In this document: one piece after another, positions 1-64,000 of the stretch | Layout of the letters: the number at the start of each line of letters is the position of its first letter | How positions within the stretch are numbered: the first letter of the stretch is position 1 | Assembly (NCBI GenBank): GCA_004555265.1 | Contig: SFIQ01000017.1 | Location: 11,431 to 75,430 of the forward strand | Direction of reading: 5' to 3' | DNA: 64,000 bases | Source: Ruminococcus sp. | GTDB lineage: Bacteria > Bacillota > Clostridia > Oscillospirales > Acutalibacteraceae | The notes under the pieces: generated by a model | Told to the model about the DNA's origin: nothing | Seen by the model: the letters and a program-made list of their open reading frames with translations, nothing else | The model's database searches: none | Position numbers and translations under genes: made by a program

Positions 1-681
1 ACCCCGCCGCACTTGCAAAAAGATGGCGACGAAAAAACCTTGCCCGACACGGTGCTCATTGACATCGGACTTCCGGCAGACGAGGCGCAAACGGCAGTTT
101 CCGCGGGTGACCGCGTTTCCTTACGCCACGCGTTTACGGAACTGCTGAACGAATGTGTCAGCGCGCCCGCACTCGACGACCGCGCAGGGATTGCGGTGTT
201 GTATCTTGCGCTGGAACACTTAAAAATGATGGGCTGTGCCGATACGGTTACGGTTGTTTGTTCGACACGCGAGGAAACCACCGAGGGCGGCGCGAAAGCC
301 GCGGCATTCCATGCAAATGCGGATTTGTGCATTGCGGTCGATGTCAGTTTTGCGAAAACACCCGATGCGAAGCCGGAGGATTGCGGCGAACTTTTGAAAG
401 GCCCTATGATTGGCATTGCGCCGTCTTTGACGCACAGCGTCAGCGAGGGTCTGCGGCAAATGGCCGTCGAACAGCAAATTCCCTATCAACTTGAAGTGAT
501 GGGCGGCGGGAGCGGCACCAACGCCGATGTGATTGCCGCCGAAGCGGGCGGCGTAAAAACGGGGCTTTTGTCCGTACCGCTTCGCTATATGCATACAGGC
601 ATTGAAGTCGTGTCCGTCAAAGATGTGGAAAATACGGCGCAACTTTTGGCAAATTATATTTTATACGGAGGGCTGTCATGA
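1..681 (+). CDS. M42-family metallopeptidase, C-terminal ~225 aa (5' end lies outside the window)
   Basis: Frame 1 is open from base 1. It has an LDDRAG motif and its tail aligns with the downstream full-length paralog. The stop overlaps the next start (ATGA at 678-681). Confidence 0.8.
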   Translation, partial: TPPHLQKDGDEKTLPDTVLIDIGLPADEAQTAVSAGDRVSLRHAFTELLNECVSAPALDDRAGIAVLYLALEHLKMMGCADTVTVVCSTREETTEGGAKAAAFHANADLCIAVDVSFAKTPDAKPEDCGELLKGPMIGIAPSLTHSVSEGLRQMAVEQQIPYQLEVMGGGSGTNADVIAAEAGGVKTGLLSVPLRYMHTGIEVVSVKDVENTAQLLANYILYGGLS

Positions 682-1700
682 TGTTAAAAACGCTGTGCGA
701 ATTAAACGGCACCTCCGGCAGAGAGGACGCGGTGCGGGACTATATCCTTGCCGCGCTTCCCGAAAACACAACTTACAAAATCGATGCGCTCGGCAACTTG
801 CTTGTCGAGAAAAAAGGCGCGGCGCGCCCCAAAAATAAAGTCGCCTTGTTCGCCCATATGGACGAAGTCGGCTTTATCATCACTTACATTACCGATGACG
901 GCTTTTTGAAATTCGCCCCTGTCGGCGGCGTGGATGCGCGCGCCATATTCGGCAAGGCGGTTACGGTCGGCGCGCGGGAAATCCCCGGCGTGGTCGGCGG
1001 CAAAGCCGTGCATCAACTCTCGAAAGACGAAAAGGGCAGTGTGCCCGAAGTTGAAACTATGGTGATTGACATCGGCGCGCAGACAAAGGCAGAAGCAGAG
1101 TCGCTTGTTTCTCTCGGCGATGTCGCGTATTTTCACTCGGATTATGTGGAATTCGGCGACGGCTTCGTAAAAGCCAAGGCGATTGATGACCGCGCGGGTG
1201 TGCAAATACTGCTCGATATGCTCAAAACGGATTTGCCGTATGATATGACCTTTTGCTTTACCGTGCAGGAGGAAATCGGCACGCGCGGCGCGACGGCGGC
1301 AACCTTTACGGTGCGCCCCGATTATGCATTGGTGATTGAAAGCACCACGGCGGCGGATTTGCCCGAGGCTTCGGGATATAAACAGGTCTGCAAAGTCGGC
1401 GGCGGTGCCGTGGTCAGTTTTATGGATCGCGGTACGGTGTATGACAAGCAACTGTATACTTTTGCGCGTGCGCTCGCCGCAGAAAAGCAAATTCCCTGCC
1501 AAACCAAAACGATGATTGCGGGCGGCAATGACGCGGCGGCAATCCACAAAACGGCAGGCGGTGTGAAGACCTTGGCAGTTTCCGTGCCGTGCCGTTATAT
1601 TCATTCGGGCGCGTGTGTGGCGAAGCAAGACGACATACAAAGCGTTGCCGATTTGACAAAAGCACTGGCGGAGGCACTTTGCAATGCTGAAAGTGATTGA
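678..1700 (+). CDS. M42-family aminopeptidase (FrvX/YsdC-like), second tandem paralog
   Basis: 340 aa with the FAHMDEVGF, IDDRAGV and QEEIGTRGA motifs typical of M42 peptidases. Confidence 0.85.
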   Translation: MMLKTLCELNGTSGREDAVRDYILAALPENTTYKIDALGNLLVEKKGAARPKNKVALFAHMDEVGFIITYITDDGFLKFAPVGGVDARAIFGKAVTVGAREIPGVVGGKAVHQLSKDEKGSVPEVETMVIDIGAQTKAEAESLVSLGDVAYFHSDYVEFGDGFVKAKAIDDRAGVQILLDMLKTDLPYDMTFCFTVQEEIGTRGATAATFTVRPDYALVIESTTAADLPEASGYKQVCKVGGGAVVSFMDRGTVYDKQLYTFARALAAEKQIPCQTKTMIAGGNDAAAIHKTAGGVKTLAVSVPCRYIHSGACVAKQDDIQSVADLTKALAEALCNAESD

Positions 1701-2487
1701 AAATTTGTCGGCGGATACGGCGAAACAGCTTTTTTCCGTTTTGCCCGATACGCTTTGCACCGCATTTGCTTTGTTTTCGCTGTTAGATGTGCACCGTGTG
1801 GACGGCGCGTGGGTGCAGACCGAGGGCGACAGCGTAACGGCGCTGGTGGTGTCCGAGGGGCAGACCAAAGCTTATGTCACGGCGTCGGAGAATGCCGATT
1901 TTGAAGAACTGCAATATTTTTTGCGCACGCTCGGCGGCGTGGTGGTGCATTGCGCGCCCGAGCAAGCCGAAAGGCTCGGCGTTACGCCGTTCTCGAAAAA
2001 AAGTTTGATGGAACTTTGCACCTTGCCCGACGGCGGCAAACAGGCAAAAACCGTAAACGACAATCTGCGCCCGATTTATGATTTGCTGGTGCAGGCGGCA
2101 TCGACTGCGGTCGGCACGGCGAGCAGTACCGCAGATTTTCAAAAATACAATGACCGCGCGTATAAAGAATGGCTCTCCAAAACCGCGCGCGGGATTTTCG
2201 GCGGCTACACGGTGGTCAAAGCGGTGTATGTCGGTGAAAATGCTTTGCTTGCGGCGGGCGTTGCCGATGTTTTGGGGGACTATGTGTATATCCGCGATGT
2301 CGTGACCGATAAAGACTACCGCCAAATGGGGTACGGGACGGATTGTGTGCGCGGGCTTTGCGCCGATTTAAAAACCGATACAAACCGCATTTTTTTATTG
2401 TGCGGGGACTTAAAAACCGAACGGTTTTATCAAAAATCCGGCTTTGTGCGAAAGGGCTATATTCAACAGGGAATTGTAGAATTATGA
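1684..2487 (+). CDS. GNAT-like acetyltransferase-domain protein, function unknown
   Basis: 267 aa. The C-terminal half has a GNAT-like core (YRQMGYGTDCVRGLCADL, FYQKSGF). It overlaps the upstream gene by 17 nt and the downstream gene through an ATGA. Confidence 0.5.
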   Translation: MLKVIENLSADTAKQLFSVLPDTLCTAFALFSLLDVHRVDGAWVQTEGDSVTALVVSEGQTKAYVTASENADFEELQYFLRTLGGVVVHCAPEQAERLGVTPFSKKSLMELCTLPDGGKQAKTVNDNLRPIYDLLVQAASTAVGTASSTADFQKYNDRAYKEWLSKTARGIFGGYTVVKAVYVGENALLAAGVADVLGDYVYIRDVVTDKDYRQMGYGTDCVRGLCADLKTDTNRIFLLCGDLKTERFYQKSGFVRKGYIQQGIVEL

Positions 2488-3761
2488 GCGAATTTTTTGA
2501 ACTTTCCGAGACAATCAAAACCGCGTCGGCGGCGGCAATGGAAAACGCCGCACCGCAGTTTGCAAAAATTGACGCGCTGACAGAGCACAATCAGCAAAAG
2601 GTGCTGTCGGCATTTATTCAAAACCGCGTGGACGAAACCGATTTCAACTCCACCACGGGCTACGGCTATAACGACAAGGGCAGAGAGAAATTAGACCGCT
2701 TAACGGCGGATATTTTCGGTGCCGAGGCGGCGTTTATCCGCGCAGGGGCACTCTCTTGCGGGACACATACGCTGTCGGTTTGCCTGTACGGCGTTCTGCG
2801 TCCGGGCGATGTGCTTTTGAGCGTGACGGGCTTGCCGTATGACACCATTCATTCCACGATAGGGCTTGACGGCGACAAAAGCGCGGGTAAGGGCACGCTT
2901 CGCGATTTCGGCATCACCTATAAACAGGTGGATTTGACCGAACAGGACGAATTGGATTATGACAGAATAGAAGCCGCCGCGGCAGAAAACGCTGTGCGAA
3001 TGGTCTACATACAGCGCTCGCGCGGGTATTCCCTGCGGCATACGATTTCGGTTGCGGAAATCGAACGCGTGTGTTCGATTGTGCACCGTGTTAATCCGCG
3101 CGCGGTGGTGATGGTCGATAACTGCTACGGCGAATTTACCGAGAAACAAGAGCCGACCGAAGTGGGCGCGGACTTGATGGCAGGGTCGCTTATCAAAAAT
3201 GCAGGCGGCGGGATTGCCGCGTCGGGCGGCTACATTGCAGGGCGTGCCGATTTGGTCGAACTTTGCGCCTGCCGTTTAAACACCCCCGGTTTGGGGTTGG
3301 AGGTCGGCGCCACCTTGGGGCAAAATCGCAGTTTGTTTATGGGGCTGTTCCATGCGCCGCATGTGGTGGGCGAGGCACTCAAAACCGCGGTATTCGCCGC
3401 GTCTCTGTTTACGGAACTCGGCTTCGCGGTGACGCCGAAGCCCGACGAAGACCGCCACGATATTATTCAGGCGATTTGTTTGGAAACCCCCGAACGGCTG
3501 ATTGCGTTTTGCCAAGGTCTGCAAAAGGGTGCGCCTGTGGATTCGTTTGTCACGCCCGAGCCGTGGGATATGCCCGGCTACGACAGCCAAGTCATTATGG
3601 CGGCGGGTGCGTTTACCTCCGGCTCGTCGATTGAACTGTCGGGCGATGCACCTTTGCGTGCGCCGTTCGCGGTTTGGATGCAAGGCGGCTTGAATTTCCA
3701 CACCAGCAAGGTCGGCGTATTGCTCGCCGCCGAGGAACTTGCAAAACGCGGGTTACTGTAA
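2484..3761 (+). CDS. PLP-dependent methionine gamma-lyase-family protein (YnbB / aluminium-resistance family)
   Basis: I chose the internal ATG at 2484 (MSEFFELSE...), which forms an ATGA overlap with the upstream stop. 425 aa with the TGYGYNDKGREKLD motif I associate with this family. Confidence 0.7.
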   Translation: MSEFFELSETIKTASAAAMENAAPQFAKIDALTEHNQQKVLSAFIQNRVDETDFNSTTGYGYNDKGREKLDRLTADIFGAEAAFIRAGALSCGTHTLSVCLYGVLRPGDVLLSVTGLPYDTIHSTIGLDGDKSAGKGTLRDFGITYKQVDLTEQDELDYDRIEAAAAENAVRMVYIQRSRGYSLRHTISVAEIERVCSIVHRVNPRAVVMVDNCYGEFTEKQEPTEVGADLMAGSLIKNAGGGIAASGGYIAGRADLVELCACRLNTPGLGLEVGATLGQNRSLFMGLFHAPHVVGEALKTAVFAASLFTELGFAVTPKPDEDRHDIIQAICLETPERLIAFCQGLQKGAPVDSFVTPEPWDMPGYDSQVIMAAGAFTSGSSIELSGDAPLRAPFAVWMQGGLNFHTSKVGVLLAAEELAKRGLL

Positions 3762-3778
3762 AATATTTATATCGCATT

Positions 3779-3950
3779 GTCATCCTGCGCGACAGCGAAG
3801 GATCTCACACAGCACAACAAAAACAAGCGTCGGGCGGGGGCTTGCTCCCGCCGTGTAAGCTTGTCATTCCGAGCCGCAGGCGAAGAATTGTCTACCACGA
3901 AAAGTGAATTGGATAAAGCAATTTTGTAGGGGCGATTCACGAATCGCCCG
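3779..3950. repeat. Repeat island A: GTCATCC..GGATCTC unit, GC hairpin, GTCATTCC..GAAGAAT unit, GTAG-hairpin (GGGCGATTCACGAATCGCCC)
   Basis: Every unit recurs elsewhere in the window (for example 18314-18399 and 8158-8183). The region is non-coding and lies between two CDSs. Confidence 0.85.
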
Positions 3951-4038
3951 AGCAATTCCGGTTTTCACACAAATGAATGGTAACGCACAATCTCGTCGGG
4001 ACGGGCTTCTGTGTCCGCCTATGCATGAGGAGAACTGT

Positions 4039-4563
4039 ATGTATACCGTCCGTACATTGAAAATACGCGAACTGCCACTGCTTCTGCGCCTATTTGACTA
4101 CAATAAACCCGTGCAGATGCTCGCCGAAAATACCCGCGGCATAAAAAACAGGAAAATAGATATTTTCGGATTGTTCCGTGACGGAAAGTTAATCGGTGAA
4201 TTGCATGTTAAGTACGAAAGTGCAGACAGCAGGGAAGCTGCACGCGGTACGCGTGCCTATTTGTTTGCATTTCGAATAGAAAAAAATTTTAGAGACAAAG
4301 GTTTCGGAAGGCTTCTTTTAAACCGCGTCATCGAACAGCTTGCCGCCGCAGGCTATACGGAATTTACTGTCGGCGTAGAAACGGATAACGCAATCGCAAA
4401 GCATATTTATGAAATGTTCGGGTTTACGGAATGTATCGCGCAAAAAGAAGAAAGCTATCAGGGCGACACATATGTATATACCCTACTGTTAAAAAAGACA
4501 CGCAGGGAACGACCGGAAATGTGTTCCGCAGAGTTTCAGCAGAATTTGGCGGGCGATTCGTGA
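4039..4563 (+). CDS. GNAT family N-acetyltransferase
   Basis: Start is the ATG at 4039, preceded by GAGGAG (the ORF-track start at 3904 lies inside repeats). It has a GNAT core (FRIEKNFRDKGFGRLLLNRVIEQL...MFGF). The last ~20 codons are repeat-derived. Confidence 0.75.
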   Translation: MYTVRTLKIRELPLLLRLFDYNKPVQMLAENTRGIKNRKIDIFGLFRDGKLIGELHVKYESADSREAARGTRAYLFAFRIEKNFRDKGFGRLLLNRVIEQLAAAGYTEFTVGVETDNAIAKHIYEMFGFTECIAQKEESYQGDTYVYTLLLKKTRRERPEMCSAEFQQNLAGDS

Positions 4564-4621
4564 ATCGCCCCTACCGAGGTTCTTGCAAGCTTGTCATTCT
4601 GAGCCGCAGGCGTAGAATCTC
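4505..4621. repeat. Repeat island B: reversed hairpin doublet ending in GGGCGATTCGTGAATCGCCCCTAC, plus a GTCATTCTGAGCCGCAGGCGTAGAATCTC unit
   Basis: The units match those at 38921-38993 and 18314-18343. Confidence 0.8.
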
Positions 4622-4659
4622 ACGCGGCACAAAAGAATTGGGAATCATAGGAGGTCTTT

Positions 4660-6195
4660 ATGCAACTTTTACATTTAAAAAGCGGCACCGACGTGCGTGG
4701 CACGGCGGTGAACCCCGAAAACCCCGAAAAAATCGACTTGACCGACGAAGCGGTTCGCCGCATTACGGGCGCATTTGTGCGATTTTTAGAAGTGCAGACC
4801 GCAAAACAGGCGGGCGACATAAAACTGTCCGTCGGACACGATTCGCGTGTGTCGGCAGAGCGGATCAAAGCAGCCGTCTTAAAAGAACTGACCGCGTGCG
4901 GTGTGCAAATTCTCGATTGCGCGCTGTGCTCGACGCCGGCAATGTTTATGACCACGCAGACCGAAGGCTGTGACGGCGCGGTGCAGATTACCGCGAGCCA
5001 CCACCCGTGGGACAGAAACGGGTTGAAATTCTTTACCCGCGCGGGCGGGCTTTCGGGCAAAGAATTGGAACGCATTTTAGAGGATGCCGAAACTGCGCCC
5101 CCGCACACGGGCGAAGAAATCCGAGCCGAAAAAATCGACTATCTTTCTAAATATTGCGAACAGTTAAAAGATTTGATACGCAAGGGCGTAAACAGCCCCG
5201 AAAATTTTGACAAACCGCTGACGGGGCTTAAAATCGTGGTCGACGCGGGCAACGGCGTCGGCGGATTTTACGCCGAAAAGGTGCTGTCTCCTTTGGGAGC
5301 GGATACGGCGGGCAGCCGCTATTTAGACCCCGACGGCACCTTCCCCAATCATGTGCCGAATCCCGAAAACGCGGCGGCAATGGCGAGTATCCGCGAGGCG
5401 ACGCTCTCGTCCGGCGCAGACCTCGGCGTGATTTTTGACACCGATGTGGACCGCGGCGGCGCGGTGACGGCAGACGGCGAGGAACTCAACCGCAACCGTT
5501 TGGTTGCCGTGGCGGCGGCGATTGCGCTCGAAGATACCCCCGGCGGCGCGGTGGTGACCGACTCCGTGACCTCTGCGGGGCTTACGAAATTCATCAACGC
5601 GCATTTAGGCGGCAAACACATTCGCTTTAAACGCGGCTATAAAAATGTGATTGATGAAGCGGTGCGCCGCTGTGCGTTGGGCGAGGAAACGCCCTTGGCG
5701 ATTGAAACTTCGGGGCACGCGGCATTTCGTGAGAATTACTTTTTGGACGACGGCGCGTATCTCGTCACGCGCATGATTATCAAACTTTGCCTTTTGAAAC
5801 GCACGGGCGGCGATCTGGGCAGTTTGATACAGGATTTGGAAGAACCCGCCGAGGAAAAGGAAATCCGCTTAAAAATCACCGCGCCCGATTTTAAAGCCTA
5901 CGGCGGCGAAATGATTGCCCTTGTGAACGATGCCGCGAAAAAAGCGGACGGTGTGCGCATCGCCGACGACAGTTATGAGGGCACGAAAATCATCTTCGAC
6001 GCACCCGACATAAACGGCTTTTTCATCTTCCGTTTGAGTGTGCATGACCCGATTATCCCCGTCAATTTCGAGGCGGCGGTTTCGGGCGGCGTCTCGAAAA
6101 TGGCAAAAGTGCTTTCCGCTTGGCTTGCAGAGACAAAAGGGTTAGACTTAACGCCATTTACACAATTTTCAGACGAATTTAAAAAAGGATATTGA
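4660..6195 (+). CDS. Phosphoglucomutase/phosphomannomutase-family enzyme (alpha-D-phosphohexomutase)
   Basis: 511 aa with the active-site TASHHPWDRNG motif and the metal-binding FDTDVDRGG motif. AGGAGG RBS. Confidence 0.85.
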   Translation: MQLLHLKSGTDVRGTAVNPENPEKIDLTDEAVRRITGAFVRFLEVQTAKQAGDIKLSVGHDSRVSAERIKAAVLKELTACGVQILDCALCSTPAMFMTTQTEGCDGAVQITASHHPWDRNGLKFFTRAGGLSGKELERILEDAETAPPHTGEEIRAEKIDYLSKYCEQLKDLIRKGVNSPENFDKPLTGLKIVVDAGNGVGGFYAEKVLSPLGADTAGSRYLDPDGTFPNHVPNPENAAAMASIREATLSSGADLGVIFDTDVDRGGAVTADGEELNRNRLVAVAAAIALEDTPGGAVVTDSVTSAGLTKFINAHLGGKHIRFKRGYKNVIDEAVRRCALGEETPLAIETSGHAAFRENYFLDDGAYLVTRMIIKLCLLKRTGGDLGSLIQDLEEPAEEKEIRLKITAPDFKAYGGEMIALVNDAAKKADGVRIADDSYEGTKIIFDAPDINGFFIFRLSVHDPIIPVNFEAAVSGGVSKMAKVLSAWLAETKGLDLTPFTQFSDEFKKGY

Positions 6196-6219
6196 CAAAG
6201 CGCAAGATTTCCATAAAAT
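6192..6219 (+). promoter_or_regulatory. Putative sigma-70 promoter for acpP (TTGACA-16 nt-TAAAAT)
   Basis: TTGACA at 6192-6197 and TAAAAT at 6214-6219, about 45 nt upstream of the acpP ATG. Confidence 0.5.
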
Positions 6220-6263
6220 GAGTATATACAACTACAACGCGATCACACTTGGAGGTGTGCAGA

Positions 6264-6488
6264 ATGATTTTTGAGAAAGTCAGAAAAATTATTTGCGACC
6301 AATTTGATTTGGAAGAGGACGACGTCACGCCGGAAACCCTCTTGGAGGACGATTTGGAGGCGGACAGCCTCGATTTGGTCGATTTGGTGATGTCGTTTGA
6401 GGACGAATTCCAAATTGAAGTGCCCGACGAAGATGTGGAAAACATTAAAACTGTCGGCGATATTGTAAAATACATCGAGGAGCATTAA
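6264..6488 (+). CDS. acpP: Acyl carrier protein
   Basis: 74 aa from the ATG at 6264 (GGAGG 8 nt upstream). It has the DSLDLVDL phosphopantetheine-attachment motif. Confidence 0.85.
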
Positions 6489-6523
6489 GGCATTTTCGCC
6501 CTCGATTGAAAAGGACAGTAAAC

Positions 6524-7960
6524 ATGGCTGAACAAAAGAAAATGGTAGAAGAAATCACCTCAATGGAGGAGGATTTCGCAAAATGGTATACCGATGTCTG
6601 CCGCAAAGCGGAACTGATTGCGTATACCAGCGTCAAAGGCTGTATGGTCATTCGCCCCTACGGCTATGCAATTTGGGAGAATATCCAAAAAGAACTCGAC
6701 AAGCGCTTTAAGGCGCTGGGGCATGAAAATGTCTGTATGCCGATGTTTATCCCCGAAAGTTTGCTCAATAAAGAAAAAGACCATGTCGAGGGCTTTGCGC
6801 CCGAGGTGGCATGGGTGACGCATGGCGGCAACGAGAAGTTGGAGGAGCGCCTTTGCGTGCGACCGACTTCGGAAACCCTGTTCTGTGAGCATTACAAGTC
6901 GATTGTGCAATCCTACCGCGACTTGCCGAAACTCTACAACCAATGGGTTTCGGTGGTGCGTTGGGAAAAAACCACCCGCCCGTTTTTGCGCTCGCGCGAA
7001 TTCCTGTGGCAGGAGGGGCATACCATTCACGCCACCGCCGAAGAGGCGCAGGCGGAAACCGTACAGATGCTGAATGTCTATGCGGATTTTTGTGAAAATT
7101 ACCTTGCCATGCCCGTGGTCAAAGGCGTAAAAACCGAAAAGGAACGCTTCGCCGGTGCGGAGGATACCTATACGATTGAAGCGCTCATGCATGACGGCAA
7201 GGCGTTGCAAAGTGCAACTTCGCACTATTTCGGCGACGGCTTTGCTCGCGCATTTGAAATTCAGTATACCGATAAAGACAACAAACTCAAATTCCCTTTC
7301 CAAACCTCTTGGGGCTGTACCACACGGCTCATCGGCGCGGTGATTATGACGCACGGCGACAACAACGGGCTTGTTCTGCCGCCGAAAGTCGCGCCCACGC
7401 AGGTGGTCGTCATCCCGATTGCCGCGCACAAAGCGGGCGTTACGGAAAAGGCGCAGGAAGTGACAGAACGCATTGCGAAATTCTGCCGCGCGAAAATCGA
7501 CGCAAGCGACAATTCGCCCGGCTGGAAGTTCGCCGAGTACGAAATGAAAGGCGTGCCGCTGCGTTTGGAGTTGGGGCCCAAAGACATCGAGAAAAATCAG
7601 TGTGTTTTGGTGCGCCGTGACAACCGCGAAAAGGTATTTGTTTCTTTGGACGATTTGGAGACCGAAATTCCGCGTTTGTTAGACGCCGTACAGCAGGGAT
7701 TGTACGATGCCGCGCTTGCCCGCCGCGAAAAGATGACCTATACCGCCGCAACGCTTGACGAATTGAAAGATATTGCCGATCATAAACCCGGTTTTATCAA
7801 GGCAATGTGGTGCGGCAGTCGCGAATGTGAGGAAAAACTCAAAGAAGTCGCGGGCATTTCGTCGCGCTGCATTCCGTTCGAGCAGGAACAGATTGCCGAT
7901 ACCTGCGTTTGCTGCGGCAAGCCCGCAAAGCATATGCTCTATTGGGGCAAGGCGTATTAA
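6524..7960 (+). CDS. proS: Proline--tRNA ligase (short archaeal/eukaryote-like type)
   Basis: About 478 aa from MAEQKK. The class II core and C-terminal Zn-type domain ([18 protein letters not shown]) are typical of this ProRS type. Confidence 0.9.
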
Positions 7961-7987
7961 GAAAGCCTTTCGATTTTTGTATCTTAC

Positions 7988-8017
7988 AACAGGGTGGGAT
8001 TTCCCCACCCTGTTTTT
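7988..8017 (+). terminator. Intrinsic terminator after proS
   Basis: An 11-bp stem (AACAGGGTGGG/CCCACCCTGTT) with a 5-nt loop, followed by a T-run. Confidence 0.7.
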
Positions 8018-8059
8018 GTGTGTAGTATGTAATAAATTGGGGGTTGTAGTGATAATTTT

Positions 8060-8945
8060 ATGCGGTAGGGCGGGGTGATTCCCCTGATAGGGGAAATGTC
8101 TGCGAAGCAGACAAAAGGGTGCCCGAATTCGGAGAATTTTGCTCCCGCCGCCCCGTTGTAGGGGCGATTCACGAATCGCCCGCCGATTTTGATATGATTT
8201 TGGGGAACGCATCTTCGGTTGTTCCCTACTCGTAGGGGCGAACTGTGTTCGCCCGCGTAATTTGATATAATTTTACGGAACGGTCAAGACCGTTCCCTAC
8301 ACGCACGAAATAAAATTTTCAGGGTAGGGCGGGGGCTTGCTCCCGCCGCCCCGTTGTAGGGGCGGGTTTCCACGCCCGCCCGTGAATTTTGATGTGACTT
8401 GCCCCTCCGTCACGCGCTTTGCGCGCGCCACCCGCTGACGGCGGCGGTCTCCCTCTGTCGCTTCGCGACATCTCCCTCACACTGTGAGGGAGTCGACCCC
8501 AACGGTTGTAGGGGCGATTCACGAATCGCCCGCCGTTTCCGCCCCCTCCGAGAGGGGGCTGTCAAATGCGCAGCATTTGACTGGGGGAGAGATTTTTTCA
8601 TTTCTCTCCCTCCGTCTTTTGCCTACGGCAAAAGCCACCCGCTGACGGCGGCGGTCTCCCTCTGTCGCTTCGCGACATCTCCCTCACACTGTGAGGGAGT
8701 CGACCCTCGTTAGAGGGAGGAATAACGGGGCGCCGAGTCGTCGCCCCCTACGCTCAAATTGCATTTTTATTTTTCAATCGGAACGGTCAAGACCGTTCCC
8801 TACACGCACGAAATGCATTTTACAGGGTAGGGCGGGGGCTTGCCCTCGCCGCGGAGTTTGAGGTGGATTAACGGCGGGAGCAAGCCCCCGCCCTACCTAT
8901 TATAACAGACATTTTCCCGAACAGGGGAATCACCCCGCACTACAA
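8060..8945. repeat. Repeat island C: about 0.9-kb mosaic of GTAGGG-headed GC hairpins, doublets, one reversed composite element and two identical 72-bp inserts
   Basis: I hand-counted 12 GTAGGG/CCCTAC heads. The units recur in islands E, F, G and I. The ORFs called here are translations of repeats. Confidence 0.9.
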
Positions 8946-8980
8946 TTATTCATCATTCATTCTTCATTCTTCATTTCTTC
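8931..8980. repeat. Left arm of an inverted repeat bracketing the cohesin-dockerin island (CACCCCGCACTAC-AATTATTCATCATTCATTCTTCATTCTTCAT)
   Basis: It matches the reverse complement of 18246-18292 at roughly 85% over about 45 nt (aligned by eye). Confidence 0.6.
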
Positions 8981-9275
8981 TCTGCCGCCCACAAATTGTC
9001 CTGGCGAAAACCGATTTCCACAACATGTTGGGGAAATCTCTGAAAATCGCAAAAACGGCAAAAAAACCGTTCTAAAAATCAACGAAATTGCGAAAAATGT
9101 TGAAAAATGCGGCGACGTTGTTCAAAAACCCGTCGAAAAGTTGGCGAAAACGAAAAGTTCACAATTTGTTCATAATATTTCAACAAAACTGCCAATTTTC
9201 TTTCTGCAAAATGCCCAAAAACCACAAAAATATTTGGGCAATTCATAAAAAAGAGTGGAAAACATGAATAATTTA

Positions 9276-9304
9276 TTGACTTTTTTTTCTGAAAATTCTA
9301 TAAT
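9276..9304 (+). promoter_or_regulatory. Consensus sigma-70 promoter (TTGACT-17 nt-TATAAT)
   Basis: TTGACT at 9276-9281 and TATAAT at 9299-9304, preceded by about 250 bp of A-tract-rich DNA. Confidence 0.75.
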
Positions 9305-9679
9305 TTGAGTAACCATAGGAATGGTGTAATGGGGCGAAGTGCCTACTTTTTTAAGGGGGCAGTGTGTCTCCCTCGAAAAATGTGCGCTTCGGCAGCTCAT
9401 TTTGATACACATCCTACGGTAATATTTGCTCGGGTGTGTATCATCTGTCTTCCGCCGGTTTTTGTTTTAAAAGCGGAAGCGGTGGAGGACGAACCGAGTA
9501 ACCCGTAGCGCTTTAGCGGAACCCTTCCGACGCGGTGTTCACTCGCGCGGATTGGTCAGAGGCGGAAACTATGGCGCGCAAAACAAGTCGGCGAGTGTGC
9601 CCCGCGCCGACCGCGTAATACGGGGCACGGAATGCATTATACATATTGTAATGCAAAACTAAATAGGAGGAAAACACTT
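9305..9679 (+). promoter_or_regulatory. Long (~375 nt) structured 5' leader of the giant dockerin gene; candidate cis-regulatory RNA of unknown class
   Basis: Helices at 9404-9414/9432-9442, 9449-9455/9473-9479 and 9633-9639/9649-9655. An interleaved pair (9587-9593/9605-9611 and 9597-9604/9621-9628) suggests a pseudoknot or a switch. Confidence 0.45.
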
Positions 9680-12600
9680 ATGAAAAAGTCTACAAAATTG
9701 TTAAGTGTCATCTTAGCAATTGTCATGCTTTTCTCATGCATGTCGGTTATGGCTTCGGCATATCAAGCGTATGACGACAGCCAGGAAGCCGTGTATACGT
9801 CAAACGATACCGGCTTGGCTATGCTTTTGACCGATGAGCAGAGAGCCTCTTGGTTCTGCGACACAGTTAACGGCCTTTTGGCAAGTGTTAACATTAAAGC
9901 AAGCGTTCCCGTTGTCGGTACCATCGACTTTACAAGCCTTGACGCTACTTGCGATACTCTCGCAAGCCTGAAAGGTCTTATCGGATTCATGGGTATCGGT
10001 CTGGACCTCGGTATTATCGAACAACTCGATTTGTCCACCATCGACGGTAACGAGTCTGTCAACAACGCTGTCAATATGGTTGACGAACTCATTGTGTTCG
10101 TAGACAAAAACGTCGACACTTTGGGCAACGTCATCGGCAGCGGCGTTAGCTTCGGTATCTTGGGCGGCGCTATCCCCGTTGATTTGACCGCAGTTAACGA
10201 GATTCTTGTAAATCTTGACGATTTCCTGAAAGGCACCATCTACGGCCTTGGCGCGCGCAAGCTTACAGGCGGCATCGGTGACGATCCCGCTTTGCCGAAC
10301 GCACCGCTTTGGAAAGATATGGCTTCCAAGCCCACCTTGGACAAAATCGTGAAGGATTTGCTTGTGAACCTGTTGACCACACCGCGTCATACGGAAAACA
10401 TCACCGATCCTTCCCAGAACTTGATTTGCACCGATCCCACAACTTACGGCGCAACTGCCGCGATGATTCACACCGAAAAGGCTGTGGATTCCGCAGGCAA
10501 CCCCGTTTTGGATGAAAACGGCAATCAGGTAACATGGTACTATATTTACGGTACACTGCTTGCTGACGGCACATGGAAGTTTACAGAGACTTCAACCGCA
10601 AGCAACGGCACCGACGACAAAAACTACATCACGCATTGGGATGAAGATAGCTGCCTGCTGAAGAATTTCGATAAATCAATTCTTGATTTCGAAACCAAGA
10701 CCTTGTATCAGATGCTCGGCGACGCGCTTCCGTGGGCGTATAACACCTTCGGCGCACCGAACCTTGACGGTCAGCTTCGTGCAACCATCATGCAGTTCTG
10801 CGGCGCGATCAACAGAGCGGTAACCGATGAAGCCATCACCGCGCAGTTGAAAGAGAAAGTGCTTGCATATCAGGCAATCGAAGACAACGGCGCTGCGAAT
10901 GGCAGAGCACTCCTCAGCGACGCTATGGAAGCGAAAGTCGGCGAAGCCGGTAACTACAACTTCCAGTACATCTCGCTTTCCGGCAAAGACATCAACACCA
11001 TGCCCGATGACCTGTACTATGTGGTACAGTGGGGCGACGGTTGGGAATTCTACCATGTTGACTTCACACAGATGGCAGGCGAAAAGCTTGAACTCTTCAA
11101 GATGCTCAACTGGGAATGGCAGGCTCCGGCTTGGTCCGAAATTATGCCGACCTTGGATTCCACCAGTGATTCTTATCTTCGCAACATTACCGATGCGATC
11201 GGTAAAATCCTGAATAAGGCTGTTGTGAACCTCGAATGGACTTATGACAGCGGCTCTGAAGACAATGCGCACTTTGAATCGAATGTAATGGGCTTGGTAC
11301 GCAAAGTTCTCAAAACTGCGCCCAACCTCATCTACGGTAAGAACGACGCTTACAAAGCAGAAGCAATCGACACCCAGACCGACGAACAGGTTATCGCGGT
11401 TCTCGGCGTGGATATCATCGAGTGGCTCATGCCCTCTATTGTAATTCCGGCCGATGTGGATTGCCTTGAAGCGATTGTTGTTTACGGCGTCCGCGAGTTC
11501 ATTGCGGAAATCCTGCCCGAATACAACTGGGATACCCAAATCAAAGCGGCTTCGACCGATGAAGATTATCTGAACATCGCTTTGGATATGGGTGCTTCTA
11601 TCGGCGTTTACTATTTGAAGAACGTGATGGGTCTCGGCACCACGACGAACGGCAGCGGTACCACGACTTACACTTCACCCGACCAGTACATCGCGCCCAG
11701 CACAGATTGCGCAACCGGCTGGAACACGAAGTTGAACTACATTGTGGATACCCTCCTTCAATTGTGGGTTCCCGATCTGACTTCGAAGATCGTTTCCAGA
11801 AACGCGACTGTCATGAACGGCACTGACGCGCTTGACAAACTTTCCATCATCTTCAATGCCTTGTTCCCCGGTCTTCTTTCCTTGATTTCCGGGTGCGACG
11901 CTACCATCGGTAACGGCACCAACAAGGCTTGCACAGTTGACCTCAAAGTAGTGAAGGATCTCCTTGCAGGTATCCTTGACCTTCGAATTGAGCCGATTGC
12001 TGCAAAACTGTACAGAAACTCCACCGGTTACGGCAACAAACAACTTTACAACGCAGTTGTAAATATTTTGATCGACCTTACAACCGGCCTTGGTTTCAAT
12101 GACTCTCCTGACTATGCAAACTTGGTAACCTCTTTGAACAACGCTTTGAAAGCAACCAATCCGTTGGATTACTTGGTTACCAATGCAAACCTCAAAGTGA
12201 CCGTGAAGAACCTTCTCTGGTCCATCACGGATGACGCCAACAAGGGCATGTGGGTACAGGATCTTCTCGCGATCCTCATGCAGGTGACCGGCAAGATGGA
12301 CGATATGGTCCTCAAGGGCATCAATCAGACCATCGACCAGTTCAAATATGTTGGTTCAACAACACCCACAATCAAAACACAGATTACCCTTGATACCGAC
12401 GGTCTGAAATCCGTTTGGTATGACGGCGGTTACCGCAGCGGTAACTTCGTACAGGACGGTGCATATTCAGGTCTTTTGAAAAAGCTTGAAATCGTTGACC
12501 TTGAAGGCAACGTTGTTGCAACAAAGGATCTCAATGTTACATTGAATCCCAACGAAACATACGAGACAACAATCACAGGTGTTGCAAGCACCGACGCGGC

Positions 12601-14944
12601 GGCTTACACGCTGAAGTCTTATGTTATCGTTACCTTGCCCGACGGCACCACGAAGGCAAACAACGGTGAGCCCATTGTGACCACCTCGAACTTCATTACC
12701 GCCGCGGCGGCACAGGACGATACCGTGAACATGGTTACCGTTTTGAACAAAGTCGGTCCGAATAACGACGTTACCGCAAAGATGTGGAACATCTATGTTG
12801 ATGAAAACACACCGCTCTCGGCAATCGAAGGCTACAAGATGTATGTTGGTACAACTTCTGCAAAAGCGCGTAAGCTCTACATCTCCGGCTTCGGTTACCT
12901 GGACTTGAACGCTGACGGCTCCGTCTCCTTCCGGGCTGACCAGGCAAACGCTTTCACTTGGACAAAGAAGGTTTACGAAGAAGGCAAATCCGCCGTTACT
13001 TCCACTATCAAACCGGCAGACTGTGCAACACCGGTTGCAGGCGGCGTTCCGGCGTTCTGGAAATGGAACAACGACTATTCAGGCACCGAGTTCGGTACAA
13101 ACAAAGACTGGTCCGAGATGAACAGCCAGCAGTACGCAGTTGATAAAGTAAACTTCAACCGTGCTATGTATTCTGCTGACTTCACCGTATTCGCATTTAC
13201 AGCCAAGGTAACCGTTTGGTGCTATAATAACGCGTTTAGCAAACCCACGAAGGAGGTTGACTTCACTTCACAACCTTCTTTGATCTTCTACAACTCCTAC
13301 GGACTTGAAGGTCTCATTCAGAGAGCGTTGAACTCCAACAGAGTTGCTGCAGACTACACAACCGAGTCCTGGAACGCTTACATTGCCGCTTTGAAAGCCG
13401 CAATCGCAGAGTTCTACATGGCAAAATCAGCCGCGACCTTCGTTTCTGACCACCAGACGAACGGCATCTCCGACTTCAAGACCGCAGGTGAAAACCTCAC
13501 GGCGGCGATTGAAGGCTTGGTGGCAGTGACCGAGTCTGCGTCCTCCGCGACCGATTACACGGCTGAAGAAAAAGCAGTTCTGAATTCCTTGAAGGCTACG
13601 CTTGACGCCCAGGGCAAAAAGGAAAACCTCAACAACAAGAACTACATTATGTATCGTTGGCTGAAATACTACAATGAGTATGCTTGGCTCAACGGCATTT
13701 ACGACAACGCACAGATTCCTTCGGGCGTTGCGGACAGCAAACTGACAGGCGTTCCGTCTGACAAAATCACAACCGCTATCGCAGCAGCACCCGAAAACAA
13801 ACAGGGCGCGTTGAACGCCATGGTTGTAGCACCCACCGAGGAAGAATCCGCAGCAGCAGCAAAAGCAAGAGCAGACTTCCTTGAAAATCTGCCCACGCTT
13901 GACCTGACCTCTATTCAGGTTGACATGGCACAGATGGCACAGTATGAATCTCGCTTGATTGCGCGTTCGCCGGCAACCTATTATTTGAATGACGCCTATA
14001 AGATGGCAAATGCCATTACCGATCCCGCCGCTTACACGGCTGAATCTTGGACGAAATTCAATACGGCAAGAACTGCGGCTTACAATGTTTCGGCGGATCC
14101 CACTTCGACTCCGGCTGAAATTCACGAAGCGAGATATAACCTTCTTGTTGCTTACAAGGCTTTGACGAAGGCAGGCACCGATGTTGACCTCACCGCACTT
14201 CGTGATGTGATGGCGTATGTTGACACCATCTGCGCAAATCCGACCTTGTTCCAGCCCACAGCGGCTTCCGGCTACAAAACCCTCGATGAAGCGCTCGCAG
14301 CTGTATTCGCAGAAGCAGGCGTGAAAGTAACTGTCGGTAAAGACACTTACTACATCGGCGGCGGCGACACCGGCGCAGCTTGGCTCGACGAAGCAGGCAT
14401 GAGAACTGCACTCGAAGGACAGGAAACAGTTGACCGCGTTGTCAAAGAAATCAAAGCAGAACTTGCAAACATCGAGAGCACCATTAAGGTTGTTCCCAAT
14501 GATACGGTTGCGGACAACACCACAACGGTTGACTATGCAAACCTGATTGTTGACGGCATTAAACCCGGCACAATCAACACCACCGCTGAACTCCTTGCGC
14601 TCGTGAAGACCACCGCGCCGGCAGGCTACACTGCAAACCTTGCAGTTACCGCTTCCGCGGCAAACGGCTTCGGTACCGGCACAAAGGTTGTTCTGACCGT
14701 GAACGGCATTGACGGCTTTGAAATCAACCACACCGTTATGGTTTACGGCGATGTGAACGGCGACGGCGCAATCGACGCATTCGACGCTGCACTCATCAAC
14801 ATGAACGTAACCGGCGCGTCGGCTCTGACCGGTGACTTTGCAACGGCAGGCGACACAACGGCTGACGGTGCGATCAACGCATCTGACTATGCCGCAGTTG
14901 CAGCCTATGCAATCGGTGCAGGCACCATCGCACAGACTCGCTGA
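9680..14944 (+). CDS. Giant secreted protein (1,754 aa) with a C-terminal dockerin; the N-terminal ~1,150 aa are unassigned
   Basis: ATG at 9680 after AGGAGG. Signal peptide MKKSTKLLSVILAIVMLFSCMSVMASA. FIVAR-like helical repeats (YTTESWNAY.., YTAESWTKFNTARTAAY..). Dockerin repeats DVNGDGAIDAFD and DTTADGAINASD. Confidence 0.9.
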   Translation: MKKSTKLLSVILAIVMLFSCMSVMASAYQAYDDSQEAVYTSNDTGLAMLLTDEQRASWFCDTVNGLLASVNIKASVPVVGTIDFTSLDATCDTLASLKGLIGFMGIGLDLGIIEQLDLSTIDGNESVNNAVNMVDELIVFVDKNVDTLGNVIGSGVSFGILGGAIPVDLTAVNEILVNLDDFLKGTIYGLGARKLTGGIGDDPALPNAPLWKDMASKPTLDKIVKDLLVNLLTTPRHTENITDPSQNLICTDPTTYGATAAMIHTEKAVDSAGNPVLDENGNQVTWYYIYGTLLADGTWKFTETSTASNGTDDKNYITHWDEDSCLLKNFDKSILDFETKTLYQMLGDALPWAYNTFGAPNLDGQLRATIMQFCGAINRAVTDEAITAQLKEKVLAYQAIEDNGAANGRALLSDAMEAKVGEAGNYNFQYISLSGKDINTMPDDLYYVVQWGDGWEFYHVDFTQMAGEKLELFKMLNWEWQAPAWSEIMPTLDSTSDSYLRNITDAIGKILNKAVVNLEWTYDSGSEDNAHFESNVMGLVRKVLKTAPNLIYGKNDAYKAEAIDTQTDEQVIAVLGVDIIEWLMPSIVIPADVDCLEAIVVYGVREFIAEILPEYNWDTQIKAASTDEDYLNIALDMGASIGVYYLKNVMGLGTTTNGSGTTTYTSPDQYIAPSTDCATGWNTKLNYIVDTLLQLWVPDLTSKIVSRNATVMNGTDALDKLSIIFNALFPGLLSLISGCDATIGNGTNKACTVDLKVVKDLLAGILDLRIEPIAAKLYRNSTGYGNKQLYNAVVNILIDLTTGLGFNDSPDYANLVTSLNNALKATNPLDYLVTNANLKVTVKNLLWSITDDANKGMWVQDLLAILMQVTGKMDDMVLKGINQTIDQFKYVGSTTPTIKTQITLDTDGLKSVWYDGGYRSGNFVQDGAYSGLLKKLEIVDLEGNVVATKDLNVTLNPNETYETTITGVASTDAAAYTLKSYVIVTLPDGTTKANNGEPIVTTSNFITAAAAQDDTVNMVTVLNKVGPNNDVTAKMWNIYVDENTPLSAIEGYKMYVGTTSAKARKLYISGFGYLDLNADGSVSFRADQANAFTWTKKVYEEGKSAVTSTIKPADCATPVAGGVPAFWKWNNDYSGTEFGTNKDWSEMNSQQYAVDKVNFNRAMYSADFTVFAFTAKVTVWCYNNAFSKPTKEVDFTSQPSLIFYNSYGLEGLIQRALNSNRVAADYTTESWNAYIAALKAAIAEFYMAKSAATFVSDHQTNGISDFKTAGENLTAAIEGLVAVTESASSATDYTAEEKAVLNSLKATLDAQGKKENLNNKNYIMYRWLKYYNEYAWLNGIYDNAQIPSGVADSKLTGVPSDKITTAIAAAPENKQGALNAMVVAPTEEESAAAAKARADFLENLPTLDLTSIQVDMAQMAQYESRLIARSPATYYLNDAYKMANAITDPAAYTAESWTKFNTARTAAYNVSADPTSTPAEIHEARYNLLVAYKALTKAGTDVDLTALRDVMAYVDTICANPTLFQPTAASGYKTLDEALAAVFAEAGVKVTVGKDTYYIGGGDTGAAWLDEAGMRTALEGQETVDRVVKEIKAELANIESTIKVVPNDTVADNTTTVDYANLIVDGIKPGTINTTAELLALVKTTAPAGYTANLAVTASAANGFGTGTKVVLTVNGIDGFEINHTVMVYGDVNGDGAIDAFDAALINMNVTGASALTGDFATAGDTTADGAINASDYAAVAAYAIGAGTIAQTR

Positions 14945-14950
14945 GTTCTC

Positions 14951-15110
14951 AAATTGTAGGGCGGGTTATGCGCCCGCCCCGTAGGAAAACGCACTTCTCA
15001 ACCGCCCCACTCGTGGGGAGGCGGCACGCCGTCAGGCGTGCCGGAGGGGCGCGGGCGAATGCAATTCGCCCCTACAAACACAAACCGCATTGTGCAACCC
15101 ACAATGCAAC
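14951..15110. repeat. Repeat island D: chain of at least 5 GC hairpins directly after the giant gene stop (two are GTAG/CTAC-headed)
   Basis: Examples are GGCACGCC-GTCA-GGCGTGCC (15024-15043), GGGCGAATGCAATTCGCCCCTAC and GCATTGTG..CACAATGC. Confidence 0.8.
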
Positions 15111-15321
15111 CCGCGTCTTGCGCTTCTCCGGTGCAAGCGAGGGAAACAAAAGAAAGACTTCGCCGCCGCGGATTTTCCGCGCGGGTATAATGTGCATATA
15201 CTCCCTCGGCAAGGCGTGTTTCTGTTGAAGTCACCACACTGTTTGCGTCCTTGATTTTCAGAGTGATAGCTGACAATCAATCCGCACAGCAGAACAAAGC
15301 TTGTCGCAGAAAAATTTTCTG

Positions 15322-15350
15322 TTGACTTTTTGCCGCGGAAACTGTATATT
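15322..15350 (+). promoter_or_regulatory. Sigma-70 promoter (TTGACT-17 nt-TATATT, with TG directly abutting the -10 hexamer)
   Basis: It shares the GTTGACTTTTT -35 context with the promoter at 9276 and sits about 30 nt upstream of the ATG at 15380. Confidence 0.65.
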
Positions 15351-15379
15351 ATATGGGAAGAAAATATAAGGAGGATATT

Positions 15380-16462
15380 ATGACAAAAGCTAAAAAAGTA
15401 TTAAGCCTTGTTTTAGCTGTTGTTATGGTTGCTGCGATGTTTGCATTCTCGGCTTCGGCCGCTACGCAGAATGCAACCTTCACCGTTTCCGTTGATAATG
15501 CGACTGTTTCGCAGAACGATGTTATCACTGTTACGGTGAACTTGACAACGGATTATTATGCCGGCCCGACCAATGTTCCGGTGTATTACAATCCCGCAGT
15601 CTTTGAATTCGTCGCAGGCTCTGTTACCGGTGCCAAAATTTTCGGCGAAGGTGCAACAGATGTGCAATCCTATAACGACGCTGTTACAGGCTGCTTGAAA
15701 GTGGCTTTCATCCCCAACACGGCTGGCACCGCTGCCGCAAAGCTTCTGAACGGGACTTTGTTCACTTTCCAGTTAAAAGCGATTGCTGACGGCACTTCCG
15801 ACATCGGCTTGAAAGCTGAAGACCAGAAGACGGCAACCAACATCGGCGGTACTTTGTACTGCGGTGCTTACACTTCTTCTGCGATTGACAACAATCCGGC
15901 TACTGTTGGCCAGACCTTTGCAATCACCAACACTTCTGCTACCGTTGGCGCTACTGCGGCTCCTGAACTTCAGTTGTCCGAAACCGGCGCGGCAAACGGA
16001 GCGGTTATTGACAGAGTTTCTACTTGCAATGATGGCGTTGGTTTCGTGTACGGCATTGCAACTCATGAGGGCGAAATGATTTCGGACTATTTGACCACGC
16101 CCGCAGGTAGCATTCAAGTTGTCGCGAATGACCAAGGGAATGAATCCACTGGTACGTTGATTCAATTGCTTGACGATGGTGGAAATGTGGTTGAAACCTA
16201 CATTTTCGTTCTCTTTGGCGATGTAAATGGCGACGGTGCAATTGATAGTACTGATGTTACAGATATTGAATCCGTTGCTATGTATTTAAATACTGACAAC
16301 TATGCTGATGATGGTACAGCATGGAGTATAGCTGCTGATACCAACGGCGATTCCTCAATTGACAGTACTGATGTTACAGATGTGGAAGGTGTCGCAATGT
16401 ACACCGTGTCCACAACACAGGCTGAATTTGCAGCCGCCTTTGTAAGTGGCAAAGGCATTTAA
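15380..16462 (+). CDS. Secreted cohesin-like module protein with a C-terminal dockerin (adaptor-scaffoldin-like)
   Basis: AAGGAGG RBS and signal peptide MTKAKKVLSLVLAVVMVAAMFAFSASA. The cohesin-like pattern is TFTVSVDNATVSQNDVITVTVNL..YYNPAVFEFV..LFTFQLKAIADGTSDI. The dockerin repeats are DVNGDGAIDSTD and DTNGDSSIDSTD. Confidence 0.8.
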   Translation: MTKAKKVLSLVLAVVMVAAMFAFSASAATQNATFTVSVDNATVSQNDVITVTVNLTTDYYAGPTNVPVYYNPAVFEFVAGSVTGAKIFGEGATDVQSYNDAVTGCLKVAFIPNTAGTAAAKLLNGTLFTFQLKAIADGTSDIGLKAEDQKTATNIGGTLYCGAYTSSAIDNNPATVGQTFAITNTSATVGATAAPELQLSETGAANGAVIDRVSTCNDGVGFVYGIATHEGEMISDYLTTPAGSIQVVANDQGNESTGTLIQLLDDGGNVVETYIFVLFGDVNGDGAIDSTDVTDIESVAMYLNTDNYADDGTAWSIAADTNGDSSIDSTDVTDVEGVAMYTVSTTQAEFAAAFVSGKGI

Positions 16463-16494
16463 TTTAATCAACTATTCTAGGAGGACATTACGAA

Positions 16495-17712
16495 ATGGCA
16501 AAAGCTAAAAAAATTCTGGCTCTTTTATTGTCAGTAATCATGCTTATTGCTGCGTTCTCTTCTGTTGTTTCTGCGGCATACACTTCCTACACTCCCACCT
16601 TGACGAGCGGTGATTTAAAAATCATACTCCGTGCGGATAAAACGGAAGTGAATCCCGGCGACACAGTCACATTTGACATGTTTGTTGACACAACATTAAC
16701 TGACCTTGGTACAGCGCAGTTTGTTGTTTCATACAATAGTGCTCAGGCTGCGCCTGGTGCATCAGCAATTGCAGATATGAGAACGTTCAATGATGTTTGG
16801 GAATATTGGTTTGACCCGGCATCATCAGGCAATACGAACTTGGCGGGTACAATTGCATTGGCAACCGCAACAGATTATGATAATAAAACAAAAATCAATG
16901 CGTCTGCTGAAGATAAGGCATACTTTGATAAAGCAGTCATGATTGGTACAAAGGCGAATACGGGTAATGGTGTTACTAACACAGTTGGTAATGGTTGGAA
17001 TGCAGATCCGGCTGTTTCCGTGTTGACCTTCAAAATGAAAATCAACGACACCGTTACACCCGGTGAAAAGATTTTTATTGGTTATCACTCCCAATCTTGG
17101 TCCGGTAAAGCACCGAAAGCATACATCGCTCAGGCGGGTGGTGCAAAAGTGCGGTACACCAATTGCGATTTGTCTGAGGCTATGGTTGAATTGACTGTTG
17201 CTTCTGCAGGCCCCGCTGTTGCGAAGTCCAAGGCACAGGTTAAGATGACCCCGAACAGTGCTACCACTGTTGAGGATGCATTCAGCTTCCGTGTAACTTC
17301 GGTTATTGCCGATGCGGATTGGGATACCTACTTCGCAAACTCCGCGGATGCTTCCGCAACCACCAAAGCAATTAAATCCGTTGGCTTCGTTGCTTACAAA
17401 GGCACCACCGGCTTCAACCTCGACACTGCAAAAGCAGTGGCACAGGGCTCTTCGGCTGTCGGCTATGATGTTGCGACCACCGATTACATCCAGAAAGCGA
17501 ATGACACTTCGGATGCATTCTTCGGCTGCCGTTTGGAAATTACAAGCGCCGCAACGCGTTCCGACGTGACCTATGTTGCGTTCGTTCAGTATTTGGATGC
17601 TACGGGCAACACCGCTTATGCGTTCTATGATGCTGAACAGCAGGCTCTCCTGAATACGAATTATAATAACATCGTTTCCACTTACCTTCTTGCTCATCCC
17701 TTTGCTGGCTGA
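16495..17712 (+). CDS. Secreted protein with a divergent cohesin-like module and an unassigned C-terminal domain
   Basis: AGGAGG RBS and signal peptide MAKAKKILALLLSVIMLIAAFSSVVSA. The cohesin-like segment is GDLKIILRADKTEVNPGDTVTFDMFVDT..AQFVVSYNS..VLTFKMKINDTVTPGEKI. I see no dockerin, SLH or LPXTG. Confidence 0.65.
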   Translation: MAKAKKILALLLSVIMLIAAFSSVVSAAYTSYTPTLTSGDLKIILRADKTEVNPGDTVTFDMFVDTTLTDLGTAQFVVSYNSAQAAPGASAIADMRTFNDVWEYWFDPASSGNTNLAGTIALATATDYDNKTKINASAEDKAYFDKAVMIGTKANTGNGVTNTVGNGWNADPAVSVLTFKMKINDTVTPGEKIFIGYHSQSWSGKAPKAYIAQAGGAKVRYTNCDLSEAMVELTVASAGPAVAKSKAQVKMTPNSATTVEDAFSFRVTSVIADADWDTYFANSADASATTKAIKSVGFVAYKGTTGFNLDTAKAVAQGSSAVGYDVATTDYIQKANDTSDAFFGCRLEITSAATRSDVTYVAFVQYLDATGNTAYAFYDAEQQALLNTNYNNIVSTYLLAHPFAG

Positions 17713-17727
17713 TAAGGGCTCGGTAAC

Positions 17728-17859
17728 TTGAAAACTTTGCAAAACAAACCGTATTCTGCGCCGGAGTTTGAATATGTTGCTTACGAGCAAATCGAGGCGG
17801 TTACGATTAATATCAGCAAAGACCTCGAAAATGACCGTGACGCAGTTATCGTTTGGTAA
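17728..17859 (+). CDS. Candidate mini-ORF 1 (43 codons, TTG start): ..KPYSAPEFEYVAYEQIEAVTINISKDLENDRDAVIVW
   Basis: It is below the ORF-track cutoff. It has no ATG and only a weak AAGGG SD. The only support is its similarity to the next mini-ORF (Y-[ST]-A-P-x-F-[ED]..Y-[ED]..T). Confidence 0.3.
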   Translation: MKTLQNKPYSAPEFEYVAYEQIEAVTINISKDLENDRDAVIVW

Positions 17860-17895
17860 AAATTATAATTCGATTTTGAAAGGAGAAAACTTCAG

Positions 17896-18018
17896 ATGAA
17901 ACAGGTTTATACTGCACCTGCGTTCGATGTTTCAGTCTATGATGTTGACGATATTATCACACTTTCCATCGGCACCGGCCCCGTTGACGGCGGCGACGAA
18001 GGTTGGGTAGAAATCTGA
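17896..18018 (+). CDS. Candidate mini-ORF 2 (40 aa): MKQVYTAPAFDVSVYDVDDIITLSIGTGPVDGGDEGWVEI
   Basis: ATG with AGGAG 10 nt upstream. It is the last ORF before the strong terminator, and it is acidic with Trp near the C-terminus. Confidence 0.5.
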   Translation: MKQVYTAPAFDVSVYDVDDIITLSIGTGPVDGGDEGWVEI

Positions 18019-18080
18019 GTTTCTCCCAAGCGTGTTCGTTTACATCTTCGTATAACGCGAACGATTTGTAAAACAACAGG

Positions 18081-18115
18081 GCAAGGCAAGGGTTTATCCC
18101 TTGCCTTGCTTTTTT
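18081..18115 (+). terminator. Strong intrinsic terminator closing the cohesin-dockerin operon
   Basis: A perfect 12-bp stem (GCAAGGCAAGGG/CCCTTGCCTTGC) with a 5-nt loop and TTTTTT. Confidence 0.85.
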
Positions 18116-18159
18116 GCGTGCAGGTTACGGTGAAAATCCACGCTTGCAAAGCAATACGC

Positions 18160-19065
18160 GCGTAGGGGGCGACGAGATTCCCCTGTTAGGGGAAATGTCG
18201 AGCGGCGACAAAGGGGTAATGGCGCAGCCGTAACTCGCCGACCCGAAAATGATGAATAATGAAAAATGAATAATGAAAAATTGTAGGGGTGAACTGTGTT
18301 CGCCCGCCCGCTTGTCATTCTGAGCCGACAGGCGAAGAATCTCGTTTCGTATATTTTTATTTTGCGCTATTGGAGATCCTTCGCTTCGCTCAGGATGACA
18401 AATTTGGGTTTGTAGGGCAAACGCATTCTATTTCTTGCGTAGGGGGCGACGACTCGGCGCCCCGTTTGTAGGGGCGGGTTTCCACGCCCGCCCGTAGATT
18501 TTGATGTGATTTTGCGGAACAACACGGAGGTTGTTCCCTACTCGTAGGGGCGAACTGTGTTCGCCCGCATAATTTGATATAATTTTGCGGAACTGTCAAG
18601 ACCGTTTCCTACGATTGTAGGGGCGATTCACGAATCGCCCGCCGTTTCCGCCCCTCCGAGAGAGGGCATAAGCGGCGAGAGCAAGCCCCCGCCCTACCAT
18701 AGAAATTCCATTTCATGCGTAGGGGGCGACGACTCGGCGCCCCGTTTGTAGGGGCGGGTTTCCACGCCCGCCCGCCAATTTTGATGTGATTTTGCGGAAC
18801 AACATGGAGGTTGTTTCCTACTCGTAGGGGCGAACTGTGTTCGCCCGCGTAATTTGATATAATTTTGCGGAACGGTCAAGACCGTTCCCTACGGGTTGTA
18901 GGGGCGATTCACGAAATTTCGTGCGTAGGGGGCGCCGAGTCGTCGCCCCCTACGCTCGCATTACAGTTTGCCCGTTCCGTAATTCAAAGCAAATCCCGCG
19001 GCGGGAGCAAAATTCTCCGAATTCGGGCACCTTGCGGCGGGGGCAAGCCCCCGCCCTACCCTAAT
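18160..19065. repeat. Repeat island E: about 0.9-kb mosaic of GTAGGG-headed hairpins, including a 280-bp-offset tandem duplication
   Basis: I hand-counted 17 GTAGGG/CCCTAC heads. Doublets lie at 18468-18541, 18544-18612, 18748-18821 and 18824-18892. There is a GTCATTCTGAGC../..CAGGATGAC inverted pair at 18314-18399. Confidence 0.9.
18246..18292. repeat. Right arm of the inverted repeat bracketing the island (AAAATGATGAATAATGAAAAATGAATAATGAAAAATTGTAGGGGTGA)
   Basis: Its reverse complement aligns with 8931-8980. Confidence 0.6.
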
Positions 19066-19292
19066 CCTGTATTTCGTTTGTTCCAAAAACACCCCCCACA
19101 ACCCCCAATTTAACTTCAACCTTTCGCAACCGTGGGTGGTTGTTGGGGCGCACGCACCTTGGAGGCACAGCACAAAAACGAGCCAAAACACAACATCTTG
19201 TGCCCGAAAAACGGAGTAGAACTATAAAAAATCCAAAATTTTTAAAATCGAAAAAATTTGTTTGGATTCACGAATTTTTTTGAAAAAAATTG

Positions 19293-19321
19293 TTGCTTTT
19301 TTCTAAACACTATGCTAAAAT
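19293..19321 (+). promoter_or_regulatory. S10-operon promoter (TTGCTT-17 nt-TAAAAT with an extended -10 TG)
   Basis: TTGCTT at 19293-19298, TG at 19313-19314 and TAAAAT at 19316-19321. An A/T-rich UP-like tract lies upstream. Confidence 0.65.
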
Positions 19322-19641
19322 AGTCAGGCACGCGTGGAAAAGGGGCTTGCCATGCCCATTTTTACGCGACTTGATATGCGATGATGCGGTAGGTGGCTGC
19401 ACTTAGATGCAGGGAATTACCGCGGAGTATGTCCGATTACAAACCGGGCGACCCATAACAGTGTCTCACTCCGGCGAGCGTACCCCAACTGCGCTTTCCG
19501 TGACTCCCGTGGACATTGTGCGCTTTTCTCTGCCGTCCGAATGCCGTTTTGGTTTTCGGTTTTTTAACGAAAGGTTCGTAAACACCCGGCAGGGTTGCAA
19601 GAAAAGCGCTTGCCCTGACTTTTTAAAGGAGGCAAACAAAC
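19322..19641 (+). promoter_or_regulatory. About 310-nt structured leader of the S10 operon with a terminator-like hairpin abutting the RBS (candidate attenuator)
   Basis: Nested helices include GCGGTA..TACCGC enclosing CTGCA..TGCAG. The hairpin at 19590-19617 (CAGG+GCAAG / CTTGC+CCTG) is followed by ACTTTTT and then AAAGGAGG. Confidence 0.45.
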
Positions 19642-19959
19642 ATGGCAGCAGCAAAAGGCAAGAAAATCCGTATCAGACTGAAAGGCTATGACCACGATTT
19701 GGTGGACAGAGCAGCCGAGAAAATCGTTGAAACCGCAAAGCGCACCGGCGCACAGGTTTCCGGTCCCGTGCCGCTTCCGACCGAAAAAGAAGTCGTAACC
19801 ATTCTTCGCTCCGTTCACAAAGACAAAGACAGCCGCGAACAGTTTGAACAGAGAACGCACAAACGGCTCATCGACATCCTCAGACCTTCAAACAAGACCG
19901 TTGAAGCTCTGACCGGCCTTGAGCTTCCCGCAGGCGTAGACATCGAAATTAAACTGTAA
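19642..19959 (+). CDS. rpsJ: 30S ribosomal protein S10
   Basis: 105 aa with ..[11 protein letters not shown]... First gene of the S10-spc-alpha cluster. Confidence 0.97.
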
Positions 19960-20025
19960 TCTCGGTAGAAACGCTTACAGGTCATGTTGGCAACCGCCAA
20001 CCAATAACCAAAGGAGGAATACACA

Positions 20026-20658
20026 ATGCAAAAAGGTCTTATCGGTAAAAAAATCGGCATGACACAGCTTTTTGACGAGAACGGCAAGGTTATCCCCGTG
20101 ACCGTCGTAGAAGCAGGTCCGTGCGTCGTTGTCCAGAAAAAGACAACGGAAAATGACGGCTATGAAGCCGTTCAGGTTGGCTTCGGTGATGTCAAAGTCC
20201 AAAGAGTGAACAAGCCGCAGGCAGGTCACTTCAAAAAGGCAGACGTTGCACCGAAAAAGGTACTCAAAGAGTTCAGACTGGACGATTGTTCCGCGCTGAA
20301 CGTCGGCGACATTCTCAAAGCAGACGTGTTCGCTGTCGGTGACAGAGTGGATGTTGTCGGCACCAGCAAAGGTAAGGGCACCGCGGGCGCAATCAAGCGC
20401 TGGAACTTCTCCCGCTTGAAAGAAAGCCACGGTACCGGCCCTGTTGCACGCCACGCAGGTTCCTTGGGCGCTTGCTCCGACCCCTCCCGCGTTTACAAGG
20501 GGAAGAAGCTCGCCGGTCACTTGGGCGCTGAGCGTGTGACCATTCAAAATCTCGACATTGTCAAGGTTGACGCAGAAAACAACCTCATCGCCATCAAGGG
20601 CGCCATTCCGGGCCCCAAAGGCGGCATCGTTGTTCTCGCCGATACGGTGAAAAAATAA
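20026..20658 (+). CDS. rplC: 50S ribosomal protein L3
   Basis: 210 aa with [14 protein letters not shown]. Conserved operon position. Confidence 0.97.
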
Positions 20659-20674
20659 GGAAGGAGTGTTTTAA

Positions 20675-21298
20675 ATGGCGAAATTGGCAGTTCTCGACAA
20701 AGCAGGTAAAAAAGTTTCCGACATCGAGCTCGCAGACAGCATTTTTGCAATCGAGCCCAACGAATCGGCAATGCACCTGATGGTTGTCAACTATTTAGCA
20801 AATCAGCGTCAGGGTACGCAGTCCACCCTCACTCGTTCCGAGGTGTCCGGCGGCGGCAAAAAGCCTTGGCGGCAAAAGGGCACCGGCCGTGCCCGTCAGG
20901 GTTCGACCAGAGCACCGCAGTGGACTCACGGCGGCATCGCGCTCGGTCCGAAGCCTCGTGATTACGGCTTTGACGTAAACAAAAAGGTCAGAAGACTTGC
21001 TATGAAGTCCGCGCTTTCCGCGAAAGTTGCGGCAGAGGAAATGATTGTACTGGACAGCTTCGGCGTCGACGCAATCAAGACCAAAGAGGTTGCAGAGGTT
21101 CTCGCCGCAATCAAAGCGGGCAAGAAAACGCTTATCGTTCTGCCTGAAAAGAACGACATCGTTTACAAGAGTGCCCGCAACATTGCCGGTACCAATGTAA
21201 CCCTCGTAAACACGCTGAATGTTTATGACATCTTAAATTGCAACACCATTGTGGTGCTCAAAGATGCCGTTGCAAAAATCGAGGAGGTTTACGCATAA
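20675..21298 (+). CDS. rplD: 50S ribosomal protein L4
   Basis: 207 aa with [15 protein letters not shown]. Confidence 0.97.
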
Positions 21299-21591
21299 TG
21301 AAACTTGCACAGGATATTATCCTCCGCCCCGTGATTACCGAGGAAAGCATGATGGGTCAGGCGCTGAAAAAGTACACTTTCAAAGTGGACAAAAAGGCGA
21401 CCAAGCCCGAAATCAAAGCGGCTGTTGAGAAACTTTTCGGTGTGAAAGTCGCAAAAGTCAACACCATCAATGTCCGCGGTCATTTAAGAAGATACGGCAG
21501 ATATGAAGGCTATACCGCCTCTTGGAAAAAGGCTGTCGTAACCTTGACAGAAGATTCCAAGACCATCGAATTCTTCGACGGTATGATGTAA
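21298..21591 (+). CDS. rplW: 50S ribosomal protein L23
   Basis: ATG at 21298 overlaps the rplD stop (TAATG). Sequence begins [17 protein letters not shown]. Confidence 0.95.
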
Positions 21592-21656
21592 AATCCCGAC
21601 GATAATGTATGGAGCCCGACATGCTCCGCTAAATCGTTCTAAGGAGAGTGAATGAA

Positions 21657-22490
21657 ATGTCGATTAAAGTCTACAAACCGACAACCAATTCTCGACGCAA
21701 TATGTCGGTTACAGATTATTCCGAACTTTCCAAGGTTGCTCCCGAGAGAAGCCTTCTCGCGCCGCTCAATAAAAAAGCAGGCCGCAACAGTTACGGAAGA
21801 ATCACCGTTCGCCACAGAGGCGGCGGCAACCGCAGAAAATATCGTATTATCGATTTCAAACGCGATAAGACCGATATGCCTGCAACCGTGCTCACTTTGG
21901 AGTACGACCCCAACCGTTCCGCGCATATCGCACTTGTGCAGTATGCGGACGGCGAAAAAAGATACATTCTCGCGCCTGTCGGCTTGAAGGTCGGCGACAA
22001 GGTGGAAGCCGGCGCCAATGCAGACATCAAACCCGGTAATGCACTGCCGTTGAGCGCGATTCCGGTTGGTACCATGGTACACAACGTGGAACTTTACCCC
22101 GGCCGCGGCGGTCAGCTTGCCCGCGCGGCAGGCAACGCGGCTCAGCTCATGGCAAAAGAAGGCGTTTACGCATTGTTAAGACTTCCCTCGGGCGAACTTC
22201 GCAATGTATCCGCTTCTTGTATGGCGACTGTCGGCACCGTCGGCAACGCAGACCATGAAAATGTGAAAATCGGTAAAGCCGGCCGTACCCGTCACCTCGG
22301 CGTTCGTCCGACCGTTCGCGGCTCGGTTATGAACCCGAACGACCACCCGCACGGCGGCGGTGAAGGTAAAGCGCCTGTCGGCCGTCCCGGTCCCTGCACA
22401 CCGTGGGGCAAACCCGCACTTGGCTATAAGACCAGAGCGAAGAAGAACCGTTCCGATAAGTTTATCGTAAGACGTCGTAACGCGAAATAA
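21657..22490 (+). CDS. rplB: 50S ribosomal protein L2
   Basis: ATG at 21657 lies 10 nt after GGAG. Sequence [23 protein letters not shown]. Confidence 0.97.
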
Positions 22491-22509
22491 GTCGAAAGGA
22501 GTGTAGAGT

Positions 22510-22791
22510 ATGAGCAGAAGTGTTAAAAAAGGACCTTACGTTGCACCGAAGCTGTTAGCAAAAGTGCAGCAGATGAATGAAAACGGCGAGAAAATCGTCT
22601 TGAAAACTTGGAGCCGCAGCTCGACTATATTCCCGGACTTTGTCGGTCATACGTTTGCCGTCCATGACGGACGCAAGCATGTTCCGGTTTACGTTACGGA
22701 GGATATGGTAGGCCACAAGCTCGGCGAATTTGCGCCGACCAGAACCTTTAAAGGCCATGCCGGTTCCAAAACTTCCAACAACGGTAAATAA
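22510..22791 (+). CDS. rpsS: 30S ribosomal protein S19
   Basis: 93 aa, [11 protein letters not shown].. Confidence 0.97.
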
Positions 22792-22813
22792 GCAGCAAAG
22801 GAGTGTATAACGA

Positions 22814-23146
22814 ATGGAAGCAACTGCAAAAGTGACCCATGTACGCATTGCACCCCGTAAGGTGCAAATCGTGCTGGACCTCATCAGAAACAAGCCTTGC
22901 GACGAGGCGATGGCAATCCTCAAGTACACACCGAAGGCTGCGTGTGAACCGCTTGGAAAGCTGTTGAAATCCGCAATGGCAAACGCCGAAATGAAAGATA
23001 TGGATACAACACGTCTGTATGTCGCAGCGTGCCGTGTCGATCAGGGCCCGACCTTAAAGCGCATCCGTCCGAGAGACCATGGCAGAGCGTACAGAATCAA
23101 CAAAAAGACTTCGCACATCAGTATTGTGCTCAAAGAAGCAGAATAA
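22814..23146 (+). CDS. rplV: 50S ribosomal protein L22
   Basis: 110 aa. Conserved operon position. Confidence 0.96.
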
Positions 23147-23165
23147 GCGAGGAGGAGGTAAAACT

Positions 23166-23837
23166 ATGGGTCAGAAAGTAAATCCCACCGGTCTTCGTAT
23201 CGGTGTCATTAAAGACTGGGATTCCCGCTGGTATGCCAGCAAAAAGGACTTCGGCGACACGCTTGTCTCCGACAATCAGCTCCGTAAATATCTCCTCGAA
23301 ACCCTCGCGCCCGCAGGCGTTCCGAAGGTAGAAATCGAAAGAGATGCCAAAAGAGTCCGCATCAACATTCACTGCGCAAAGCCCGGTATGGTTATCGGCA
23401 AAGGCGGCGCAGAGATTGAAAAACTCAAAGAAACTTGCAAAAAGAAACTCGGCGGTGACAAGGATGTTTACATCAACATCGTCGAAATCAAACAGCCCGA
23501 CCTCAATGCACAGCTCGTTGCGGAGAACATTGCTTCGCAGTTGGAGCGCCGCATTTCGTTCCGCCGCGCGCTCAAACAGAGCATCGGCAGAACCATGAAG
23601 CTCGGTGCAAAGGGTATCAAAACACAGGTCAGCGGCCGTTTGGGCGGCGCGGAAATCGCGCGTTCCGAACACTATCATGAAGGCACGATTCCGCTGCAAA
23701 CCATCCGTGCAGACATCGACTACGGCTTTGCCGAGGCAAAGACAACCTACGGTCGTATCGGCGTAAAGGTTTGGATTTACAAAGGCGAAGTGCTCCATGA
23801 CAACCGCAAGCCTCAGAAGGAAGGAGGCACAAAATAA
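23166..23837 (+). CDS. rpsC: 30S ribosomal protein S3
   Basis: Start at [13 protein letters not shown] (23166). KH-domain pattern. Confidence 0.96.
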
Positions 23838-24271
23838 TGTTACTGCCGAAAAGAGTAAAATACCGCAGAGTCCACAGAGGTCGTCTGACCGGTAAAGCGA
23901 CAAGAGGCAATAAAGTCACCTACGGCGACTATGGTCTTGTGTCTCTGGAACCGGCTTGGATTACTTCCAACCAAATCGAAGCCGCCCGTATCGCCATGAC
24001 GCGTTACATTAAGCGTGGCGGTCAGGTTTGGATCAAAATTTTCCCGGATAAGCCGATTACCGAAAAGCCGGCTGAAACCCGCATGGGTTCCGGTAAAGGC
24101 TCGCCCGAATACTGGGTGGCCGTTGTCAAGCCCGGCAGAGTGATGTTTGAAATTGCAGGCGTTCCCGAAGAGACCGCGCGCGAGGCTATGCGTCTTGCCG
24201 CGAACAAGCTCCCGGTCAAATGCAAGTTCGTCACCAAGGCACAGCAGGAAGAGGAAGGTGAGCAAGCATGA
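23837..24271 (+). CDS. rplP: 50S ribosomal protein L16
   Basis: 144 aa, [16 protein letters not shown]. Start overlaps the rpsC stop (TAATG). Confidence 0.97.
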
Positions 24272-24471
24272 AAGCAAGTGAAATCAGAAAACTTTCCCCC
24301 TCGGAGTTGGATGCTAAACTCTTGGAGTTAAAGGATGAGCTTTTCAAACTGCGCTTCCAGCAGGCCATCAACCAACTCGACAATCCGATGCGTATTAACG
24401 CCGTGAAAAAGGATATCGCCAGAGTGAAAACCGTTATTCGCGATATCGAGCTGCACGGCGCGCAGTCGTAA
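24268..24471 (+). CDS. rpmC: 50S ribosomal protein L29
   Basis: 67 aa. ATGA overlap with rplP. Confidence 0.95.
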
Positions 24472-24490
24472 GGAAAGGGAGGGTATTTAG

Positions 24491-24748
24491 ATGAGCGAAA
24501 GAAACCTCAGAAAAACACAGGTCGGTCTTGTAACCAGCGATAAAATGGACAAAACTGTCGTGGTTTCCATCAAAGACAGAGTTCAGCACCCGCTTTACAA
24601 GAAGATTGTGAACCGCACGGTAAAAATCAAAGCCCATGACGAAAAGAACGAGTGCGGCGTCGGCGATAAAGTCCTCGTCATGGAAACCCGCCCCCTCTCG
24701 AAAGATAAGAGATGGCGCGTAGTCGAAATCATTGAGAAAGCGAAATAA
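24491..24748 (+). CDS. rpsQ: 30S ribosomal protein S17
   Basis: 85 aa. Conserved operon position. Confidence 0.96.
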
Positions 24749-24768
24749 TTTCTAAGGAGGCTATTACT

Positions 24769-25137
24769 GTGATTCAACAACAGACTTACCTCAAAGTAGC
24801 CGACAACACCGGCGCGAAGGAAATTATGTGCATTCGCGTTCTCGGCGGTTCCGGCAGAAGGTATGCAAATATCGGCGACGTGATTGTTGCTTCGGTGAAG
24901 AAGGCAGCACCCGGCGGCGTTGTCAAAAAAGGCGACGTTGTCAAAGCAGTCGTCGTTCGTTCGGCAAGCGGTGTGCGCAGAGATGACGGGACTTACATCC
25001 GTTTCGATGAAAACGCAGCCGTATTGATTAAAGAAGACAAAAACCCCAGAGGCACCCGTATCTTTGGGCCGGTTGCAAGAGAGCTTCGTGATAAAGATTA
25101 TATGAAGATTCTTTCTCTTGCTCCCGAAGTACTGTAA
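24769..25137 (+). CDS. rplN: 50S ribosomal protein L14
   Basis: 122 aa with a GTG start, [17 protein letters not shown]. Confidence 0.97.
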
Positions 25138-25154
25138 ACGGAGGTGCAGTCAGA

Positions 25155-25472
25155 ATGAATAAGGTTCATGTAAAAACCGGCGATACCGTCGTTGTCATCA
25201 ACGGCAAAAATCGCGGCAAACAGGGCAAGGTTATGCAGGTTGCACCCGCCGAAGGCAAGGTTATTGTGGAAGGCGTTAACGTGGTTACCAAGCATGTGAA
25301 ACCCCGCAAAATGGGCGAAGCAGGCGGCCTTGTAAAAGCGGAAAGTGCATTGTATGCAGATAAGGTTCAGCTTGTCTGCCCCAAATGCGGCAAGCCCACA
25401 AGAGTCGGCCACGAAGGCACCGGCAAAGACAAAAAACGCGTTTGCAAAAAATGCGGCGCAAAATTTGAATAA
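25155..25472 (+). CDS. rplX: 50S ribosomal protein L24
   Basis: 105 aa with a KOW motif and a C-terminal CPKCG..CKKCG zinc-ribbon-like extension. Confidence 0.95.
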
Positions 25473-25488
25473 GGGAGGGACATAACAC

Positions 25489-26031
25489 ATGGCAGCAAGA
25501 ATGAAAGAAAAGTATCTCGCTGAGGTTGCTCCGGCACTTCAAAAGAAATTCGGCTACAAGAGCGTTATGCAAATCCCGAAGCTCGACAAAATCGTCATCA
25601 ATGTCGGTTGCGGCGAGGCGAGAGACAATTCCAAGGTCATTGACGCAATCACCAAGGATTTGGCACAGATTACCGGTCAGAAGCCCGTTCCCTGCAAGGC
25701 GAAGAAATCCGTTGCGAACTTCAAACTGCGTGAGGGCATGACCATCGGTGTGAAAGTAACGCTGCGCGGCGAGAGAATGTATGAATTCCTCGACAGATTC
25801 TTCAATCTCGCGCTTCCCCGTGTGCGCGACTTCCGCGGTATCAACCCGAACTCCTTTGACGGCAGAGGCAACTACTCCATGGGTATCAAAGAGCAGTTGA
25901 TTTTCCCCGAAATCGAGTATGACAAGATTGACGCGGTTCGCGGTATGGACATTTGCTTCGTTACCACAGCCAATACAGACGAAGAAGCCAGAGAGTTACT
26001 GACTCTCATGGGCGCACCGTTTGCGAGATAA
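25489..26031 (+). CDS. rplE: 50S ribosomal protein L5
   Basis: 180 aa. Conserved operon position. Confidence 0.97.
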
Positions 26032-26043
26032 GGAGGGATTACA

Positions 26044-26229
26044 GTGGCCAAAACATCTATGAAAGTCAAACAGGCAAGACCTGCCAAGTATTCGACAAGA
26101 GCTTACAACAGATGCAAAATCTGCGGCCGCCCGCATGCTTATCTGCGCAAATACGGTGTTTGCCGTATCTGCTTCAGAGAATTGGCACACAAGGGTGAAA
26201 TTCCCGGCGTGAAGAAAGCAAGCTGGTAA
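26044..26229 (+). CDS. rpsN: 30S ribosomal protein S14, short zinc-binding type Z
   Basis: 61 aa with a GTG start and CKICG..CRIC. Confidence 0.95.
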
Positions 26230-26256
26230 GAAAGCAATTGCAAAGGAGGCAAAAGT

Positions 26257-26655
26257 ATGCAAATTACTGATTCCATCGGTGATATGCTCACCAGAATCCG
26301 CAACGCGAGTTCTGCAAAGCATGACACGGTGAAAGTTCCCGCATCCAACATGAAGAAAGCAATTGCGCAGATTCTTGTGGACGAGGGCTATATCAAGAGT
26401 TTCAAAGTGGAAGAAGACGGCAAGCAGGGTATGATTGAAATCGAGCTGAAATACGGCGCGAACAAGGCTCCGGTTATTACCGGCCTTCGCAGAGTTTCCA
26501 AGCCCGGTCTTCGCATTTATACCAACTGCGAGGATATGCCGAAGGTGATGAAAGGCCTCGGCGTTGCAATCCTTTCCACTTCCAAAGGCGTTATGACTGA
26601 CAGAGAAGCCCGCAAAGCCAATGTCGGCGGCGAGGTTCTCGCATATATCTGGTAA
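26257..26655 (+). CDS. rpsH: 30S ribosomal protein S8
   Basis: 132 aa, [17 protein letters not shown]. Confidence 0.97.
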
Positions 26656-26667
26656 GGAGGTTACAGT

Positions 26668-27210
26668 ATGTCCAGAATCGGCAGACAGCCCATCGCTGTT
26701 CCCGCAGGCGTCGATGTAAAAATCGACGGCAGTACTGTTACCGTGAAGGGTCCGAAAGGTACACTTACCAGAACAGTACACAACAATATGAACGTCGAGA
26801 TGGCAGACGGCGCAATTGTCGTTACCCGTCCCGATGACAGCAATCTCAACAAATCCCTGCACGGTTTGACCCGTACATTGCTTCACAATATGGTCGTCGG
26901 TGTGACCGAGGGCTTCAAAAAGGAATTGGAAGTCAACGGCGTCGGTTACCGTGTGGCAAAACAGGGCAAGGATTTGGTGATGAACATCGGTTTCTCGCAT
27001 CAGGTAACGATGCCCGAACCCGAAGGGATTACCATTGAGGTTCCCGCGCCCAACAAAATCATCATTTCCGGTGCCGACAAGCAGAAAGTCGGCCAGTTTG
27101 CGGCAGAAGTACGCGAAAAGCGTCCGCCCGAACCCTATAAGGGCAAAGGCATCAAATATGCCGAAGAGCATATCCGCCGCAAAGAAGGTAAAGCCGGTAA
27201 AGGTAAATAA
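26668..27210 (+). CDS. rplF: 50S ribosomal protein L6
   Basis: 180 aa, [15 protein letters not shown]. Confidence 0.97.
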
Positions 27211-27228
27211 TGGAAGGAGTGAAATTCA

Positions 27229-27588
27229 GTGGTTAACAGACCTGACAGCAAAAAGGCGAGACAAAAACGCCATAAAAGAGTCCGTGCAAAAATTTCCGGC
27301 ACCGCAGCGTGCCCGCGTCTTGATGTTTTCCGTTCACTCCAGCATATTTATGCGCAGTTGATCGACGATGTTGCAGGTGTCACCCTTGTGTCGGCATCTA
27401 CAACCGAGAAAGACTTCAAAGACTACGGCGGGAACAAAGACGCCGCGCGCGCAGTCGGCAAATTGCTCGCAGAAAGAGCCGCCGAAAAGAACATCAAAGA
27501 CGTTGTCTTTGACAGAGGCGGTTATGTATATCACGGCAGAGTGGAAGCACTCGCCGAAGGTGCCCGCGAGGGCGGCCTGAACTTCTAA
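27229..27588 (+). CDS. rplR: 50S ribosomal protein L18
   Basis: 119 aa with a GTG start. Conserved operon position. Confidence 0.95.
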
Positions 27589-27604
27589 GAAAGGAGAAAT
27601 GACA

Positions 27605-28108
27605 ATGGCTACAAAAATCGACGCATCTACCCTTGAACTCGAAGAAAGAGTCGTTGCGATTAACCGTGTTTCCAAAACCGTTAAGGGCGGCCGTATCATG
27701 AAATTCTCCGCTTTGGTAGTTGTAGGCAACGGAAACGGCATTGTGGGCTTCGGTCTCGGCAAATCGGGCGAAGTGCCGGATGCAATCCGCAAGGGCATTG
27801 AAAACGCGAAAAAGAACCTGATTGAGGTTTCCCTGAAAGGGACCACAATCCCCCACGAAATTGTCGGCAAATACGGCGCAGGCGTGGTTTTGATGAAACC
27901 CGCTGCCCCCGGTACCGGCGTTATCGCCGGCGGTCCGGTTCGTGCAGTTGTTGAAACCGTCGGCATTAAGGACATCCGTTCCAAGGCGCTTCGTTCCAAC
28001 AACCCCTGCAATGTTGTGAGAGCCACCATCGACGGGCTTTCCAAGCTTCGCAACGCGGACGAGGTTGCTGCAATTCGCGGCAAATCCGTCAAAGAGATTT
28101 TAGATTAA
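27605..28108 (+). CDS. rpsE: 30S ribosomal protein S5
   Basis: The second ATG (27605) lies 8 nt after GGAG. The ORF-track ATG at 27599 is only 2 nt from the SD. Confidence 0.95.
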
Positions 28109-28120
28109 GGAGGGGCACAA

Positions 28121-28300
28121 ATGGCAAACGTAGTAGTTACACTGAAAAAGAGCCTTATCGGCAGCAAAAAAGATCAGATTGCCACCGCCCATGCACTTGG
28201 TCTTAAGAAAATCGGGGACAAGGCTACCCAGCCCGACAACCCGCAAACGCAAGGTAAGATTAAGAAGATTGCTCATCTTATCGAGGTAACGAAAGCTTAA
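28121..28300 (+). CDS. rpmD: 50S ribosomal protein L30
   Basis: 59 aa, below the ORF-track cutoff: [32 protein letters not shown].. AGGAGG RBS. Confidence 0.9.
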
Positions 28301-28312
28301 GGAGGTGCGAAT

Positions 28313-28756
28313 ATGAAATTGCACGAACTGTCTCCCGCGGAAGGCTCCAAAAAGAGCGTAAAGCGCATCGGCAGAGGCGCCGGCTCCGGTCAGGGCAAAA
28401 CCGCAGGCAAAGGGCATAAAGGTCAAAAGGCACGCGCAGGCAGAGGCATGCGCCCCGGCTTTGAAGGCGGTCAGATGCCGTTGCAAAGACGTATCCCCAA
28501 GAGAGGGTTTAACAACATTTTCGCGAAGGAAATCGCCGCAGTGAATGTTTCCGCTCTTGACAAGGCGTTTGAAGACGGCGCAACCGTTACGGTTGACGCG
28601 CTTATCGAAAAAGGGCTTATTAAAAAGGCGCTGGATGGCGTAAAAGTATTAGGCAATGGCGAAATCAGCAAAAAGCTTACTGTGCAGGTTAATAGCTTTT
28701 CCGATTCGGCAAAGCAGAAAATCGAAGCAGCCGGCGGAAAGGCTGAGGTGATTTGA
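28313..28756 (+). CDS. rplO: 50S ribosomal protein L15
   Basis: 147 aa, [14 protein letters not shown].. Confidence 0.97.
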
Positions 28757-28758
28757 TA

Positions 28759-30075
28759 ATGTTTCAAACATTTATCAACGCTTGGAAAATCGCCGATTTG
28801 CGCAAAAAGCTGCTGTATACGGCTTTGATCGTATTGATTTTCCGTATCGGTGCCGCGCTTCCCGTTCCGTTTGTGGACATTGCGGAAGGTTTGATTACCG
28901 ATGCAAACGCCAACAACTTTATGACATATCTCAGCATGATGACCGGTGATGCGTTTAACTACGGTACGCTGTTCGCAATGTCGATTACCCCGTACATCAA
29001 TGCATCCATTATCATTCAGCTGTTGACTGTCGCAATTCCGCCGCTGGAAAAGCTGGCGAAAGAGGGCGAAGAGGGCAGAAAGAAAATTTCGGCTATCACC
29101 CGCTACACGGCAATTGGTTTGGCGGCACTGCAAAGCACGGCATATTACTTCTATATCCGTGCACAGGGCTATCTCACCGTAGCCGCCACCGGTGCAAAAT
29201 ACACCGGCTTCTGGGCAGTGTTCCAGGCATTGGTCATTATTCTTTGCTATACCGCGGGTGCCGCACTGTTGATGTGGCTCGGCGAGCAGATTAATGACAA
29301 GGGCATCGGCAACGGCATTTCGATTATCTTGTTTGCCGGTATCGTTTCCCGTATGCCCACCACGCTGTATTCGCTTTACACCTATATGGATAAGGGCGGT
29401 GCGTATTTCGCGCTCATCCCGATTGCATTCATCAGCATGATTTTGATGATTGCCTACATCGTTTGGATGGACAATGCCGAGCGCCGCATTCCCGTGCAGT
29501 ATGCAAAGCGCGTGGTCGGCCGCAAAATGTACGGCGGGCAGAATACCCACATTCCGATTAAGGTCAATATGTGCGGCGTTCTTCCCATCATCTTTGCGTC
29601 CTCCATTCTTTCCTTACCGCCGACCATTCAAATGTTTGTCACGGTAAAAGAGGGTGGCTTCTGGGAAGGCTTCTTCAAAATTTTCCAGACGGACCATTGG
29701 GCATACGCCTTGATGTATTTTGTACTGATTATCTTCTTTGCCTATTTCTATGCGGCAATTCAGTACAATCCCATTGAAATGGCAAACAACATCCGCAGAA
29801 ACAGCGGTGCGATTCCGGGTATCCGTCCCGGCAAGCCCACTTCTGACTATATCACAAAGATTTTGTCAAGAATAACATTGCTTGGTGCATTGCTGATTTC
29901 GGTTGTCGCGCTGTTCCCGATTCTGTTCTCGCAGATTACCGCGCTGTTTGACAAGCAGGTCAATCTGTCCTTGGGCGGCACCTCGATCATCATTATGGTT
30001 GGTGTTGCGCTCGAAACCGTGAAACAGCTCGAAAGCCAGATGATGATGCGTCATTACAAGGGCTTCTTAGATTAA
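28759..30075 (+). CDS. secY: Preprotein translocase subunit SecY
   Basis: About 438 aa with multiple TM segments and canonical SecY motifs. The start could also be the TTG at 28753. Confidence 0.96.
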   Translation: MFQTFINAWKIADLRKKLLYTALIVLIFRIGAALPVPFVDIAEGLITDANANNFMTYLSMMTGDAFNYGTLFAMSITPYINASIIIQLLTVAIPPLEKLAKEGEEGRKKISAITRYTAIGLAALQSTAYYFYIRAQGYLTVAATGAKYTGFWAVFQALVIILCYTAGAALLMWLGEQINDKGIGNGISIILFAGIVSRMPTTLYSLYTYMDKGGAYFALIPIAFISMILMIAYIVWMDNAERRIPVQYAKRVVGRKMYGGQNTHIPIKVNMCGVLPIIFASSILSLPPTIQMFVTVKEGGFWEGFFKIFQTDHWAYALMYFVLIIFFAYFYAAIQYNPIEMANNIRRNSGAIPGIRPGKPTSDYITKILSRITLLGALLISVVALFPILFSQITALFDKQVNLSLGGTSIIIMVGVALETVKQLESQMMMRHYKGFLD

Positions 30076-30093
30076 GCAAAAGGAGGAACCTTT

Positions 30094-30726
30094 ATGAACC
30101 TGATTTTACTCGGCGCGCCGGGCGCGGGCAAAGGCACACAGGCTGAAAAAATCTGTGAAAAGCTCTCTATCCCCGCAATCTCGACGGGCAATATGCTCCG
30201 CGAAGCTATGGCAAACGGAACCGAAATGGGGCTTAAAGCGAAATCCTTTATTGATGCCGGCAAACTCGTCCCCGACGAGGTTGTCATCGGCATCATCGAC
30301 GAGAGACTGAAACAGGATGACTGCAAAAACGGCTTCATCCTTGACGGTTTCCCGCGGACCATTCCGCAGGCGGAGGCGCTCGATGAAATGGGCGTTCGCA
30401 TTGATAAGGTCATCGACATTGAAGTGCCGGACGAAAAAATCGCTTCGAGACTTTCGGGCAGACGCGTTTGCCTGAAATGCGGCGCGACCTATCACACCGA
30501 GTTTAAAAAGCCGAAAACAGAGGGTATCTGTGACGCTTGCGGCGATACACTCGTCCAAAGAAAGGACGATATGCCCGAAACCGTGCTCGACCGCTTAAAG
30601 ACCTATCATGAGCAGACCGAGCCGTTGAAGGGCTACTACGAGAAGAAGGGCATTCTTCGCGTGGTGGAAGGGCAGGAGGAGGTTGCCGATACAACCGCCC
30701 TGACCTTCAAAGCATTGGAGGATTAA
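30094..30726 (+). CDS. adk: Adenylate kinase (zinc-lid type)
   Basis: GAPGAGKGTQ P-loop and a CLKCG..CDACG lid. Confidence 0.97.
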   Translation: MNLILLGAPGAGKGTQAEKICEKLSIPAISTGNMLREAMANGTEMGLKAKSFIDAGKLVPDEVVIGIIDERLKQDDCKNGFILDGFPRTIPQAEALDEMGVRIDKVIDIEVPDEKIASRLSGRRVCLKCGATYHTEFKKPKTEGICDACGDTLVQRKDDMPETVLDRLKTYHEQTEPLKGYYEKKGILRVVEGQEEVADTTALTFKALED

Positions 30727-30728
30727 GC

Positions 30729-31481
30729 ATGATAGTGCTGAAAACCGCCCGAGAAATCGAGCTTATCAGAAAGGCTTGTATCATTTCGGCGGAGGCATTA
30801 CAGTTGGCAGGGGAAGCTGTCAAGCCGGGTGTCACCACCTATGAAATTGACAAAATCGCGTACGATTACATCAAGAAGCAAGGCGCAGAGCCGAACTTCC
30901 TGCATTTGTACGGTTTCCCTGCCACGGCATGCATTTCCATAAATGACGAGGTCATTCACGGAATTCCGAGCAAAAAGCGTGTCATCAAAGAAGGCGACAT
31001 CGTCAGCATTGACCTTGGCGCCAAGGTGGACGGTTATAACGGCGACAATGCTGCTACTTTCGCCGCAGGGAAAATTTCCGACGCGGCGAAGCGGCTGTGC
31101 GACACGACCGAGGAGAGCCTGTATAAAGGCATCGAACAGGCGGTCGCAGGCGGCAGAATCGGCGACATAGCCTCTGCGGTGCAAACGCATTGCGAGGAAC
31201 GCGGCTACGGCGTTGTGCGCGAATACACAGGGCACGGCGTCGGTGCCAAACTCCACGAAGACCCCAGCGTACCGAATTTCGGCACACCGGGACGCGGTGT
31301 GCGCCTGTTGCCGGGTATGGTGATTGCGATTGAGCCCATGATTACCGAGGGCGACAAAGCAATCCGTCAAATGCCCGACGGTTGGACTGTAAAAACCCGT
31401 GACGGGAAGCTCGCAGCGCATTTTGAGCATACGGTTGCGATTACTGCAAACGGTCCGCAAATTCTGACAAAAATCAGATAA
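30729..31481 (+). CDS. map: Type I methionine aminopeptidase
   Basis: 250 aa. Conserved position after adk. Confidence 0.95.
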   Translation: MIVLKTAREIELIRKACIISAEALQLAGEAVKPGVTTYEIDKIAYDYIKKQGAEPNFLHLYGFPATACISINDEVIHGIPSKKRVIKEGDIVSIDLGAKVDGYNGDNAATFAAGKISDAAKRLCDTTEESLYKGIEQAVAGGRIGDIASAVQTHCEERGYGVVREYTGHGVGAKLHEDPSVPNFGTPGRGVRLLPGMVIAIEPMITEGDKAIRQMPDGWTVKTRDGKLAAHFEHTVAITANGPQILTKIR

Positions 31482-31493
31482 GGGCGGTTTTGT

Positions 31494-31736
31494 ATGGAAT
31501 GGGCAATCGGTACGGTTGTGTACGCCTTGTGCGGACGCGACTGCGGCAAAGCAATGTGCGTGGTCGGCAAAAGCGAAACGCGCGTGTTCGTCTGCGACGG
31601 GAAAGAGCGGAAGCTTTCAAAGCCCAAGCCCAAAAACCCGAAGCACATCAGAAAAACCGAGCACACGCTCACAGAAGCGCAAATGCGGTCTGACCGGGCA
31701 ATCAAACAAGCGTTAAAGTCTTTTTCGGAGGTTTGA
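31494..31736 (+). CDS. Small KOW-domain-like protein between map and infA
   Basis: 80 aa, [23 protein letters not shown].. This position is commonly occupied by such a protein in Clostridia (from memory). Confidence 0.5.
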
Positions 31737-31740
31737 GTTT

Positions 31741-31959
31741 ATGTCAAAGCAGGATATGATAGAAATTGAAGGTACGGTCGTTGAGGCGCTGCCGAACGCA
31801 CAGTTTCAGGTGGAGCTTGAAAACGGTCACCAAATTTTAGCCCATATTTCCGGTAAGCTGCGTATGAATTTCATCCGCATTCTGCCGGGCGACAAAGTGA
31901 CGGTCGAAATGTCGCCATATGACCTCACGCGCGGGCGCATAACATGGCGAACCAAATAA
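31741..31959 (+). CDS. infA: Translation initiation factor IF-1
   Basis: 72 aa, [30 protein letters not shown]. Confidence 0.97.
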
Positions 31960-32003
31960 GCAACAGGTTTAGTTCTTGATTTTTAAGAAGGAGGTATTCC
32001 CAT

Positions 32004-32117
32004 ATGAAAGTCAGACCTTCTGTCAAAAAAATTTGCGAAAAGTGCAAAATTATTAAACGCAAGGGCAAAGTGATGGTCATTTGCGAAAATCCGAAGCACA
32101 AACAACGCCAGGGCTGA
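32004..32117 (+). CDS. rpmJ: 50S ribosomal protein L36
   Basis: 37 aa, below the ORF-track cutoff: [37 protein letters not shown]. Confidence 0.93.
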
Positions 32118-32234
32118 TCTCCCTGCCGCGCGCTCGAATATCGTTGTTAAAGATCTAAACAACGATATTGCGCTTTCGCAAACGGAAATTTCAATGGTAA
32201 AATTTACCGCATCATAATGGAGGTGCAAAGTTAA

Positions 32235-32603
32235 ATGGCACGTATTTCAGGTGTTGATTTACCGAGAGACAAGAGAGTCGAAATCGGCCTCACATACATC
32301 TACGGTATCGGCAGAAAAACGGCAAGCGACATTATTGCCGCAACCGGTGTAAATCCCGACACGCGTGTAAAGGATTTGACCGAAGAAGATGTAGCAAAAC
32401 TTCGTGAATACATTGAGCACAACGTTAAGGTTGAGGGTGACCTTCGCCGCGACGTCGCGTTCGACATTAAGCGCTTGATTGAAATCGGCAGCTATCGCGG
32501 AACCCGTCACAGAAAGGGTCTTCCCGTTCGCGGCCAGACTTCAAAGAACAACGCGCGTACCCGTAAAGGTCCGAAGAAGACCATCGCAAATAAGAAGAAA
32601 TAA
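32235..32603 (+). CDS. rpsM: 30S ribosomal protein S13
   Basis: 122 aa, [10 protein letters not shown]. Confidence 0.97.
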
Positions 32604-32618
32604 GGGAGGGTGTATTCA

Positions 32619-33017
32619 ATGGCTACCGCAAAAAAAGGCACGGCGACACGCCGTCGCCGTGAACGCAAAAATATCGAAAAAGGTGCAGCACATATTCAAT
32701 CCACCTTCAACAACACCATTGTCACGATTACCGATGTGCAGGGCAATGCCGTTTCGTGGGCGTCTGCCGGCGAAATGGGTTTCAGAGGCTCTAAAAAGTC
32801 TACGCCGTTCGCAGCGCAGACCGCCGCGGAAACCGCAGCGAAAATTGCAATCGACCACGGTATGAAAACGGTGGAAGTTTATGTCAAGGGCCCGGGTTCG
32901 GGGCGTGAAGCCGCAATCCGTGCGTTGCAGACCGCCGGTTTGGATGTAACGATGATTAAAGATGTTACCCCCATTCCCCACAACGGCTGCCGCCCGCCCA
33001 AGAGAAGAAGAGTGTAA
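32619..33017 (+). CDS. rpsK: 30S ribosomal protein S11
   Basis: ATG at 32619 lies 9 nt after GGGAGG. MATAKKG.. Confidence 0.96.
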
Positions 33018-33036
33018 GTTTTTGGAGGTGTAATTT

Positions 33037-33663
33037 ATGGCAAGATATACAGGTGCGGTTTGCAAGCTTTGCCGCCGTGAAGGCAAAAAGCTCTTTTTGA
33101 AGGGCGACCGTTGCTACACCGGCAAATGCGCATTTGAACGCCGCAGCTATGCGCCGGGCCAACACGGCCAGGGCCGCAAAAAGACTTCCGAATACGGGTT
33201 GCAGCTTCGTGCGAAGCAGCAGGCTCGCCGTTATTACGGGATTCAGGAAGGGCAGTTCCACAAGTATTTCCTGATGGCTGAACGCAAACAGGGTATGACC
33301 GGTGAAAACCTGCTTCGCATTTGCGAAAGCAGACTCGATAATGTCGCTTACCTTCTGGGCTGGGCTTCGTCCCGCGCAGAAGCAAGACAGCTCACCACCC
33401 ACGGGCACTATCTCGTCAACGGCAAAAAGGTAGACATTCCGTCCTATCTGCTCAAAGCCGGCGATGTGGTTTCGATTCGTGAAAAGAGCCGCGACAGCGA
33501 AAAAATCAAAGCCGTGCTCGAAGCAAACGCTTCCCGTCCCGTGCCGGAATGGCTCGATAAAAACGGCGACGATTTGACCGCAAAAATTGTCAAACTGCCC
33601 GACAGAGAGCAGATTGAAGTTCCTGTTGAAGAACATCTTATCGTTGAGTTCTATTCTAAATAA
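33037..33663 (+). CDS. rpsD: 30S ribosomal protein S4
   Basis: 208 aa, [16 protein letters not shown]. Confidence 0.97.
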
Positions 33664-33762
33664 TCGCATCGGTGATTTTCAATCGAATTCTCGATTTATA
33701 CAGGTACGAATATATGTTTTATTTCGGGCGTTTGCCCGAATCCCACGATAGGAGGGTTTTGA

Positions 33763-34713
33763 ATGATAGGAATTGATAAGCCCAGCATTGAAGCACTCGA
33801 TTTGTCCGCGGACGGCACTTACGGTAAATTCACCATGGAACCGCTGGAAAGAGGCTACGGCACCACGCTCGGCAACTCCCTGCGCCGCGTGCTTTTGTCC
33901 TCTTTGCCGGGGTATGCCATTACTTCGGTGAAAATTGACGGCGTACTCCACGAATTCTCCACCGTTCCCGGTGTAAAAGAAGATGTGACCGAAATCGTTC
34001 TGAATTTGAAAGGGGTTATCCTCAAAATTCAGGGCGACGGTCCGAAAACGCTGTATGTGGAAGCCAGCGGCAAATGCGAGGTCACGGCAGGCGACATCAA
34101 AACAGATTCCGAGGTTGAAATTCTCAATCCCGACCATTTGATTGCAACGCTTTCCGAGGGTGCAACGCTCAATATGGAGCTGACCGCCGACAGAGGCCGC
34201 GGCTATGTTTCGGCGGAGCGCAACAAGCAGATGATGCAGCCCGTTATCGGCGTGATTGCAATTGACTCTATCTACACCCCTGTGTTGAAGGTGAATTATA
34301 CGGTCGAAAATACCCGTGTAGGGCAGATTACCGACTTCGACAAATTAACGCTCGAAGCTTGGACGAACGGCACCATTTCCGCTAAGGAAGCGGTTTCGCT
34401 CGGCGCCAAGATTCTCACTGAACACCTCAACCTCTTTGTTGACCTCTCCGACGAGGCGGGCAACACCGAGGTGATGGTCGTGAAAGACGACGACGGCAAA
34501 GAAAAAGCACTCGAGATGACCATTGAGGAGCTTGACCTGTCCGTGCGTTCCTTCAACTGCCTGAAACGCGCAGGCATCAACACGGTGGAAGATTTAATCA
34601 GCAAATCAGAGGAAGATATGATGAAGGTGCGCAACCTTGGCAGAAAATCGCTTGAAGAAGTGATTGCCAAGCTTGAGTCCCTGAACTTCACTCTCCGCAA
34701 AGAAGACGAATAA
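33763..34713 (+). CDS. rpoA: DNA-directed RNA polymerase subunit alpha
   Basis: 316 aa. The C-terminal domain has [17 protein letters not shown]. Confidence 0.97.
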
Positions 34714-34728
34714 GAAGGAGTGATTTAG

Positions 34729-35088
34729 ATGCCCGGAACCAGAAAACTCGGCAGAACTACGGATCACCGTAAAGCAATGCTCAGAGGTATGGTTACTTAT
34801 CTGTTGGAAAACGGCAAGGTGGAAACCACCGTTACCAGAGCGAAGGAAGTTCGCTCCATGGCAGAAAAGATGATTACCATCGCTAAGGACAACACCCTGC
34901 ACGCAAAGCGTCAGGTGTTCGCATATGTCACGAAAGATGATGTTGTGAAGAAACTGTTCGACGAAATCGCGCCCAAATATGCAGGCGTGAACGGCGGTTA
35001 CACTCGCATCATCAAAACCGGCACTCGCCGCGGTGATGCCGCAGAAATGTGCATCATTGAATTGGTCGAGCCGAAGAAAGCGGAATAA
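34729..35088 (+). CDS. rplQ: 50S ribosomal protein L17
   Basis: 119 aa. Last gene of the alpha cluster. Confidence 0.96.
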
Positions 35089-35109
35089 TCTTCGCAAAAA
35101 AACAGCAAC

Positions 35110-35141
35110 CCGCGCAAGGATTTTCTTGCGCGGTTTTTTTT
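35110..35141 (+). terminator. Intrinsic terminator after rplQ (A-run / stem / T-run, possibly bidirectional)
   Basis: A 9-bp stem (CCGCGCAAG/CTTGCGCGG) followed by 8 T. Confidence 0.85.
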
Positions 35142-35157
35142 GCTTGCAATTCAAAAT

Positions 35158-35184
35158 CGGCGCCTTGCAAAAAGCAAGGCGCCG
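35158..35184 (-). terminator. Hairpin downstream of the minus-strand zinc-ribbon gene
   Basis: An 11-bp stem (CGGCGCCTTGC/GCAAGGCGCCG). The minus-strand T-run is weak. Confidence 0.5.
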
Positions 35185-35208
35185 AAAGCGTGCAGTTTTC
35201 AAAATTAC

Positions 35209-35697
35209 TTAATAGTAGTAGCCGGAATCCATTGTGGCTATGCCGAGAAAGAATAAGAAAAATACACAAATGTACAACAAAACAAGGCTTACAATGCTGA
35301 TAATACCGAGCACTTTTGCAGTTTTGTTTTTGCTGATTGCCTCTGCATAATTTCCTTTGTTGAAATCTGATTGTGCCAAAGCACCGAAAATTGTACCAAT
35401 GATACTGAACAGATTTGTAAACCCACTGAGCACCAGGAATACAATGTTGACAATCAGCCAAGTCAAAGCCGGTTTTTCCGGCGGAACACCATAGGGCTGC
35501 TGCGGCGGGTAGCCATAGGGCGGCTGTTGCGGCGCATAGCCGTAAGGCTGCTGCGGTGCGCCGTAAGGTGCCTGTTGTTGGTTGTCATACGGATTGACGG
35601 GTGGTGTTTGCGGCTGTGCCGCTTGTACGGGTGCGTTGCAGTTCGGGCAGAAAAGCGCCCCGTCTGCTAAGGCCTGCCCACAGTTTTTACAGAACAT
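35209..35697 (-). CDS. Zinc-ribbon, Pro/Gln-rich, C-terminally membrane-embedded protein of unknown function
   Basis: 162 aa. CKNCG..CPNC at the N-terminus, then PQQPYG repeats, then two hydrophobic segments. Confidence 0.7.
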   Translation of the reverse strand: MFCKNCGQALADGALFCPNCNAPVQAAQPQTPPVNPYDNQQQAPYGAPQQPYGYAPQQPPYGYPPQQPYGVPPEKPALTWLIVNIVFLVLSGFTNLFSIIGTIFGALAQSDFNKGNYAEAISKNKTAKVLGIISIVSLVLLYICVFFLFFLGIATMDSGYYY

Positions 35698-35798
35698 AAA
35701 ATAATCCCCCTTTATTACTTATCGACATCATAGCATACAAAACAAGAAAATACAATCTTTTTTTAAGACGCAAAACCAATGGATTTCGCCTTGTTTTC

Positions 35799-35827
35799 TT
35801 GCATTTTGCGGATTTCCCTGTTACAAT
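35799..35827 (+). promoter_or_regulatory. Putative promoter (TTGCAT-17 nt-TACAAT with an extended -10 TG)
   Basis: Located about 35 nt upstream of the aldo/keto reductase ATG. Confidence 0.5.
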
Positions 35828-35862
35828 AAAAATGAAAAAAACAGGAAGTGAGGCAGTTTACT

Positions 35863-36864
35863 ATGGCCTATCAAGCAAGTAGCAATCGGTATGATACCAT
35901 GCAATACAATCGTTGCGGGGCAAGCGGGTTGAAGCTCCCGAAGGTCTCTTTGGGGCTGTGGCACAATTTCGGCTGTACGGGCGATTTTCAAAATATGAAA
36001 GAAATGCTGTTTTGTGCCTTTGACAACGGCATTACGCATTTTGATTTGGCGAACAATTACGGCCCCGAGCCGGGCGATGCCGAACGGAACTTCGGTAAAA
36101 TTTTAGCGTCGGATTTAAAGCCCTACCGCGACGAGCTGATCATCAGCACCAAGGCGGGGTATACCATGTGGGACGGCCCTTACGGCGACTTCGGCAGTCG
36201 CAAGTACCTGCTTGCATCCTTAGACCAAAGCCTTATGCGTTTAGGGCTTGACTATGTGGATATTTTCTATCACCACCGTATGGATAAAGAAACGCCGTTG
36301 GAGGAGAGCATGGGCGCGCTTGCTACTGCTGTGCACAGCGGCAAGGCGCTGTATGCGGGGCTTTCCAACTATGATGGGGAGACCATGCAGCGCGCGGCGG
36401 CAATTTTAACCGAATTGCACTGCCCGTTTGTCATCAATCAAAACCGCTATTCGATTTTGGACCGTACCATTGAGCAAAACGGCTTGAAAGACGCGCTGAA
36501 ACCCACGGGGAAAGGGTTGATTACATTTAGCCCGCTTGCCCAAGGGCTGTTGACCAATCGGTATTTGAACGGCATTCCGCAAGACAGCCGTATCGTGACC
36601 GACGGTCGGTTTTTAAAAGCGGCGCGCTTAACACCCGCGTTGCTTTCGCAGCTGCACGCCTTAAATGCGCTTGCCGCTGAACGCGGGCAAACCTTGGCGC
36701 AAATGGCGCTTTGCTGGGTGATGAAAGACAGCGATGTGACAAGCGTTTTGGTCGGCGCGTCGCGCAAAGAGCAAATTTTAGACAACCTCGGCATTGTAAA
36801 TGCCGCGCCGCTGTCGGCAGAGGAGCTTGCCGAAATCGACCGCATTACCGCCTGCGGCGCATAA
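35863..36864 (+). CDS. Aldo/keto reductase (YghZ / Kv-beta-like)
   Basis: Start at MAYQASSNRYDTMQYNRCG. It has GITHFDLANNYG and STKAGY motifs. Confidence 0.85.
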   Translation: MAYQASSNRYDTMQYNRCGASGLKLPKVSLGLWHNFGCTGDFQNMKEMLFCAFDNGITHFDLANNYGPEPGDAERNFGKILASDLKPYRDELIISTKAGYTMWDGPYGDFGSRKYLLASLDQSLMRLGLDYVDIFYHHRMDKETPLEESMGALATAVHSGKALYAGLSNYDGETMQRAAAILTELHCPFVINQNRYSILDRTIEQNGLKDALKPTGKGLITFSPLAQGLLTNRYLNGIPQDSRIVTDGRFLKAARLTPALLSQLHALNALAAERGQTLAQMALCWVMKDSDVTSVLVGASRKEQILDNLGIVNAAPLSAEELAEIDRITACGA

Positions 36865-36947
36865 GTGCACCTTGCAGTTACACAGGGCTTGTGCTACAAT
36901 GGGCACAGAAAATCTTTGCCGTTTCCGGGCAAAAAAGGAAGAGCAAA

Positions 36948-37151
36948 ATGGATTTTGTCGCTGTATTTTCGTTCTTTTCGGAGAATGTTGAACTGACCGC
37001 ACAACAGCGCCTGGCAGAGCTTATCTGCGTAACGGTGCTGTTTGTGTTGCTTGCGGCGGCGGTCGCAGCTTTGCTCACGCGCAAAATCAAAAAATACCGC
37101 GCCGAACAGACAAAACAAACGGAGAAAACCGATGGCGATACAGAAAAATGA
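36948..37151 (+). CDS. Small single-TM protein (67 aa), hypothetical
   Basis: ATG after AAGGAAGAG. Hydrophobic core LICVTVLFVLLAAAVAALL followed by a basic tail. It overlaps the rlmD start by 20 nt. Confidence 0.35.
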   Translation: MDFVAVFSFFSENVELTAQQRLAELICVTVLFVLLAAAVAALLTRKIKKYRAEQTKQTEKTDGDTEK

Positions 37152-38487
37152 CGAAATCCAACTGCATATTGAAGCACTGACCGCCGAGGGCAGCGGTGTA
37201 GGGCATTTCGACGGTATGGCGGTGTTTGTGGCGGGCGGTGTGCCCGGCGACACCTTGCTTGTGCACATGATCAAGGCGAAAAAAACCTATGCCGTCGGCA
37301 AAATCGTTCAAATTTTAATCCCGTCCCCCGCACGGACACAGGCGGATTGCCCGCTGTTCCCGCAGTGTGGCGGCTGTGCGTACCGCTTTATGGATTACGA
37401 AACCGAACTGCGGGAAAAACAGCGCCGCGTGGAGGATGCGTTTTTACGGCTTGCACATATGCCGATGCAATGCGAAACGGTTTTAGCAGGGTGCGCCGAC
37501 CGCTACCGCAACAAGGCGCAGTATCCCGTCACACGCGAAAACGGCAGGGTGAAAATCGGCTTTTATGCGCCGCGTTCCCACCGTGTGATTGACTGTAAGG
37601 ACTGCCGTTTACAGCCTGCGGAATTTGCACAAATCGTCGCGGTATTTCGAGAGTTTTTGACAGAATTTGACATTTCCGTCTATGACGCGCAAAGCGGCAA
37701 AGGGCTTGTGCGCCATCTCTACTTGCGCAAGGGCTTTCACAGCGGCGAAATCATGGTGTGCGTGGTGGCCAACGGCACGCGATTGCCGCACAGCGATGCG
37801 CTTGTAGACCGTTTGTGCACCTTGCCTTACAAAATTACAAGTATTGTTTTGAATACCAACACCGAAAAAACCAATGTCATTTTGGGCGCGCCATGCAAAA
37901 CCCTTTGGGGCACGCCCGACATCGGCGACACGCTTTGCGGCGTCGAGGTGCGGCTGTCGCCCTTGTCCTTTTATCAGGTCAATCACGATATGGCGGAAAA
38001 ACTCTATCAAAAAGCCGCCGAATTTGCCGATTTGAAGGGCTCGGAAACCGTGCTCGATTTGTACTGCGGCGCGGGGACAATCGGACTTTCCATGGCGAAA
38101 AGCGCGAAAAAGATTTACGGCGCGGAAATCGTGCCCGAGGCGATTGAAAATGCCAAGGAGAACGCACGCCGTAATCATATAGAAAACGCAGAATTTTTCT
38201 GCGGAGACGCCGCCGACGCGGCAAAGCGGTTTCGGGAGATGGGGGTAAAGCACGATGCAGTGCTTTTAGACCCGCCGCGCAAGGGCTGTGACGAAGCGGT
38301 TTTAAAAACCGTCGCCGAAATGCGTCCCGAAAAAATCGTCTATGTTTCCTGCGACCCCGCCACGCTCGCGCGCGACGCGGCAAGACTTTCTTCGTTCGGT
38401 TATATGCCCACCCGCCTCGCCGCCGCGGATTTGTTCCCGCGAACGGTGCATGTGGAAAGCGTGTGTTTGTTTTTGAAAGAAAAATAA
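37132..38487 (+). CDS. rlmD: 23S rRNA (uracil-5-)-methyltransferase RlmD/RumA family
   Basis: TRAM-like N-terminus, an Fe-S Cys cluster (CPLFPQCGGCAY), SAM motifs VLDLYCGAGTIG and DPPRKG, and YVSCDPATLARD. Confidence 0.85.
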   Translation: MAIQKNDEIQLHIEALTAEGSGVGHFDGMAVFVAGGVPGDTLLVHMIKAKKTYAVGKIVQILIPSPARTQADCPLFPQCGGCAYRFMDYETELREKQRRVEDAFLRLAHMPMQCETVLAGCADRYRNKAQYPVTRENGRVKIGFYAPRSHRVIDCKDCRLQPAEFAQIVAVFREFLTEFDISVYDAQSGKGLVRHLYLRKGFHSGEIMVCVVANGTRLPHSDALVDRLCTLPYKITSIVLNTNTEKTNVILGAPCKTLWGTPDIGDTLCGVEVRLSPLSFYQVNHDMAEKLYQKAAEFADLKGSETVLDLYCGAGTIGLSMAKSAKKIYGAEIVPEAIENAKENARRNHIENAEFFCGDAADAAKRFREMGVKHDAVLLDPPRKGCDEAVLKTVAEMRPEKIVYVSCDPATLARDAARLSSFGYMPTRLAAADLFPRTVHVESVCLFLKEK

Positions 38488-38543
38488 ACAATATACGCGT
38501 TTTTTGAAACACAATGTTTCTCGAAGAAGGATAAATTTTAATT

Positions 38544-39180
38544 TAGATTAGTGGCGTAGCCGCAATCCTTATATTCCTCCCTCTGGGAGGGAGGTGGCAC
38601 GCGCAAAGCGCGTGACGGAGGGAGAGAGAAAATATCTGCTTGTTTCTCTCCCCCAGTCAAATGCTGTGCATTTGACAGCCCCCTCGTCAGAGGGGGCGGA
38701 AACGGCGGGGGTAAAATTCTCCGAATTCGGGCACTTTGCGGCGGGGGCAAAATTCTCCGAATTCGGACACCCTTTTGTCTGCTTTGCAGACATTTCCCCT
38801 ATCAGGGGAATCACCCCGCCCTACCCTGAAAATTTTATTTCGTGCGTAGGGAACGGTCTTGACCGTTCCGCGAAATGACATCGCTTTTTTTCGGGCGAAC
38901 ACAGTTCGCCCCTACGATTCGTAGGGAACGACCTAAGTGTCGTTCCGCAAAGTCACATCAAATGCACGGGCGGGCGCGGAGACCCGCCCCTACAACGGGG
39001 CGCCGGGTCGGCGCCCCGTTGTTCCTCCCTCTTAGAGGGAGGTGGCTTTTGCCGTAGGCAAAAGACGGAGGGAGAGAGGAAATATCTGCTTGTTTCTCTC
39101 CCCCAGTCAAATGCGTTGCATTTGACAGCCCCCTCTCGGAGGGGGCGGAAACGGCGGGGGCAAGCCCCCGCCCTACCGTA
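38544..39180. repeat. Repeat island F: two copies of the multi-hairpin composite element (38544-38709, 39023-39158) plus reversed GTAG hairpins
   Basis: It is near-identical to 58151-58319 and 41458-41589. I hand-counted 6 GTAGGG/CCCTAC heads. Confidence 0.9.
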
Positions 39181-39269
39181 TAAATACAAACATAAATAAA
39201 AATTTATATTTTGCAGAGGCATTTCGCGGAACATCTTCAAGTTGTTTTGCGCGATTAGCTTTAAAAAAC

Positions 39270-39298
39270 TTGTCATTTGTTTAACAAAAGTTTATAAT
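39270..39298 (+). promoter_or_regulatory. Putative promoter (TTGTCA-17 nt-TATAAT)
   Basis: Located about 65 nt upstream of the ATG at 39366. Confidence 0.6.
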
Positions 39299-39365
39299 GC
39301 AACTGTAAAATACTCCCCAAAGTGGAAATAGTATGTAACGAGCCGAAATAAATGGGGTGTATTTT

Positions 39366-40025
39366 ATGAAGAAACTTTCGGAACAGGCATGGAACCGTAA
39401 AAATGACGGGTTGCGCCGCACGGCGGTATTCTTGGGCGCGTCGGCGGTAATTTTAACCTTTTCTCTTTGTGCGCCGCCCAATGCCGAACGCTTTGACATG
39501 ATCGGCATGGAGCTGGCGGTTGTGGCGCTGGCGATTTTCCTGTGGAAATTTCCGATTGGCATTTATTTTTCTGCCAACCTGTTCACGCTGTCGGCGGCGG
39601 CAGGGTCGATTTTAAAACTGTATGACCGTTTCCCCGGCTATGACCGCGTGGTGCATTTCATCAGCGGGCTGTTGCTCGGGTATATCGGCGTGTATCTCAT
39701 CAACCGCATTTTTGCCCGCCTGCACACAGAGAGTATCCCCGTGCTTGTGGTGTTGTTTGCGGGGATGTTCGCGTTTTTCGGCGCGGGATTTTGGGAAATC
39801 GTCGAATTTTTGACCGACTGTGTTGTGCATATGGATGTGCAGCACGGCAACACCGATACCATGGGCGATATTGTTGCAGGGTTTTTGGGCGGCATTTTGT
39901 ATCAGGGGTGTTTGTTGTTCCAATACCGCAAATGTTTTTCAAAAGCGAATATTATTAAATTCATAAAGGGCGAGCCTGTACCTGCAACTGCCGCCGCATT
40001 GCAAAAGGAGCATGCCGCCCGATAA
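39366..40025 (+). CDS. Integral membrane protein, DUF2238/YjdF-like
   Basis: About 219 aa with multiple TM segments. The DRVVHFISGLLLGY and FWEIVEF...DTMGDIVAGFLGG patterns resemble YjdF-family motifs (from memory). Confidence 0.5.
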   Translation: MKKLSEQAWNRKNDGLRRTAVFLGASAVILTFSLCAPPNAERFDMIGMELAVVALAIFLWKFPIGIYFSANLFTLSAAAGSILKLYDRFPGYDRVVHFISGLLLGYIGVYLINRIFARLHTESIPVLVVLFAGMFAFFGAGFWEIVEFLTDCVVHMDVQHGNTDTMGDIVAGFLGGILYQGCLLFQYRKCFSKANIIKFIKGEPVPATAAALQKEHAAR

Positions 40026-40041
40026 ACAGGGGGCATGCTCT

Positions 40042-40995
40042 ATGCTGAAAAAACGGGAATACATCTTTTGGATTTCGATGTTCTGCGGACTGTCGCTGTT
40101 GTTGCTTTCGGTGGGCACGGTGTACGATTTGCAAATCGACTGTTCGCTTTACAACCCCGAAAACGGCTTCGCGCGGTTTTTGCAGGACTACGGCGAGGTG
40201 CCGCGCTTTGCGCTGTGGGGGCCTGCCGCGGCGGTGCTGTATGCCACGCGCGAATGGGAATGTGAAACCGCCGTTGCGCTGATTGACAATTTGCGTCGCA
40301 AAAAAGGCGGCCTTTCCGAAAAATCCAAACAAACGCTTCTGAAAATCGCAAATTGGGGATTCGGCGTCGGCTTTTTGATACTCGGCTATTTCAGTTGGCA
40401 GAAACTCATCCGCAATGTGGTAAAGCGTTGGTTTTCGGACGAGACAAAAGAAACCGTGTTGTATACCGTGTTTTTGGTGACGGTGATTTTGGTGGTGGAT
40501 GTGCTGGCGGCATATTTTGCAAAGCGCAAAATCAGCGAAAAGACCTTGCGCGCCTTAAAACCGCTTGCATACGGCGGGATTGTGTTCGGCATTTTGTACC
40601 GTGTCAGCATTGACCCGATGAAAAATTTAGTTGAACGCACGCGGTTTTACGAAATGCTGACGGTGTACGATGACCGCGCCTTTACAATGTTTACCCCGTG
40701 GTATCAAAAGGGATTCGGCGGCTCGTCATTTCCGTCGGGGCATACGGCAAGCGGTGCGGCGCTGTTTTTGAGCCTGACGCTGTGCGACACCTTGGATTGC
40801 TGTAAAAATAAGGAACGGCTGTTCTTTCTCCTGTCTTGGGGCTACACTTGGCTTTTGGGCTTTACGCGTATGATTATGGGGCGGCACTTCCTGTCCGATG
40901 TGGCGGCAGGTGCGCTGTTGGGCTTTTTGTTCGCGATTGCGGCGCGGGAACTGTTTGTCCGCCGCACGGCAAAGAAACTCGGCCTCGTTGCGTGA
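40042..40995 (+). CDS. PAP2-family membrane phosphatase
   Basis: SFPSGHTASG and GRHFLSDVAAG acid-phosphatase motifs with multiple TM segments. Confidence 0.8.
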   Translation: MLKKREYIFWISMFCGLSLLLLSVGTVYDLQIDCSLYNPENGFARFLQDYGEVPRFALWGPAAAVLYATREWECETAVALIDNLRRKKGGLSEKSKQTLLKIANWGFGVGFLILGYFSWQKLIRNVVKRWFSDETKETVLYTVFLVTVILVVDVLAAYFAKRKISEKTLRALKPLAYGGIVFGILYRVSIDPMKNLVERTRFYEMLTVYDDRAFTMFTPWYQKGFGGSSFPSGHTASGAALFLSLTLCDTLDCCKNKERLFFLLSWGYTWLLGFTRMIMGRHFLSDVAAGALLGFLFAIAARELFVRRTAKKLGLVA

Positions 40996-41010
40996 AACGA
41001 AAAAAACAAA

Positions 41011-41047
41011 ACCGCGGCACACTTGCAAAGTGTGCCGCGGTCTTTTG
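41011..41047 (+). terminator. Intrinsic terminator after the PAP2 gene
   Basis: A 13-bp stem (ACCGCGGCACACT/AGTGTGCCGCGGT) followed by CTTTTG. Confidence 0.75.
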
Positions 41048-41054
41048 CAGGGGA

Positions 41055-41615
41055 TAAATTGGGGTTTGTGGGGCAAATGCATTTCACCTGGTAGGGCGGG
41101 GGCTTGCTCCCGCCGTCAATTCACATCGAACCCTGCGGCGGGGGCTTGCCCCCGCCCTACATGCACACGATTGATTTTATGTGTAGGGGCGATTCACGAA
41201 TCGCCCGCAAGGCTTGATGTGATTTTGCGGAACAACACTAAGGTTGTTCCCTACGAATCGTAGGGGCGAACTGTGTTCGCCCGCCTAATTGTCATTCTGA
41301 GCCGTTAGGCGAAGAATCTCGTTCCGCTCGGGTTTATTTTGTGCTATTGGAGATCCTTCGCTATCGCGCAGGATGACAAATTGGGGTTTGTGGGGATATT
41401 AACGGAACGGGCAAACTGTAATGCGAGCGTAGGGGTCGGCGTCTCGACGACCCGTTATTCCTCCCTCTGACGAGGGAGGTGGCTTTTGCCGCAGGCAAAA
41501 GCCGGAGGGAGAGAAACGGAAAAAATCTCTCCCCCAGTCAAATGCTACGCATTTGACAGCCCCCTCTCGGAGGGGGCGGAAACGGCGGGCGATTCGTGAA
41601 TCGCCCCTACGGTTG
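41055..41615. repeat. Repeat island G: GTAG hairpins, a doublet (41183-41254), a GTCATTCTGAGC../..CAGGATGAC inverted pair (41291-41377) and a composite element (41458-41589)
   Basis: The same unit families occur in islands C, E, F and I. I hand-counted 7 GTAGGG/CCCTAC heads. Confidence 0.9.
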
Positions 41616-41709
41616 GATAAACAACCCCCAATTTTACGCCTTTTGTATCGTTTCTGCCTTGGCTTGCGCTTGCTCGGATGCCACGGAAATGCCACGCGTG
41701 CTTTGCACC

Positions 41710-42483
41710 TTATTGTGCGGCCTTATGCTGTTTGCCTGTACTGTCGATTCGAGAATTGTCCCAATACAAAAGGTCCTCGACCGTTACAAATTGATACCCC
41801 TTTTCTGTCAGCGCCTGCAAGCACTGCCGCAACGCCTCGGGGGTGTTTTTGACATCGTTGTGAAACAGGATAATCGACCCGTTTTCCGTCGCCCCCGTCA
41901 CGCGCGAAACCATTTCCGCAACCTCTAACCCTTGCCAATCCAAACTATCCACCGACCATTGCACGGTCTGCATGGAAAGACGCTCTGCGGCGGTGATGAC
42001 ATCATTTGTATAATCGCCCGACGGCGCACGAAGCAGTTTCGGCTTCACACCGATTACGGCTTCAATTTCTGCATTGCATTTTTCAATATCCGCGGTAATT
42101 TCGTCCAAGGACAGCTTGCTGTATGCCTTGTGGCTGTCGGAATGGTTGCCGATGGTGTGCCCCGCCTGATAAAAGGCTTTGACCGCGTCCGGGTATTTTC
42201 GTACCCAATCCCCCACAACAAAGACGGTCACCTTGGCATGGTATTCGTCTAAAATCGACAGCAATTCGTCCGTATCCTCCGCACCCCACGCCGCGTCAAA
42301 GGTAATGGCAACCTTTTTTTCGGCGGTATCCACGCAATAGACGGGCAGTTTTCGTTCTTGCGTTTTTGCCGCCTGTATGGTTTGCACCCGTTGGGATACG
42401 CCTGCCGCCACAAATACCGCCGACAGCATCAGTATCAGCCCGATTGTAAGAGATTGTTTGGTTAACAGCATATACCGTTTCAT
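41710..42483 (-). CDS. Polysaccharide deacetylase (NodB-domain) with an N-terminal TM/signal anchor
   Basis: 257 aa with ITFDAAWG, VTVFVVGDW and GNHSDSH motifs. AAGGAGG RBS. Confidence 0.85.
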   Translation of the reverse strand: MKRYMLLTKQSLTIGLILMLSAVFVAAGVSQRVQTIQAAKTQERKLPVYCVDTAEKKVAITFDAAWGAEDTDELLSILDEYHAKVTVFVVGDWVRKYPDAVKAFYQAGHTIGNHSDSHKAYSKLSLDEITADIEKCNAEIEAVIGVKPKLLRAPSGDYTNDVITAAERLSMQTVQWSVDSLDWQGLEVAEMVSRVTGATENGSIILFHNDVKNTPEALRQCLQALTEKGYQFVTVEDLLYWDNSRIDSTGKQHKAAQ

Positions 42484-42539
42484 GTTACCGCCTCCTTAAA
42501 AGGTGAGGGCGTGACACCAACTCGGTGTTCCCCTCCTTA

Positions 42540-42722
42540 GGGTAACGGTAATAATCCGAACCACGGTTTATCGCGGCGGATTTGCCCTTACTCTTCGTTA
42601 AAATACTCGTTAATCCGAAAGGATTAACTGCGTTTTTGCCTCGATTAAGACCAAATCTGCACACGATAAACTGATCGCTTTAATACTGCATTTTTGACGG
42701 GTTCGGATTATTATCGTTACCC
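42540..42722. mobile_element. MITE copy 1 (183 bp, full length): 26-bp terminal inverted repeats (with the TA flank) and a TA flank on both sides
   Basis: TTAGGGTAACGGTAATAATCCGAACC at the left and its inverse (1 mismatch) at the right. It contains an internal GTTAATCC-GAAA-GGATTAAC hairpin. The second copy is at 49587-49726. Confidence 0.8.
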
Positions 42723-42765
42723 TAACTAATATGGGAACTCCCGATGAAAAATGCAAAAGAAACCC

Positions 42766-42794
42766 TTGACAAACCGAAAGAAATGGTGTATTCT
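42766..42794 (+). promoter_or_regulatory. infC-operon promoter (TTGACA-17 nt-TATTCT)
   Basis: TTGACA at 42766-42771 and TATTCT at 42789-42794. Confidence 0.6.
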
Positions 42795-42944
42795 ATTCGA
42801 GCAATAAAGAAGAACCGTTCCGTTCTCACCTGTGAGTTTTGTATGAAACAGGTCAATACAAGGCAAACCCCCTATGTTACGGGGCGATTTGTGTGTATTT
42901 CGGCGTGAACGGGTTTTCGTTCACGCTTTTTTGAATTTTAAGGA
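42795..42944 (+). promoter_or_regulatory. infC-rpmI-rplT leader with an attenuator (candidate L20-type leader)
   Basis: Several helices lead to a terminator at 42903-42932. In Firmicutes this position holds the L20-responsive leader. Confidence 0.55.
42903..42932 (+). terminator. Leader terminator (attenuator) 7 nt upstream of the infC RBS
   Basis: A 9-bp stem (GCGTGAACG/CGTTCACGC) with a 6-nt loop and TTTTTT. Confidence 0.75.
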
Positions 42945-42953
42945 GTGATTGGT

Positions 42954-43469
42954 ATCAGTACCAAAGAAATGCAAATCAATGAGCAAATTCGTGACCGCGA
43001 AGTCCGCGTCATCAGCGCAGACGGCGAGCAGCTCGGGATTATGTCGGCAAAAGAGGCGCTCAAAAAGGCAGAGGAGAAAAACCTCGACCTTGTAAAAATC
43101 GCCCCGAACGCCAAGCCCCCTGTCTGCAAAATCATGGATTACGGCAAATATCGCTTTGAGCAGGCAAAGCGCGAAAAAGAAGCGCGCAAAAACCAAAAGA
43201 TTGTCGAAATCAAAGAGATTCGTTTGTCCTTAAACATTGATACGCACGACTTTGAAACCAAAGCCAAGCACGCCGAAAAGTTCTTAAAGGCGGGGAATAA
43301 GGTAAAGGTTTCTATCCGCTTCCGCGGCCGCGAGATGGCGCACCCCGAACTCGGGAAAGCCTCTATGGAAAAATTTGCCGAGGCGTGCAAGGAATTTTCA
43401 ACCGTTGAAAAGCCCGCGAAATTAGAGGGCAGACAAATGCTGATGTTCTTAGCGCCCGTAAAACAGTAA
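42954..43469 (+). CDS. infC: Translation initiation factor IF-3, probably with a non-AUG start
   Basis: ..[19 protein letters not shown].. The ORF-track GTG (42945) overlaps the AGGAG SD. ATT at 42948 and ATC at 42954 are better spaced, but the exact start is uncertain. Confidence 0.9.
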
Positions 43470-43492
43470 CCATTATTTCAGGAGGAATTGAA

Positions 43493-43690
43493 ATGCCTAA
43501 AATCAAAACCCACTCCGGAGCGAAAAAACGCTTCAAACTGTCGAAAAACGGCAAACCGATTCGCGCACATGCAAACAAATCCCACATCCTTACCAAGAAG
43601 AGCACCAAGAGGAAAAGAAATCTTCGCAAGACGGCTGTTGCGGATACAACCAATCAGAAGCAGATTAAGCGTCTGATTCCCTACAAATAA
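43493..43690 (+). CDS. rpmI: 50S ribosomal protein L35
   Basis: 65 aa, [15 protein letters not shown]. Confidence 0.96.
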
Positions 43691-43735
43691 GCGAAAGCGG
43701 CGTACCCGCAAAAGAAAAATTCGGAGGTAACTTAA

Positions 43736-44092
43736 ATGGCACGTGTTAAAGGCGCTATGATGACGCGCAAAAGAAGAAATAAAACCTTAAAGCTCGCAAA
43801 GGGCTACTACGGTTCCAAGAGCAGACTGTTCAAGACCGCAAAACAGGCGGTTATGAAATCCGGTCAGTATGCTTACATCGGCAGAAAACAGAAAAAGAGA
43901 GATTTCAGAAGACTCTGGATTACCCGTATTTCCGCGGCTTGCAAAATGAACGGTATGAATTATTCCACCTTCATTAACGGGCTCAAAAAGGCAGGCATCG
44001 ACTTAAACCGCAAGATGCTTTCCGAAATTGCTATCGCTGACCCCGCGGCATTTACCGCGCTGACAGAACAGGCAAAAGCGGCATTGAAATAA
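43736..44092 (+). CDS. rplT: 50S ribosomal protein L20
   Basis: 118 aa, [16 protein letters not shown]. Confidence 0.97.
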
Positions 44093-44096
44093 GTAA

Positions 44097-44140
44097 AAAC
44101 CACGCCTTGTGTTTGTCGGGGCGTGGTTTCCGTTTTCTTT
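44097..44140 (+). terminator. Intrinsic terminator after rplT
   Basis: A 10-bp stem (AAACCACGCC/GGCGTGGTTT) followed by a T-rich tail. Confidence 0.7.
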
Positions 44141-44158
44141 TAGAGGAGGTGGAACAGG

Positions 44159-44941
44159 TTGGCATATCCTGTCATACAAAGTCGAACCAACGCAAAAATT
44201 AAAGACGGTTGTCGCCTGACCGCCTCGGCAAAATACCGACGCGAGCAGGGGCTTTTTACGCTCGAGGGGCTTCGTCTTTGCGCGGACGCGGCGCAAAGCG
44301 GCTGTCAAGTACAAACGCTGTTTTTGACCGCCGACGCGGAAGAAAAAGGCGGGGAACGGCTTAAAATTCTGCTGAAAAACGCGCAAAAAATCTATACGGT
44401 GACGGAGGAAGTTGCAGAGAAACTTTCGGATACGGTTTCGTCGCAGGGCGTCTTTGCCATTTTACAAATGTTGCCCGAAACGGCGCTTGCCATACAAAAA
44501 GGCGGCAAATATGTGGTGCTGGATACGGTGCAAAATCCGCAGAACTTGGGGGCGATTGCCCGCACGGCGGAGGCGTTCGGCGTAAACGGGCTGATTGTCG
44601 GCGGCGGGTGTGACCGCTATAACCCGAAAGCGTTGCGCGCGTCGATGGGCTCGCTTTTGCGCCTGCCTGTGTTTGAAACCGAGGACTTGGCGGCAACCGT
44701 GCGGGAAATCGGCAAAACCGTGCCGACCTTTGCCACCGTACCCGACTGTACGGCAGAAAGCATCTGTGCGCAGGACTTTTCCGGCGGTGCGGCGGCGATT
44801 ATCGGCAACGAGGGCAACGGCGTCCGTGAAGCGGTGCTCTCTGCGGCGCAAAAGCGTGTTACCATTCCGATGCGCGGCAATGCAGAATCTTTAAATGCGG
44901 CGGCGGCGGCAACCGTAACCGTTTGGGAAATGATGAAATGA
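44159..44941 (+). CDS. TrmH/SpoU-family RNA 2'-O-methyltransferase
   Basis: TTG start after GAGGAGG. It has NPQNLGAIARTAEAFG, IGNEGNGV and ESLNAAAAA motifs. Confidence 0.85.
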   Translation: MAYPVIQSRTNAKIKDGCRLTASAKYRREQGLFTLEGLRLCADAAQSGCQVQTLFLTADAEEKGGERLKILLKNAQKIYTVTEEVAEKLSDTVSSQGVFAILQMLPETALAIQKGGKYVVLDTVQNPQNLGAIARTAEAFGVNGLIVGGGCDRYNPKALRASMGSLLRLPVFETEDLAATVREIGKTVPTFATVPDCTAESICAQDFSGGAAAIIGNEGNGVREAVLSAAQKRVTIPMRGNAESLNAAAAATVTVWEMMK

Positions 44942-46143
44942 ACGACGAGATTTATTGGATTTGGCTGCTGCGCTGTTTGGGGCCTGCCGCGGCGATTGCG
45001 GATATGATAGAAGTGTTCGGCTCGGCGCGCGGCGTGTATGAGGCGGGCACAGTCGAATGGCGGCTGTCGGGGATACTGACCGCAAAGCAGATTGCGGCGC
45101 TCTCAAAATATTCCCCGTCCGAGTCGGGCGGCGTTTTGCGCACCTGCCGCGAAAACGGCTGGGAAATGCTCACGCCTGACAGCGTGTATTACCCGCAAAA
45201 ACTGCGCGAAATCCGCAACTTTCCGCCCGTATTGTTTTTGCAGGGCGACAAAGAAGTGCTCCTAAATGAAGTGAAACTCGCTATGGTCGGGACGCGCAAA
45301 GCGACGCATTACAGCCTGCGGGTGGCTGCTGCATTGGCACAATCGTTGAGTGCGGCAGGTGTCACCGTGGTTTCGGGCGGCGCGCTTGGGATTGACAGCG
45401 CCGCGCACACAGGTGCGCTTCGCGCGGGCGGCAAAACGATTGCCGTGCTCGGCTGTGGCTTGGGTACGGATTATCTGCGTGAAAATGCGGCATTGCGCCG
45501 CGAAATTTCCGAAAACGGCGCGCTGATTACGGAATTTTTGCCGTTTTCGCCGGCGTCCAGAACGACCTTTCCGTTGCGCAATCGGATTATTTCCGCGCTG
45601 TCGCTCGGTACGGTGGTTGTGGAGGCAGGAGAAAAAAGCGGTTCCTTGATTACCGCGCGGTATGCAATGGAGCAGGGGCGCGATGTGTTCGCCGTGCCGG
45701 GAGATGTCATCTCCTCGGCGTTTACGGGCGCGAATAAGTTAATTCATGACGGCGCAAAACCCGTCTTTTCGCCGCTTGATATTTTGGAAGAATATGTTTA
45801 TACTTACTCTGACGCGATACATCCGCAAGCGGCAGAGCGTGTGTTTCAAGATTTACAACAAATGCTGCTGCGCCGAGGTGCGCCTGTGCACGGTGCATCC
45901 GCACCGGCAGTGCAACAGGAAACGCCGAAAACAGCGTCCGCGCACCCCGTCGGAACGCTCCCCGAAACGGCAAGCCAAAACGCCAAGGCGGTATACGCCG
46001 CTCTGGGGGACGGCGAACGGCACATTGACGAGCTGTGCGAAACCGCCGCCCTTTCGGTCGGCGACACGCTTGCGGCGCTGACGGAGTTGGAACTGTACGG
46101 CTGTGCCGCATTAACACAGGGTAAAAAATATAAGAAAATATAG
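44938..46143 (+). CDS. dprA: DNA-processing protein DprA (Smf)
   Basis: ATGA overlap with the upstream gene. GGALGIDSAAHTGAL Rossmann motif. Confidence 0.88.
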   Translation: MNDEIYWIWLLRCLGPAAAIADMIEVFGSARGVYEAGTVEWRLSGILTAKQIAALSKYSPSESGGVLRTCRENGWEMLTPDSVYYPQKLREIRNFPPVLFLQGDKEVLLNEVKLAMVGTRKATHYSLRVAAALAQSLSAAGVTVVSGGALGIDSAAHTGALRAGGKTIAVLGCGLGTDYLRENAALRREISENGALITEFLPFSPASRTTFPLRNRIISALSLGTVVVEAGEKSGSLITARYAMEQGRDVFAVPGDVISSAFTGANKLIHDGAKPVFSPLDILEEYVYTYSDAIHPQAAERVFQDLQQMLLRRGAPVHGASAPAVQQETPKTASAHPVGTLPETASQNAKAVYAALGDGERHIDELCETAALSVGDTLAALTELELYGCAALTQGKKYKKI

Positions 46144-46154
46144 GAAGGTCTCAA

Positions 46155-48296
46155 ATGTCGAATTTGGTAATTGTGGAGTCACCCTCCAAAGCAAAAACAA
46201 TTCAAAAATATTTGGGTAAAGACTATAAGGTCACGGCGTCCGTGGGGCATATCCGCGATTTGCCCGCCGCAAAGTTGAGCGTGGATGTCAAAAACGATTT
46301 TGCGCCGAAATATGCGATTGTCAAGGGCAAAGAAAAACTGGTCAAAGAGTTAAAAGAAATGGTGAAACAGTCCGACCGCGTCTACCTCGCAACCGACCCG
46401 GACCGCGAGGGCGAGGCGATTTCGTGGCATCTTGCCACGGTGCTCGGCTTGGATATGGACGACAAAAACCGCGTGAAATTCAACGAAATTAACAAAACCA
46501 GCGTGCAAAACGGCATTGCGCACCCCGAAAAAATCGATTTGGATTTGGTGGACGCCCAACAGGCGCGCCGTATTTTAGACCGTTTGGTCGGCTATAAATT
46601 GAGTCCGTTTGTGTCACAGAAAATCCGCCGTGGGCTTTCCGCAGGGCGCGTGCAATCCGTGGCACTGCGCTTAATTGTGGATCGCGAGCAGGAAATCCGC
46701 GCCTTTGTGCCCGAAGAATATTGGACGCTGGACGCGAAGTTTACCGCCCCCGCCTCAAAACGCGCGTTTGCGGCGAGTTTTGTCGGCGATGAAACGGGCA
46801 AAATCAAGGTGGAAACCAAAGAACAGTCCGACGCGATTCTTATGCGCCTGGACGGTGCGGAATATAAGGTGACGAGCGTCAAAAAGGGCACACGCCGCAA
46901 AACGCCCGCCCCGCCGTTTACCACCTCCACCTTACAGCAGGAGGGTTCGCGCAAACTCGGCTTTCAGGGCAAGCGCACGATGAAAGTGGCGCAGGAACTG
47001 TATGAAGGTATGGAAGTGAAAGGCTACGGCGCAATGGGTTTGATTACCTATATGCGTACCGACTCGTTGCGTATTTCCGAGGAGGCGCGCGCCGAGGGCA
47101 ACGCCTATATCGCGGAGAATTTCGGCAAGGAATATCTGCCCGAAAAACCGCGTTATTATAAAACCAAAGCCTCCGCGCAGGACGGGCACGAGGCCATCCG
47201 CCCGACCGTACCGTCTTTGTCACCGGACAAGGTGAAAGACAGTTTGACCTCGGATCAGTTTAAACTGTATTCGCTGATTTGGAAACGCTTTATGGCAAGC
47301 CTTATGGCAAACTGCGTGCAGGATACCGTCAAGGTGGAAATTCAGGGCGCAAACGAACAGGACGCGAAAGACAGCAAATACTGCCTGTTCTCGGCGAGCG
47401 GCTACACCGTGCGCTTTGACGGCTATACGAAACTCTATATTGCGGGTACCGACGAAGAGGAAGAGGATGCGTCCAATCTCCCCGCACTCAAAGAGGGCGA
47501 TATGCTGAAATTGAAAGAACTGCTCGGCAATCAGCACTTCACCCAACCGCCCGCGCGTTATACCGAGGCTTCGCTTGTGAAAACTTTGGAGGAAACGGGC
47601 GTCGGCAGGCCGAGCACCTATGTATCGATTGTGTCTACGATTACGGGGCGTGAATATGTTACCCGCGAGCAAAAACAGTTAAAGCCCACAGAACTCGGTG
47701 AAGCGGTGACGGGGCTTTTGAAAGAGCAGTTCCCGAATATCGTCAATGTGAAATTCACGGCGAATATGGAAAGCGACCTCGACAAGGTCGAGCACGGCGA
47801 AGTGGATTACATCGCCATGCTCCACACCTTCTATGACGGCTTTGAGGAAACCTTAAAAGCCGCCAAGGAAAAAACCGAGGGTGTGAAAATCAAACTCAAA
47901 GAGGACGAAACCGACATTCCCTGTGAAAAATGCGGGCGTATGATGGTGGTAAAAACCGGTCGGTTCGGCAAATTCCTGGCGTGCCCCGGCTACCCCGAAT
48001 GCAAAAACACCAAACCGTTGGTGGTCGAGACCAACGCGAAATGCCCCGTCTGCGGCGGCAAAGTGATTCAGAAAAAGAGCAAGCGCGGCTATACCTTCTT
48101 CGGCTGTGACAATTATCCCAACTGTAACTTTATGACTTGGGATAAGCCCACCGACGAGGTGTGCCCACAGTGCGGCAAATCGTTGTTTAAACGCAAAGGC
48201 GGCGTGTTGGCGTGCTTAAACGAGGGCTGTGGCTTTGAAAAGAAAGCCGAGCGCAAACGCAAAAAGAAAGACGAAACGGGAGTAAATGACGAATGA
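46155..48296 (+). CDS. topA: DNA topoisomerase I
   Basis: 713 aa. Toprim domain (LVIVESPSKAKTIQKYLG) and C-terminal C4 zinc ribbons. Confidence 0.96.
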   Translation: MSNLVIVESPSKAKTIQKYLGKDYKVTASVGHIRDLPAAKLSVDVKNDFAPKYAIVKGKEKLVKELKEMVKQSDRVYLATDPDREGEAISWHLATVLGLDMDDKNRVKFNEINKTSVQNGIAHPEKIDLDLVDAQQARRILDRLVGYKLSPFVSQKIRRGLSAGRVQSVALRLIVDREQEIRAFVPEEYWTLDAKFTAPASKRAFAASFVGDETGKIKVETKEQSDAILMRLDGAEYKVTSVKKGTRRKTPAPPFTTSTLQQEGSRKLGFQGKRTMKVAQELYEGMEVKGYGAMGLITYMRTDSLRISEEARAEGNAYIAENFGKEYLPEKPRYYKTKASAQDGHEAIRPTVPSLSPDKVKDSLTSDQFKLYSLIWKRFMASLMANCVQDTVKVEIQGANEQDAKDSKYCLFSASGYTVRFDGYTKLYIAGTDEEEEDASNLPALKEGDMLKLKELLGNQHFTQPPARYTEASLVKTLEETGVGRPSTYVSIVSTITGREYVTREQKQLKPTELGEAVTGLLKEQFPNIVNVKFTANMESDLDKVEHGEVDYIAMLHTFYDGFEETLKAAKEKTEGVKIKLKEDETDIPCEKCGRMMVVKTGRFGKFLACPGYPECKNTKPLVVETNAKCPVCGGKVIQKKSKRGYTFFGCDNYPNCNFMTWDKPTDEVCPQCGKSLFKRKGGVLACLNEGCGFEKKAERKRKKKDETGVNDE

Positions 48297-49648
48297 AAGC
48301 GGCAGTCATCGGTGCGGGTCTCGCAGGTGTTGAGGCGGCTTGGCAACTGATAAAACACGGCATTTCGGTGGATTTGTATGAAATGAAACCCGAAAAACGC
48401 TCCCCCGCGCACAAAACCGATTGGTTCGCGGAGTTGGTTTGTTCCAATTCCTTAAAAGCCGAACGGCACAATTCCGCCGCAGGGCTTTTGAAAGAGGAAA
48501 TGGCTTCGTTCGGCTCGCTGTGCGTCGAAAGCGCTTTGCAGTCGCGCGTGCCCGCAGGCGGTGCGCTGGCGGTGGATCGCGATCGGTTTTCGGAATATAT
48601 TACGAAAAAAATCGAAGAAAATCCCCATATTACCGTCATTCACAAAGAGGTAACCGACTTGCCGGACGGCTATGATACGGTGATTATCGCGGCAGGGCCT
48701 TTGGCGAGTGACGGCATCAGCGAAACGGTACGCGCACTTGCGGGGGACGGGCTGTCCTTTTATGACGCCGCCGCGCCGATTGTTACCGCCGAAAGCGTGG
48801 ATATGAACGAAGCGTTTACCCAATCGCGCTATGACCGCGGCGGGGCGGACGATTATATCAACTGTCCGCTTGACAAAGCGCAGTACGAGGCGTTTTATGA
48901 AGCACTCGTAACCGCCGAAAGCGCAGAATTACACAGTTTTGACAAGCGCAAAGATGTGTACGAGGGCTGTATGCCCATTGAGGTACTCGCCTCGCGCGGG
49001 AAAGAGGCGATGCGCTACGGGCCGTTAAAACCCGTGGGGCTTGTGAACCCCAAAACGGGACACCGCCCGTGGGCGAATTTGCAACTGCGCAAAGAAAATT
49101 GCGCGGGCACGCTTTACAATTTGGTCGGCTTTCAAACCAACTTGAAATTCGGCGAGCAAAAGCGTGTATTTTCGATGTTTCCGGCACTTAAAAATGCGGA
49201 ATTCGTGCGCTACGGCGTGATGCACCGCAATACCTTTTTAGATTCCCCACGCCACTTAAACGGTGATTTTTCCTTGCGCAACCGCCCCGAAATTTTCTTT
49301 GCGGGGCAAATTACGGGCGTGGAAGGGTATATGGAGTCTGCCGCGTCGGGCATTTTGGCGGGCTTAAACGCCGCGCGGCGCTTACAGGCTTTGCAAACGG
49401 TGATTTTACCCGAAACTACCATGATGGGTGCACTCGCGCGGTATATCAGCGACGAGAGCGTGCGCGATTTTCAGCCGATGGGCGCCAATTTCGGGGTACT
49501 GCCGCCGCTTGACGAAAAAATCCGCGACAAGGCCTTGCGGTATACGGCGCTTGCCGATCGCGCCGAAGCGGATTTGCAGAAATTTAGGGTAACGGAAATA
49601 ATCCGAACCACGGTTTCTCGTGGCGGATTTGCCCTTACTCTTCGTTAA
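48293..49648 (+). CDS. trmFO: Methylenetetrahydrofolate--tRNA-(uracil-5-)-methyltransferase TrmFO; the last 17 codons are encoded by a MITE
   Basis: FAD motif VIGAGLAGVEAAWQL. ATGA overlap with topA. The tail VTEIIRTTVSRGGFALTLR lies inside element 49587-49726. Confidence 0.9.
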   Translation: MKAAVIGAGLAGVEAAWQLIKHGISVDLYEMKPEKRSPAHKTDWFAELVCSNSLKAERHNSAAGLLKEEMASFGSLCVESALQSRVPAGGALAVDRDRFSEYITKKIEENPHITVIHKEVTDLPDGYDTVIIAAGPLASDGISETVRALAGDGLSFYDAAAPIVTAESVDMNEAFTQSRYDRGGADDYINCPLDKAQYEAFYEALVTAESAELHSFDKRKDVYEGCMPIEVLASRGKEAMRYGPLKPVGLVNPKTGHRPWANLQLRKENCAGTLYNLVGFQTNLKFGEQKRVFSMFPALKNAEFVRYGVMHRNTFLDSPRHLNGDFSLRNRPEIFFAGQITGVEGYMESAASGILAGLNAARRLQALQTVILPETTMMGALARYISDESVRDFQPMGANFGVLPPLDEKIRDKALRYTALADRAEADLQKFRVTEIIRTTVSRGGFALTLR

Positions 49649-49726
49649 AATACTCGTTAATCCGAAAGGATTAACTGCGTTTTTGCCTCGATTAAGACCA
49701 AATCTGCACACGATAAACTGTTACCC
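49587..49726. mobile_element. MITE copy 2 (140 bp, internally deleted at its right end)
   Basis: It is near-identical to 42540-42671 and then jumps to the terminal GTTACCC. TA flanks lie at 49585-49586 and 49727-49728. Confidence 0.8.
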
Positions 49727-49744
49727 TAGGGAGGAACAAGGGCT

Positions 49745-50764
49745 ATGAATATTTTAATAGACGCATTCGGCGGCGACAACGCCCCGCTCGAAATCATCAA
49801 AGGGGCGCTGGACGCGCAAAAAGAATACAGCGTTTCTGTCACCTTGGTCGGGGACGAAGGAAAAATCAAAGCCTGTGCCAAGGAAAACAATTTAGATATT
49901 ACTGCATTGGAAATTTTACAGGCAGACGAAGTATTTGAGATGGAAACCCAGCCGACCGAGATTATCAAATCACGCAAAAACACCTCGATGGCGGTGGGGC
50001 TGCAAGCGCTTGCCGACGGCAAAGGCGACGCCTTTGTTTCGGCGGGCAGTACGGGCGCTTTGCTTGTGGGCGCGACCTTTATTGTCAAACGCATCAAGGG
50101 CGTAAAACGCCCCGTGATCGGCGGCGTAATGCCCTCGGCGCAAAAGCCCTTTATTTTGGTCGATACGGGCGCGAATGTGGAATGCAGTGTGCCGATGCTC
50201 TGCCAATTTGCACATTTGGGCAATATTTATATGCAAAAGATTTTGGGCGTCGAACATCCGCGCGTGGCGCTTGCCAATATCGGCACGGAGGAAACCAAAG
50301 GCACCAAATTGCAGGTGGAAACCTACAAAGCGCTGTCACAAGCGCCCGATTTAAACTTTATCGGCAATATCGAAGTGCGCGACATTGCGTTCGGCAAAGC
50401 CGATGTGATTGTCGCCGACGGCTTTACGGGCAATGTCATTCTCAAAATGTATGAGGGCGTTGCCAAAATGATAACCACAGAACTGAAAATGATGTTCAAG
50501 AAAAATCCCGTGACAATGCTTTCCTACCTCGGTGTGAAATCGGGAATGGACGATTTTGCAGAAAAAATGAACTACAAAAAGTACGGCGGCGCGCCGATTA
50601 TCGGCGTGCAGAAAACCGTCATTAAAGCGCACGGCTCGTCCGACGCCTACGCAATTAAAAACGCCGTGCGGCAGGCTGTGGACTGCGTGACGGGCGATGT
50701 CGCGGGTGAGATTGCAAAAACCTTGGGGAAAGGTGAGGGGAAAGATGCAGAACTTGCAGAATAA
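49745..50764 (+). CDS. plsX: Phosphate acyltransferase PlsX
   Basis: 339 aa, MNILIDAFGGDNAP.., GSTGALL. Confidence 0.95.
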   Translation: MNILIDAFGGDNAPLEIIKGALDAQKEYSVSVTLVGDEGKIKACAKENNLDITALEILQADEVFEMETQPTEIIKSRKNTSMAVGLQALADGKGDAFVSAGSTGALLVGATFIVKRIKGVKRPVIGGVMPSAQKPFILVDTGANVECSVPMLCQFAHLGNIYMQKILGVEHPRVALANIGTEETKGTKLQVETYKALSQAPDLNFIGNIEVRDIAFGKADVIVADGFTGNVILKMYEGVAKMITTELKMMFKKNPVTMLSYLGVKSGMDDFAEKMNYKKYGGAPIIGVQKTVIKAHGSSDAYAIKNAVRQAVDCVTGDVAGEIAKTLGKGEGKDAELAE

Positions 50765-51422
50765 TTTGGGGTACACATTCAAAAATCCCGATTTGCTCGC
50801 GCGCGCACTGACCCATTCGTCTTACGCCAACGAATACCATGTGGGCACGGGCGACAACGAACGGCTGGAATTTTTGGGCGACTCGGTTTTGGGCTTTATT
50901 ACGGCGGAATATCTGTTTGCCAATCATAAAGATTTCCCCGAAGGGGAACTGACAAAACTGCGCGCCTATGCGGTGTGTGAAAAAAGTTTGTTTGCTTATG
51001 CCAAAGAAATTGAACTCGGCAAATACTTAAAACTCGGCAAAGGCGAGGAGCGCACCGGCGGCAGAAACCGCGCTTCGGTGCTCTCCGACGCGTTTGAGGC
51101 GGTCATTGCCGCGATTTATTTGGACGGCGGTATGGACGAAGCCAAAAAATTCGTGCTGCGCTTTGTGGTGCCCTATGTCGAGGCAAAGCCAACCTTTAAA
51201 GACTACAAAACGATGCTCCAAGAGGTGGTACAGCAAAACCACGGCGAGGCGCTTGAATATGTGCTGGTGTCCGAGTCGGGGCCCGACCATGACAAGCATT
51301 TTGAAATGGAAGTGCACTTAAACAGCAATGTGTTGGGGCACGGCGTCGGCGGCAGTAAAAAGAAAGCCGAGCAAAACGCCGCCAAAGAGGCGTTGGAGTT
51401 GATGGGCATTGAAACACGCTAA
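50745..51422 (+). CDS. rnc: Ribonuclease III
   Basis: Start at MQNLQNNLGYTF. ERLEFLGDSVL signature and a C-terminal dsRBD. Confidence 0.95.
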   Translation: MQNLQNNLGYTFKNPDLLARALTHSSYANEYHVGTGDNERLEFLGDSVLGFITAEYLFANHKDFPEGELTKLRAYAVCEKSLFAYAKEIELGKYLKLGKGEERTGGRNRASVLSDAFEAVIAAIYLDGGMDEAKKFVLRFVVPYVEAKPTFKDYKTMLQEVVQQNHGEALEYVLVSESGPDHDKHFEMEVHLNSNVLGHGVGGSKKKAEQNAAKEALELMGIETR

Positions 51423-52446
51423 TGTGGCGCTGTTTGTGCCGCACAAAGGCTGCAAACACGCGTGCAGTTTTTGCAATCAAACCACGATTTCGGGGGCGCA
51501 AAACGCCCCAACGCCCGACGATGTGCGCCGTGCGTGCGAAATCGCCGTGAACAGTCAAAAATGCAATCCCGAAGAAAGCGAAATCGCGTTTTTCGGGGGC
51601 AGTTTTACCGCAATCGAAAGGGACTGTATGCGCGCCCTTTTGGCTGCGGCATTGCCGTATATACAGGGCGGTTTTTTTCGCGGCGTGCGCATTTCCACAC
51701 GCCCCGACTGCATCGACCGCGAAATTTTAGCGGAATTAAAAGATTTCGGCGTGACGACGATTGAACTCGGCGCGCAAAGCATGTCCGACGCGGTTTTGCT
51801 TGCCAATCGCCGCGGGCACACGGCAGACGATGTGCGACACGCGTCTGCACTTATCCGCGAAGCGGGATTTTCCTTAGGGCTGCAAATGATGACGGGGCTG
51901 TATCGAAGTGATGATGAAACCGATTTGCGCTCGGCAGAGGAATTGATTGCTTTACAGCCCGACTGTGTGCGGATTTACCCCACCGTGGTTTTAGCGGGCA
52001 CGCACCTTGCCGCGCTTTACAAAAGCGGGGAATACATTCCACAGACCATAGAAACAGCCGTTCCCCTTTGCGCAAAACTGCTGTTGCGCTTTCACGAAAA
52101 CGGGATTCCCGTCATTCGTCTGGGATTGCACAGCGGCGGCAATGTGGAGGACGGGTATCTTGCGGGCGCATATCACCCTGCGTTTCGGGAACTTTGCGAG
52201 GGCGAGATTTATTTGCAAAAAATGCTTGCACATCTGCGCGCTTTGCCGCGCGACGGAGAATATCTCATCGAAGTCCCCGAAAAATCCCTTTCCAAAGCCA
52301 AAGGACAGCAGAAAAGAAACGAAAAAGCATTGCGAAATCTCGGGTTTCGGTGTAAAATAAAGGGTAACTTATTTTTAGAGGATTACGAAATTCAAATAAA
52401 GGAATTAGGTTATGATTTTAAAGTCGCTGGAAATGCAGGGGTTTAA
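51409..52446 (+). CDS. Radical SAM protein (ELP3-like family commonly found between rnc and smc in Clostridia)
   Basis: TTG start, with CKHACSFCNQ (CxxxCxxC). Confidence 0.85.
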   Translation: MKHANVALFVPHKGCKHACSFCNQTTISGAQNAPTPDDVRRACEIAVNSQKCNPEESEIAFFGGSFTAIERDCMRALLAAALPYIQGGFFRGVRISTRPDCIDREILAELKDFGVTTIELGAQSMSDAVLLANRRGHTADDVRHASALIREAGFSLGLQMMTGLYRSDDETDLRSAEELIALQPDCVRIYPTVVLAGTHLAALYKSGEYIPQTIETAVPLCAKLLLRFHENGIPVIRLGLHSGGNVEDGYLAGAYHPAFRELCEGEIYLQKMLAHLRALPRDGEYLIEVPEKSLSKAKGQQKRNEKALRNLGFRCKIKGNLFLEDYEIQIKELGYDFKVAGNAGV

Positions 52447-55400
52447 GTCTTTTCCGGACAAAACCGTGCTGGAATTTAATAAGGGCATTACCGCGGTTGT
52501 CGGGCCGAACGGCAGCGGCAAAAGCAACATTTCCGACGCGGTACGCTGGGTATTGGGCGAGCAGTCCACCAAAAATTTGCGCGGGTCGAAAATGGAGGAT
52601 GTTGTCTTTATGGGCACGGATCTGCGCAAAGCCAAAGGCTATGCCGAGGTCACCCTGCGTTTTGACAACAAAGACCGCACGCTGTCGAAAGATACGGACG
52701 AAGTGTCGGTTACGCGCCGCTACTACCGTTCGGGCGAGAGCGAATACATCATCAACGGCGAAAACGCCCGCTTGCGCGACATCAACGAACTGTTTATGGA
52801 TACGGGGCTCGGGCGCGACGGGTACTCCATCGTCGGGCAGGGCAAAATTGCCGAAATGGTATCGTCCAAAGCCGCCGAGCGCCGCGATATGCTCGAAGAA
52901 GCGGCAGGGATTTCCCACTTCCGCTACCGCCGCAACGACGCGAACAAACGCCTTGCCGCCGCAGAGGAAAATCTTCTGCGCCTGCGCGACATTTTAACAG
53001 AACTTGAAGGGCGCGTCGGACCTTTAAAAACGCAAAGCGAAAAGGCACAGAAGTTTTTGGTGCTTGCCGAGGAGAAAAAACAACTCGAAATCGGCACTTG
53101 GCTTTACACGATTGACAAAACCAACGACCGCCTGCGTGAGCAGGAGCATAAAATTGCCACCGCCGAGGCAGGACACAAAGCGGCGGCGGACGAATTGGAA
53201 ATTATCGGCGAAAAGATTGACAGCGCCGCCGAAAAAACCCGTGAAATCAATGTGCAGATTGAAGAAATCCGCAACGCCGCCGCGCATTTTGAGGAGCAGG
53301 CGTCTGCGCTTGACGCACAGGCGCGTGTGGAGGAAAACTCCGTTTTACATAACACCGAGGCGATGGAGCGTCTGAAAGCGGACAAACTGTCCGAAAACGA
53401 AACCGAACAGCATTTGGAGGAGCGCATTGCCGAATGCCGCGCCACCGCCGAGCAAAGCGAACAGGCGGCAGAAAAACTGCAAGCAGAACTGTCCGCCCTT
53501 GCCGATGCGCAGGAGAAAAATACAGGCGACGCCGCGCAGTATTCCGAAGCGGCAACGGCGCTTTCCGCAGAGGTTTCCGCGCTGTCGGTGGCGATTGCCG
53601 ATAACCGCGTGACCGCCGAAACCGCCAATTCTTCGGTGGAGGAAATCCGCACCCGCATTGCGGCGATTGACGCGCAACTCGGCGGGCGGCAGGACACCTA
53701 CGAAACCTACAAGCAAAACAAAGAAAAGGCAGTATCGGCGTTAAACGAATGCCTTGAAACCATACAAAGCGTGCAAAACGCGATGGACGGCTATTCGATG
53801 CGCTTTGAAAGCCGTGCAAAAAAGGCGGATACCATTAAGCAAAATATCGAAGAAAAAGAGCGTGAGGTACATAAAACGGCAGACCGTATCCGCTTGCTGT
53901 CCGACCTCGAAAAGAATATGGAGGGCTACCAGGGTGCCGTGAAAGCGGTGATGCGCGAATCTGCGCGTGGGGCGCTTCGCGGCATACACGGGCCGCTGTC
54001 GCAACTCATCACCGTGAAACCCAAATACACCGCGGCGATTGAAACCGCCCTCGGTGCGGCAATCCAGAATATCGTGACCGATACCGAAAACGATGCGAAA
54101 CGCGCCATTCAGTTTTTGAAAGAATCCCGCGCGGGGCGTGCGACTTTCCTGCCGATTGCGGCAATCCGCGCCCGCGAATTTACCGAAAAGGGCTTGGATG
54201 ACCAATACGGCTTTGTCAGTATGGCGGCGGATTTGGTCGCAACCGACAGGCAGTATACCGAAATTATCCGCGCGCAGTTGGCGCGCACCGTTGTGGCGGA
54301 GGATATGGATGCCGCGATTGCGATTGCGAAAAAATACAATTACCGTTTCCGCATTGTCACGTTGGACGGACAGGTCATTAACGCAGGCGGCTCCATGACG
54401 GGTGGCTCGCGCACACAGAATGCGGGCATTTTAAGCCGTGGCAACGAAATCGAAAAACTGCAAAAAGAGTTGGACGCGGCGCAAACCGAATTGGCGACGA
54501 TGCAGTCCGACTATAAACTGTTCACAGAGGATCTCGCCGCTGCGCGTGCGGAATTGGAGGGCGCGCAGGGCGACCTGTTGCGCGCGAATGAGGAAAAAAT
54601 CCGTCGGGAGGGCGAATTGAAACTCGCCGAAGAACAACTTTCTTCTGTATCGGGCACGGTACGCGAATTGGCGGAAGAAAAAGAAATGCTCGAGCACCGT
54701 ATTGACACCGTGCTCGAAAATGCCGCCGCCGCGCGCGAAGCGTTGGAAACGCAAACCGCCGAATTACGCGAGAAAGAACAGGCGCTCGAAAAATTGACGG
54801 GTGACCGCGAGGCACTTTCTGCCGCACGCGAAGCCCTGTCACAAAAGGTGTCGGAATTGCGGCTGCAAATTATGGCGCTCGAAAAGGACGCGCAATCCGC
54901 GCGCGACGAAATGCAGCATTTGGAAAACCGCAAATTGAGCCATACCGACAAGCAAGGCAGTTTGGACAGCGAAATCGCCGCATACGAAGCGAAAAATGCC
55001 GAACTGCTGAAAAATATAGAAAACTTAAAAGCCAATGCCGCAACGCTGCGGGAAAACAACAGTACTGCCCGTGCGCAAATTGACGAATTGCTGGCACAGC
55101 GCGACGCACTCGAAAAAGAAACCAACGATTTGCGCACCTTGGAGCGTGCCAAATCCGTGGAACGCGAGAATTTAAGCGGGGAGCTTGCCCGCCTGGAAGA
55201 ACGCAAAATCGCCATGCGCAAAGAGTATGACGACCTGACCGCCAAATTGTTTGAAGAATACAGCCTGACGCGGCGCGAAGCGGCGGCGTTGGAAATCGAA
55301 ATCGAGGATTTCTCGGCGGCAACCAAACGCTTGAACGAATTAAAAGGGCAAATCCGCGCGCTCGGTTCTGTCAATGTTTCGGCGATTGAGGAATATAAAG

Positions 55401-55981
55401 AGGTTTCCGAGCGGTACGAATTTATGTCGGAGCAGATTTCCGATGTGGAGCGCTCGCGCGATGAACTCAACAAGTTAATCCGCGAACTGACGGATAATAT
55501 GGCACAGCAGTTCCGCGACAAATTCCGTTTAATCAACACCGCGTTCGGCGAGACCTTTTCGGAATTGTTCGGCGGCGGCAGGGCGGAACTCCTGCTTTCC
55601 GACGAGCACGACATTCTCGAAAGCGATATTGAGATTAAAGTCCAGCCGCCGGGGAAAAACTTAAAGAGTATCGAACCGCTGTCCGGCGGCGAAAAGGGCT
55701 TGGCGGCCATTTCGTTGCTGTTTGCGATTTTGAAAGTCACGCCCGCACCGTTCTGCATCTTCGACGAAGTCGAAGCGGCACTGGATGATGTGAATGTGTC
55801 GCGTTACGCGCAGTATGTGCGCCGTATGACCAAAAACACGCAGTTTATCCTGATTACGCACCGCCGCGGCACTATGGAGGAAGCCGACGTGCTTTACGGC
55901 GTGACCATGCAGGAAAGCGGCGTATCGAAACTGCTGGAATTAAAAACCGCCGAAATGGCGAAGCAACTTGGGCTCGCGTAA
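52412..55981 (+). CDS. smc: Chromosome segregation protein SMC
   Basis: 1,189 aa with GPNGSGKSN, long coiled coils, a hinge, LSGGEK and FCIFDEVEAALD. Confidence 0.97.
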   Translation: MILKSLEMQGFKSFPDKTVLEFNKGITAVVGPNGSGKSNISDAVRWVLGEQSTKNLRGSKMEDVVFMGTDLRKAKGYAEVTLRFDNKDRTLSKDTDEVSVTRRYYRSGESEYIINGENARLRDINELFMDTGLGRDGYSIVGQGKIAEMVSSKAAERRDMLEEAAGISHFRYRRNDANKRLAAAEENLLRLRDILTELEGRVGPLKTQSEKAQKFLVLAEEKKQLEIGTWLYTIDKTNDRLREQEHKIATAEAGHKAAADELEIIGEKIDSAAEKTREINVQIEEIRNAAAHFEEQASALDAQARVEENSVLHNTEAMERLKADKLSENETEQHLEERIAECRATAEQSEQAAEKLQAELSALADAQEKNTGDAAQYSEAATALSAEVSALSVAIADNRVTAETANSSVEEIRTRIAAIDAQLGGRQDTYETYKQNKEKAVSALNECLETIQSVQNAMDGYSMRFESRAKKADTIKQNIEEKEREVHKTADRIRLLSDLEKNMEGYQGAVKAVMRESARGALRGIHGPLSQLITVKPKYTAAIETALGAAIQNIVTDTENDAKRAIQFLKESRAGRATFLPIAAIRAREFTEKGLDDQYGFVSMAADLVATDRQYTEIIRAQLARTVVAEDMDAAIAIAKKYNYRFRIVTLDGQVINAGGSMTGGSRTQNAGILSRGNEIEKLQKELDAAQTELATMQSDYKLFTEDLAAARAELEGAQGDLLRANEEKIRREGELKLAEEQLSSVSGTVRELAEEKEMLEHRIDTVLENAAAAREALETQTAELREKEQALEKLTGDREALSAAREALSQKVSELRLQIMALEKDAQSARDEMQHLENRKLSHTDKQGSLDSEIAAYEAKNAELLKNIENLKANAATLRENNSTARAQIDELLAQRDALEKETNDLRTLERAKSVERENLSGELARLEERKIAMRKEYDDLTAKLFEEYSLTRREAAALEIEIEDFSAATKRLNELKGQIRALGSVNVSAIEEYKEVSERYEFMSEQISDVERSRDELNKLIRELTDNMAQQFRDKFRLINTAFGETFSELFGGGRAELLLSDEHDILESDIEIKVQPPGKNLKSIEPLSGGEKGLAAISLLFAILKVTPAPFCIFDEVEAALDDVNVSRYAQYVRRMTKNTQFILITHRRGTMEEADVLYGVTMQESGVSKLLELKTAEMAKQLGLA

Positions 55982-56009
55982 TCTTTTGCGCATTGCACAT
56001 TTTCCCTCC

Positions 56010-56306
56010 GGTACCTCGCGTACCTTTGTACGCGTCGCCGTCGGGAAAATGCACACTGCATCAAAATCTTACGCTACGCCGAGGATCGCGTGTGCCGGCT
56101 GTTTGTCGCATTTTTCCCCGCAATCTTGCGTACCTTTGTACGCGTCGGCAGTGCAAAAAGCCACCATACAACCAATCTTACGCTACGCCGAGGCTCGCGG
56201 GCGAACGCAGTTCGCCCCTACAAAGCGTAGGGGCGAAAACACATCGAATCTACGGGCGGCCGAGGTCGTCCGCCCCTACAAACGGGCGCGCGATGCACGC
56301 CCCTAC
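56010..56306. repeat. Repeat island H: ~110-bp tandem duplication followed by reversed CCCCTAC-tailed hairpins
   Basis: GCGTACCTTTGTACGCG occurs at 56018 and 56128, and AATCTTACGCTACGCCGAGG at 56065 and 56174. CCCCTAC tails end at 56221, 56278 and 56306. Confidence 0.85.
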
Positions 56307-56350
56307 AAATAAACAATACCCGTGTCATTTTGTTTGAAAGGAAAAAAACG

Positions 56351-57565
56351 ATGGGCATTTTCAGTAAAATCAATTTCGGACTCACCAAAACCCGCAACAA
56401 AATGGCGGGCGCGATTGACGATTTGTTCGGCGATGTCGAGGAAATCACCGATGACCTCTATGCCGAACTCGAAGAAATTCTCGTCATGAGTGATGTCGGT
56501 GTGGCGACTGCCGTGGAAATCACCGAACGCTTAAAAAAAGCGGTCAGCGACAAGCATTTGCGCGGCGCCGAGGCAGTCAAAGAAGAAATCAAAGAAATTG
56601 TTGCCGAACTGTTAGACGGCGGCGAGGATATGGGGCTTGTCACCGTGCCGTCGGTGGTGCTGGTTATCGGCGTCAACGGCGTGGGCAAAACCACCACGAT
56701 AGGCAAACTTGCCGCGATGTATAAAAACGAGGGCAAGCGCGTTATTTTGGGGGCGGCGGACACCTTCCGCGCGGCGGCAATTGACCAACTCGACATTTGG
56801 GCAAAACGCTCCGATGTGGAAATTATCAAGCACAGCGAGGGCGCAGACCCTGCGGCGGTGGTGTTTGACACAGTTTCCGCGGCAAAAGCGCGTGACTGCG
56901 ATATTGTGATTATCGACACCGCAGGGCGGCTCCACAACAAAAAGAATTTGATGGATGAACTTGCCAAAATCTACCGCGTGATTGACCGCGAACTGCCGTA
57001 TTCCGACCGCGAGGTGCTGTTGGTGCTTGACGCGACTACGGGGCAGAATGCCGTCAACCAAGCGCGCGAATTCAAAAATGTGGCGGACATTACGGGCATT
57101 GTACTGACAAAATTGGACGGCACGGCGCGCGGCGGCGTGGTACTTGCGATTAAGAACGAATTGGGCATTCCCGTAAAGTTTGTGGGTGTGGGTGAGCAGA
57201 TTGACGATTTACAGCCCTTTAAGCCGCGTGCGTTTGCGGACGGGCTGTTCCAAAAAATGGACTATGCCGATGAGGAGGAAGCGTCCGATGAAGAAAATAA
57301 CGAAACAGATGTGGAAACTGACGGGCAAGACCTTCCGCCTGCTGGATACACCCCCGCAGCACGAGATATTCCCGAAAACGAACCCCTTAGCGGTGCACAG
57401 GACGCTGCTGCACCCGAAGAAGAAAGCACCTCTGCCGCTGCGCGAGCAGATGCAGCGGGAGTTTCGGAATTGGAACAGAGTGCGGGAGAAGTAACCGAAA
57501 ACGAACCCGCCGAAACGAAGAAAAAGGAGAAAAAACGCTTTGGATTTTTTAATCGCCACGCATAA
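56351..57565 (+). CDS. ftsY: Signal recognition particle receptor FtsY with an unusual ~100-aa acidic C-terminal extension
   Basis: Start at MGIFSKINFGL. NG-domain motifs GVNGVGKTTT, DTAGR and TKLDG, followed by a D/E-rich tail ending KKKEKKRFGFFNRHA. Confidence 0.92.
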   Translation: MGIFSKINFGLTKTRNKMAGAIDDLFGDVEEITDDLYAELEEILVMSDVGVATAVEITERLKKAVSDKHLRGAEAVKEEIKEIVAELLDGGEDMGLVTVPSVVLVIGVNGVGKTTTIGKLAAMYKNEGKRVILGAADTFRAAAIDQLDIWAKRSDVEIIKHSEGADPAAVVFDTVSAAKARDCDIVIIDTAGRLHNKKNLMDELAKIYRVIDRELPYSDREVLLVLDATTGQNAVNQAREFKNVADITGIVLTKLDGTARGGVVLAIKNELGIPVKFVGVGEQIDDLQPFKPRAFADGLFQKMDYADEEEASDEENNETDVETDGQDLPPAGYTPAARDIPENEPLSGAQDAAAPEEESTSAAARADAAGVSELEQSAGEVTENEPAETKKKEKKRFGFFNRHA

Positions 57566-58127
57566 TCTCAAAAAACGCGACGAATTACAGCGCATTTTGT
57601 CACCCTTAGGGGTAACCGTGCTGACCGCCGACGAGGCGGGCGTCGATTTGACCGATGTCGAGGAAACGGGCACGACCTTTGAAGAAAACGCCCTGTTAAA
57701 AGCGCGTTCGGGCGCAAAAGAGGGCAATATGCCCTGCATTGCCGACGATTCGGGGCTGTGTGTTGACGCGCTCGACGGTGCGCCGGGCGTGTATTCCGCA
57801 CGCTTTGCAGGCGAACACGGCAATGACGCAAAAAACAATCAAAAATTGTTGGATTTATTAAAGGATGTGCCGAAAGCACGCCGCACCGCGCGCTTTGTCA
57901 GCGCCGTGGCGTGTGTGTTCCCCGACGGGCGCGAACTGACGGTGCGCGGCACCTGTGAGGGCTTGATTGGCGATATGCCCAAAGGGGAAAACGGCTTCGG
58001 CTATGACCCGCTGTTTTATCGGGGTGAACGCACCTTTGCCGAGTTTTCGGCAGAGGAAAAGGACGCGGTTTCCCACCGCGGCAACGCCCTGCGCGCCCTT
58101 GCAAAAGAATTGCCGAACTATTTATAA
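57540..58127 (+). CDS. rdgB: Non-canonical purine NTP pyrophosphatase (RdgB/HAM1 family)
   Basis: TTG start 10 nt after GGAG. 195 aa with FGYDPLF and SHRG motifs. It overlaps the ftsY tail by 26 nt. Confidence 0.9.
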   Translation: MDFLIATHNLKKRDELQRILSPLGVTVLTADEAGVDLTDVEETGTTFEENALLKARSGAKEGNMPCIADDSGLCVDALDGAPGVYSARFAGEHGNDAKNNQKLLDLLKDVPKARRTARFVSAVACVFPDGRELTVRGTCEGLIGDMPKGENGFGYDPLFYRGERTFAEFSAEEKDAVSHRGNALRALAKELPNYL

Positions 58128-58150
58128 TTCTCTACAAGCAAAAATTTTTG

Positions 58151-58505
58151 TTTAGATTAGCGGCGTAGCCGCAATCCTTATATTCCTCCCTCTGGGAGGG
58201 AGGTGGCTTTTGCCGTAGGCAAAAGACGGAGGGAGAGAGGAAATATCTGCTTGTTTCTCTCCCCCAGTCAAATGCTGTGCATTTGACAGCCCCCTCTCGG
58301 AGGGGGGCGGAAACGGCGGGAGCAAGCCCCCGCCCTACCCTGTAAAATGCATTTCGTACGCAAACCGCAAAAAAGATGTAATTTATTACGGGTCGTCGAG
58401 GACGTCGACCCCTACGCGTTGTCATTCTGAGCCGATAGGCGAAGAATCTCGTGTCGTATATTTTTGTTTTGTGCTTTTGGAGATCCTTCGCTTCGCTCAG
58501 GATGA
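58151..58505. repeat. Repeat island I: composite multi-hairpin element (58151-58319), GC hairpins and a GTCATTCTGAGC../..CAGGATGA inverted pair (58421-58505)
   Basis: It is near-identical to 38544-38709. Its last unit overlaps the yhbY start region. Confidence 0.9.
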
Positions 58506-58785
58506 AGAACGCGCGGCTTTGCGCGCACAGGCAAATTCCATAAAAGCGCTGTTTCAAGTCGGCAAAGACGGTATTACGGACGCGCTGATTAAACAGACCG
58601 ACGACGCGCTCGAAGCGCGGGAATTGATTAAACTGAAAGTGTTGCTCGAAACCGCGCCCGAAAAGCCGTATGATATTGCCGACAAATTGGCGGCGGCAAC
58701 CCATGCCGAGGTGGTTTCGGTGGTGGGTGGCTCGATGGTCTTTTACCGCTACAACAAAAAACTGCATGAAAAGAAAAAGAAATAA
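58471..58785 (+). CDS. yhbY: YhbY-family (CRM-domain) RNA-binding protein
   Basis: LRAQANSIKALFQVGKDGIT..ELIKLKV.. The only in-frame starts (GTG 58471, TTG 58477) lie inside a repeat unit. Confidence 0.75.
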   Translation: MLLEILRFAQDEERAALRAQANSIKALFQVGKDGITDALIKQTDDALEARELIKLKVLLETAPEKPYDIADKLAAATHAEVVSVVGGSMVFYRYNKKLHEKKKK

Positions 58786-58800
58786 ACAGGGGCGGTTTTT

Positions 58801-59430
58801 ATGAAAATCGGTTTGTTCGGCGGCACTTTTAACCCGCCGCACAAGGGGCATGAACGGCTGCTTGCGCAGTTTTGCGAACAACTGCAATTCGATAAAATCC
58901 TAATTGTGCCCGACAAGCGCCCCGTGCACAAAATCTGCGACGATTTGGCGCTCGACAGCGAACGGCTTGCCATGTGCCGATTGGCGTTTCAAGATCCGAA
59001 ATACGAAGTCAGTTCTATGGAGATCGACCGCGCAACGGACAGTTACACCGTCTATACCGTCCGCGAAATTTCGGCGCAGTACCCGAATGCCGAATTGTTT
59101 TTGATTATCGGTTCGGATATGTTCTTATCGTTCCACAAGTGGTACAAATACCGTGAAATTTTGGAAAAATGCACCCTGTGCGTTGCTTCACGCGAATCAG
59201 AGGTGGATATGCACACCTTGCGCAGTTACGCATTTTCACAATTTCGCATCTATATTCAAGAAAATGCGGGAAAACACATTTTGCTCTCGCCCGTCGAGCC
59301 GTTTGAAATCAGTTCGTCTCAACTGCGTGCGCGGTTAGCAAACGGAGAAGATGTGCACGCATATCTCTCGCCGCAGGTCGAAAACTATATCAAGGAAAAG
59401 AAACTGTATGGATACCGAACGCAACGCTGA
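58801..59430 (+). CDS. nadD: Nicotinate-nucleotide adenylyltransferase
   Basis: MKIGLFGGTFNPPHKGH. Confidence 0.93.
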   Translation: MKIGLFGGTFNPPHKGHERLLAQFCEQLQFDKILIVPDKRPVHKICDDLALDSERLAMCRLAFQDPKYEVSSMEIDRATDSYTVYTVREISAQYPNAELFLIIGSDMFLSFHKWYKYREILEKCTLCVASRESEVDMHTLRSYAFSQFRIYIQENAGKHILLSPVEPFEISSSQLRARLANGEDVHAYLSPQVENYIKEKKLYGYRTQR

Positions 59431-59995
59431 ATTTTTGGAAGAAATTAAAAAGCATTTAAATCCCGACCGCCTGTATCATTCGTTAAATGTCGCGGACGAG
59501 GCAAAAAAACTTGCTTTGCATTACGGTGCGGATGAAAAAAAGGCATTTACCGCGGGGCTTTTGCACGATATTATGAAAAACACCGCGCCTGCGGATTTAT
59601 TGAAATTTTTTGAAGACAATGGTATAATGCTCACGAAAACCGAGCAGATAAGCCCTAAAACCTGGCATGCGATTGCCGGGGCTGTGTATTGCGAACGCGT
59701 TTTGGGCGTGACAGATACAGAGATACTTTCCGCAATCCGGTATCACACAACGGGGCGTGCGGGGATGACGCTTTTAGACAAGGTGATTTTCATTGCGGAC
59801 TTCATTTCCGCCGACCGCGCGTACGACGGCGTGGAGCGCATGCGCGAAAAAGCGTATATAACGCTCGAAAGCGCGATGGAAGAGGGCTTGCAGTTTACCT
59901 TGGAGGAACTTGCGCACAACGGTTGGGCAATCCACGAGGACAGCGTGGCTGCCTACAACGAAATTCTATATCAAAGAAAGGATGAAACCGAATGA
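59408..59995 (+). CDS. yqeK: HD-domain protein YqeK (bis(5'-nucleosyl)-tetraphosphatase family)
   Basis: Start at MDTERNAEFLEEIKKHL. It has H..HD motifs and the conserved nadD-yqeK-rsfS order. Confidence 0.85.
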   Translation: MDTERNAEFLEEIKKHLNPDRLYHSLNVADEAKKLALHYGADEKKAFTAGLLHDIMKNTAPADLLKFFEDNGIMLTKTEQISPKTWHAIAGAVYCERVLGVTDTEILSAIRYHTTGRAGMTLLDKVIFIADFISADRAYDGVERMREKAYITLESAMEEGLQFTLEELAHNGWAIHEDSVAAYNEILYQRKDETE

Positions 59996-60345
59996 CACCG
60001 AAAGAACTGCTTTTTTCTGCCGTGCAAATTCTCGACAAGAAAAAGGGTATGGATATAAAAGCCTTAGAAATCACGGAGATTTCCTCTGTCGCGGATTATT
60101 TTCTGCTCGTTACGGGGACTTCTTCCACGCACATCCGTGCGTTGGCGGATGAGGTGGACGAGGAACTCTCGAAATTGGGCGTACAGCCCGACCACATTGA
60201 GGGCAAAACCACGGGCTGGATTTTGCTTGACTATAAAAGCGTGGTTGTGCATATTTTCACCCAAAGCGAGCGCGAGCTTTTCAATTTGGAAAAACTGTGG
60301 GGCGACGCGAAAGAGGTCGATTTGCGCGACCTTTTAACGGACTGA
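59992..60345 (+). CDS. rsfS: Ribosome silencing factor RsfS (iojap)
   Basis: 117 aa. ATGA overlap with yqeK. VADYFLLVTGTSSTH motif. Confidence 0.9.
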   Translation: MTPKELLFSAVQILDKKKGMDIKALEITEISSVADYFLLVTGTSSTHIRALADEVDEELSKLGVQPDHIEGKTTGWILLDYKSVVVHIFTQSERELFNLEKLWGDAKEVDLRDLLTD

Positions 60346-60392
60346 ATCCGCGATAGATAAATTTTGACTACACAGGCAAAGGATGCGTTGTT

Positions 60393-62801
60393 ATGGAATA
60401 CAATTTCAAAGAAGCAGAGCCAAAATGGCAACAAAAATGGGAGGAAGCCGGTGTTTTCCACGCGGTGGATAACGACGACCGCCCGAAATTTTACGGCCTT
60501 GTCGAATTTCCGTATCCGTCGGGTGCGGGGATGCACGTCGGGCATATCAAAGCGTACAGCGGTTTGGAGGTCGTTTCGCGCAAACGCCGCTTGGAGGGGT
60601 ATAATGTCCTGTTCCCGATCGGCTTTGACGCGTACGGTCTGCCGACCGAAAATTACGCCATTAAAACCGGTATTCATCCGCGTAAGGTCACGGACATGAA
60701 TATTGAAAAATTCACAAGCCAATTAAAAAAAGTCGGCTTTTCGTTCGACTGGACACGTGTGATTGACACCACCGAAGAGGGCTATTATAAGTGGACGCAG
60801 TGGATTTTCCTGAAAATGTTTGAAAACGGGCTTGCGTTCCGCGACAAAACGCTTGTCAACTACTGCCCGTCCTGCAAGGTGGTGCTGTCCAATGAGGACT
60901 CGCAAGGCGGCAAGTGCGATATTTGCCACAGCGATGTGGTGCAGAAATCCAAAGATGTTTGGTATTTGCGCATCACCGAATACGCCGACAAACTGCTCGA
61001 AGGTTTGGAAACGGTGGATTACCTGCCGAATGTCAAGCAACAGCAGGTGAATTGGATTGGCAAATCCCGCGGCGCATTTGTGAATTTCACCTTGAAAGAT
61101 GTGCCCGAAACCCTGCGGATTTACACCACCCGCCCCGACACGCTGTTCGGCGTGACCTTTATGGTTATGGCGCCCGAACATCCGTTGATTGACAAATACC
61201 AAGACCGTATTGCCAATATGGATGCGGTCAAAGACTACCGCGCCGAATGCGCGAAAAAGACCGAGTTTGAGCGCACCCAGCTCGTCAAAGACAAAACCGG
61301 CGTGAAACTTGATGGGCTGACGGCGATAAATCCCGTTAACGGCAAAGAAATCCCGATTTATATTTCCGACTATGTGATGATGGGCTACGGCACGGGCGCG
61401 ATTATGGCGGTGCCCGCGCACGACGGGCGCGACTATGAATTTGCAAAGAAATTCGGTATTCCGATTATCGAAGTCATCAAAGGCGGCGATATCTCGAAAG
61501 AGGCCTACACCGGTGACGGCGAAATGGTCAATTCCGACTTCTTAAACGGCATGGACAACAAAAAAGATTCCATCGCTAAAATGATTACATATTTGCAGGA
61601 AAAAGGTATCGGCGAGGGCGGCGTGCAGTACAAAATGAAAGACTGGGCGTTCAACCGCCAGCGCTATTGGGGCGAGCCGATTCCGATTGTGCATTGCCCG
61701 AAATGCGGCATGGTTGCCGTGCCGTACGAAGAATTGCCGCTGAAACTCCCCGAGGTCGAGAACTTCGAGCCCGGCTCGGACGGCGAAAGCCCGCTTGCGA
61801 AAATTGAAAGCTACGTCAACTGCAAATGCCCGAAATGCGGCGGCGACGCCAAGCGCGAGACCGACACCATGCCCCAATGGGCAGGGTCTTCGTGGTATTT
61901 CCTGCGGTATGTAGACCCGCACAATGACAAGGCATTTGCCGATTATGACAAATTGAAATATTGGATGCCCGTCGATTGGTACAACGGCGGTATGGAGCAT
62001 GTCACCCGCCACTTGATTTATTCGCGGTTCTGGTATAAATTCCTCTATGACCTCGGCTTGGTGCCGGTTGCGGAGCCGTATCAGAAGCGTACCGCGCAGG
62101 GCTTGATTTTGGGGCCGGACGGCGTGAAAATGTCCAAATCCCGCGGCAATGTCATCGACCCGAACGAGGTGGTTGAGGCGTACGGCGCCGATGTTTTGCG
62201 CACCTATGTTTTGTTTATGGGCGACTATGAAAAAGCCGCGCCGTGGTCGGAAAGCTCCGTGAAAGGTTGCAAGCGCTTTATTGACCGCATTTGGAATTTG
62301 CAGGAAATCTTAAAAGACGGCGACGCCTATTCCGAAAAACTCGAATCCGCGTTCCACAAAACCGTGAAAAAGGTGACGGAAGATATTGAAGCGATGAAAT
62401 ACAACACGGCAATCGCCGCGCTGATGACGCTGTTAAACAATATTTACGATGCGGGCGAAATCAACCGCGCTGAACTGCGCACCTTGCTGATTTTGGTCAA
62501 TCCCTTTGCCCCGCATGTGACCGAGGAAATGTGGGCAACCTTAGGTTATGGCGAAATGCTCGCCAAAGACGCAAAATGGCCGACCTTTGACGCGGCAAAA
62601 TGCGTGGATGCAACGGTGGAAATCGTGGTGCAAATCTGCGGCAAAATCCGTGCAAAACTCAATGTGCCCGCCGAAATTTCCGCAGAGGACGCCATTGCCC
62701 TTGCGAAAGAGGAAGAACGCGTTGCGGCGGAAATCGCAGGCAAAACGATTGTCAAAGAACTGTATGTCAAAGGCAAACTTGTCAACATTGTGGCAAAATA
62801 A
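60393..62801 (+). CDS. leuS: Leucine--tRNA ligase
   Basis: 802 aa with a HIGH-type motif (MHVGH) and VKMSKSRGN. Confidence 0.97.
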   Translation: MEYNFKEAEPKWQQKWEEAGVFHAVDNDDRPKFYGLVEFPYPSGAGMHVGHIKAYSGLEVVSRKRRLEGYNVLFPIGFDAYGLPTENYAIKTGIHPRKVTDMNIEKFTSQLKKVGFSFDWTRVIDTTEEGYYKWTQWIFLKMFENGLAFRDKTLVNYCPSCKVVLSNEDSQGGKCDICHSDVVQKSKDVWYLRITEYADKLLEGLETVDYLPNVKQQQVNWIGKSRGAFVNFTLKDVPETLRIYTTRPDTLFGVTFMVMAPEHPLIDKYQDRIANMDAVKDYRAECAKKTEFERTQLVKDKTGVKLDGLTAINPVNGKEIPIYISDYVMMGYGTGAIMAVPAHDGRDYEFAKKFGIPIIEVIKGGDISKEAYTGDGEMVNSDFLNGMDNKKDSIAKMITYLQEKGIGEGGVQYKMKDWAFNRQRYWGEPIPIVHCPKCGMVAVPYEELPLKLPEVENFEPGSDGESPLAKIESYVNCKCPKCGGDAKRETDTMPQWAGSSWYFLRYVDPHNDKAFADYDKLKYWMPVDWYNGGMEHVTRHLIYSRFWYKFLYDLGLVPVAEPYQKRTAQGLILGPDGVKMSKSRGNVIDPNEVVEAYGADVLRTYVLFMGDYEKAAPWSESSVKGCKRFIDRIWNLQEILKDGDAYSEKLESAFHKTVKKVTEDIEAMKYNTAIAALMTLLNNIYDAGEINRAELRTLLILVNPFAPHVTEEMWATLGYGEMLAKDAKWPTFDAAKCVDATVEIVVQICGKIRAKLNVPAEISAEDAIALAKEEERVAAEIAGKTIVKELYVKGKLVNIVAK

Positions 62802-62819
62802 TTTTACAAACGAAACACA

Positions 62820-62859
62820 GCAGACAGAGCGTTTTTGAAATGCTCTGTCTGCGGATTTT
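62820..62859 (+). terminator. Probable terminator after leuS
   Basis: An 11-bp stem (GCAGACAGAGC/GCTCTGTCTGC) followed by GGATTTT. Confidence 0.6.
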
Positions 62860-62871
62860 ACGGTGAATTTT

Positions 62872-64000
62872 ATGCATACTTTTGTAAAACGCCTGCTTGC
62901 GGCAGTGCTGATTTTTGCGCTGACCGTGCCGATTTGCACGGAGATTGTGAAAACCTGCGACCGACAGGCGGCAGTGCAGACGCTGAAAGAACAGATGGCA
63001 TATCCCGACGGTTTTGCGGAATCGGAATTTCGCGGCCGTGCAGACGCGTTACAGCGCTTGATAGAAACCTCGGGGCTTTCCGATGATGCGGCTTTTTCTG
63101 AGAAAGTCAAAACCGCATTTGCGGAACTGTATCACCTTGCCGCCGAGGCGTTAGCGGGGGACATCAACCCCACCGATGAAGTGTTCGCACAGCGTGCGCA
63201 TGCCGTGTTTGACCTGCTGTTTGAACTCGACCGACAAGTACAGGCGCAAAAGGAAACGCCGGATTTGACTGCCGAGGACGGCTTTGTGGCATTCGGTGCA
63301 TCCATTCTTTGGGATTTTATGGAATATTACGATAGCAAGCGGTTGAGTACGCAGGAAATGCGCGCGGGCGTCAGCGTTTTAAAGGACATTCCCTACACCG
63401 AGAACGCAGATGAATATCAATGTTTAGATATATACTTCCCCGAGGGCGAAACCGAAAAGTGCCCCGTGATTATTGACATTCACGGCGGCGGGCTGATGTA
63501 CGGCGACAAATCGTTGAACCGCGTGTATGCGTCGTACCTTGCCGAAAAAGGATATATTGTGATTGCGGTCAATTATCATCTTTGCCCCGAAGTGCTGTAT
63601 GACACGCAGGTGCGCGATTTAATGACAGCCTACAAATGGGTTGCCGAGCACGGCGAAGCGTATAACTGTGACCTTCAAAATGTGTATTTGGTCGGCGATT
63701 CCGCAGGCGGGCAGTTGGCGTTTTACACGAGCATCGTCAATACAAGCGAAGAATTACGCACCCTGTATAACGCACCCGAAACGGGGCTGACTTTTAATGC
63801 CACGGGCTTAATTTCGGGGATGTACGATATGAAAAGCGGCTTTAACAGCGTTTTAATTTCGTGTATACTCGGCTATGAATATACCGCGTCACCGTTTTAC
63901 GATGTGTTACAGCCCGAAGAAGTGATTGACAAAGGCACCTTGCCGCCGTCCTATATCGTGACAAGCGCAAAGGACTTTTTGCGCCCCGCCTCGGTACAGT
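62872..64000 (+). CDS. Secreted/lipoprotein-like alpha/beta hydrolase (HSL-type esterase family), 3' end outside the window
   Basis: It is not in the ORF track because it has no stop in the window. My own translation starts MHTFVKRLLAAVLIFALTVPIC.. and contains HGGG and GDSAGG motifs. The frame stays open to 64000. Confidence 0.75.
   Translation, partial: MHTFVKRLLAAVLIFALTVPICTEIVKTCDRQAAVQTLKEQMAYPDGFAESEFRGRADALQRLIETSGLSDDAAFSEKVKTAFAELYHLAAEALAGDINPTDEVFAQRAHAVFDLLFELDRQVQAQKETPDLTAEDGFVAFGASILWDFMEYYDSKRLSTQEMRAGVSVLKDIPYTENADEYQCLDIYFPEGETEKCPVIIDIHGGGLMYGDKSLNRVYASYLAEKGYIVIAVNYHLCPEVLYDTQVRDLMTAYKWVAEHGEAYNCDLQNVYLVGDSAGGQLAFYTSIVNTSEELRTLYNAPETGLTFNATGLISGMYDMKSGFNSVLISCILGYEYTASPFYDVLQPEEVIDKGTLPPSYIVTSAKDFLRPASVQ

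Follow-up and report, generated by a model that had tools for sequence, protein, structure and literature searches.

The window, by which we mean the whole stretch of DNA analysed (64,000 nucleotides), carries nine intergenic islands of short GC-rich hairpins. A first-pass annotation made from the letters alone had assigned the DNA to a Clostridia-type genome and had placed the islands mostly behind named genes. Both points hold. RpoA encoded in the window is identical to MDO4154134.1 of a Candidatus Fimenecus sp. MAG (Clostridia), and the gene names stand where checked: ynbB-like (Met_gamma_lyase family), GNAT, proS, the dockerin giant, rlmD-like, PAP2, SMC and Ham1/rdgB. Dockerin and cohesin genes are also present in the window. 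The islands, given here without strand and with unit families designated by letters, are as follows.

3779-3950: F-like and A units, with one arm of the TTGTCATTCTGAGCC element
4505-4621: unit A on the minus strand
8065-8945: focal island, after proS
14951-15110: two REPs, heads outward, directly 3' of the stop codon of the 1770-aa dockerin gene
18160-19065: the largest of the nine islands (17 heads), in which the block G+ C+ E- B+ D- occurs twice
38544-39180: after the rlmD-like gene; flanks are conserved and the content is different in every related strain
41055-41615: after the PAP2 gene; contains an F-F REPIN-like dimer
56010-56306: after smc; four heads
58151-58505: after rdgB/Ham1; F and I units, both on the minus strand, plus headless modules

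The GNAT ORF runs into the island at 4505-4621, where its stop codon is a TGA within the loop of unit A (4561-4563).

The hexamer GTAGGG, or its complement CCCTAC, is found 59 times in the window when both strands are counted, compared with 10.2 +/- 2.8 in dinucleotide shuffles, the largest of which gave 17. The nine islands, which together make up 4,091 bp (6.4% of the window), contain 52 of these heads, in agreement with the first-pass hand count of about 50 in about 4 kb, above chance. The remaining 59.9 kb has only the other seven, about as many as chance would give. Within the islands the heads are divided between the strands, 28 on plus and 24 on minus. Using a stem of at least 7 bp with at most one mismatch and a loop of at most 9 as criteria, we observed a hairpin directly 3' of 45 heads out of 59; in nearly all of them the stem begins at +4. 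When the tetranucleotide 5' of the stem was tallied for all window hairpins of at least 8 bp, GTAG was seen 39 times, TAGG 16 times and any other at most 8 times; we read the TAGG class as GTAG hairpins counted one base out of register. Single-stranded DNA folds of eight unit types left GTAG unpaired in all eight, with stems of 7-8 bp and energies of -6.8 to -10.9 kcal/mol (z -2.7 to -4.7). Thus, the islands contain what defines a GTAG-tagged REP, an unpaired 5' GTAG adjoining the stem of a short GC-rich palindrome (23-28 nt) that is present in many extragenic copies, here in nine intergenic islands.

All of the stems quoted in the first-pass annotation were found in the window, and nine unit families can be told apart. 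They share one plan, in which an unpaired GTAG is followed by a GC-rich stem of 7-9 bp that opens with G-C pairs and closes on a loop of 2-8 nt.

Family A: GTAGGGGCGATTCACGAATCGCCC, the commonest unit, read as GTAG + GGGCGATTC-AC-GAATCGCCC
Family B: GTAGGGGCGAACTGTGTTCGCCC
Family C: GTAGGGGCGGGTTTCCACGCCCGCCC
Family D: GTAGGGAACGGTCTTGACCGTTCC
Family E: GTAGGGAACAACC...GTTGTTCC
Family F: GTAGGGCGGGGGCTTGCYCCCGCC
Family G: GTAGGGGGCGACGACTCGGCGCCCC
Family H: an F-headed form with an expanded interior
Family I: GTAGGGGTCGRCGTC(C)TCGACGACCC

Most units are arranged as heads-outward dimers with conserved linkers, the pairs being A/E, C/E, B/D and F/F. The linker that joins A or C to E is GATTTTGATGTGATTTTG, and that between B and D is GTAATTTGATATAATTTT. 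The dimers and clusters are therefore of the inverted, BIME/REPIN-like kind, and within them the F-F dimers (8827-8896 and 41089-41162) are distinct: in each, one stem is present in two inverted copies that together make one long hairpin (-31.2 kcal/mol, z -7.4), as expected of a REPIN. Unlike a REPIN, the A/E and B/D dimers each fold as two separate hairpins. A double-foot unit (GTAG...CTAC) is exemplified at 18925-18953. Fixed blocks of units recur as well, for example G+ C+ E- B+ D- A+ and repeats of 189 nt and 124 nt, indicating that the mosaics are in part block duplications.

The claim that nearly all island hairpins begin with GTAGGG needs correction: the islands also contain six headless motifs, which are confined to the islands or lie no more than 60 bp from them.

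73-nt unit, at 8427-8499 and 8634-8706
CAGTCAAATGC..GCATTTGAC
GGCTTTTGCC..GGCAAAAG
AAAATTCTCCGAATTCGGGCAC
the pair TTGTCATTCTGAGCC.../...CAGGATGACAA
boundary motif AAATTGGGGGTTGTGGGG

Headless modules are a large part of each island, and no RAYT model explains them. We considered two other kinds of repeat. A CRISPR array was rejected since the spacing is irregular, the orientation mixed and the 'spacers' are themselves repeated, and attC-like sites were ruled out on anatomy.

The focal island lies downstream of proS and its terminator and is enclosed by a 39-nt inverted repeat in the H form. Its features are given below; those without a strand are so marked.

7988-8014, plus strand: canonical intrinsic terminator of proS (11-bp stem and T-run), upstream of the island
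8065-8103, plus strand: left arm of the terminal inverted repeat, GTAGGGCGGGGTGATTCCCCTGATAGGGGAAATGTCTGC, with an F-type head and expanded interior
8158-8181, plus strand: REP unit A, identical to the unit embedded in RAYT genes
8202-8229, minus strand: E-like REP unit with a degenerate stem, in a heads-outward dimer with unit A via the linker GATTTTGATATGATTTTG
8232-8254, plus strand: REP unit B (GTAGGGGCGAACTGTGTTCGCCC); the RAYT genes of L193 and L229 carry this sequence in frame
8277-8300, minus strand: REP unit D (GTAGGGAACGGTCTTGACCGTTCC), heads-outward dimer partner of B
8324-8347, plus strand: REP unit F (GTAGGGCGGGGGCTTGCTCCCGCC), with a stem that recurs inside the RAYT genes of L175 and L209
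8356-8381, plus strand: REP unit C (GTAGGGGCGGGTTTCCACGCCCGCCC)
8427-8499, no strand: headless 73-nt module, copy 1, identical to copy 2
8508-8531, plus strand: REP unit A, second copy
8532-8583, minus strand: headless double-hairpin module, CCCCCTC..GAGGGGG and GTCAAATGC..GCATTTGAC
8634-8706, no strand: headless 73-nt module, copy 2
8727-8751, minus strand: REP unit G (GTAGGGGGCGACGACTCGGCGCCCC)
8780-8803, minus strand: REP unit D, second copy
8827-8896, no strand: F(+)/F(-) dimer, heads outward and REPIN-like; the equivalent dimer at 41089-41162 is one long hairpin
8907-8945, minus strand: right arm of the terminal inverted repeat, with the head variant GTAGTG

In a related strain (L004), an element equivalent to the left arm stands in place of an F-F dimer.

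The first-pass annotation had interpreted the islands as a REP system of the RAYT type. When the exact sequence of unit A was scanned over one genome per species, at least 119 tiles were returned. Among the matches listed, most come from Oscillospirales MAGs (Acutalibacteraceae, Fimenecus, Faecousia, Oscillospiraceae), and others from Dehalococcoidia, Gallionella, Nitrosomonadales, Geobacteraceae, Omnitrophota and more. A RAYT-like ORF with unit A inside or beside it was present in nine of the at least 119 listed tiles, seven of the nine from Clostridia MAGs. A homologue search with E. coli RayT gave only Enterobacteriaceae, and so its result was used as a crude HMM. The RAYT ORFs match Pfam Y1_Tnp (PF01797), four of six above Pfam's cut-off, and are invariant in the HUH histidines (N-H-x-H), WQR and the tyrosine motif Y-I-x-x-N. 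Among PDB structures, E. coli TnpAREP (4ER8, E 2.5e-10) is the best relative of the RAYT profile and outscores the IS200/IS605 transposases. By motif and by nearest relative, then, these proteins are HUH-Y1 enzymes that lie nearer to TnpAREP than to IS200 TnpA.

In the Clostridia RAYT genes, unit A is present twice in frame, with heads outward, around the segment that codes for HUH. The forward copy is translated as VGAIHESP, in a loop after the first strand, and the reverse copy as RAIRESPL, just 3' of the HUH strand, in a segment that faces a gap in the 4ER8 alignment. A search with the RAYT profile yielded at least 7,960 non-redundant proteins; among the best 120 of these, a sample biased by word matching, VGAIHESP is found in 111 and AI[RH]ESPL in 88. 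We also assembled a less biased set of 80 metagenome RAYT loci (L160-L239), picked by the HUH and WQR protein motifs alone. A GTAGGG hairpin is embedded in 71 of these 80 genes, and 51 have the forward-plus-reverse pair; the embedded hairpins represent 87 distinct sequences. Furthermore, REPs within 1 kb of the gene match the embedded REP in 16 of 27 loci, compared with 75 of 1890 cross-locus controls.

Other stems from the window are likewise found in RAYT genes of this set. The B stem is in frame in L193 and L229 (VGANCVRP, GRTQFAPT), the F stem in L175 and L209 (VGRGLAPA) and the E stem in L221, and the RAYT gene of L168 has flanking units of I type that closely resemble the I units of the window. 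The peptides VGAIHESP, RAIRESPL, VGANCVRP, GRTQFAPT and VGRGLAPA all lie inside intact ORFs, so that REPs are carried in frame by the genes themselves. Three RAYT proteins were traced to MAGs, all of them other than Ca. Fimenecus, and in each case the gene stands alone among housekeeping genes. RAYT genes in Clostridia MAGs often have few surrounding REPs besides the embedded pair, indicating that the classic REPtron layout is not general here. A literature search for unit A or for the peptides GAIHESP, AIRESPL and GRFVNRPY returned no relevant paper.

These results bear on whether an ordinary IS such as IS200/IS605 could have given rise to the units, as fragments or as miniature derivatives (MITE/PATE) that are moved by its transposase. 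Subterminal hairpins are recognised by the HUH-Y1 transposases of IS200/IS605 too, and IS of this kind abound in Clostridia (PMC6006769); other MITE-like elements with terminal inverted repeats are present in the islands. However, the window and its islands yielded no ORF or remnant of a transposase, Y1 or other, the units are only 24-28 nt long and fall into at least eight stem families, and the associated proteins are nearest to TnpAREP and are encoded by single genes. We therefore regard derivation from an ordinary IS as hardly credible.

We also considered the hairpins as RNA elements (terminators, 3' stabilisers or attenuators) selected at operon ends, with the head as an RNA-level signal; the first-pass annotation had proposed that the islands probably also act as terminators or mRNA stabilisers. 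Every island is intergenic and most lie downstream of genes. Canonical hairpin-plus-T-run terminators, however, are located between the stop codon and the island at three places.

7988-8014: terminator after proS
18081-18109: terminator after the ORFs at 17.7-18.0 kb
41012-41046: terminator after PAP2

The REP hairpins themselves lack T-runs and are found on both strands, unlike rho-independent terminators. In a scan of 1-20 kb, the sole GTAG-headed units flagged as terminator-like were two copies of unit C, with weak tails, together with one headless island hairpin (8583-8610). The data thus lend no support to the proposed terminators. The islands behind the dockerin giant and smc follow the stop codon immediately, with no further terminator between, and these two might act as 3' stabilisers. 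Against a general explanation at the RNA level, heads of both orientations are present, the same units are found inside RAYT coding sequences and in distant phyla, and an Rfam search of the window matched no family. Selection as RNA elements is thus very unlikely to account for the islands, and any putative role in gene expression would be secondary.

To our knowledge, work on REP/RAYT systems has been confined almost wholly to Proteobacteria and Cyanobacteria and has relied on complete genomes. The published class that is closest to the present one is subclass 2.4 of Quentin et al. (2018), in which the REPs are of the canonical long type (GT[AG]G, then a stem that opens with three G-C pairs), REPs of the 'double-foot' form occur, REPs lie inside tnpAREP with the frame kept, and the protein motifs are NH[IFV]H, WQ and YIxNNP (PMC6006769). 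These authors equate subclass 2.4 with Group 4 of Bertels et al. (2017) (PMC6006769, PMC5581495). The distribution of the subclass has been given as Cyanobacteria, Bacteroidetes, Chlorobia, Caldilineae and 'various phyla' (PMC6006769, PMC5581495), and that of Group 4 as mainly Cyanobacteria, Chlorobia and Caldilineae (PMC5581495). The system described here shares with subclass 2.4 the 5' GTAG foot, the G-C stem base, double-foot units, in-frame REPs in the RAYT gene, the RAYT motifs NH[IVF]H, WQ and YIxxNP, and the single genes among housekeeping genes. Judged on motifs, rather than on a tree or the paper's profile, the associated RAYTs match subclass 2.4 and would belong to it. In contrast to the subclass as published, the present system is hosted by a gut Clostridium (Bacillota), has no fewer than eight stem families within 64 kb and has its RAYT known from other genomes only. 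In addition, the embedded copies here are usually an inverted pair on either side of HUH, whereas Quentin et al. describe them as 'generally between HuH and Y'.

Similarities to other systems are more partial. As in E. coli REP/BIME elements, GTAG is joined to an imperfect GC palindrome, and the units are extragenic, in clusters of alternating orientation with conserved linkers. Of the solved structures, E. coli RayT (TnpAREP, 4ER8) comes closest to the associated proteins; it is, however, a member of subclass 2.2 whose gene contains no REP, and E. coli has one REP family with three subtypes, whose stems and loops differ from those of the window units. The F-F dimers resemble the REPINs of Pseudomonas fluorescens (Bertels and Rainey 2011, PMC3116915) in being inverted identical REPs that form one long hairpin. 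Most dimers here differ in that their two stems are not alike (E with A or C; B with D), which prevents a long hairpin, and the window units sit in larger composite blocks. The GTAG families of Di Nocera et al. (2013), which include SMAG of Stenotrophomonas maltophilia, likewise have the GTAG tag, dimers with GTAG outward (HH) and clusters, with stems of 6-13 bp and loops of 2-3 nt (PMC3733652). Coexisting families in a genome, a position downstream of genes and REPs inside genes are shared with that set as well; the stem sequences differ, and the words Firmicutes and Clostridia are absent from the main text of that paper (PMC3733652). Several REP families in one genome are thus already known elsewhere (PMC3733652). 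Systems of this kind are therefore known already; the novelty lies in the host group, which is missing from the REP surveys consulted, in how many families are packed together and in the size of the clade in gut and rumen data.

RAYT genes that carry these units or lie beside them were found in related genomes, but not in the roughly 0.2 Mb covered for the genus of the window. That sequence, comprising the window, contigs of 14 related strains and six tiles of Ca. Fimenecus, has no RAYT gene, and a search of the same DNA for RAYT remnants with tblastn and a DNA profile matched only the REP parts. A weak match in L058 (E 0.005) consists mostly of REP-encoded residues and was dismissed for that reason. 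Thus, the designation as a RAYT-type REP system is carried by units that lie inside or beside Y1_Tnp/RAYT genes elsewhere and by 4ER8 as the best relative, and not by a gene in the sequence examined here.

Related strains nevertheless give a view of how the islands change. In the orthologous spacers from rlmD to DUF2238 and from PAP2 to the deacetylase, related strains have different mosaics of units between conserved flanks (92-99.7% identity). The island at 41055-41615 was compared with that of L002 (99.5% identity): 450 nt are without a difference, after which two REP bodies are replaced, I by a G-type stem and A by another stem, with paired changes and with heads and flanks kept. In the focal island, 207 nt are missing between the two 73-nt module copies in strain L240 and about 320 nt between the two A copies in strain L241, and the strains with these indels encode an identical PGM protein. 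Recombination between repeats explains these two indels, and no transposase is needed. More generally, strains that are more than 99% identical differ by whole-unit replacements and by indels with repeated modules at their ends. Six of eight related contigs stop within about 530 nt after proS, as expected where an assembler meets repeats. The strain alignments are too mosaic for clean pairs of empty and filled sites.

An alternative is that the units are relic REPs seeded long ago, for which no active cognate RAYT is left and which now change by homologous recombination, gene conversion and replication slippage only. The lack of a RAYT in the roughly 0.2 Mb examined of this genus is consistent with relics, as are the ends of the focal-island indels (the 73-nt direct repeat and two unit A copies) and the movement of units in fixed multi-unit blocks. 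On the other hand, strains of 99.5% identity swap single REP bodies cleanly, which requires a donor and precise exchange; RAYT genes that carry these units abound in related MAGs; and the 0.2 Mb is only a small cover of the genus. On balance, we consider it rather unlikely that the islands are relics.

Taking these observations together, we conclude that the islands are most likely BIME-like clusters of GTAG-tagged REPs of the class served by a RAYT (TnpAREP, HUH-Y1) clade that matches subclass 2.4. The species itself presumably has an active cognate RAYT. The first-pass annotation had envisaged a single system with unusually many stems under one head. The many stems and the shared head are real, but a single many-stem system is not the best reading of them: because related RAYT genes carry their own, different stems, it is most likely that each stem family has its own RAYT variant, and that several co-resident or past variants of one clade are represented. 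By analogy with E. coli TnpAREP, such a RAYT would bind the folded hairpin together with GTAG on single-stranded DNA and would cut and rejoin at the hairpin, and so could both seed and exchange units. On the same analogy, several RAYT variants, present or past, in Ca. Fimenecus may have given rise to the 8-9 stem families. Homologous recombination between repeated modules would later add or remove blocks, in keeping with the module-bounded indels that we observed.

The most unusual feature belongs to the RAYT genes of related genomes and not to the window, and one RAYT allele suggests a further step. In L137, the gene has VVGAIHESPLRGRS, a single double-foot REP, and the HUH motif is gone. Given the in-frame REP pair around HUH in other genes and this allele without exactly that segment, it is conceivable that the RAYT gene is a self-excisable cassette, its HUH segment bracketed by its own REP pair as by a REPIN within the gene, that the stem families are 8-9 co-resident enzyme/repeat lineages, and that the body swaps are enzyme-catalysed exchange and not transposition. 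The enzyme, or slippage at the hairpins, would then delete the HUH segment and leave one double-foot REP, as in L137. We offer this as a speculation that is more probably wrong than right by a wide measure. If it were true, each gene would come with its own off-switch and with a protected master copy linking the stem family to the enzyme.

The analysis places a rich multi-family REP system in a Clostridium that is uncultured and abundant in the gut and rumen. In metagenomes from these habitats, the RAYT clade associated with the units has very many members, which regularly have their own REP pair in frame. In practice, REP islands of this kind break short-read assemblies, create spurious small ORFs and can lengthen or truncate real genes, as in the tail of the GNAT gene; they are also usable as strain-level markers. 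For the field, the RAYT genes and their embedded hairpins are a natural set of enzyme/stem pairs in which to study the co-evolution of RAYT specificity with the hairpin.

Metagenome-assembled genomes (MAGs) of Clostridia carry RAYT genes, encoding domesticated HUH-Y1 transposases tied to REPs, in which unit A, the commonest REP unit (24 nt), is embedded in the reading frame. Two in-frame copies, their heads pointing outward, flank the HUH-coding segment, giving the peptide order VGAIHESP ... PNHIH ... RAIRESPL. In a further gene, in L137, the segment between the copies is gone, leaving a single double-foot (GTAG...CTAC) REP, VVGAIHESPLRGRS, and no HUH motif. This allele looks like a precise loss of the catalytic cassette.

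L094:2138-2620, minus strand, RAYT gene with paired unit A
L155:3608-4210, minus strand, RAYT gene with paired unit A
L146:7329-7772, minus strand, RAYT gene with paired unit A
L091:2741-3283, minus strand, RAYT gene with paired unit A
L137:109-549, RAYT gene lacking the inter-copy segment

Among the matches listed (L049-L159; e.g. L086, L100, L109 and L151), the exact unit A 24-mer was also present in MAGs of distant phyla (Dehalococcoidia, Gallionella, Nitrosomonadales, Geobacteraceae, Omnitrophota and Armatimonadota). In those genomes, among the same matches, it is usually either an isolated copy between genes or a double-foot unit; L109 and L089 have it within a RAYT gene. Thirty-two IMG/VR 'viral' contigs (L007-L038) contain the exact 24-mer as well.

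The window islands hold a second, headless repeat family with arms TTGTCATTCTGAGCCGNNGGCGAAGAATCTC and GGAGATCCTTCGC...CAGGATGACAA, whose elements are ~100 nt long, with a 107-nt form in three copies. The outer edges of several islands bear the motif AAATTGGGGKTTGTGGGG and its reverse complement, placed like a boundary inverted repeat. The post-smc island opens with a duplicated ~110-nt block, in which lie a headless hairpin, CGCGTACCTTTGTACGCG, and a motif, TTACGCTACGCCGAGG. Terminal inverted repeats TAGGGTAACGGTAATAATCCGAACC bound a MITE-like element that has no relation to the GTAG units and is present in two copies (98% identity across 137 nt), the second having a shorter right end.

3773-3807, 3860-3892, 4588-4621, 18308-18401, 41283-41379, 58414-58508, headless family
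8033-8051, 18400-18417, 19091-19111 (minus), 41054-41073, 41376-41395, 41621-41640 (minus), edge motif
56015-56040, 56120-56145, 56068-56085, 56178-56195, duplicated-block features
42537-42725 and 49584-49727, MITE-like element

Islands also touch genes and assemblies. The GNAT ORF (3904-4563), whose domain ends at about residue 190, reads ~25 further codons into an island and stops at a TGA in a unit A loop (4561-4563); related strains show the same run-on. Related-strain contigs L242-L247, from several metagenome assemblies, terminate where the focal island begins, ~100-530 nt past proS. Short-read assemblies are broken up by REP islands.

The window further encodes two cellulosome-type components, here in a Ca. 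Fimenecus genome: one protein of 1770 aa has a dockerin at its C-terminus, and the other combines cohesin and dockerin domains.

9632-14944, 1770-aa dockerin protein
15353-16462, cohesin and dockerin protein

Follow-up and report, generated by a model that had tools for sequence, protein, structure and literature searches.

A conserved cohesin–dockerin cassette of gut Oscillospirales predicted to display a giant non-enzymatic protein at the cell surface

An operon located between proS and the S10 operon in the 64-kb stretch of DNA analyzed here (the window) probably encodes a three-tier, non-enzymatic cohesin–dockerin display system, consisting of a giant secreted cargo (A), an adaptor (B) and a putative anchoring scaffoldin (C). 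C would be exported and then held on the cell envelope via its conserved 170-aa C-terminal module, while its N-terminal cohesin-like domain would capture the X-dockerin of the adaptor B and the cohesin of B would capture the dockerin of A. As an outcome, the acidic protein A (186 kDa in its mature form), with its putative novel helical domain and its beta-sandwich region, would be shown on the outside of the cell, where it would most likely form an abundant coat resembling an S-layer or serve as an adhesin. Transcription of A would be driven by a consensus promoter followed by a leader RNA which probably controls or stabilizes the mRNA; B, C and two mini-ORFs would be transcribed from a promoter of their own (P2). 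The three-tier model assigns the mini-ORFs no role. The cassette is a new variant of cohesin–dockerin systems and is found in abundant human-gut Clostridia.

The order of elements in the window is P1, leader, gene A, P2, gene B, gene C, two mini-ORFs and terminator (Table 1). The cassette is flanked by proS (TIGR00408, E 2.5e-181) on one side and by rpsJ and rplC on the other. The initial annotation had listed a consensus promoter, a 375-nt leader, a second promoter with the same −35 context, two mini-ORFs and a strong terminator, all of which are present. Both the position and the sequence of P1 are kept in all aligned loci, and the conserved blocks upstream of it are possibly binding sites of a regulator. 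REP arrays flank the unit, and the REP-type hairpins in the A–B spacer may act as a 3′ stabilizer or a partial terminator for the A transcript.

Table 1. Features of the cassette, with positions in the window.
Feature	Positions	Strand	Description or basis
Conserved promoter-upstream region	9153..9275	+	Blocks common to loci with A 25–40% identical to window A
Promoter P1	9276..9304	+	Sigma-70-type, TTGACT-17-TATAAT, 11/12 consensus matches
5′ leader RNA	9310..9679	+	Alignments; ~370 nt
Gene A	9680..14944	+	ATG 9680, AGGAGG ribosome-binding site at 9666; 1,754 aa
REP-type hairpins, A–B spacer	14956..15075	14956–14979 on +, 15047–15075 on −	Possible 3′ stabilizer or partial terminator
Promoter P2	15322..15350	+	TTGACT-17-TATATT, GTTGACTTTTT context as at P1
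Gene B	15380..16462	+	ATG 15380, AAGGAGG ribosome-binding site at 15368
Gene C	16495..17712	+	Signal peptide; cohesin-like domain; C-terminal beta-sandwich module
Mini-ORF 1	17728..17859	+	43 aa, TTG start; paralogue-like relative of mini-ORF 2
Mini-ORF 2	17896..18018	+	40 aa, acidic, without signal peptide, YxxPxF motif
Intrinsic terminator	18081..18115	+	12-bp GC-rich stem, then TTTTTT

Signal peptides are found in A, B and C. In A, the signal peptide (aa 1–28) is followed by a mostly helical domain (aa ~29–870), a beta-sandwich region (aa ~877–1198), a helical region, an X-like beta module and a dockerin (aa 1689–1743; nt 14744–14908). The last of these, which had been read from the sequence as the end of a secreted 1,754-aa protein, is matched by Pfam Dockerin_1 (PF00404) over residues 1689–1743 (E 1.4e-10; 41.6 bits vs. 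a cutoff of 22.9) and by PDB dockerins, both in a single-sequence search and with the profile of the A family, for which the dockerin is the sole match in the PDB. A search for homologues of A found 969. With an AlphaFold2 model (pLDDT 86), Foldseek searches of residues 29–1200 against the PDB and BFVD returned generic beta-sandwiches only and no structural match for the 840-aa helical domain, which is predicted to represent a novel fold. The tandem beta-sandwiches resemble RbmA and WxLIP matrix/adhesin-type folds as well as arrestin-like double sandwiches, with low TM-scores (query-normalized ~0.1). The proposed lack of GH, CBM, SLH and LPXTG modules is borne out, as none was detected at E ≤ 1 in A, B or C (Pfam, NCBIfam), and no known CAZyme or adhesin domain covers the unassigned parts in these databases. 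FIVAR domains, which had also been suggested, gave no Pfam match at E ≤ 1.

Gene B comprises a signal peptide, a cohesin (nt ~15482–15802), an X module and a dockerin with internal symmetry (nt ~16217–16378). An upstream ATG at 15353 was rejected as the start codon in favor of the one preceded by the AAGGAGG ribosome-binding site; with this correction, the proposed combination of signal peptide, cohesin-like module and dockerin is supported. The cohesin scores above the Pfam cutoff (PF00963; 28.3 bits vs. 24.1, residues 44–150). The dockerin scores slightly below that of Dockerin_1 (22.6 bits vs. 22.9); both of its DxNGDxxIDxxD calcium loops are canonical, phmmer matches it to the PDB dockerin 2ccl_B (E 7e-4), and the homologous dockerins at the related locus L002 reach 31.9 bits. 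The dockerin helices of A and B in the window differ, implying two specificities.

The protein encoded by C is divided into a hypervariable cohesin-like domain (aa ~28–235; nt 16576–17199) and a conserved C-terminal module (aa 236–405; nt 17200–17709). Searches against Pfam (E ≤ 5), NCBIfam and PDB sequences gave no match, and the C family profile reached type II cohesins in the PDB only at E 0.07, short of an assignment to the cohesins at the sequence level. In the AlphaFold2 model (pLDDT 87.8), however, the top Foldseek PDB matches of the N-terminal domain are cohesins (2w1n, 5lxv, 4n2o, 2vn5, 2zf9 and 4dh2; probability 1.00, E 1e-7 to 4e-5), among which 2vn5 gives the maximum target-normalized TM-score of 0.70. 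The divergent cohesin-like module claimed for C is thus supported at the level of the fold but not of the sequence; the predicted N-terminal domain can be superposed onto cohesin structures, whose fold is a nine-stranded jelly roll, and is a candidate dockerin binder.

How such a complex could be anchored had been left unexplained. C carries neither an LPXTG motif nor a C-terminal transmembrane segment (it ends in AHPFAG), and known anchors (SLH, LPXTG/sortase, CWB2, LysM) gave no Pfam or NCBIfam match in the scaffoldin. The C-terminal module itself matches no known wall-binding domain. Across species, the N-terminus of C is variable and the C-terminus near-invariant (alignment A2). The same module terminates BspA-LRR, beta-helix, GLUG and subtilase proteins, always at the extreme C-terminus. 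Due to this position and to its occurrence at the end of LRR, beta-helix and subtilase surface proteins, the C-terminal module is a candidate envelope anchor.

The cassette recurs across gut Oscillospirales in genomes labeled Fimenecus, Ruminococcaceae, Ruminococcus, Oscillospiraceae and Clostridiaceae, where identity of A falls to 24–38%. True A relatives made up about 6 of 27 loci in a contig scan based on signal-peptide and dockerin patterns. In a close relative, ProS is 90% identical, yet A is just 24–29% identical to that of the window. The initial annotation had described a self-contained island and raised the question of whether it is accessory. An accessory or mobile island was rejected: the same cassette occupies the same site between proS and the S10 operon in related loci (L035, L036), and its GC content is unremarkable. 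Judged by synteny, the locus is conserved at a fixed site with hypervariable alleles and is not accessory. As to the species involved, the abundant one of the L005 type has a GC content of 46%. R. bromii, with a GC content of ~41%, was ruled out as its identity.

A, B and C travel together, in agreement with the earlier proposal of a single unit for cargo, adaptor and scaffold-like partner. A gene with a B-type symmetric X-dockerin always lies directly 5′ of C, in three different gene architectures, and C directly follows A where A itself bears the X-dockerin (L001, L003, L033). Among 49 cassettes from one human-gut species, the A-dockerin and the B-cohesin occur as a single type each and the C-terminal domain of C is fixed; the B-dockerin occurs in 10 and the C-cohesin in 11 types, with a near 1:1 correspondence between them. 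In these cassettes, diversity shifts abruptly at the domain borders of B and C, from ≤ 0.05 (residues 1–200) to 0.22–0.54 (residues 201–368) in B and from 0.36–0.72 (residues 1–220) to ≤ 0.07 (residues 221–374) in C. Within the same species, variation of A is concentrated in the beta-sandwich region. The polymorphism of this region and of the joint between the X-dockerin of B and the cohesin of C implies diversifying selection. Taken together, the comparative and population data lend independent support to a chain leading from A to B to C, which strengthens the view of an undescribed, non-enzymatic assembly system. Because the B-dockerin and the C-cohesin are neighbors on the DNA, however, a single recombination block, in place of co-adaptation, could account for the way they co-vary.

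The variable joint may serve a purpose of its own. It is possible, though only tentatively so, that it mediates kin discrimination or privatization, such that secreted A–B complexes would dock exclusively on cells carrying the same allele type. The presence of 10–11 discrete matched types in one species with fixed flanking modules, as well as a hypervariable N-terminal domain of C next to a C-terminal module that hardly changes between species, is consistent with this idea. However, matched types can arise from physical linkage alone. An equally tentative alternative is evasion of phages or antibodies which use the joint as a receptor, although the distal cargo would be a more obvious target for these than a joint inside the complex. 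Kin discrimination would refine the three-tier display model and not replace it.

The best guess for A is a predicted S-layer-like coat or adhesin. Coat-like features are the consensus promoter, a pI of 4.4, the location next to the S10 operon and a codon adaptation index of 0.72 (ribosomal genes 0.70–0.78; other genes 0.63 ± 0.06), which would fit high expression. The composition of A is Ala/Thr-rich. A contains 12 cysteines and shows no similarity to known S-layer proteins, and the sole S-layer structure in the fold search, SbsC (4uj6; E 2.2e-3, probability 0.57), is not a meaningful match. Furthermore, B and C exhibit ordinary codon bias (0.60 and 0.63), at odds with an abundant coat of 1:1:1 stoichiometry. 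Under the same chain, A could instead be a substrate- or host-binding adhesin with the polymorphic beta-sandwich region as its ligand-binding tip, by analogy with R. bromii, whose amylosome includes non-catalytic dockerin proteins, or with CttA of R. flavefaciens. R. bromii amylosomes contain many dockerin proteins without known function (PMC4611034, PMC12663171), and both the adhesin-type folds resembling the sandwiches and the concentration of variation in this region point in the same direction. This reading nevertheless appears somewhat doubtful: neither a CBM nor a lectin, LRR or known adhesin domain is detected in A by HMM searches, the fold similarities are low, and in the species group of the window the beta-sandwich region does not clearly stand out as the focus of A variation.

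The leader of A had been noted before, but its significance had been under-rated. Alignments reveal an invariant helix (GAUACACAUCC/GGGUGUGUAUC) at 9404–9445 along with covarying helices, a GGUCAGAG block at 9554–9561 and a hairpin immediately 5′ of the ribosome-binding site. In the leader helices, 96% of cells are paired as opposed to 37–49% in slid controls, the covariation score is 0.228 vs. 0.05–0.08, and the MFE z-score is −5.4. No Rfam 15 family matches the window at gathering thresholds, and relaxing the search to E ≤ 10 on 9250–9720 yields chance-level matches only. An exact-pattern scan of metagenomes located the leader pattern almost only upstream of A-type genes. The leader is thus a conserved, structured and covarying RNA without an Rfam family and a candidate for a new class of cis-regulatory RNA. 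A GGGC/GCCC hairpin with a U-run at 9332–9350 was dismissed as an early terminator, being not conserved and unable to form in L002. A helix with a U-rich loop which overlaps these positions appears, by eye, to covary in the alignment and lies outside the counted helices.

Mini-ORF 1 is present in some lineages only (homologues in L007, L033/L034 and L035, a weaker one in L002). Mini-ORF 2 is always found 3′ of C and was likewise under-rated at first, as no other coding element of the cassette is as conserved: it remains 59–80% identical even where A is 24–38% identical. Its homologues form 31 clusters of 39–43 aa. The number of synonymous codon differences (831) is no lower than that of nonsynonymous ones (749), and mini-ORF 2 is, on this count, a conserved micropeptide gene under purifying selection. 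Neither mini-ORF matches a Pfam or NCBIfam family.

It is unlikely, if conceivable, that C and mini-ORF 2 form the conserved core of a peptide-based, RiPP-like module in which mini-ORF 2 is the precursor. Its YxxPxF leader would then be bound by a PqqD-type RRE; an HprK-like kinase together with an S24-like peptidase would mature the peptide, and an ABC transporter would export it. In this unlikely scheme, the product would be a ligand, receptor or signal for the C-terminal module of C, or it would regulate the operon. The constant position, conservation and purifying selection of mini-ORF 2 and its lack of a signal peptide would suit a precursor, and its motif is similar to YxxPxL, which is found in lasso leaders (PMC10368454). 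In addition, a block of ScmC/HprK-like, PqqD, S24-like peptidase and ABC genes directly adjoins mini-ORF 2 downstream in L002, L006 and L061, with 53–58% identity between loci. However, such maturation genes are lacking in the window and, at most loci, next to the cassette; neither a lasso cyclase nor a B2 protease turned up, and the peptide matches no Pfam or NCBIfam family. A lasso or RRE-dependent precursor is expected to carry YxxPxL at −17 to −12, Thr(−2) and a ring acid at core position 7–9, with B and C maturation enzymes in the cluster; in mini-ORF 2 the spacing is off by 2 and the ring acid fits in some homologues only, and the distance from motif to putative core and the ring acid position do not follow the lasso rules in all of them. 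It is equally improbable that all parts combine into one widespread, hitherto unrecognized surface system of gut Oscillospirales with a giant novel-fold coat, a strain-specific, kin-discriminating cohesin–dockerin lock, a new type of wall anchor, a new riboswitch-like leader controlling synthesis of the coat and an exported RiPP-like micropeptide as partner of the anchor.

Several cohesin–dockerin systems resemble the predicted display system. The sca cluster of R. flavefaciens likewise comprises clustered genes for an adaptor with a single cohesin and a dockerin (ScaC, as B) and an anchoring scaffoldin with a single cohesin (ScaE, as C), an X module precedes the anchor-binding dockerin of ScaB, and the C model matches ScaC, CohG and ScaE cohesins (5lxv, 4n2o, 4wkz, 2zf9). 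In contrast, ScaE is anchored by a sortase via LPXTG, while C has the 170-aa C-terminal module; dozens of CAZymes take the place of one giant non-enzymatic cargo; and the hypervariable adaptor/anchor joint, the leader RNA and the micropeptide gene are peculiar to the cassette in this comparison. The amylosome of R. bromii (Sca1–5), a gut member of the Clostridia belonging to the same order, also employs cohesin–dockerin display at the cell surface, but its anchors use sortase motifs, and GH13 and CBM26/48/74 are missing here. No description of the cassette, the leader RNA or the micropeptide was found in the R. bromii amylosome literature (PMC4611034, PMC12663171).

That B and C are minor scaffoldins of an ordinary amylosome or cellulosome, mainly for dockerin-bearing enzymes encoded elsewhere, with A as one of many cargoes, is highly improbable. 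Such systems are defined by their cohesin and dockerin modules, which relatives of the same order (R. bromii, other Ruminococcus) use for enzymes, and only 64 kb of the genome are visible. On the other hand, A, B, C and mini-ORF 2 form a unit in every lineage examined, the A-dockerin and the B-cohesin are conserved together, the leader RNA is A-specific, and neither A, B and C (no GH or CBM at E ≤ 1) nor the neighbors of the cassette at any locus examined, including 10 related loci searched for GH and CBM, contain a CAZyme.

The three-tier display model shares its hierarchical two-step assembly, two specificities and a terminal anchoring protein whose wall-binding part is C-terminal with the C. 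thermocellum cellulosome, where the type II X-dockerin of CipA binds SdbA, OlpB and Orf2p. Anchoring by SLH repeats, none of which are detected here, and a multi-cohesin, enzyme-bearing primary scaffoldin set that system apart. The toxin and glycosidase complexes of C. perfringens exemplify cohesin–dockerin pairs outside plant-fiber degradation and provide the best Foldseek match for C (2w1n, GH84C cohesin-FN3); their partners, however, are enzymes and toxins with known catalytic domains, and these complexes have neither a hierarchy of adaptor and anchor nor a hypervariable joint. Outside the cohesin–dockerin systems, S-layer loci with polymorphic cassettes, such as the slpA cassette types of C. 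difficile, provide each genome with a single abundant, acidic surface protein, part of which is exposed and variable, another part being conserved and serving as anchor. The gene has a long 5′ leader behind a strong promoter, and discrete allelic cassettes are exchanged within a species. The cassette described here would resemble these loci in such traits, but it contains no SLH or CWB2 domain, its attachment is predicted to be of the cohesin–dockerin type, and its variation peaks at the joint and does not affect the distal cargo alone.

Cohesin–dockerin systems are mainly understood as organizers of enzymes for fiber and starch breakdown, while the joints described here appear dedicated to a giant non-enzymatic protein. 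If true, the model would give poorly cultured gut bacteria a new type of surface coat or adhesin and would add a natural library of orthogonal, matched cohesin–dockerin pairs (10–11 types in one species), which would be useful for synthetic scaffolds and for studies of specificity evolution. It would also contribute a candidate new cell-wall anchoring module common to surface proteins of the LRR, beta-helix and protease types, a helical domain of 840 residues with a new fold, a candidate new class of cis-regulatory RNA and a conserved micropeptide. In some lineages, the cassette is joined by two kinds of genes which the window lacks, one encoding a 234–257-aa membrane protein upstream of A, the other 310–345-aa membrane proteins starting with MAKKEKI.

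Three co-oriented plus-strand genes lie between proS and rpsJ/rplC: A, encoding a giant dockerin protein; B, encoding an adaptor with a cohesin, an X module and a dockerin; and C, encoding a cohesin-like domain followed by a C-terminal module. The cassette, which also includes two mini-ORFs, is classed as a cohesin-dockerin assembly of a known kind with several undescribed components. Both promoters described in the initial annotation, the secreted 1,754-aa product of A with its two-repeat C-terminal dockerin, and the two mini-ORFs and terminator closing the unit were confirmed (see table). The leader of A was also found and is about 370 nt long, the AGGAGG site at 9666 fixing the start of A. 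The longest ORF of A also takes in 9632-9679, opening at an upstream in-frame ATG (9632, MHYTYCNAKLNRRKTL...) inside the hairpin preceding the ribosome-binding site; this codon is not conserved, the conserved start being 9680 (MKKSTKLLS). The start of B was corrected to 15380, and the in-frame ATG upstream of it at 15353 falls within the -10 element of the B promoter.

Features of the cassette, its flanks and related loci (window positions unless prefixed by a locus)
Feature	Position	Strand	Remark
proS	6506-7960		TIGR00408, E 2.5e-181
REP-like arrays	8050-8950 and 18140-19070		about 1 kb each, one either side of cassette
A promoter	9276-9304	+	TTGACT-17-TATAAT, 11/12 matches
Leader RNA (5' UTR of A)	9310-9679, core 9310-9565		structured, conserved, covarying
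A ribosome-binding site	9666	+	AGGAGG
Gene A	9680-14944	+	1,754 aa
B promoter	15322-15350	+	TTGACT-17-TATATT, second promoter
Gene B	true start 15380	+	AAGGAGG site at 15368
Gene C	16495-17712	+	405 aa
Mini-ORFs 1 and 2	17728-17859 and 17896-18018	+	
Terminator	18081-18115	+	12-bp GC hairpin, then T-run; closes unit
rpsJ/rplC	19642-20658		flank of cassette
Other REP-like sites	3926-3949, 4548-4574, 14956-15075, 38893-39176, 41091-41610, 56199-56306, 58305-58338		
Block downstream of mini-ORF 2	L002:16021-19598; L006:14920-18514; L061:8342-11750		
234-257-aa family	L004:5591-6295; L005:5243-5959; L001:6345-7085		directly upstream of A
Tandem 310-345-aa proteins	L002:5064-7184; L033:11935-13879		'MAKKEKI..TPEE..'; C-terminal Y(S/T)NF.Y or YSDFQY

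Searches with the Pfam Cohesin and Dockerin_1 models, as proposed initially, were significant for the dockerin of A and the cohesin of B. In A, which carries a signal peptide, the C-terminal type I dockerin is the sole sequence-detectable domain (residues 1689-1743; 41.6 bits, E 1.4e-10) and matches PDB dockerins too. For B, the predicted signal peptide and cohesin were recovered (28.3 bits, cutoff 24.1), while its internally duplicated dockerin scores slightly below the cutoff (22.6 versus 22.9 bits), with both calcium loops canonical and PDB dockerins matching at 7e-4. No GH, CBM, SLH or LPXTG module was detected at E ≤ 1, as had been noted, and the suggested FIVAR search likewise gave no match at that threshold. 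C carries the expected signal peptide; its sequence matches no named family or structure, and its family profile reaches type II cohesins at E 0.07 at best. In a structure model built with 38 homologues (pLDDT 87.8), cohesins dominate the Foldseek PDB list for the N-terminal ~200 residues (target-normalised TM-score up to 0.70, probability 1.00), including the C. perfringens GH84C cohesin-FN3 structure 2w1n, R. flavefaciens ScaC, CohG and ScaE, and C. cellulolyticum 2vn5. The divergent cohesin-like module proposed for C is thus a cohesin by fold and not by HMM, and its last ~170 residues fold into a beta-sandwich of their own in the model. The model of A (residues 29-1200, 85 homologues; pLDDT 86, pTM 0.69) comprises a mostly helical body of about 840 residues with small beta inserts, followed by beta-sandwich domains. 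Foldseek searches of PDB and BFVD matched the sandwiches alone (arrestin-, RbmA- and WxLIP-like, query-normalised TM-scores of about 0.1) and detected no structural relative of the helical body.

A has 969 homologues, mostly of 1,680-1,870 aa and with identity down to about 25%, one of them labelled 'Candidatus Fimenecus'. All fetched loci combine A with a C-type gene and an ORF of 38-42 aa, and most add a B-type gene; the MAGs named in the records are labelled Ruminococcaceae, Ruminococcus, Oscillospiraceae and Clostridiaceae. The initial annotation regarded the block as a self-contained island and suggested synteny as a check on its accessory status; two relatives (L035, L036) retain it between proS and the S10 operon, making it a conserved cassette. 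An accessory insertion was therefore rejected despite the flanking REP-type hairpin arrays, the site being kept in relatives with fast-changing content. A further locus, L004, has the cassette immediately 3' of proS and a two-component system, not the S10 operon, on its other flank. Its ProS is 90% identical to that of the window, its A aligns partially at 24-29% identity, its B is 46% and its mini-ORF 2 80% identical, and its C has an unalignable N-terminal part followed by a C-terminal module at 69% identity. The locus thus stays in place while its content changes quickly. REP-like elements (GTAG head, then a GC-rich hairpin, e.g., GTAGGGGCGATTCACGAATCGCCC) are scattered through the window, partly in dense arrays, with 47 matches against 0.27 expected by chance; two copies lie in the A-B spacer. 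Two further unannotated membrane-anchored protein families, both absent from the window, go with the cassette in other lineages (see table).

Evidence on which cohesin meets which dockerin comes from the metagenome scan for the leader RNA, which gave at least about 115 locus copies and, among the matches listed, 49 full-length cassettes from a single abundant species of the human gut. Clustered at 90% identity, the modules of these 49 cassettes fall into a single type each for the N-terminal domain, helical region, X module and dockerin of A and for the cohesin of B, while the beta-sandwich region of A has seven freely assorting types. The B dockerin has 10 types and the cohesin-like domain of C 11, which correspond one-to-one with one exception. 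Amino-acid diversity steps exactly at the domain borders: at most 0.05 in B residues 1-200, 0.22-0.54 across the X module and dockerin of B (residues 201-368), 0.36-0.72 across the signal peptide and cohesin of C (residues 1-220) and at most 0.07 in C residues 221-374. The most economical reading comprises two pairings, a conserved one in which the A dockerin would bind the B cohesin, and a diversifying, matched one in which the X-dockerin of B would bind the cohesin-like domain of C. The window's A dockerin (AFDAALINM / ASDYAAVAAY) and B dockerin (STDVTDIESVAMY twice) have different recognition helices. Since the B dockerin and C cohesin are encoded side by side, physical linkage alone could keep their types matched. 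Independent support for pairing of the B-type X-dockerin with C is provided by gene order: L001 and L033 carry a copy of B's X-dockerin on A with C directly after A, and L003 has an A with a B-type dockerin, then C, B not being seen in the region examined. Across the three architectures, the gene with the B-type symmetric X-dockerin always immediately precedes C.

The C-terminal module of C (residues 236-405, 17200-17709) is near-invariant among homologues whose N-terminal domains are unalignable. With just 119 clusters carrying it among the 1.84 billion representative proteins searched exhaustively by HMMER, the module is rare, and in nearly all full-length matches it forms the C-terminus or ends a few residues away, the main exception being a weak match (P0376). 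Most of these proteins are C-like (380-450 aa); the longer ones carry BspA-type LRR, right-handed beta-helix or Cthe_2159-like, GLUG or subtilase-LRR regions. BspA-type LRR, beta-helix, GLUG and subtilase-LRR proteins are typical surface proteins. Ending proteins of this kind, the module, which has no match to known anchoring families, is a good candidate for a new domain of wall or envelope anchoring (or of sorting).

The initial reading, with cargo, adaptor and scaffold-like partners encoded in one unit, is supported. In its layout, the cassette resembles the R. flavefaciens ScaC/ScaB-X-dockerin/ScaE chain and the type I/type II hierarchy of C. thermocellum. It lacks the enzyme cargo that defines cellulosomes and amylosomes as well as the known anchors SLH and LPXTG, and a three-tier display model is the reading we moderately favor. 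Within the part of the literature consulted, namely R. bromii amylosome papers and an AlphaFold survey of cohesins from ruminococci (2026), no description of the cassette, leader RNA or peptide appears. A itself is an acidic protein (pI 4.4) with a high content of Ala and Thr, and its codon adaptation (0.72) lies in the range of ribosomal genes (0.70-0.78; other genes 0.63 ± 0.06), values for B (0.60) and C (0.63) being ordinary. No feature of A points to a ligand or activity. An abundant coat (S-layer-like) or adhesin would fit best, given the consensus promoter and long structured leader, the REP hairpin directly 3' of the stop codon, the neighboring S10 operon, the apparently single copy in each locus examined and the fast divergence between close relatives; a coat specifically is a tentative assignment, rather doubtful on its own.

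The leader is much better conserved than the A protein, with invariant blocks (5' UAACCAUAGGAAUGGUG, GAUACACAUCC...GGGUGUGUAUCAUC and GGUCAGAG) common to loci whose A is about 25% identical to that of the window. For 16 diverse sequences, RNAalifold and pair counts yielded 34 pairs in five helices, with 96% of cells paired (37-49% in slid controls) and a covariation score of 0.228 (0.05-0.08). Across 500 shuffles, the observed values for percentage of paired cells, cells altered on both sides and covariation were never reached; the observed number of pairs altered on both sides was reached by 19 of them. The window leader has a minimum folding energy of -143 kcal/mol, with a z-score of -5.4, and matches no Rfam 15 family. 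One 5' strand, CUUCCGCCG, has two adjacent possible 3' partners forming mutually exclusive helices, and compensatory changes in both make a conformational switch possible. An exact-pattern scan of metagenome contigs returned at least 120 stretches; among the matches listed, nearly all loci have the pattern 180-260 nt 5' of an A-type start codon (MKKSTKLLS...), the exceptions being about five chance matches and a few contigs ending before the gene. This near-confinement argues for an RNA specific to the A gene and makes the leader a candidate new cis-regulatory RNA class, which might sense a ligand, bind a protein or only stabilize the mRNA. Further upstream, about 120 nt before the -35 box (9153-9275) are conserved among distant loci (e.g., GTTCACAATTTGTTCAT, TGAATAATTTATTGAC), which suggests candidate binding sites for a dedicated regulator.

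Mini-ORF 2 (MKQVYTAPAFDVSVYDVDDIITLSIGTGPVDGGDEGWVEI), which always follows C, keeps 59-80% identity in loci whose A falls to 24-38%. The 831 synonymous codon differences are no fewer than the 749 nonsynonymous ones, indicating purifying selection on a coding sequence. The peptide is very acidic, without a signal peptide, and matches no Pfam or NCBIfam family. Its N-terminal motif, YxxPxF, is similar to the YxxPxL leader motif recognized by lasso-peptide RREs (PMC10368454), and the next genes in three diverged loci (ScmC/HprK-like, PqqD-family, S24-like peptidase, ABC exporter) resemble a RiPP-type maturation block. A RiPP-like role is a lead at most: neither a cyclase nor a B2 protease occurs, the peptide departs from lasso spacing rules, and the 64-kb window lacks the block. 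A looser paralogue, mini-ORF 1, is found in some lineages only. In L033, the block of C and both mini-ORFs is duplicated at 95% nucleotide identity (L033:6177-7637 and L033:10001-11461), one copy lying after A, which in this lineage bears B's X-dockerin, and the second after B, giving the order A-C-m1-m2, then B-C'-m1-m2.
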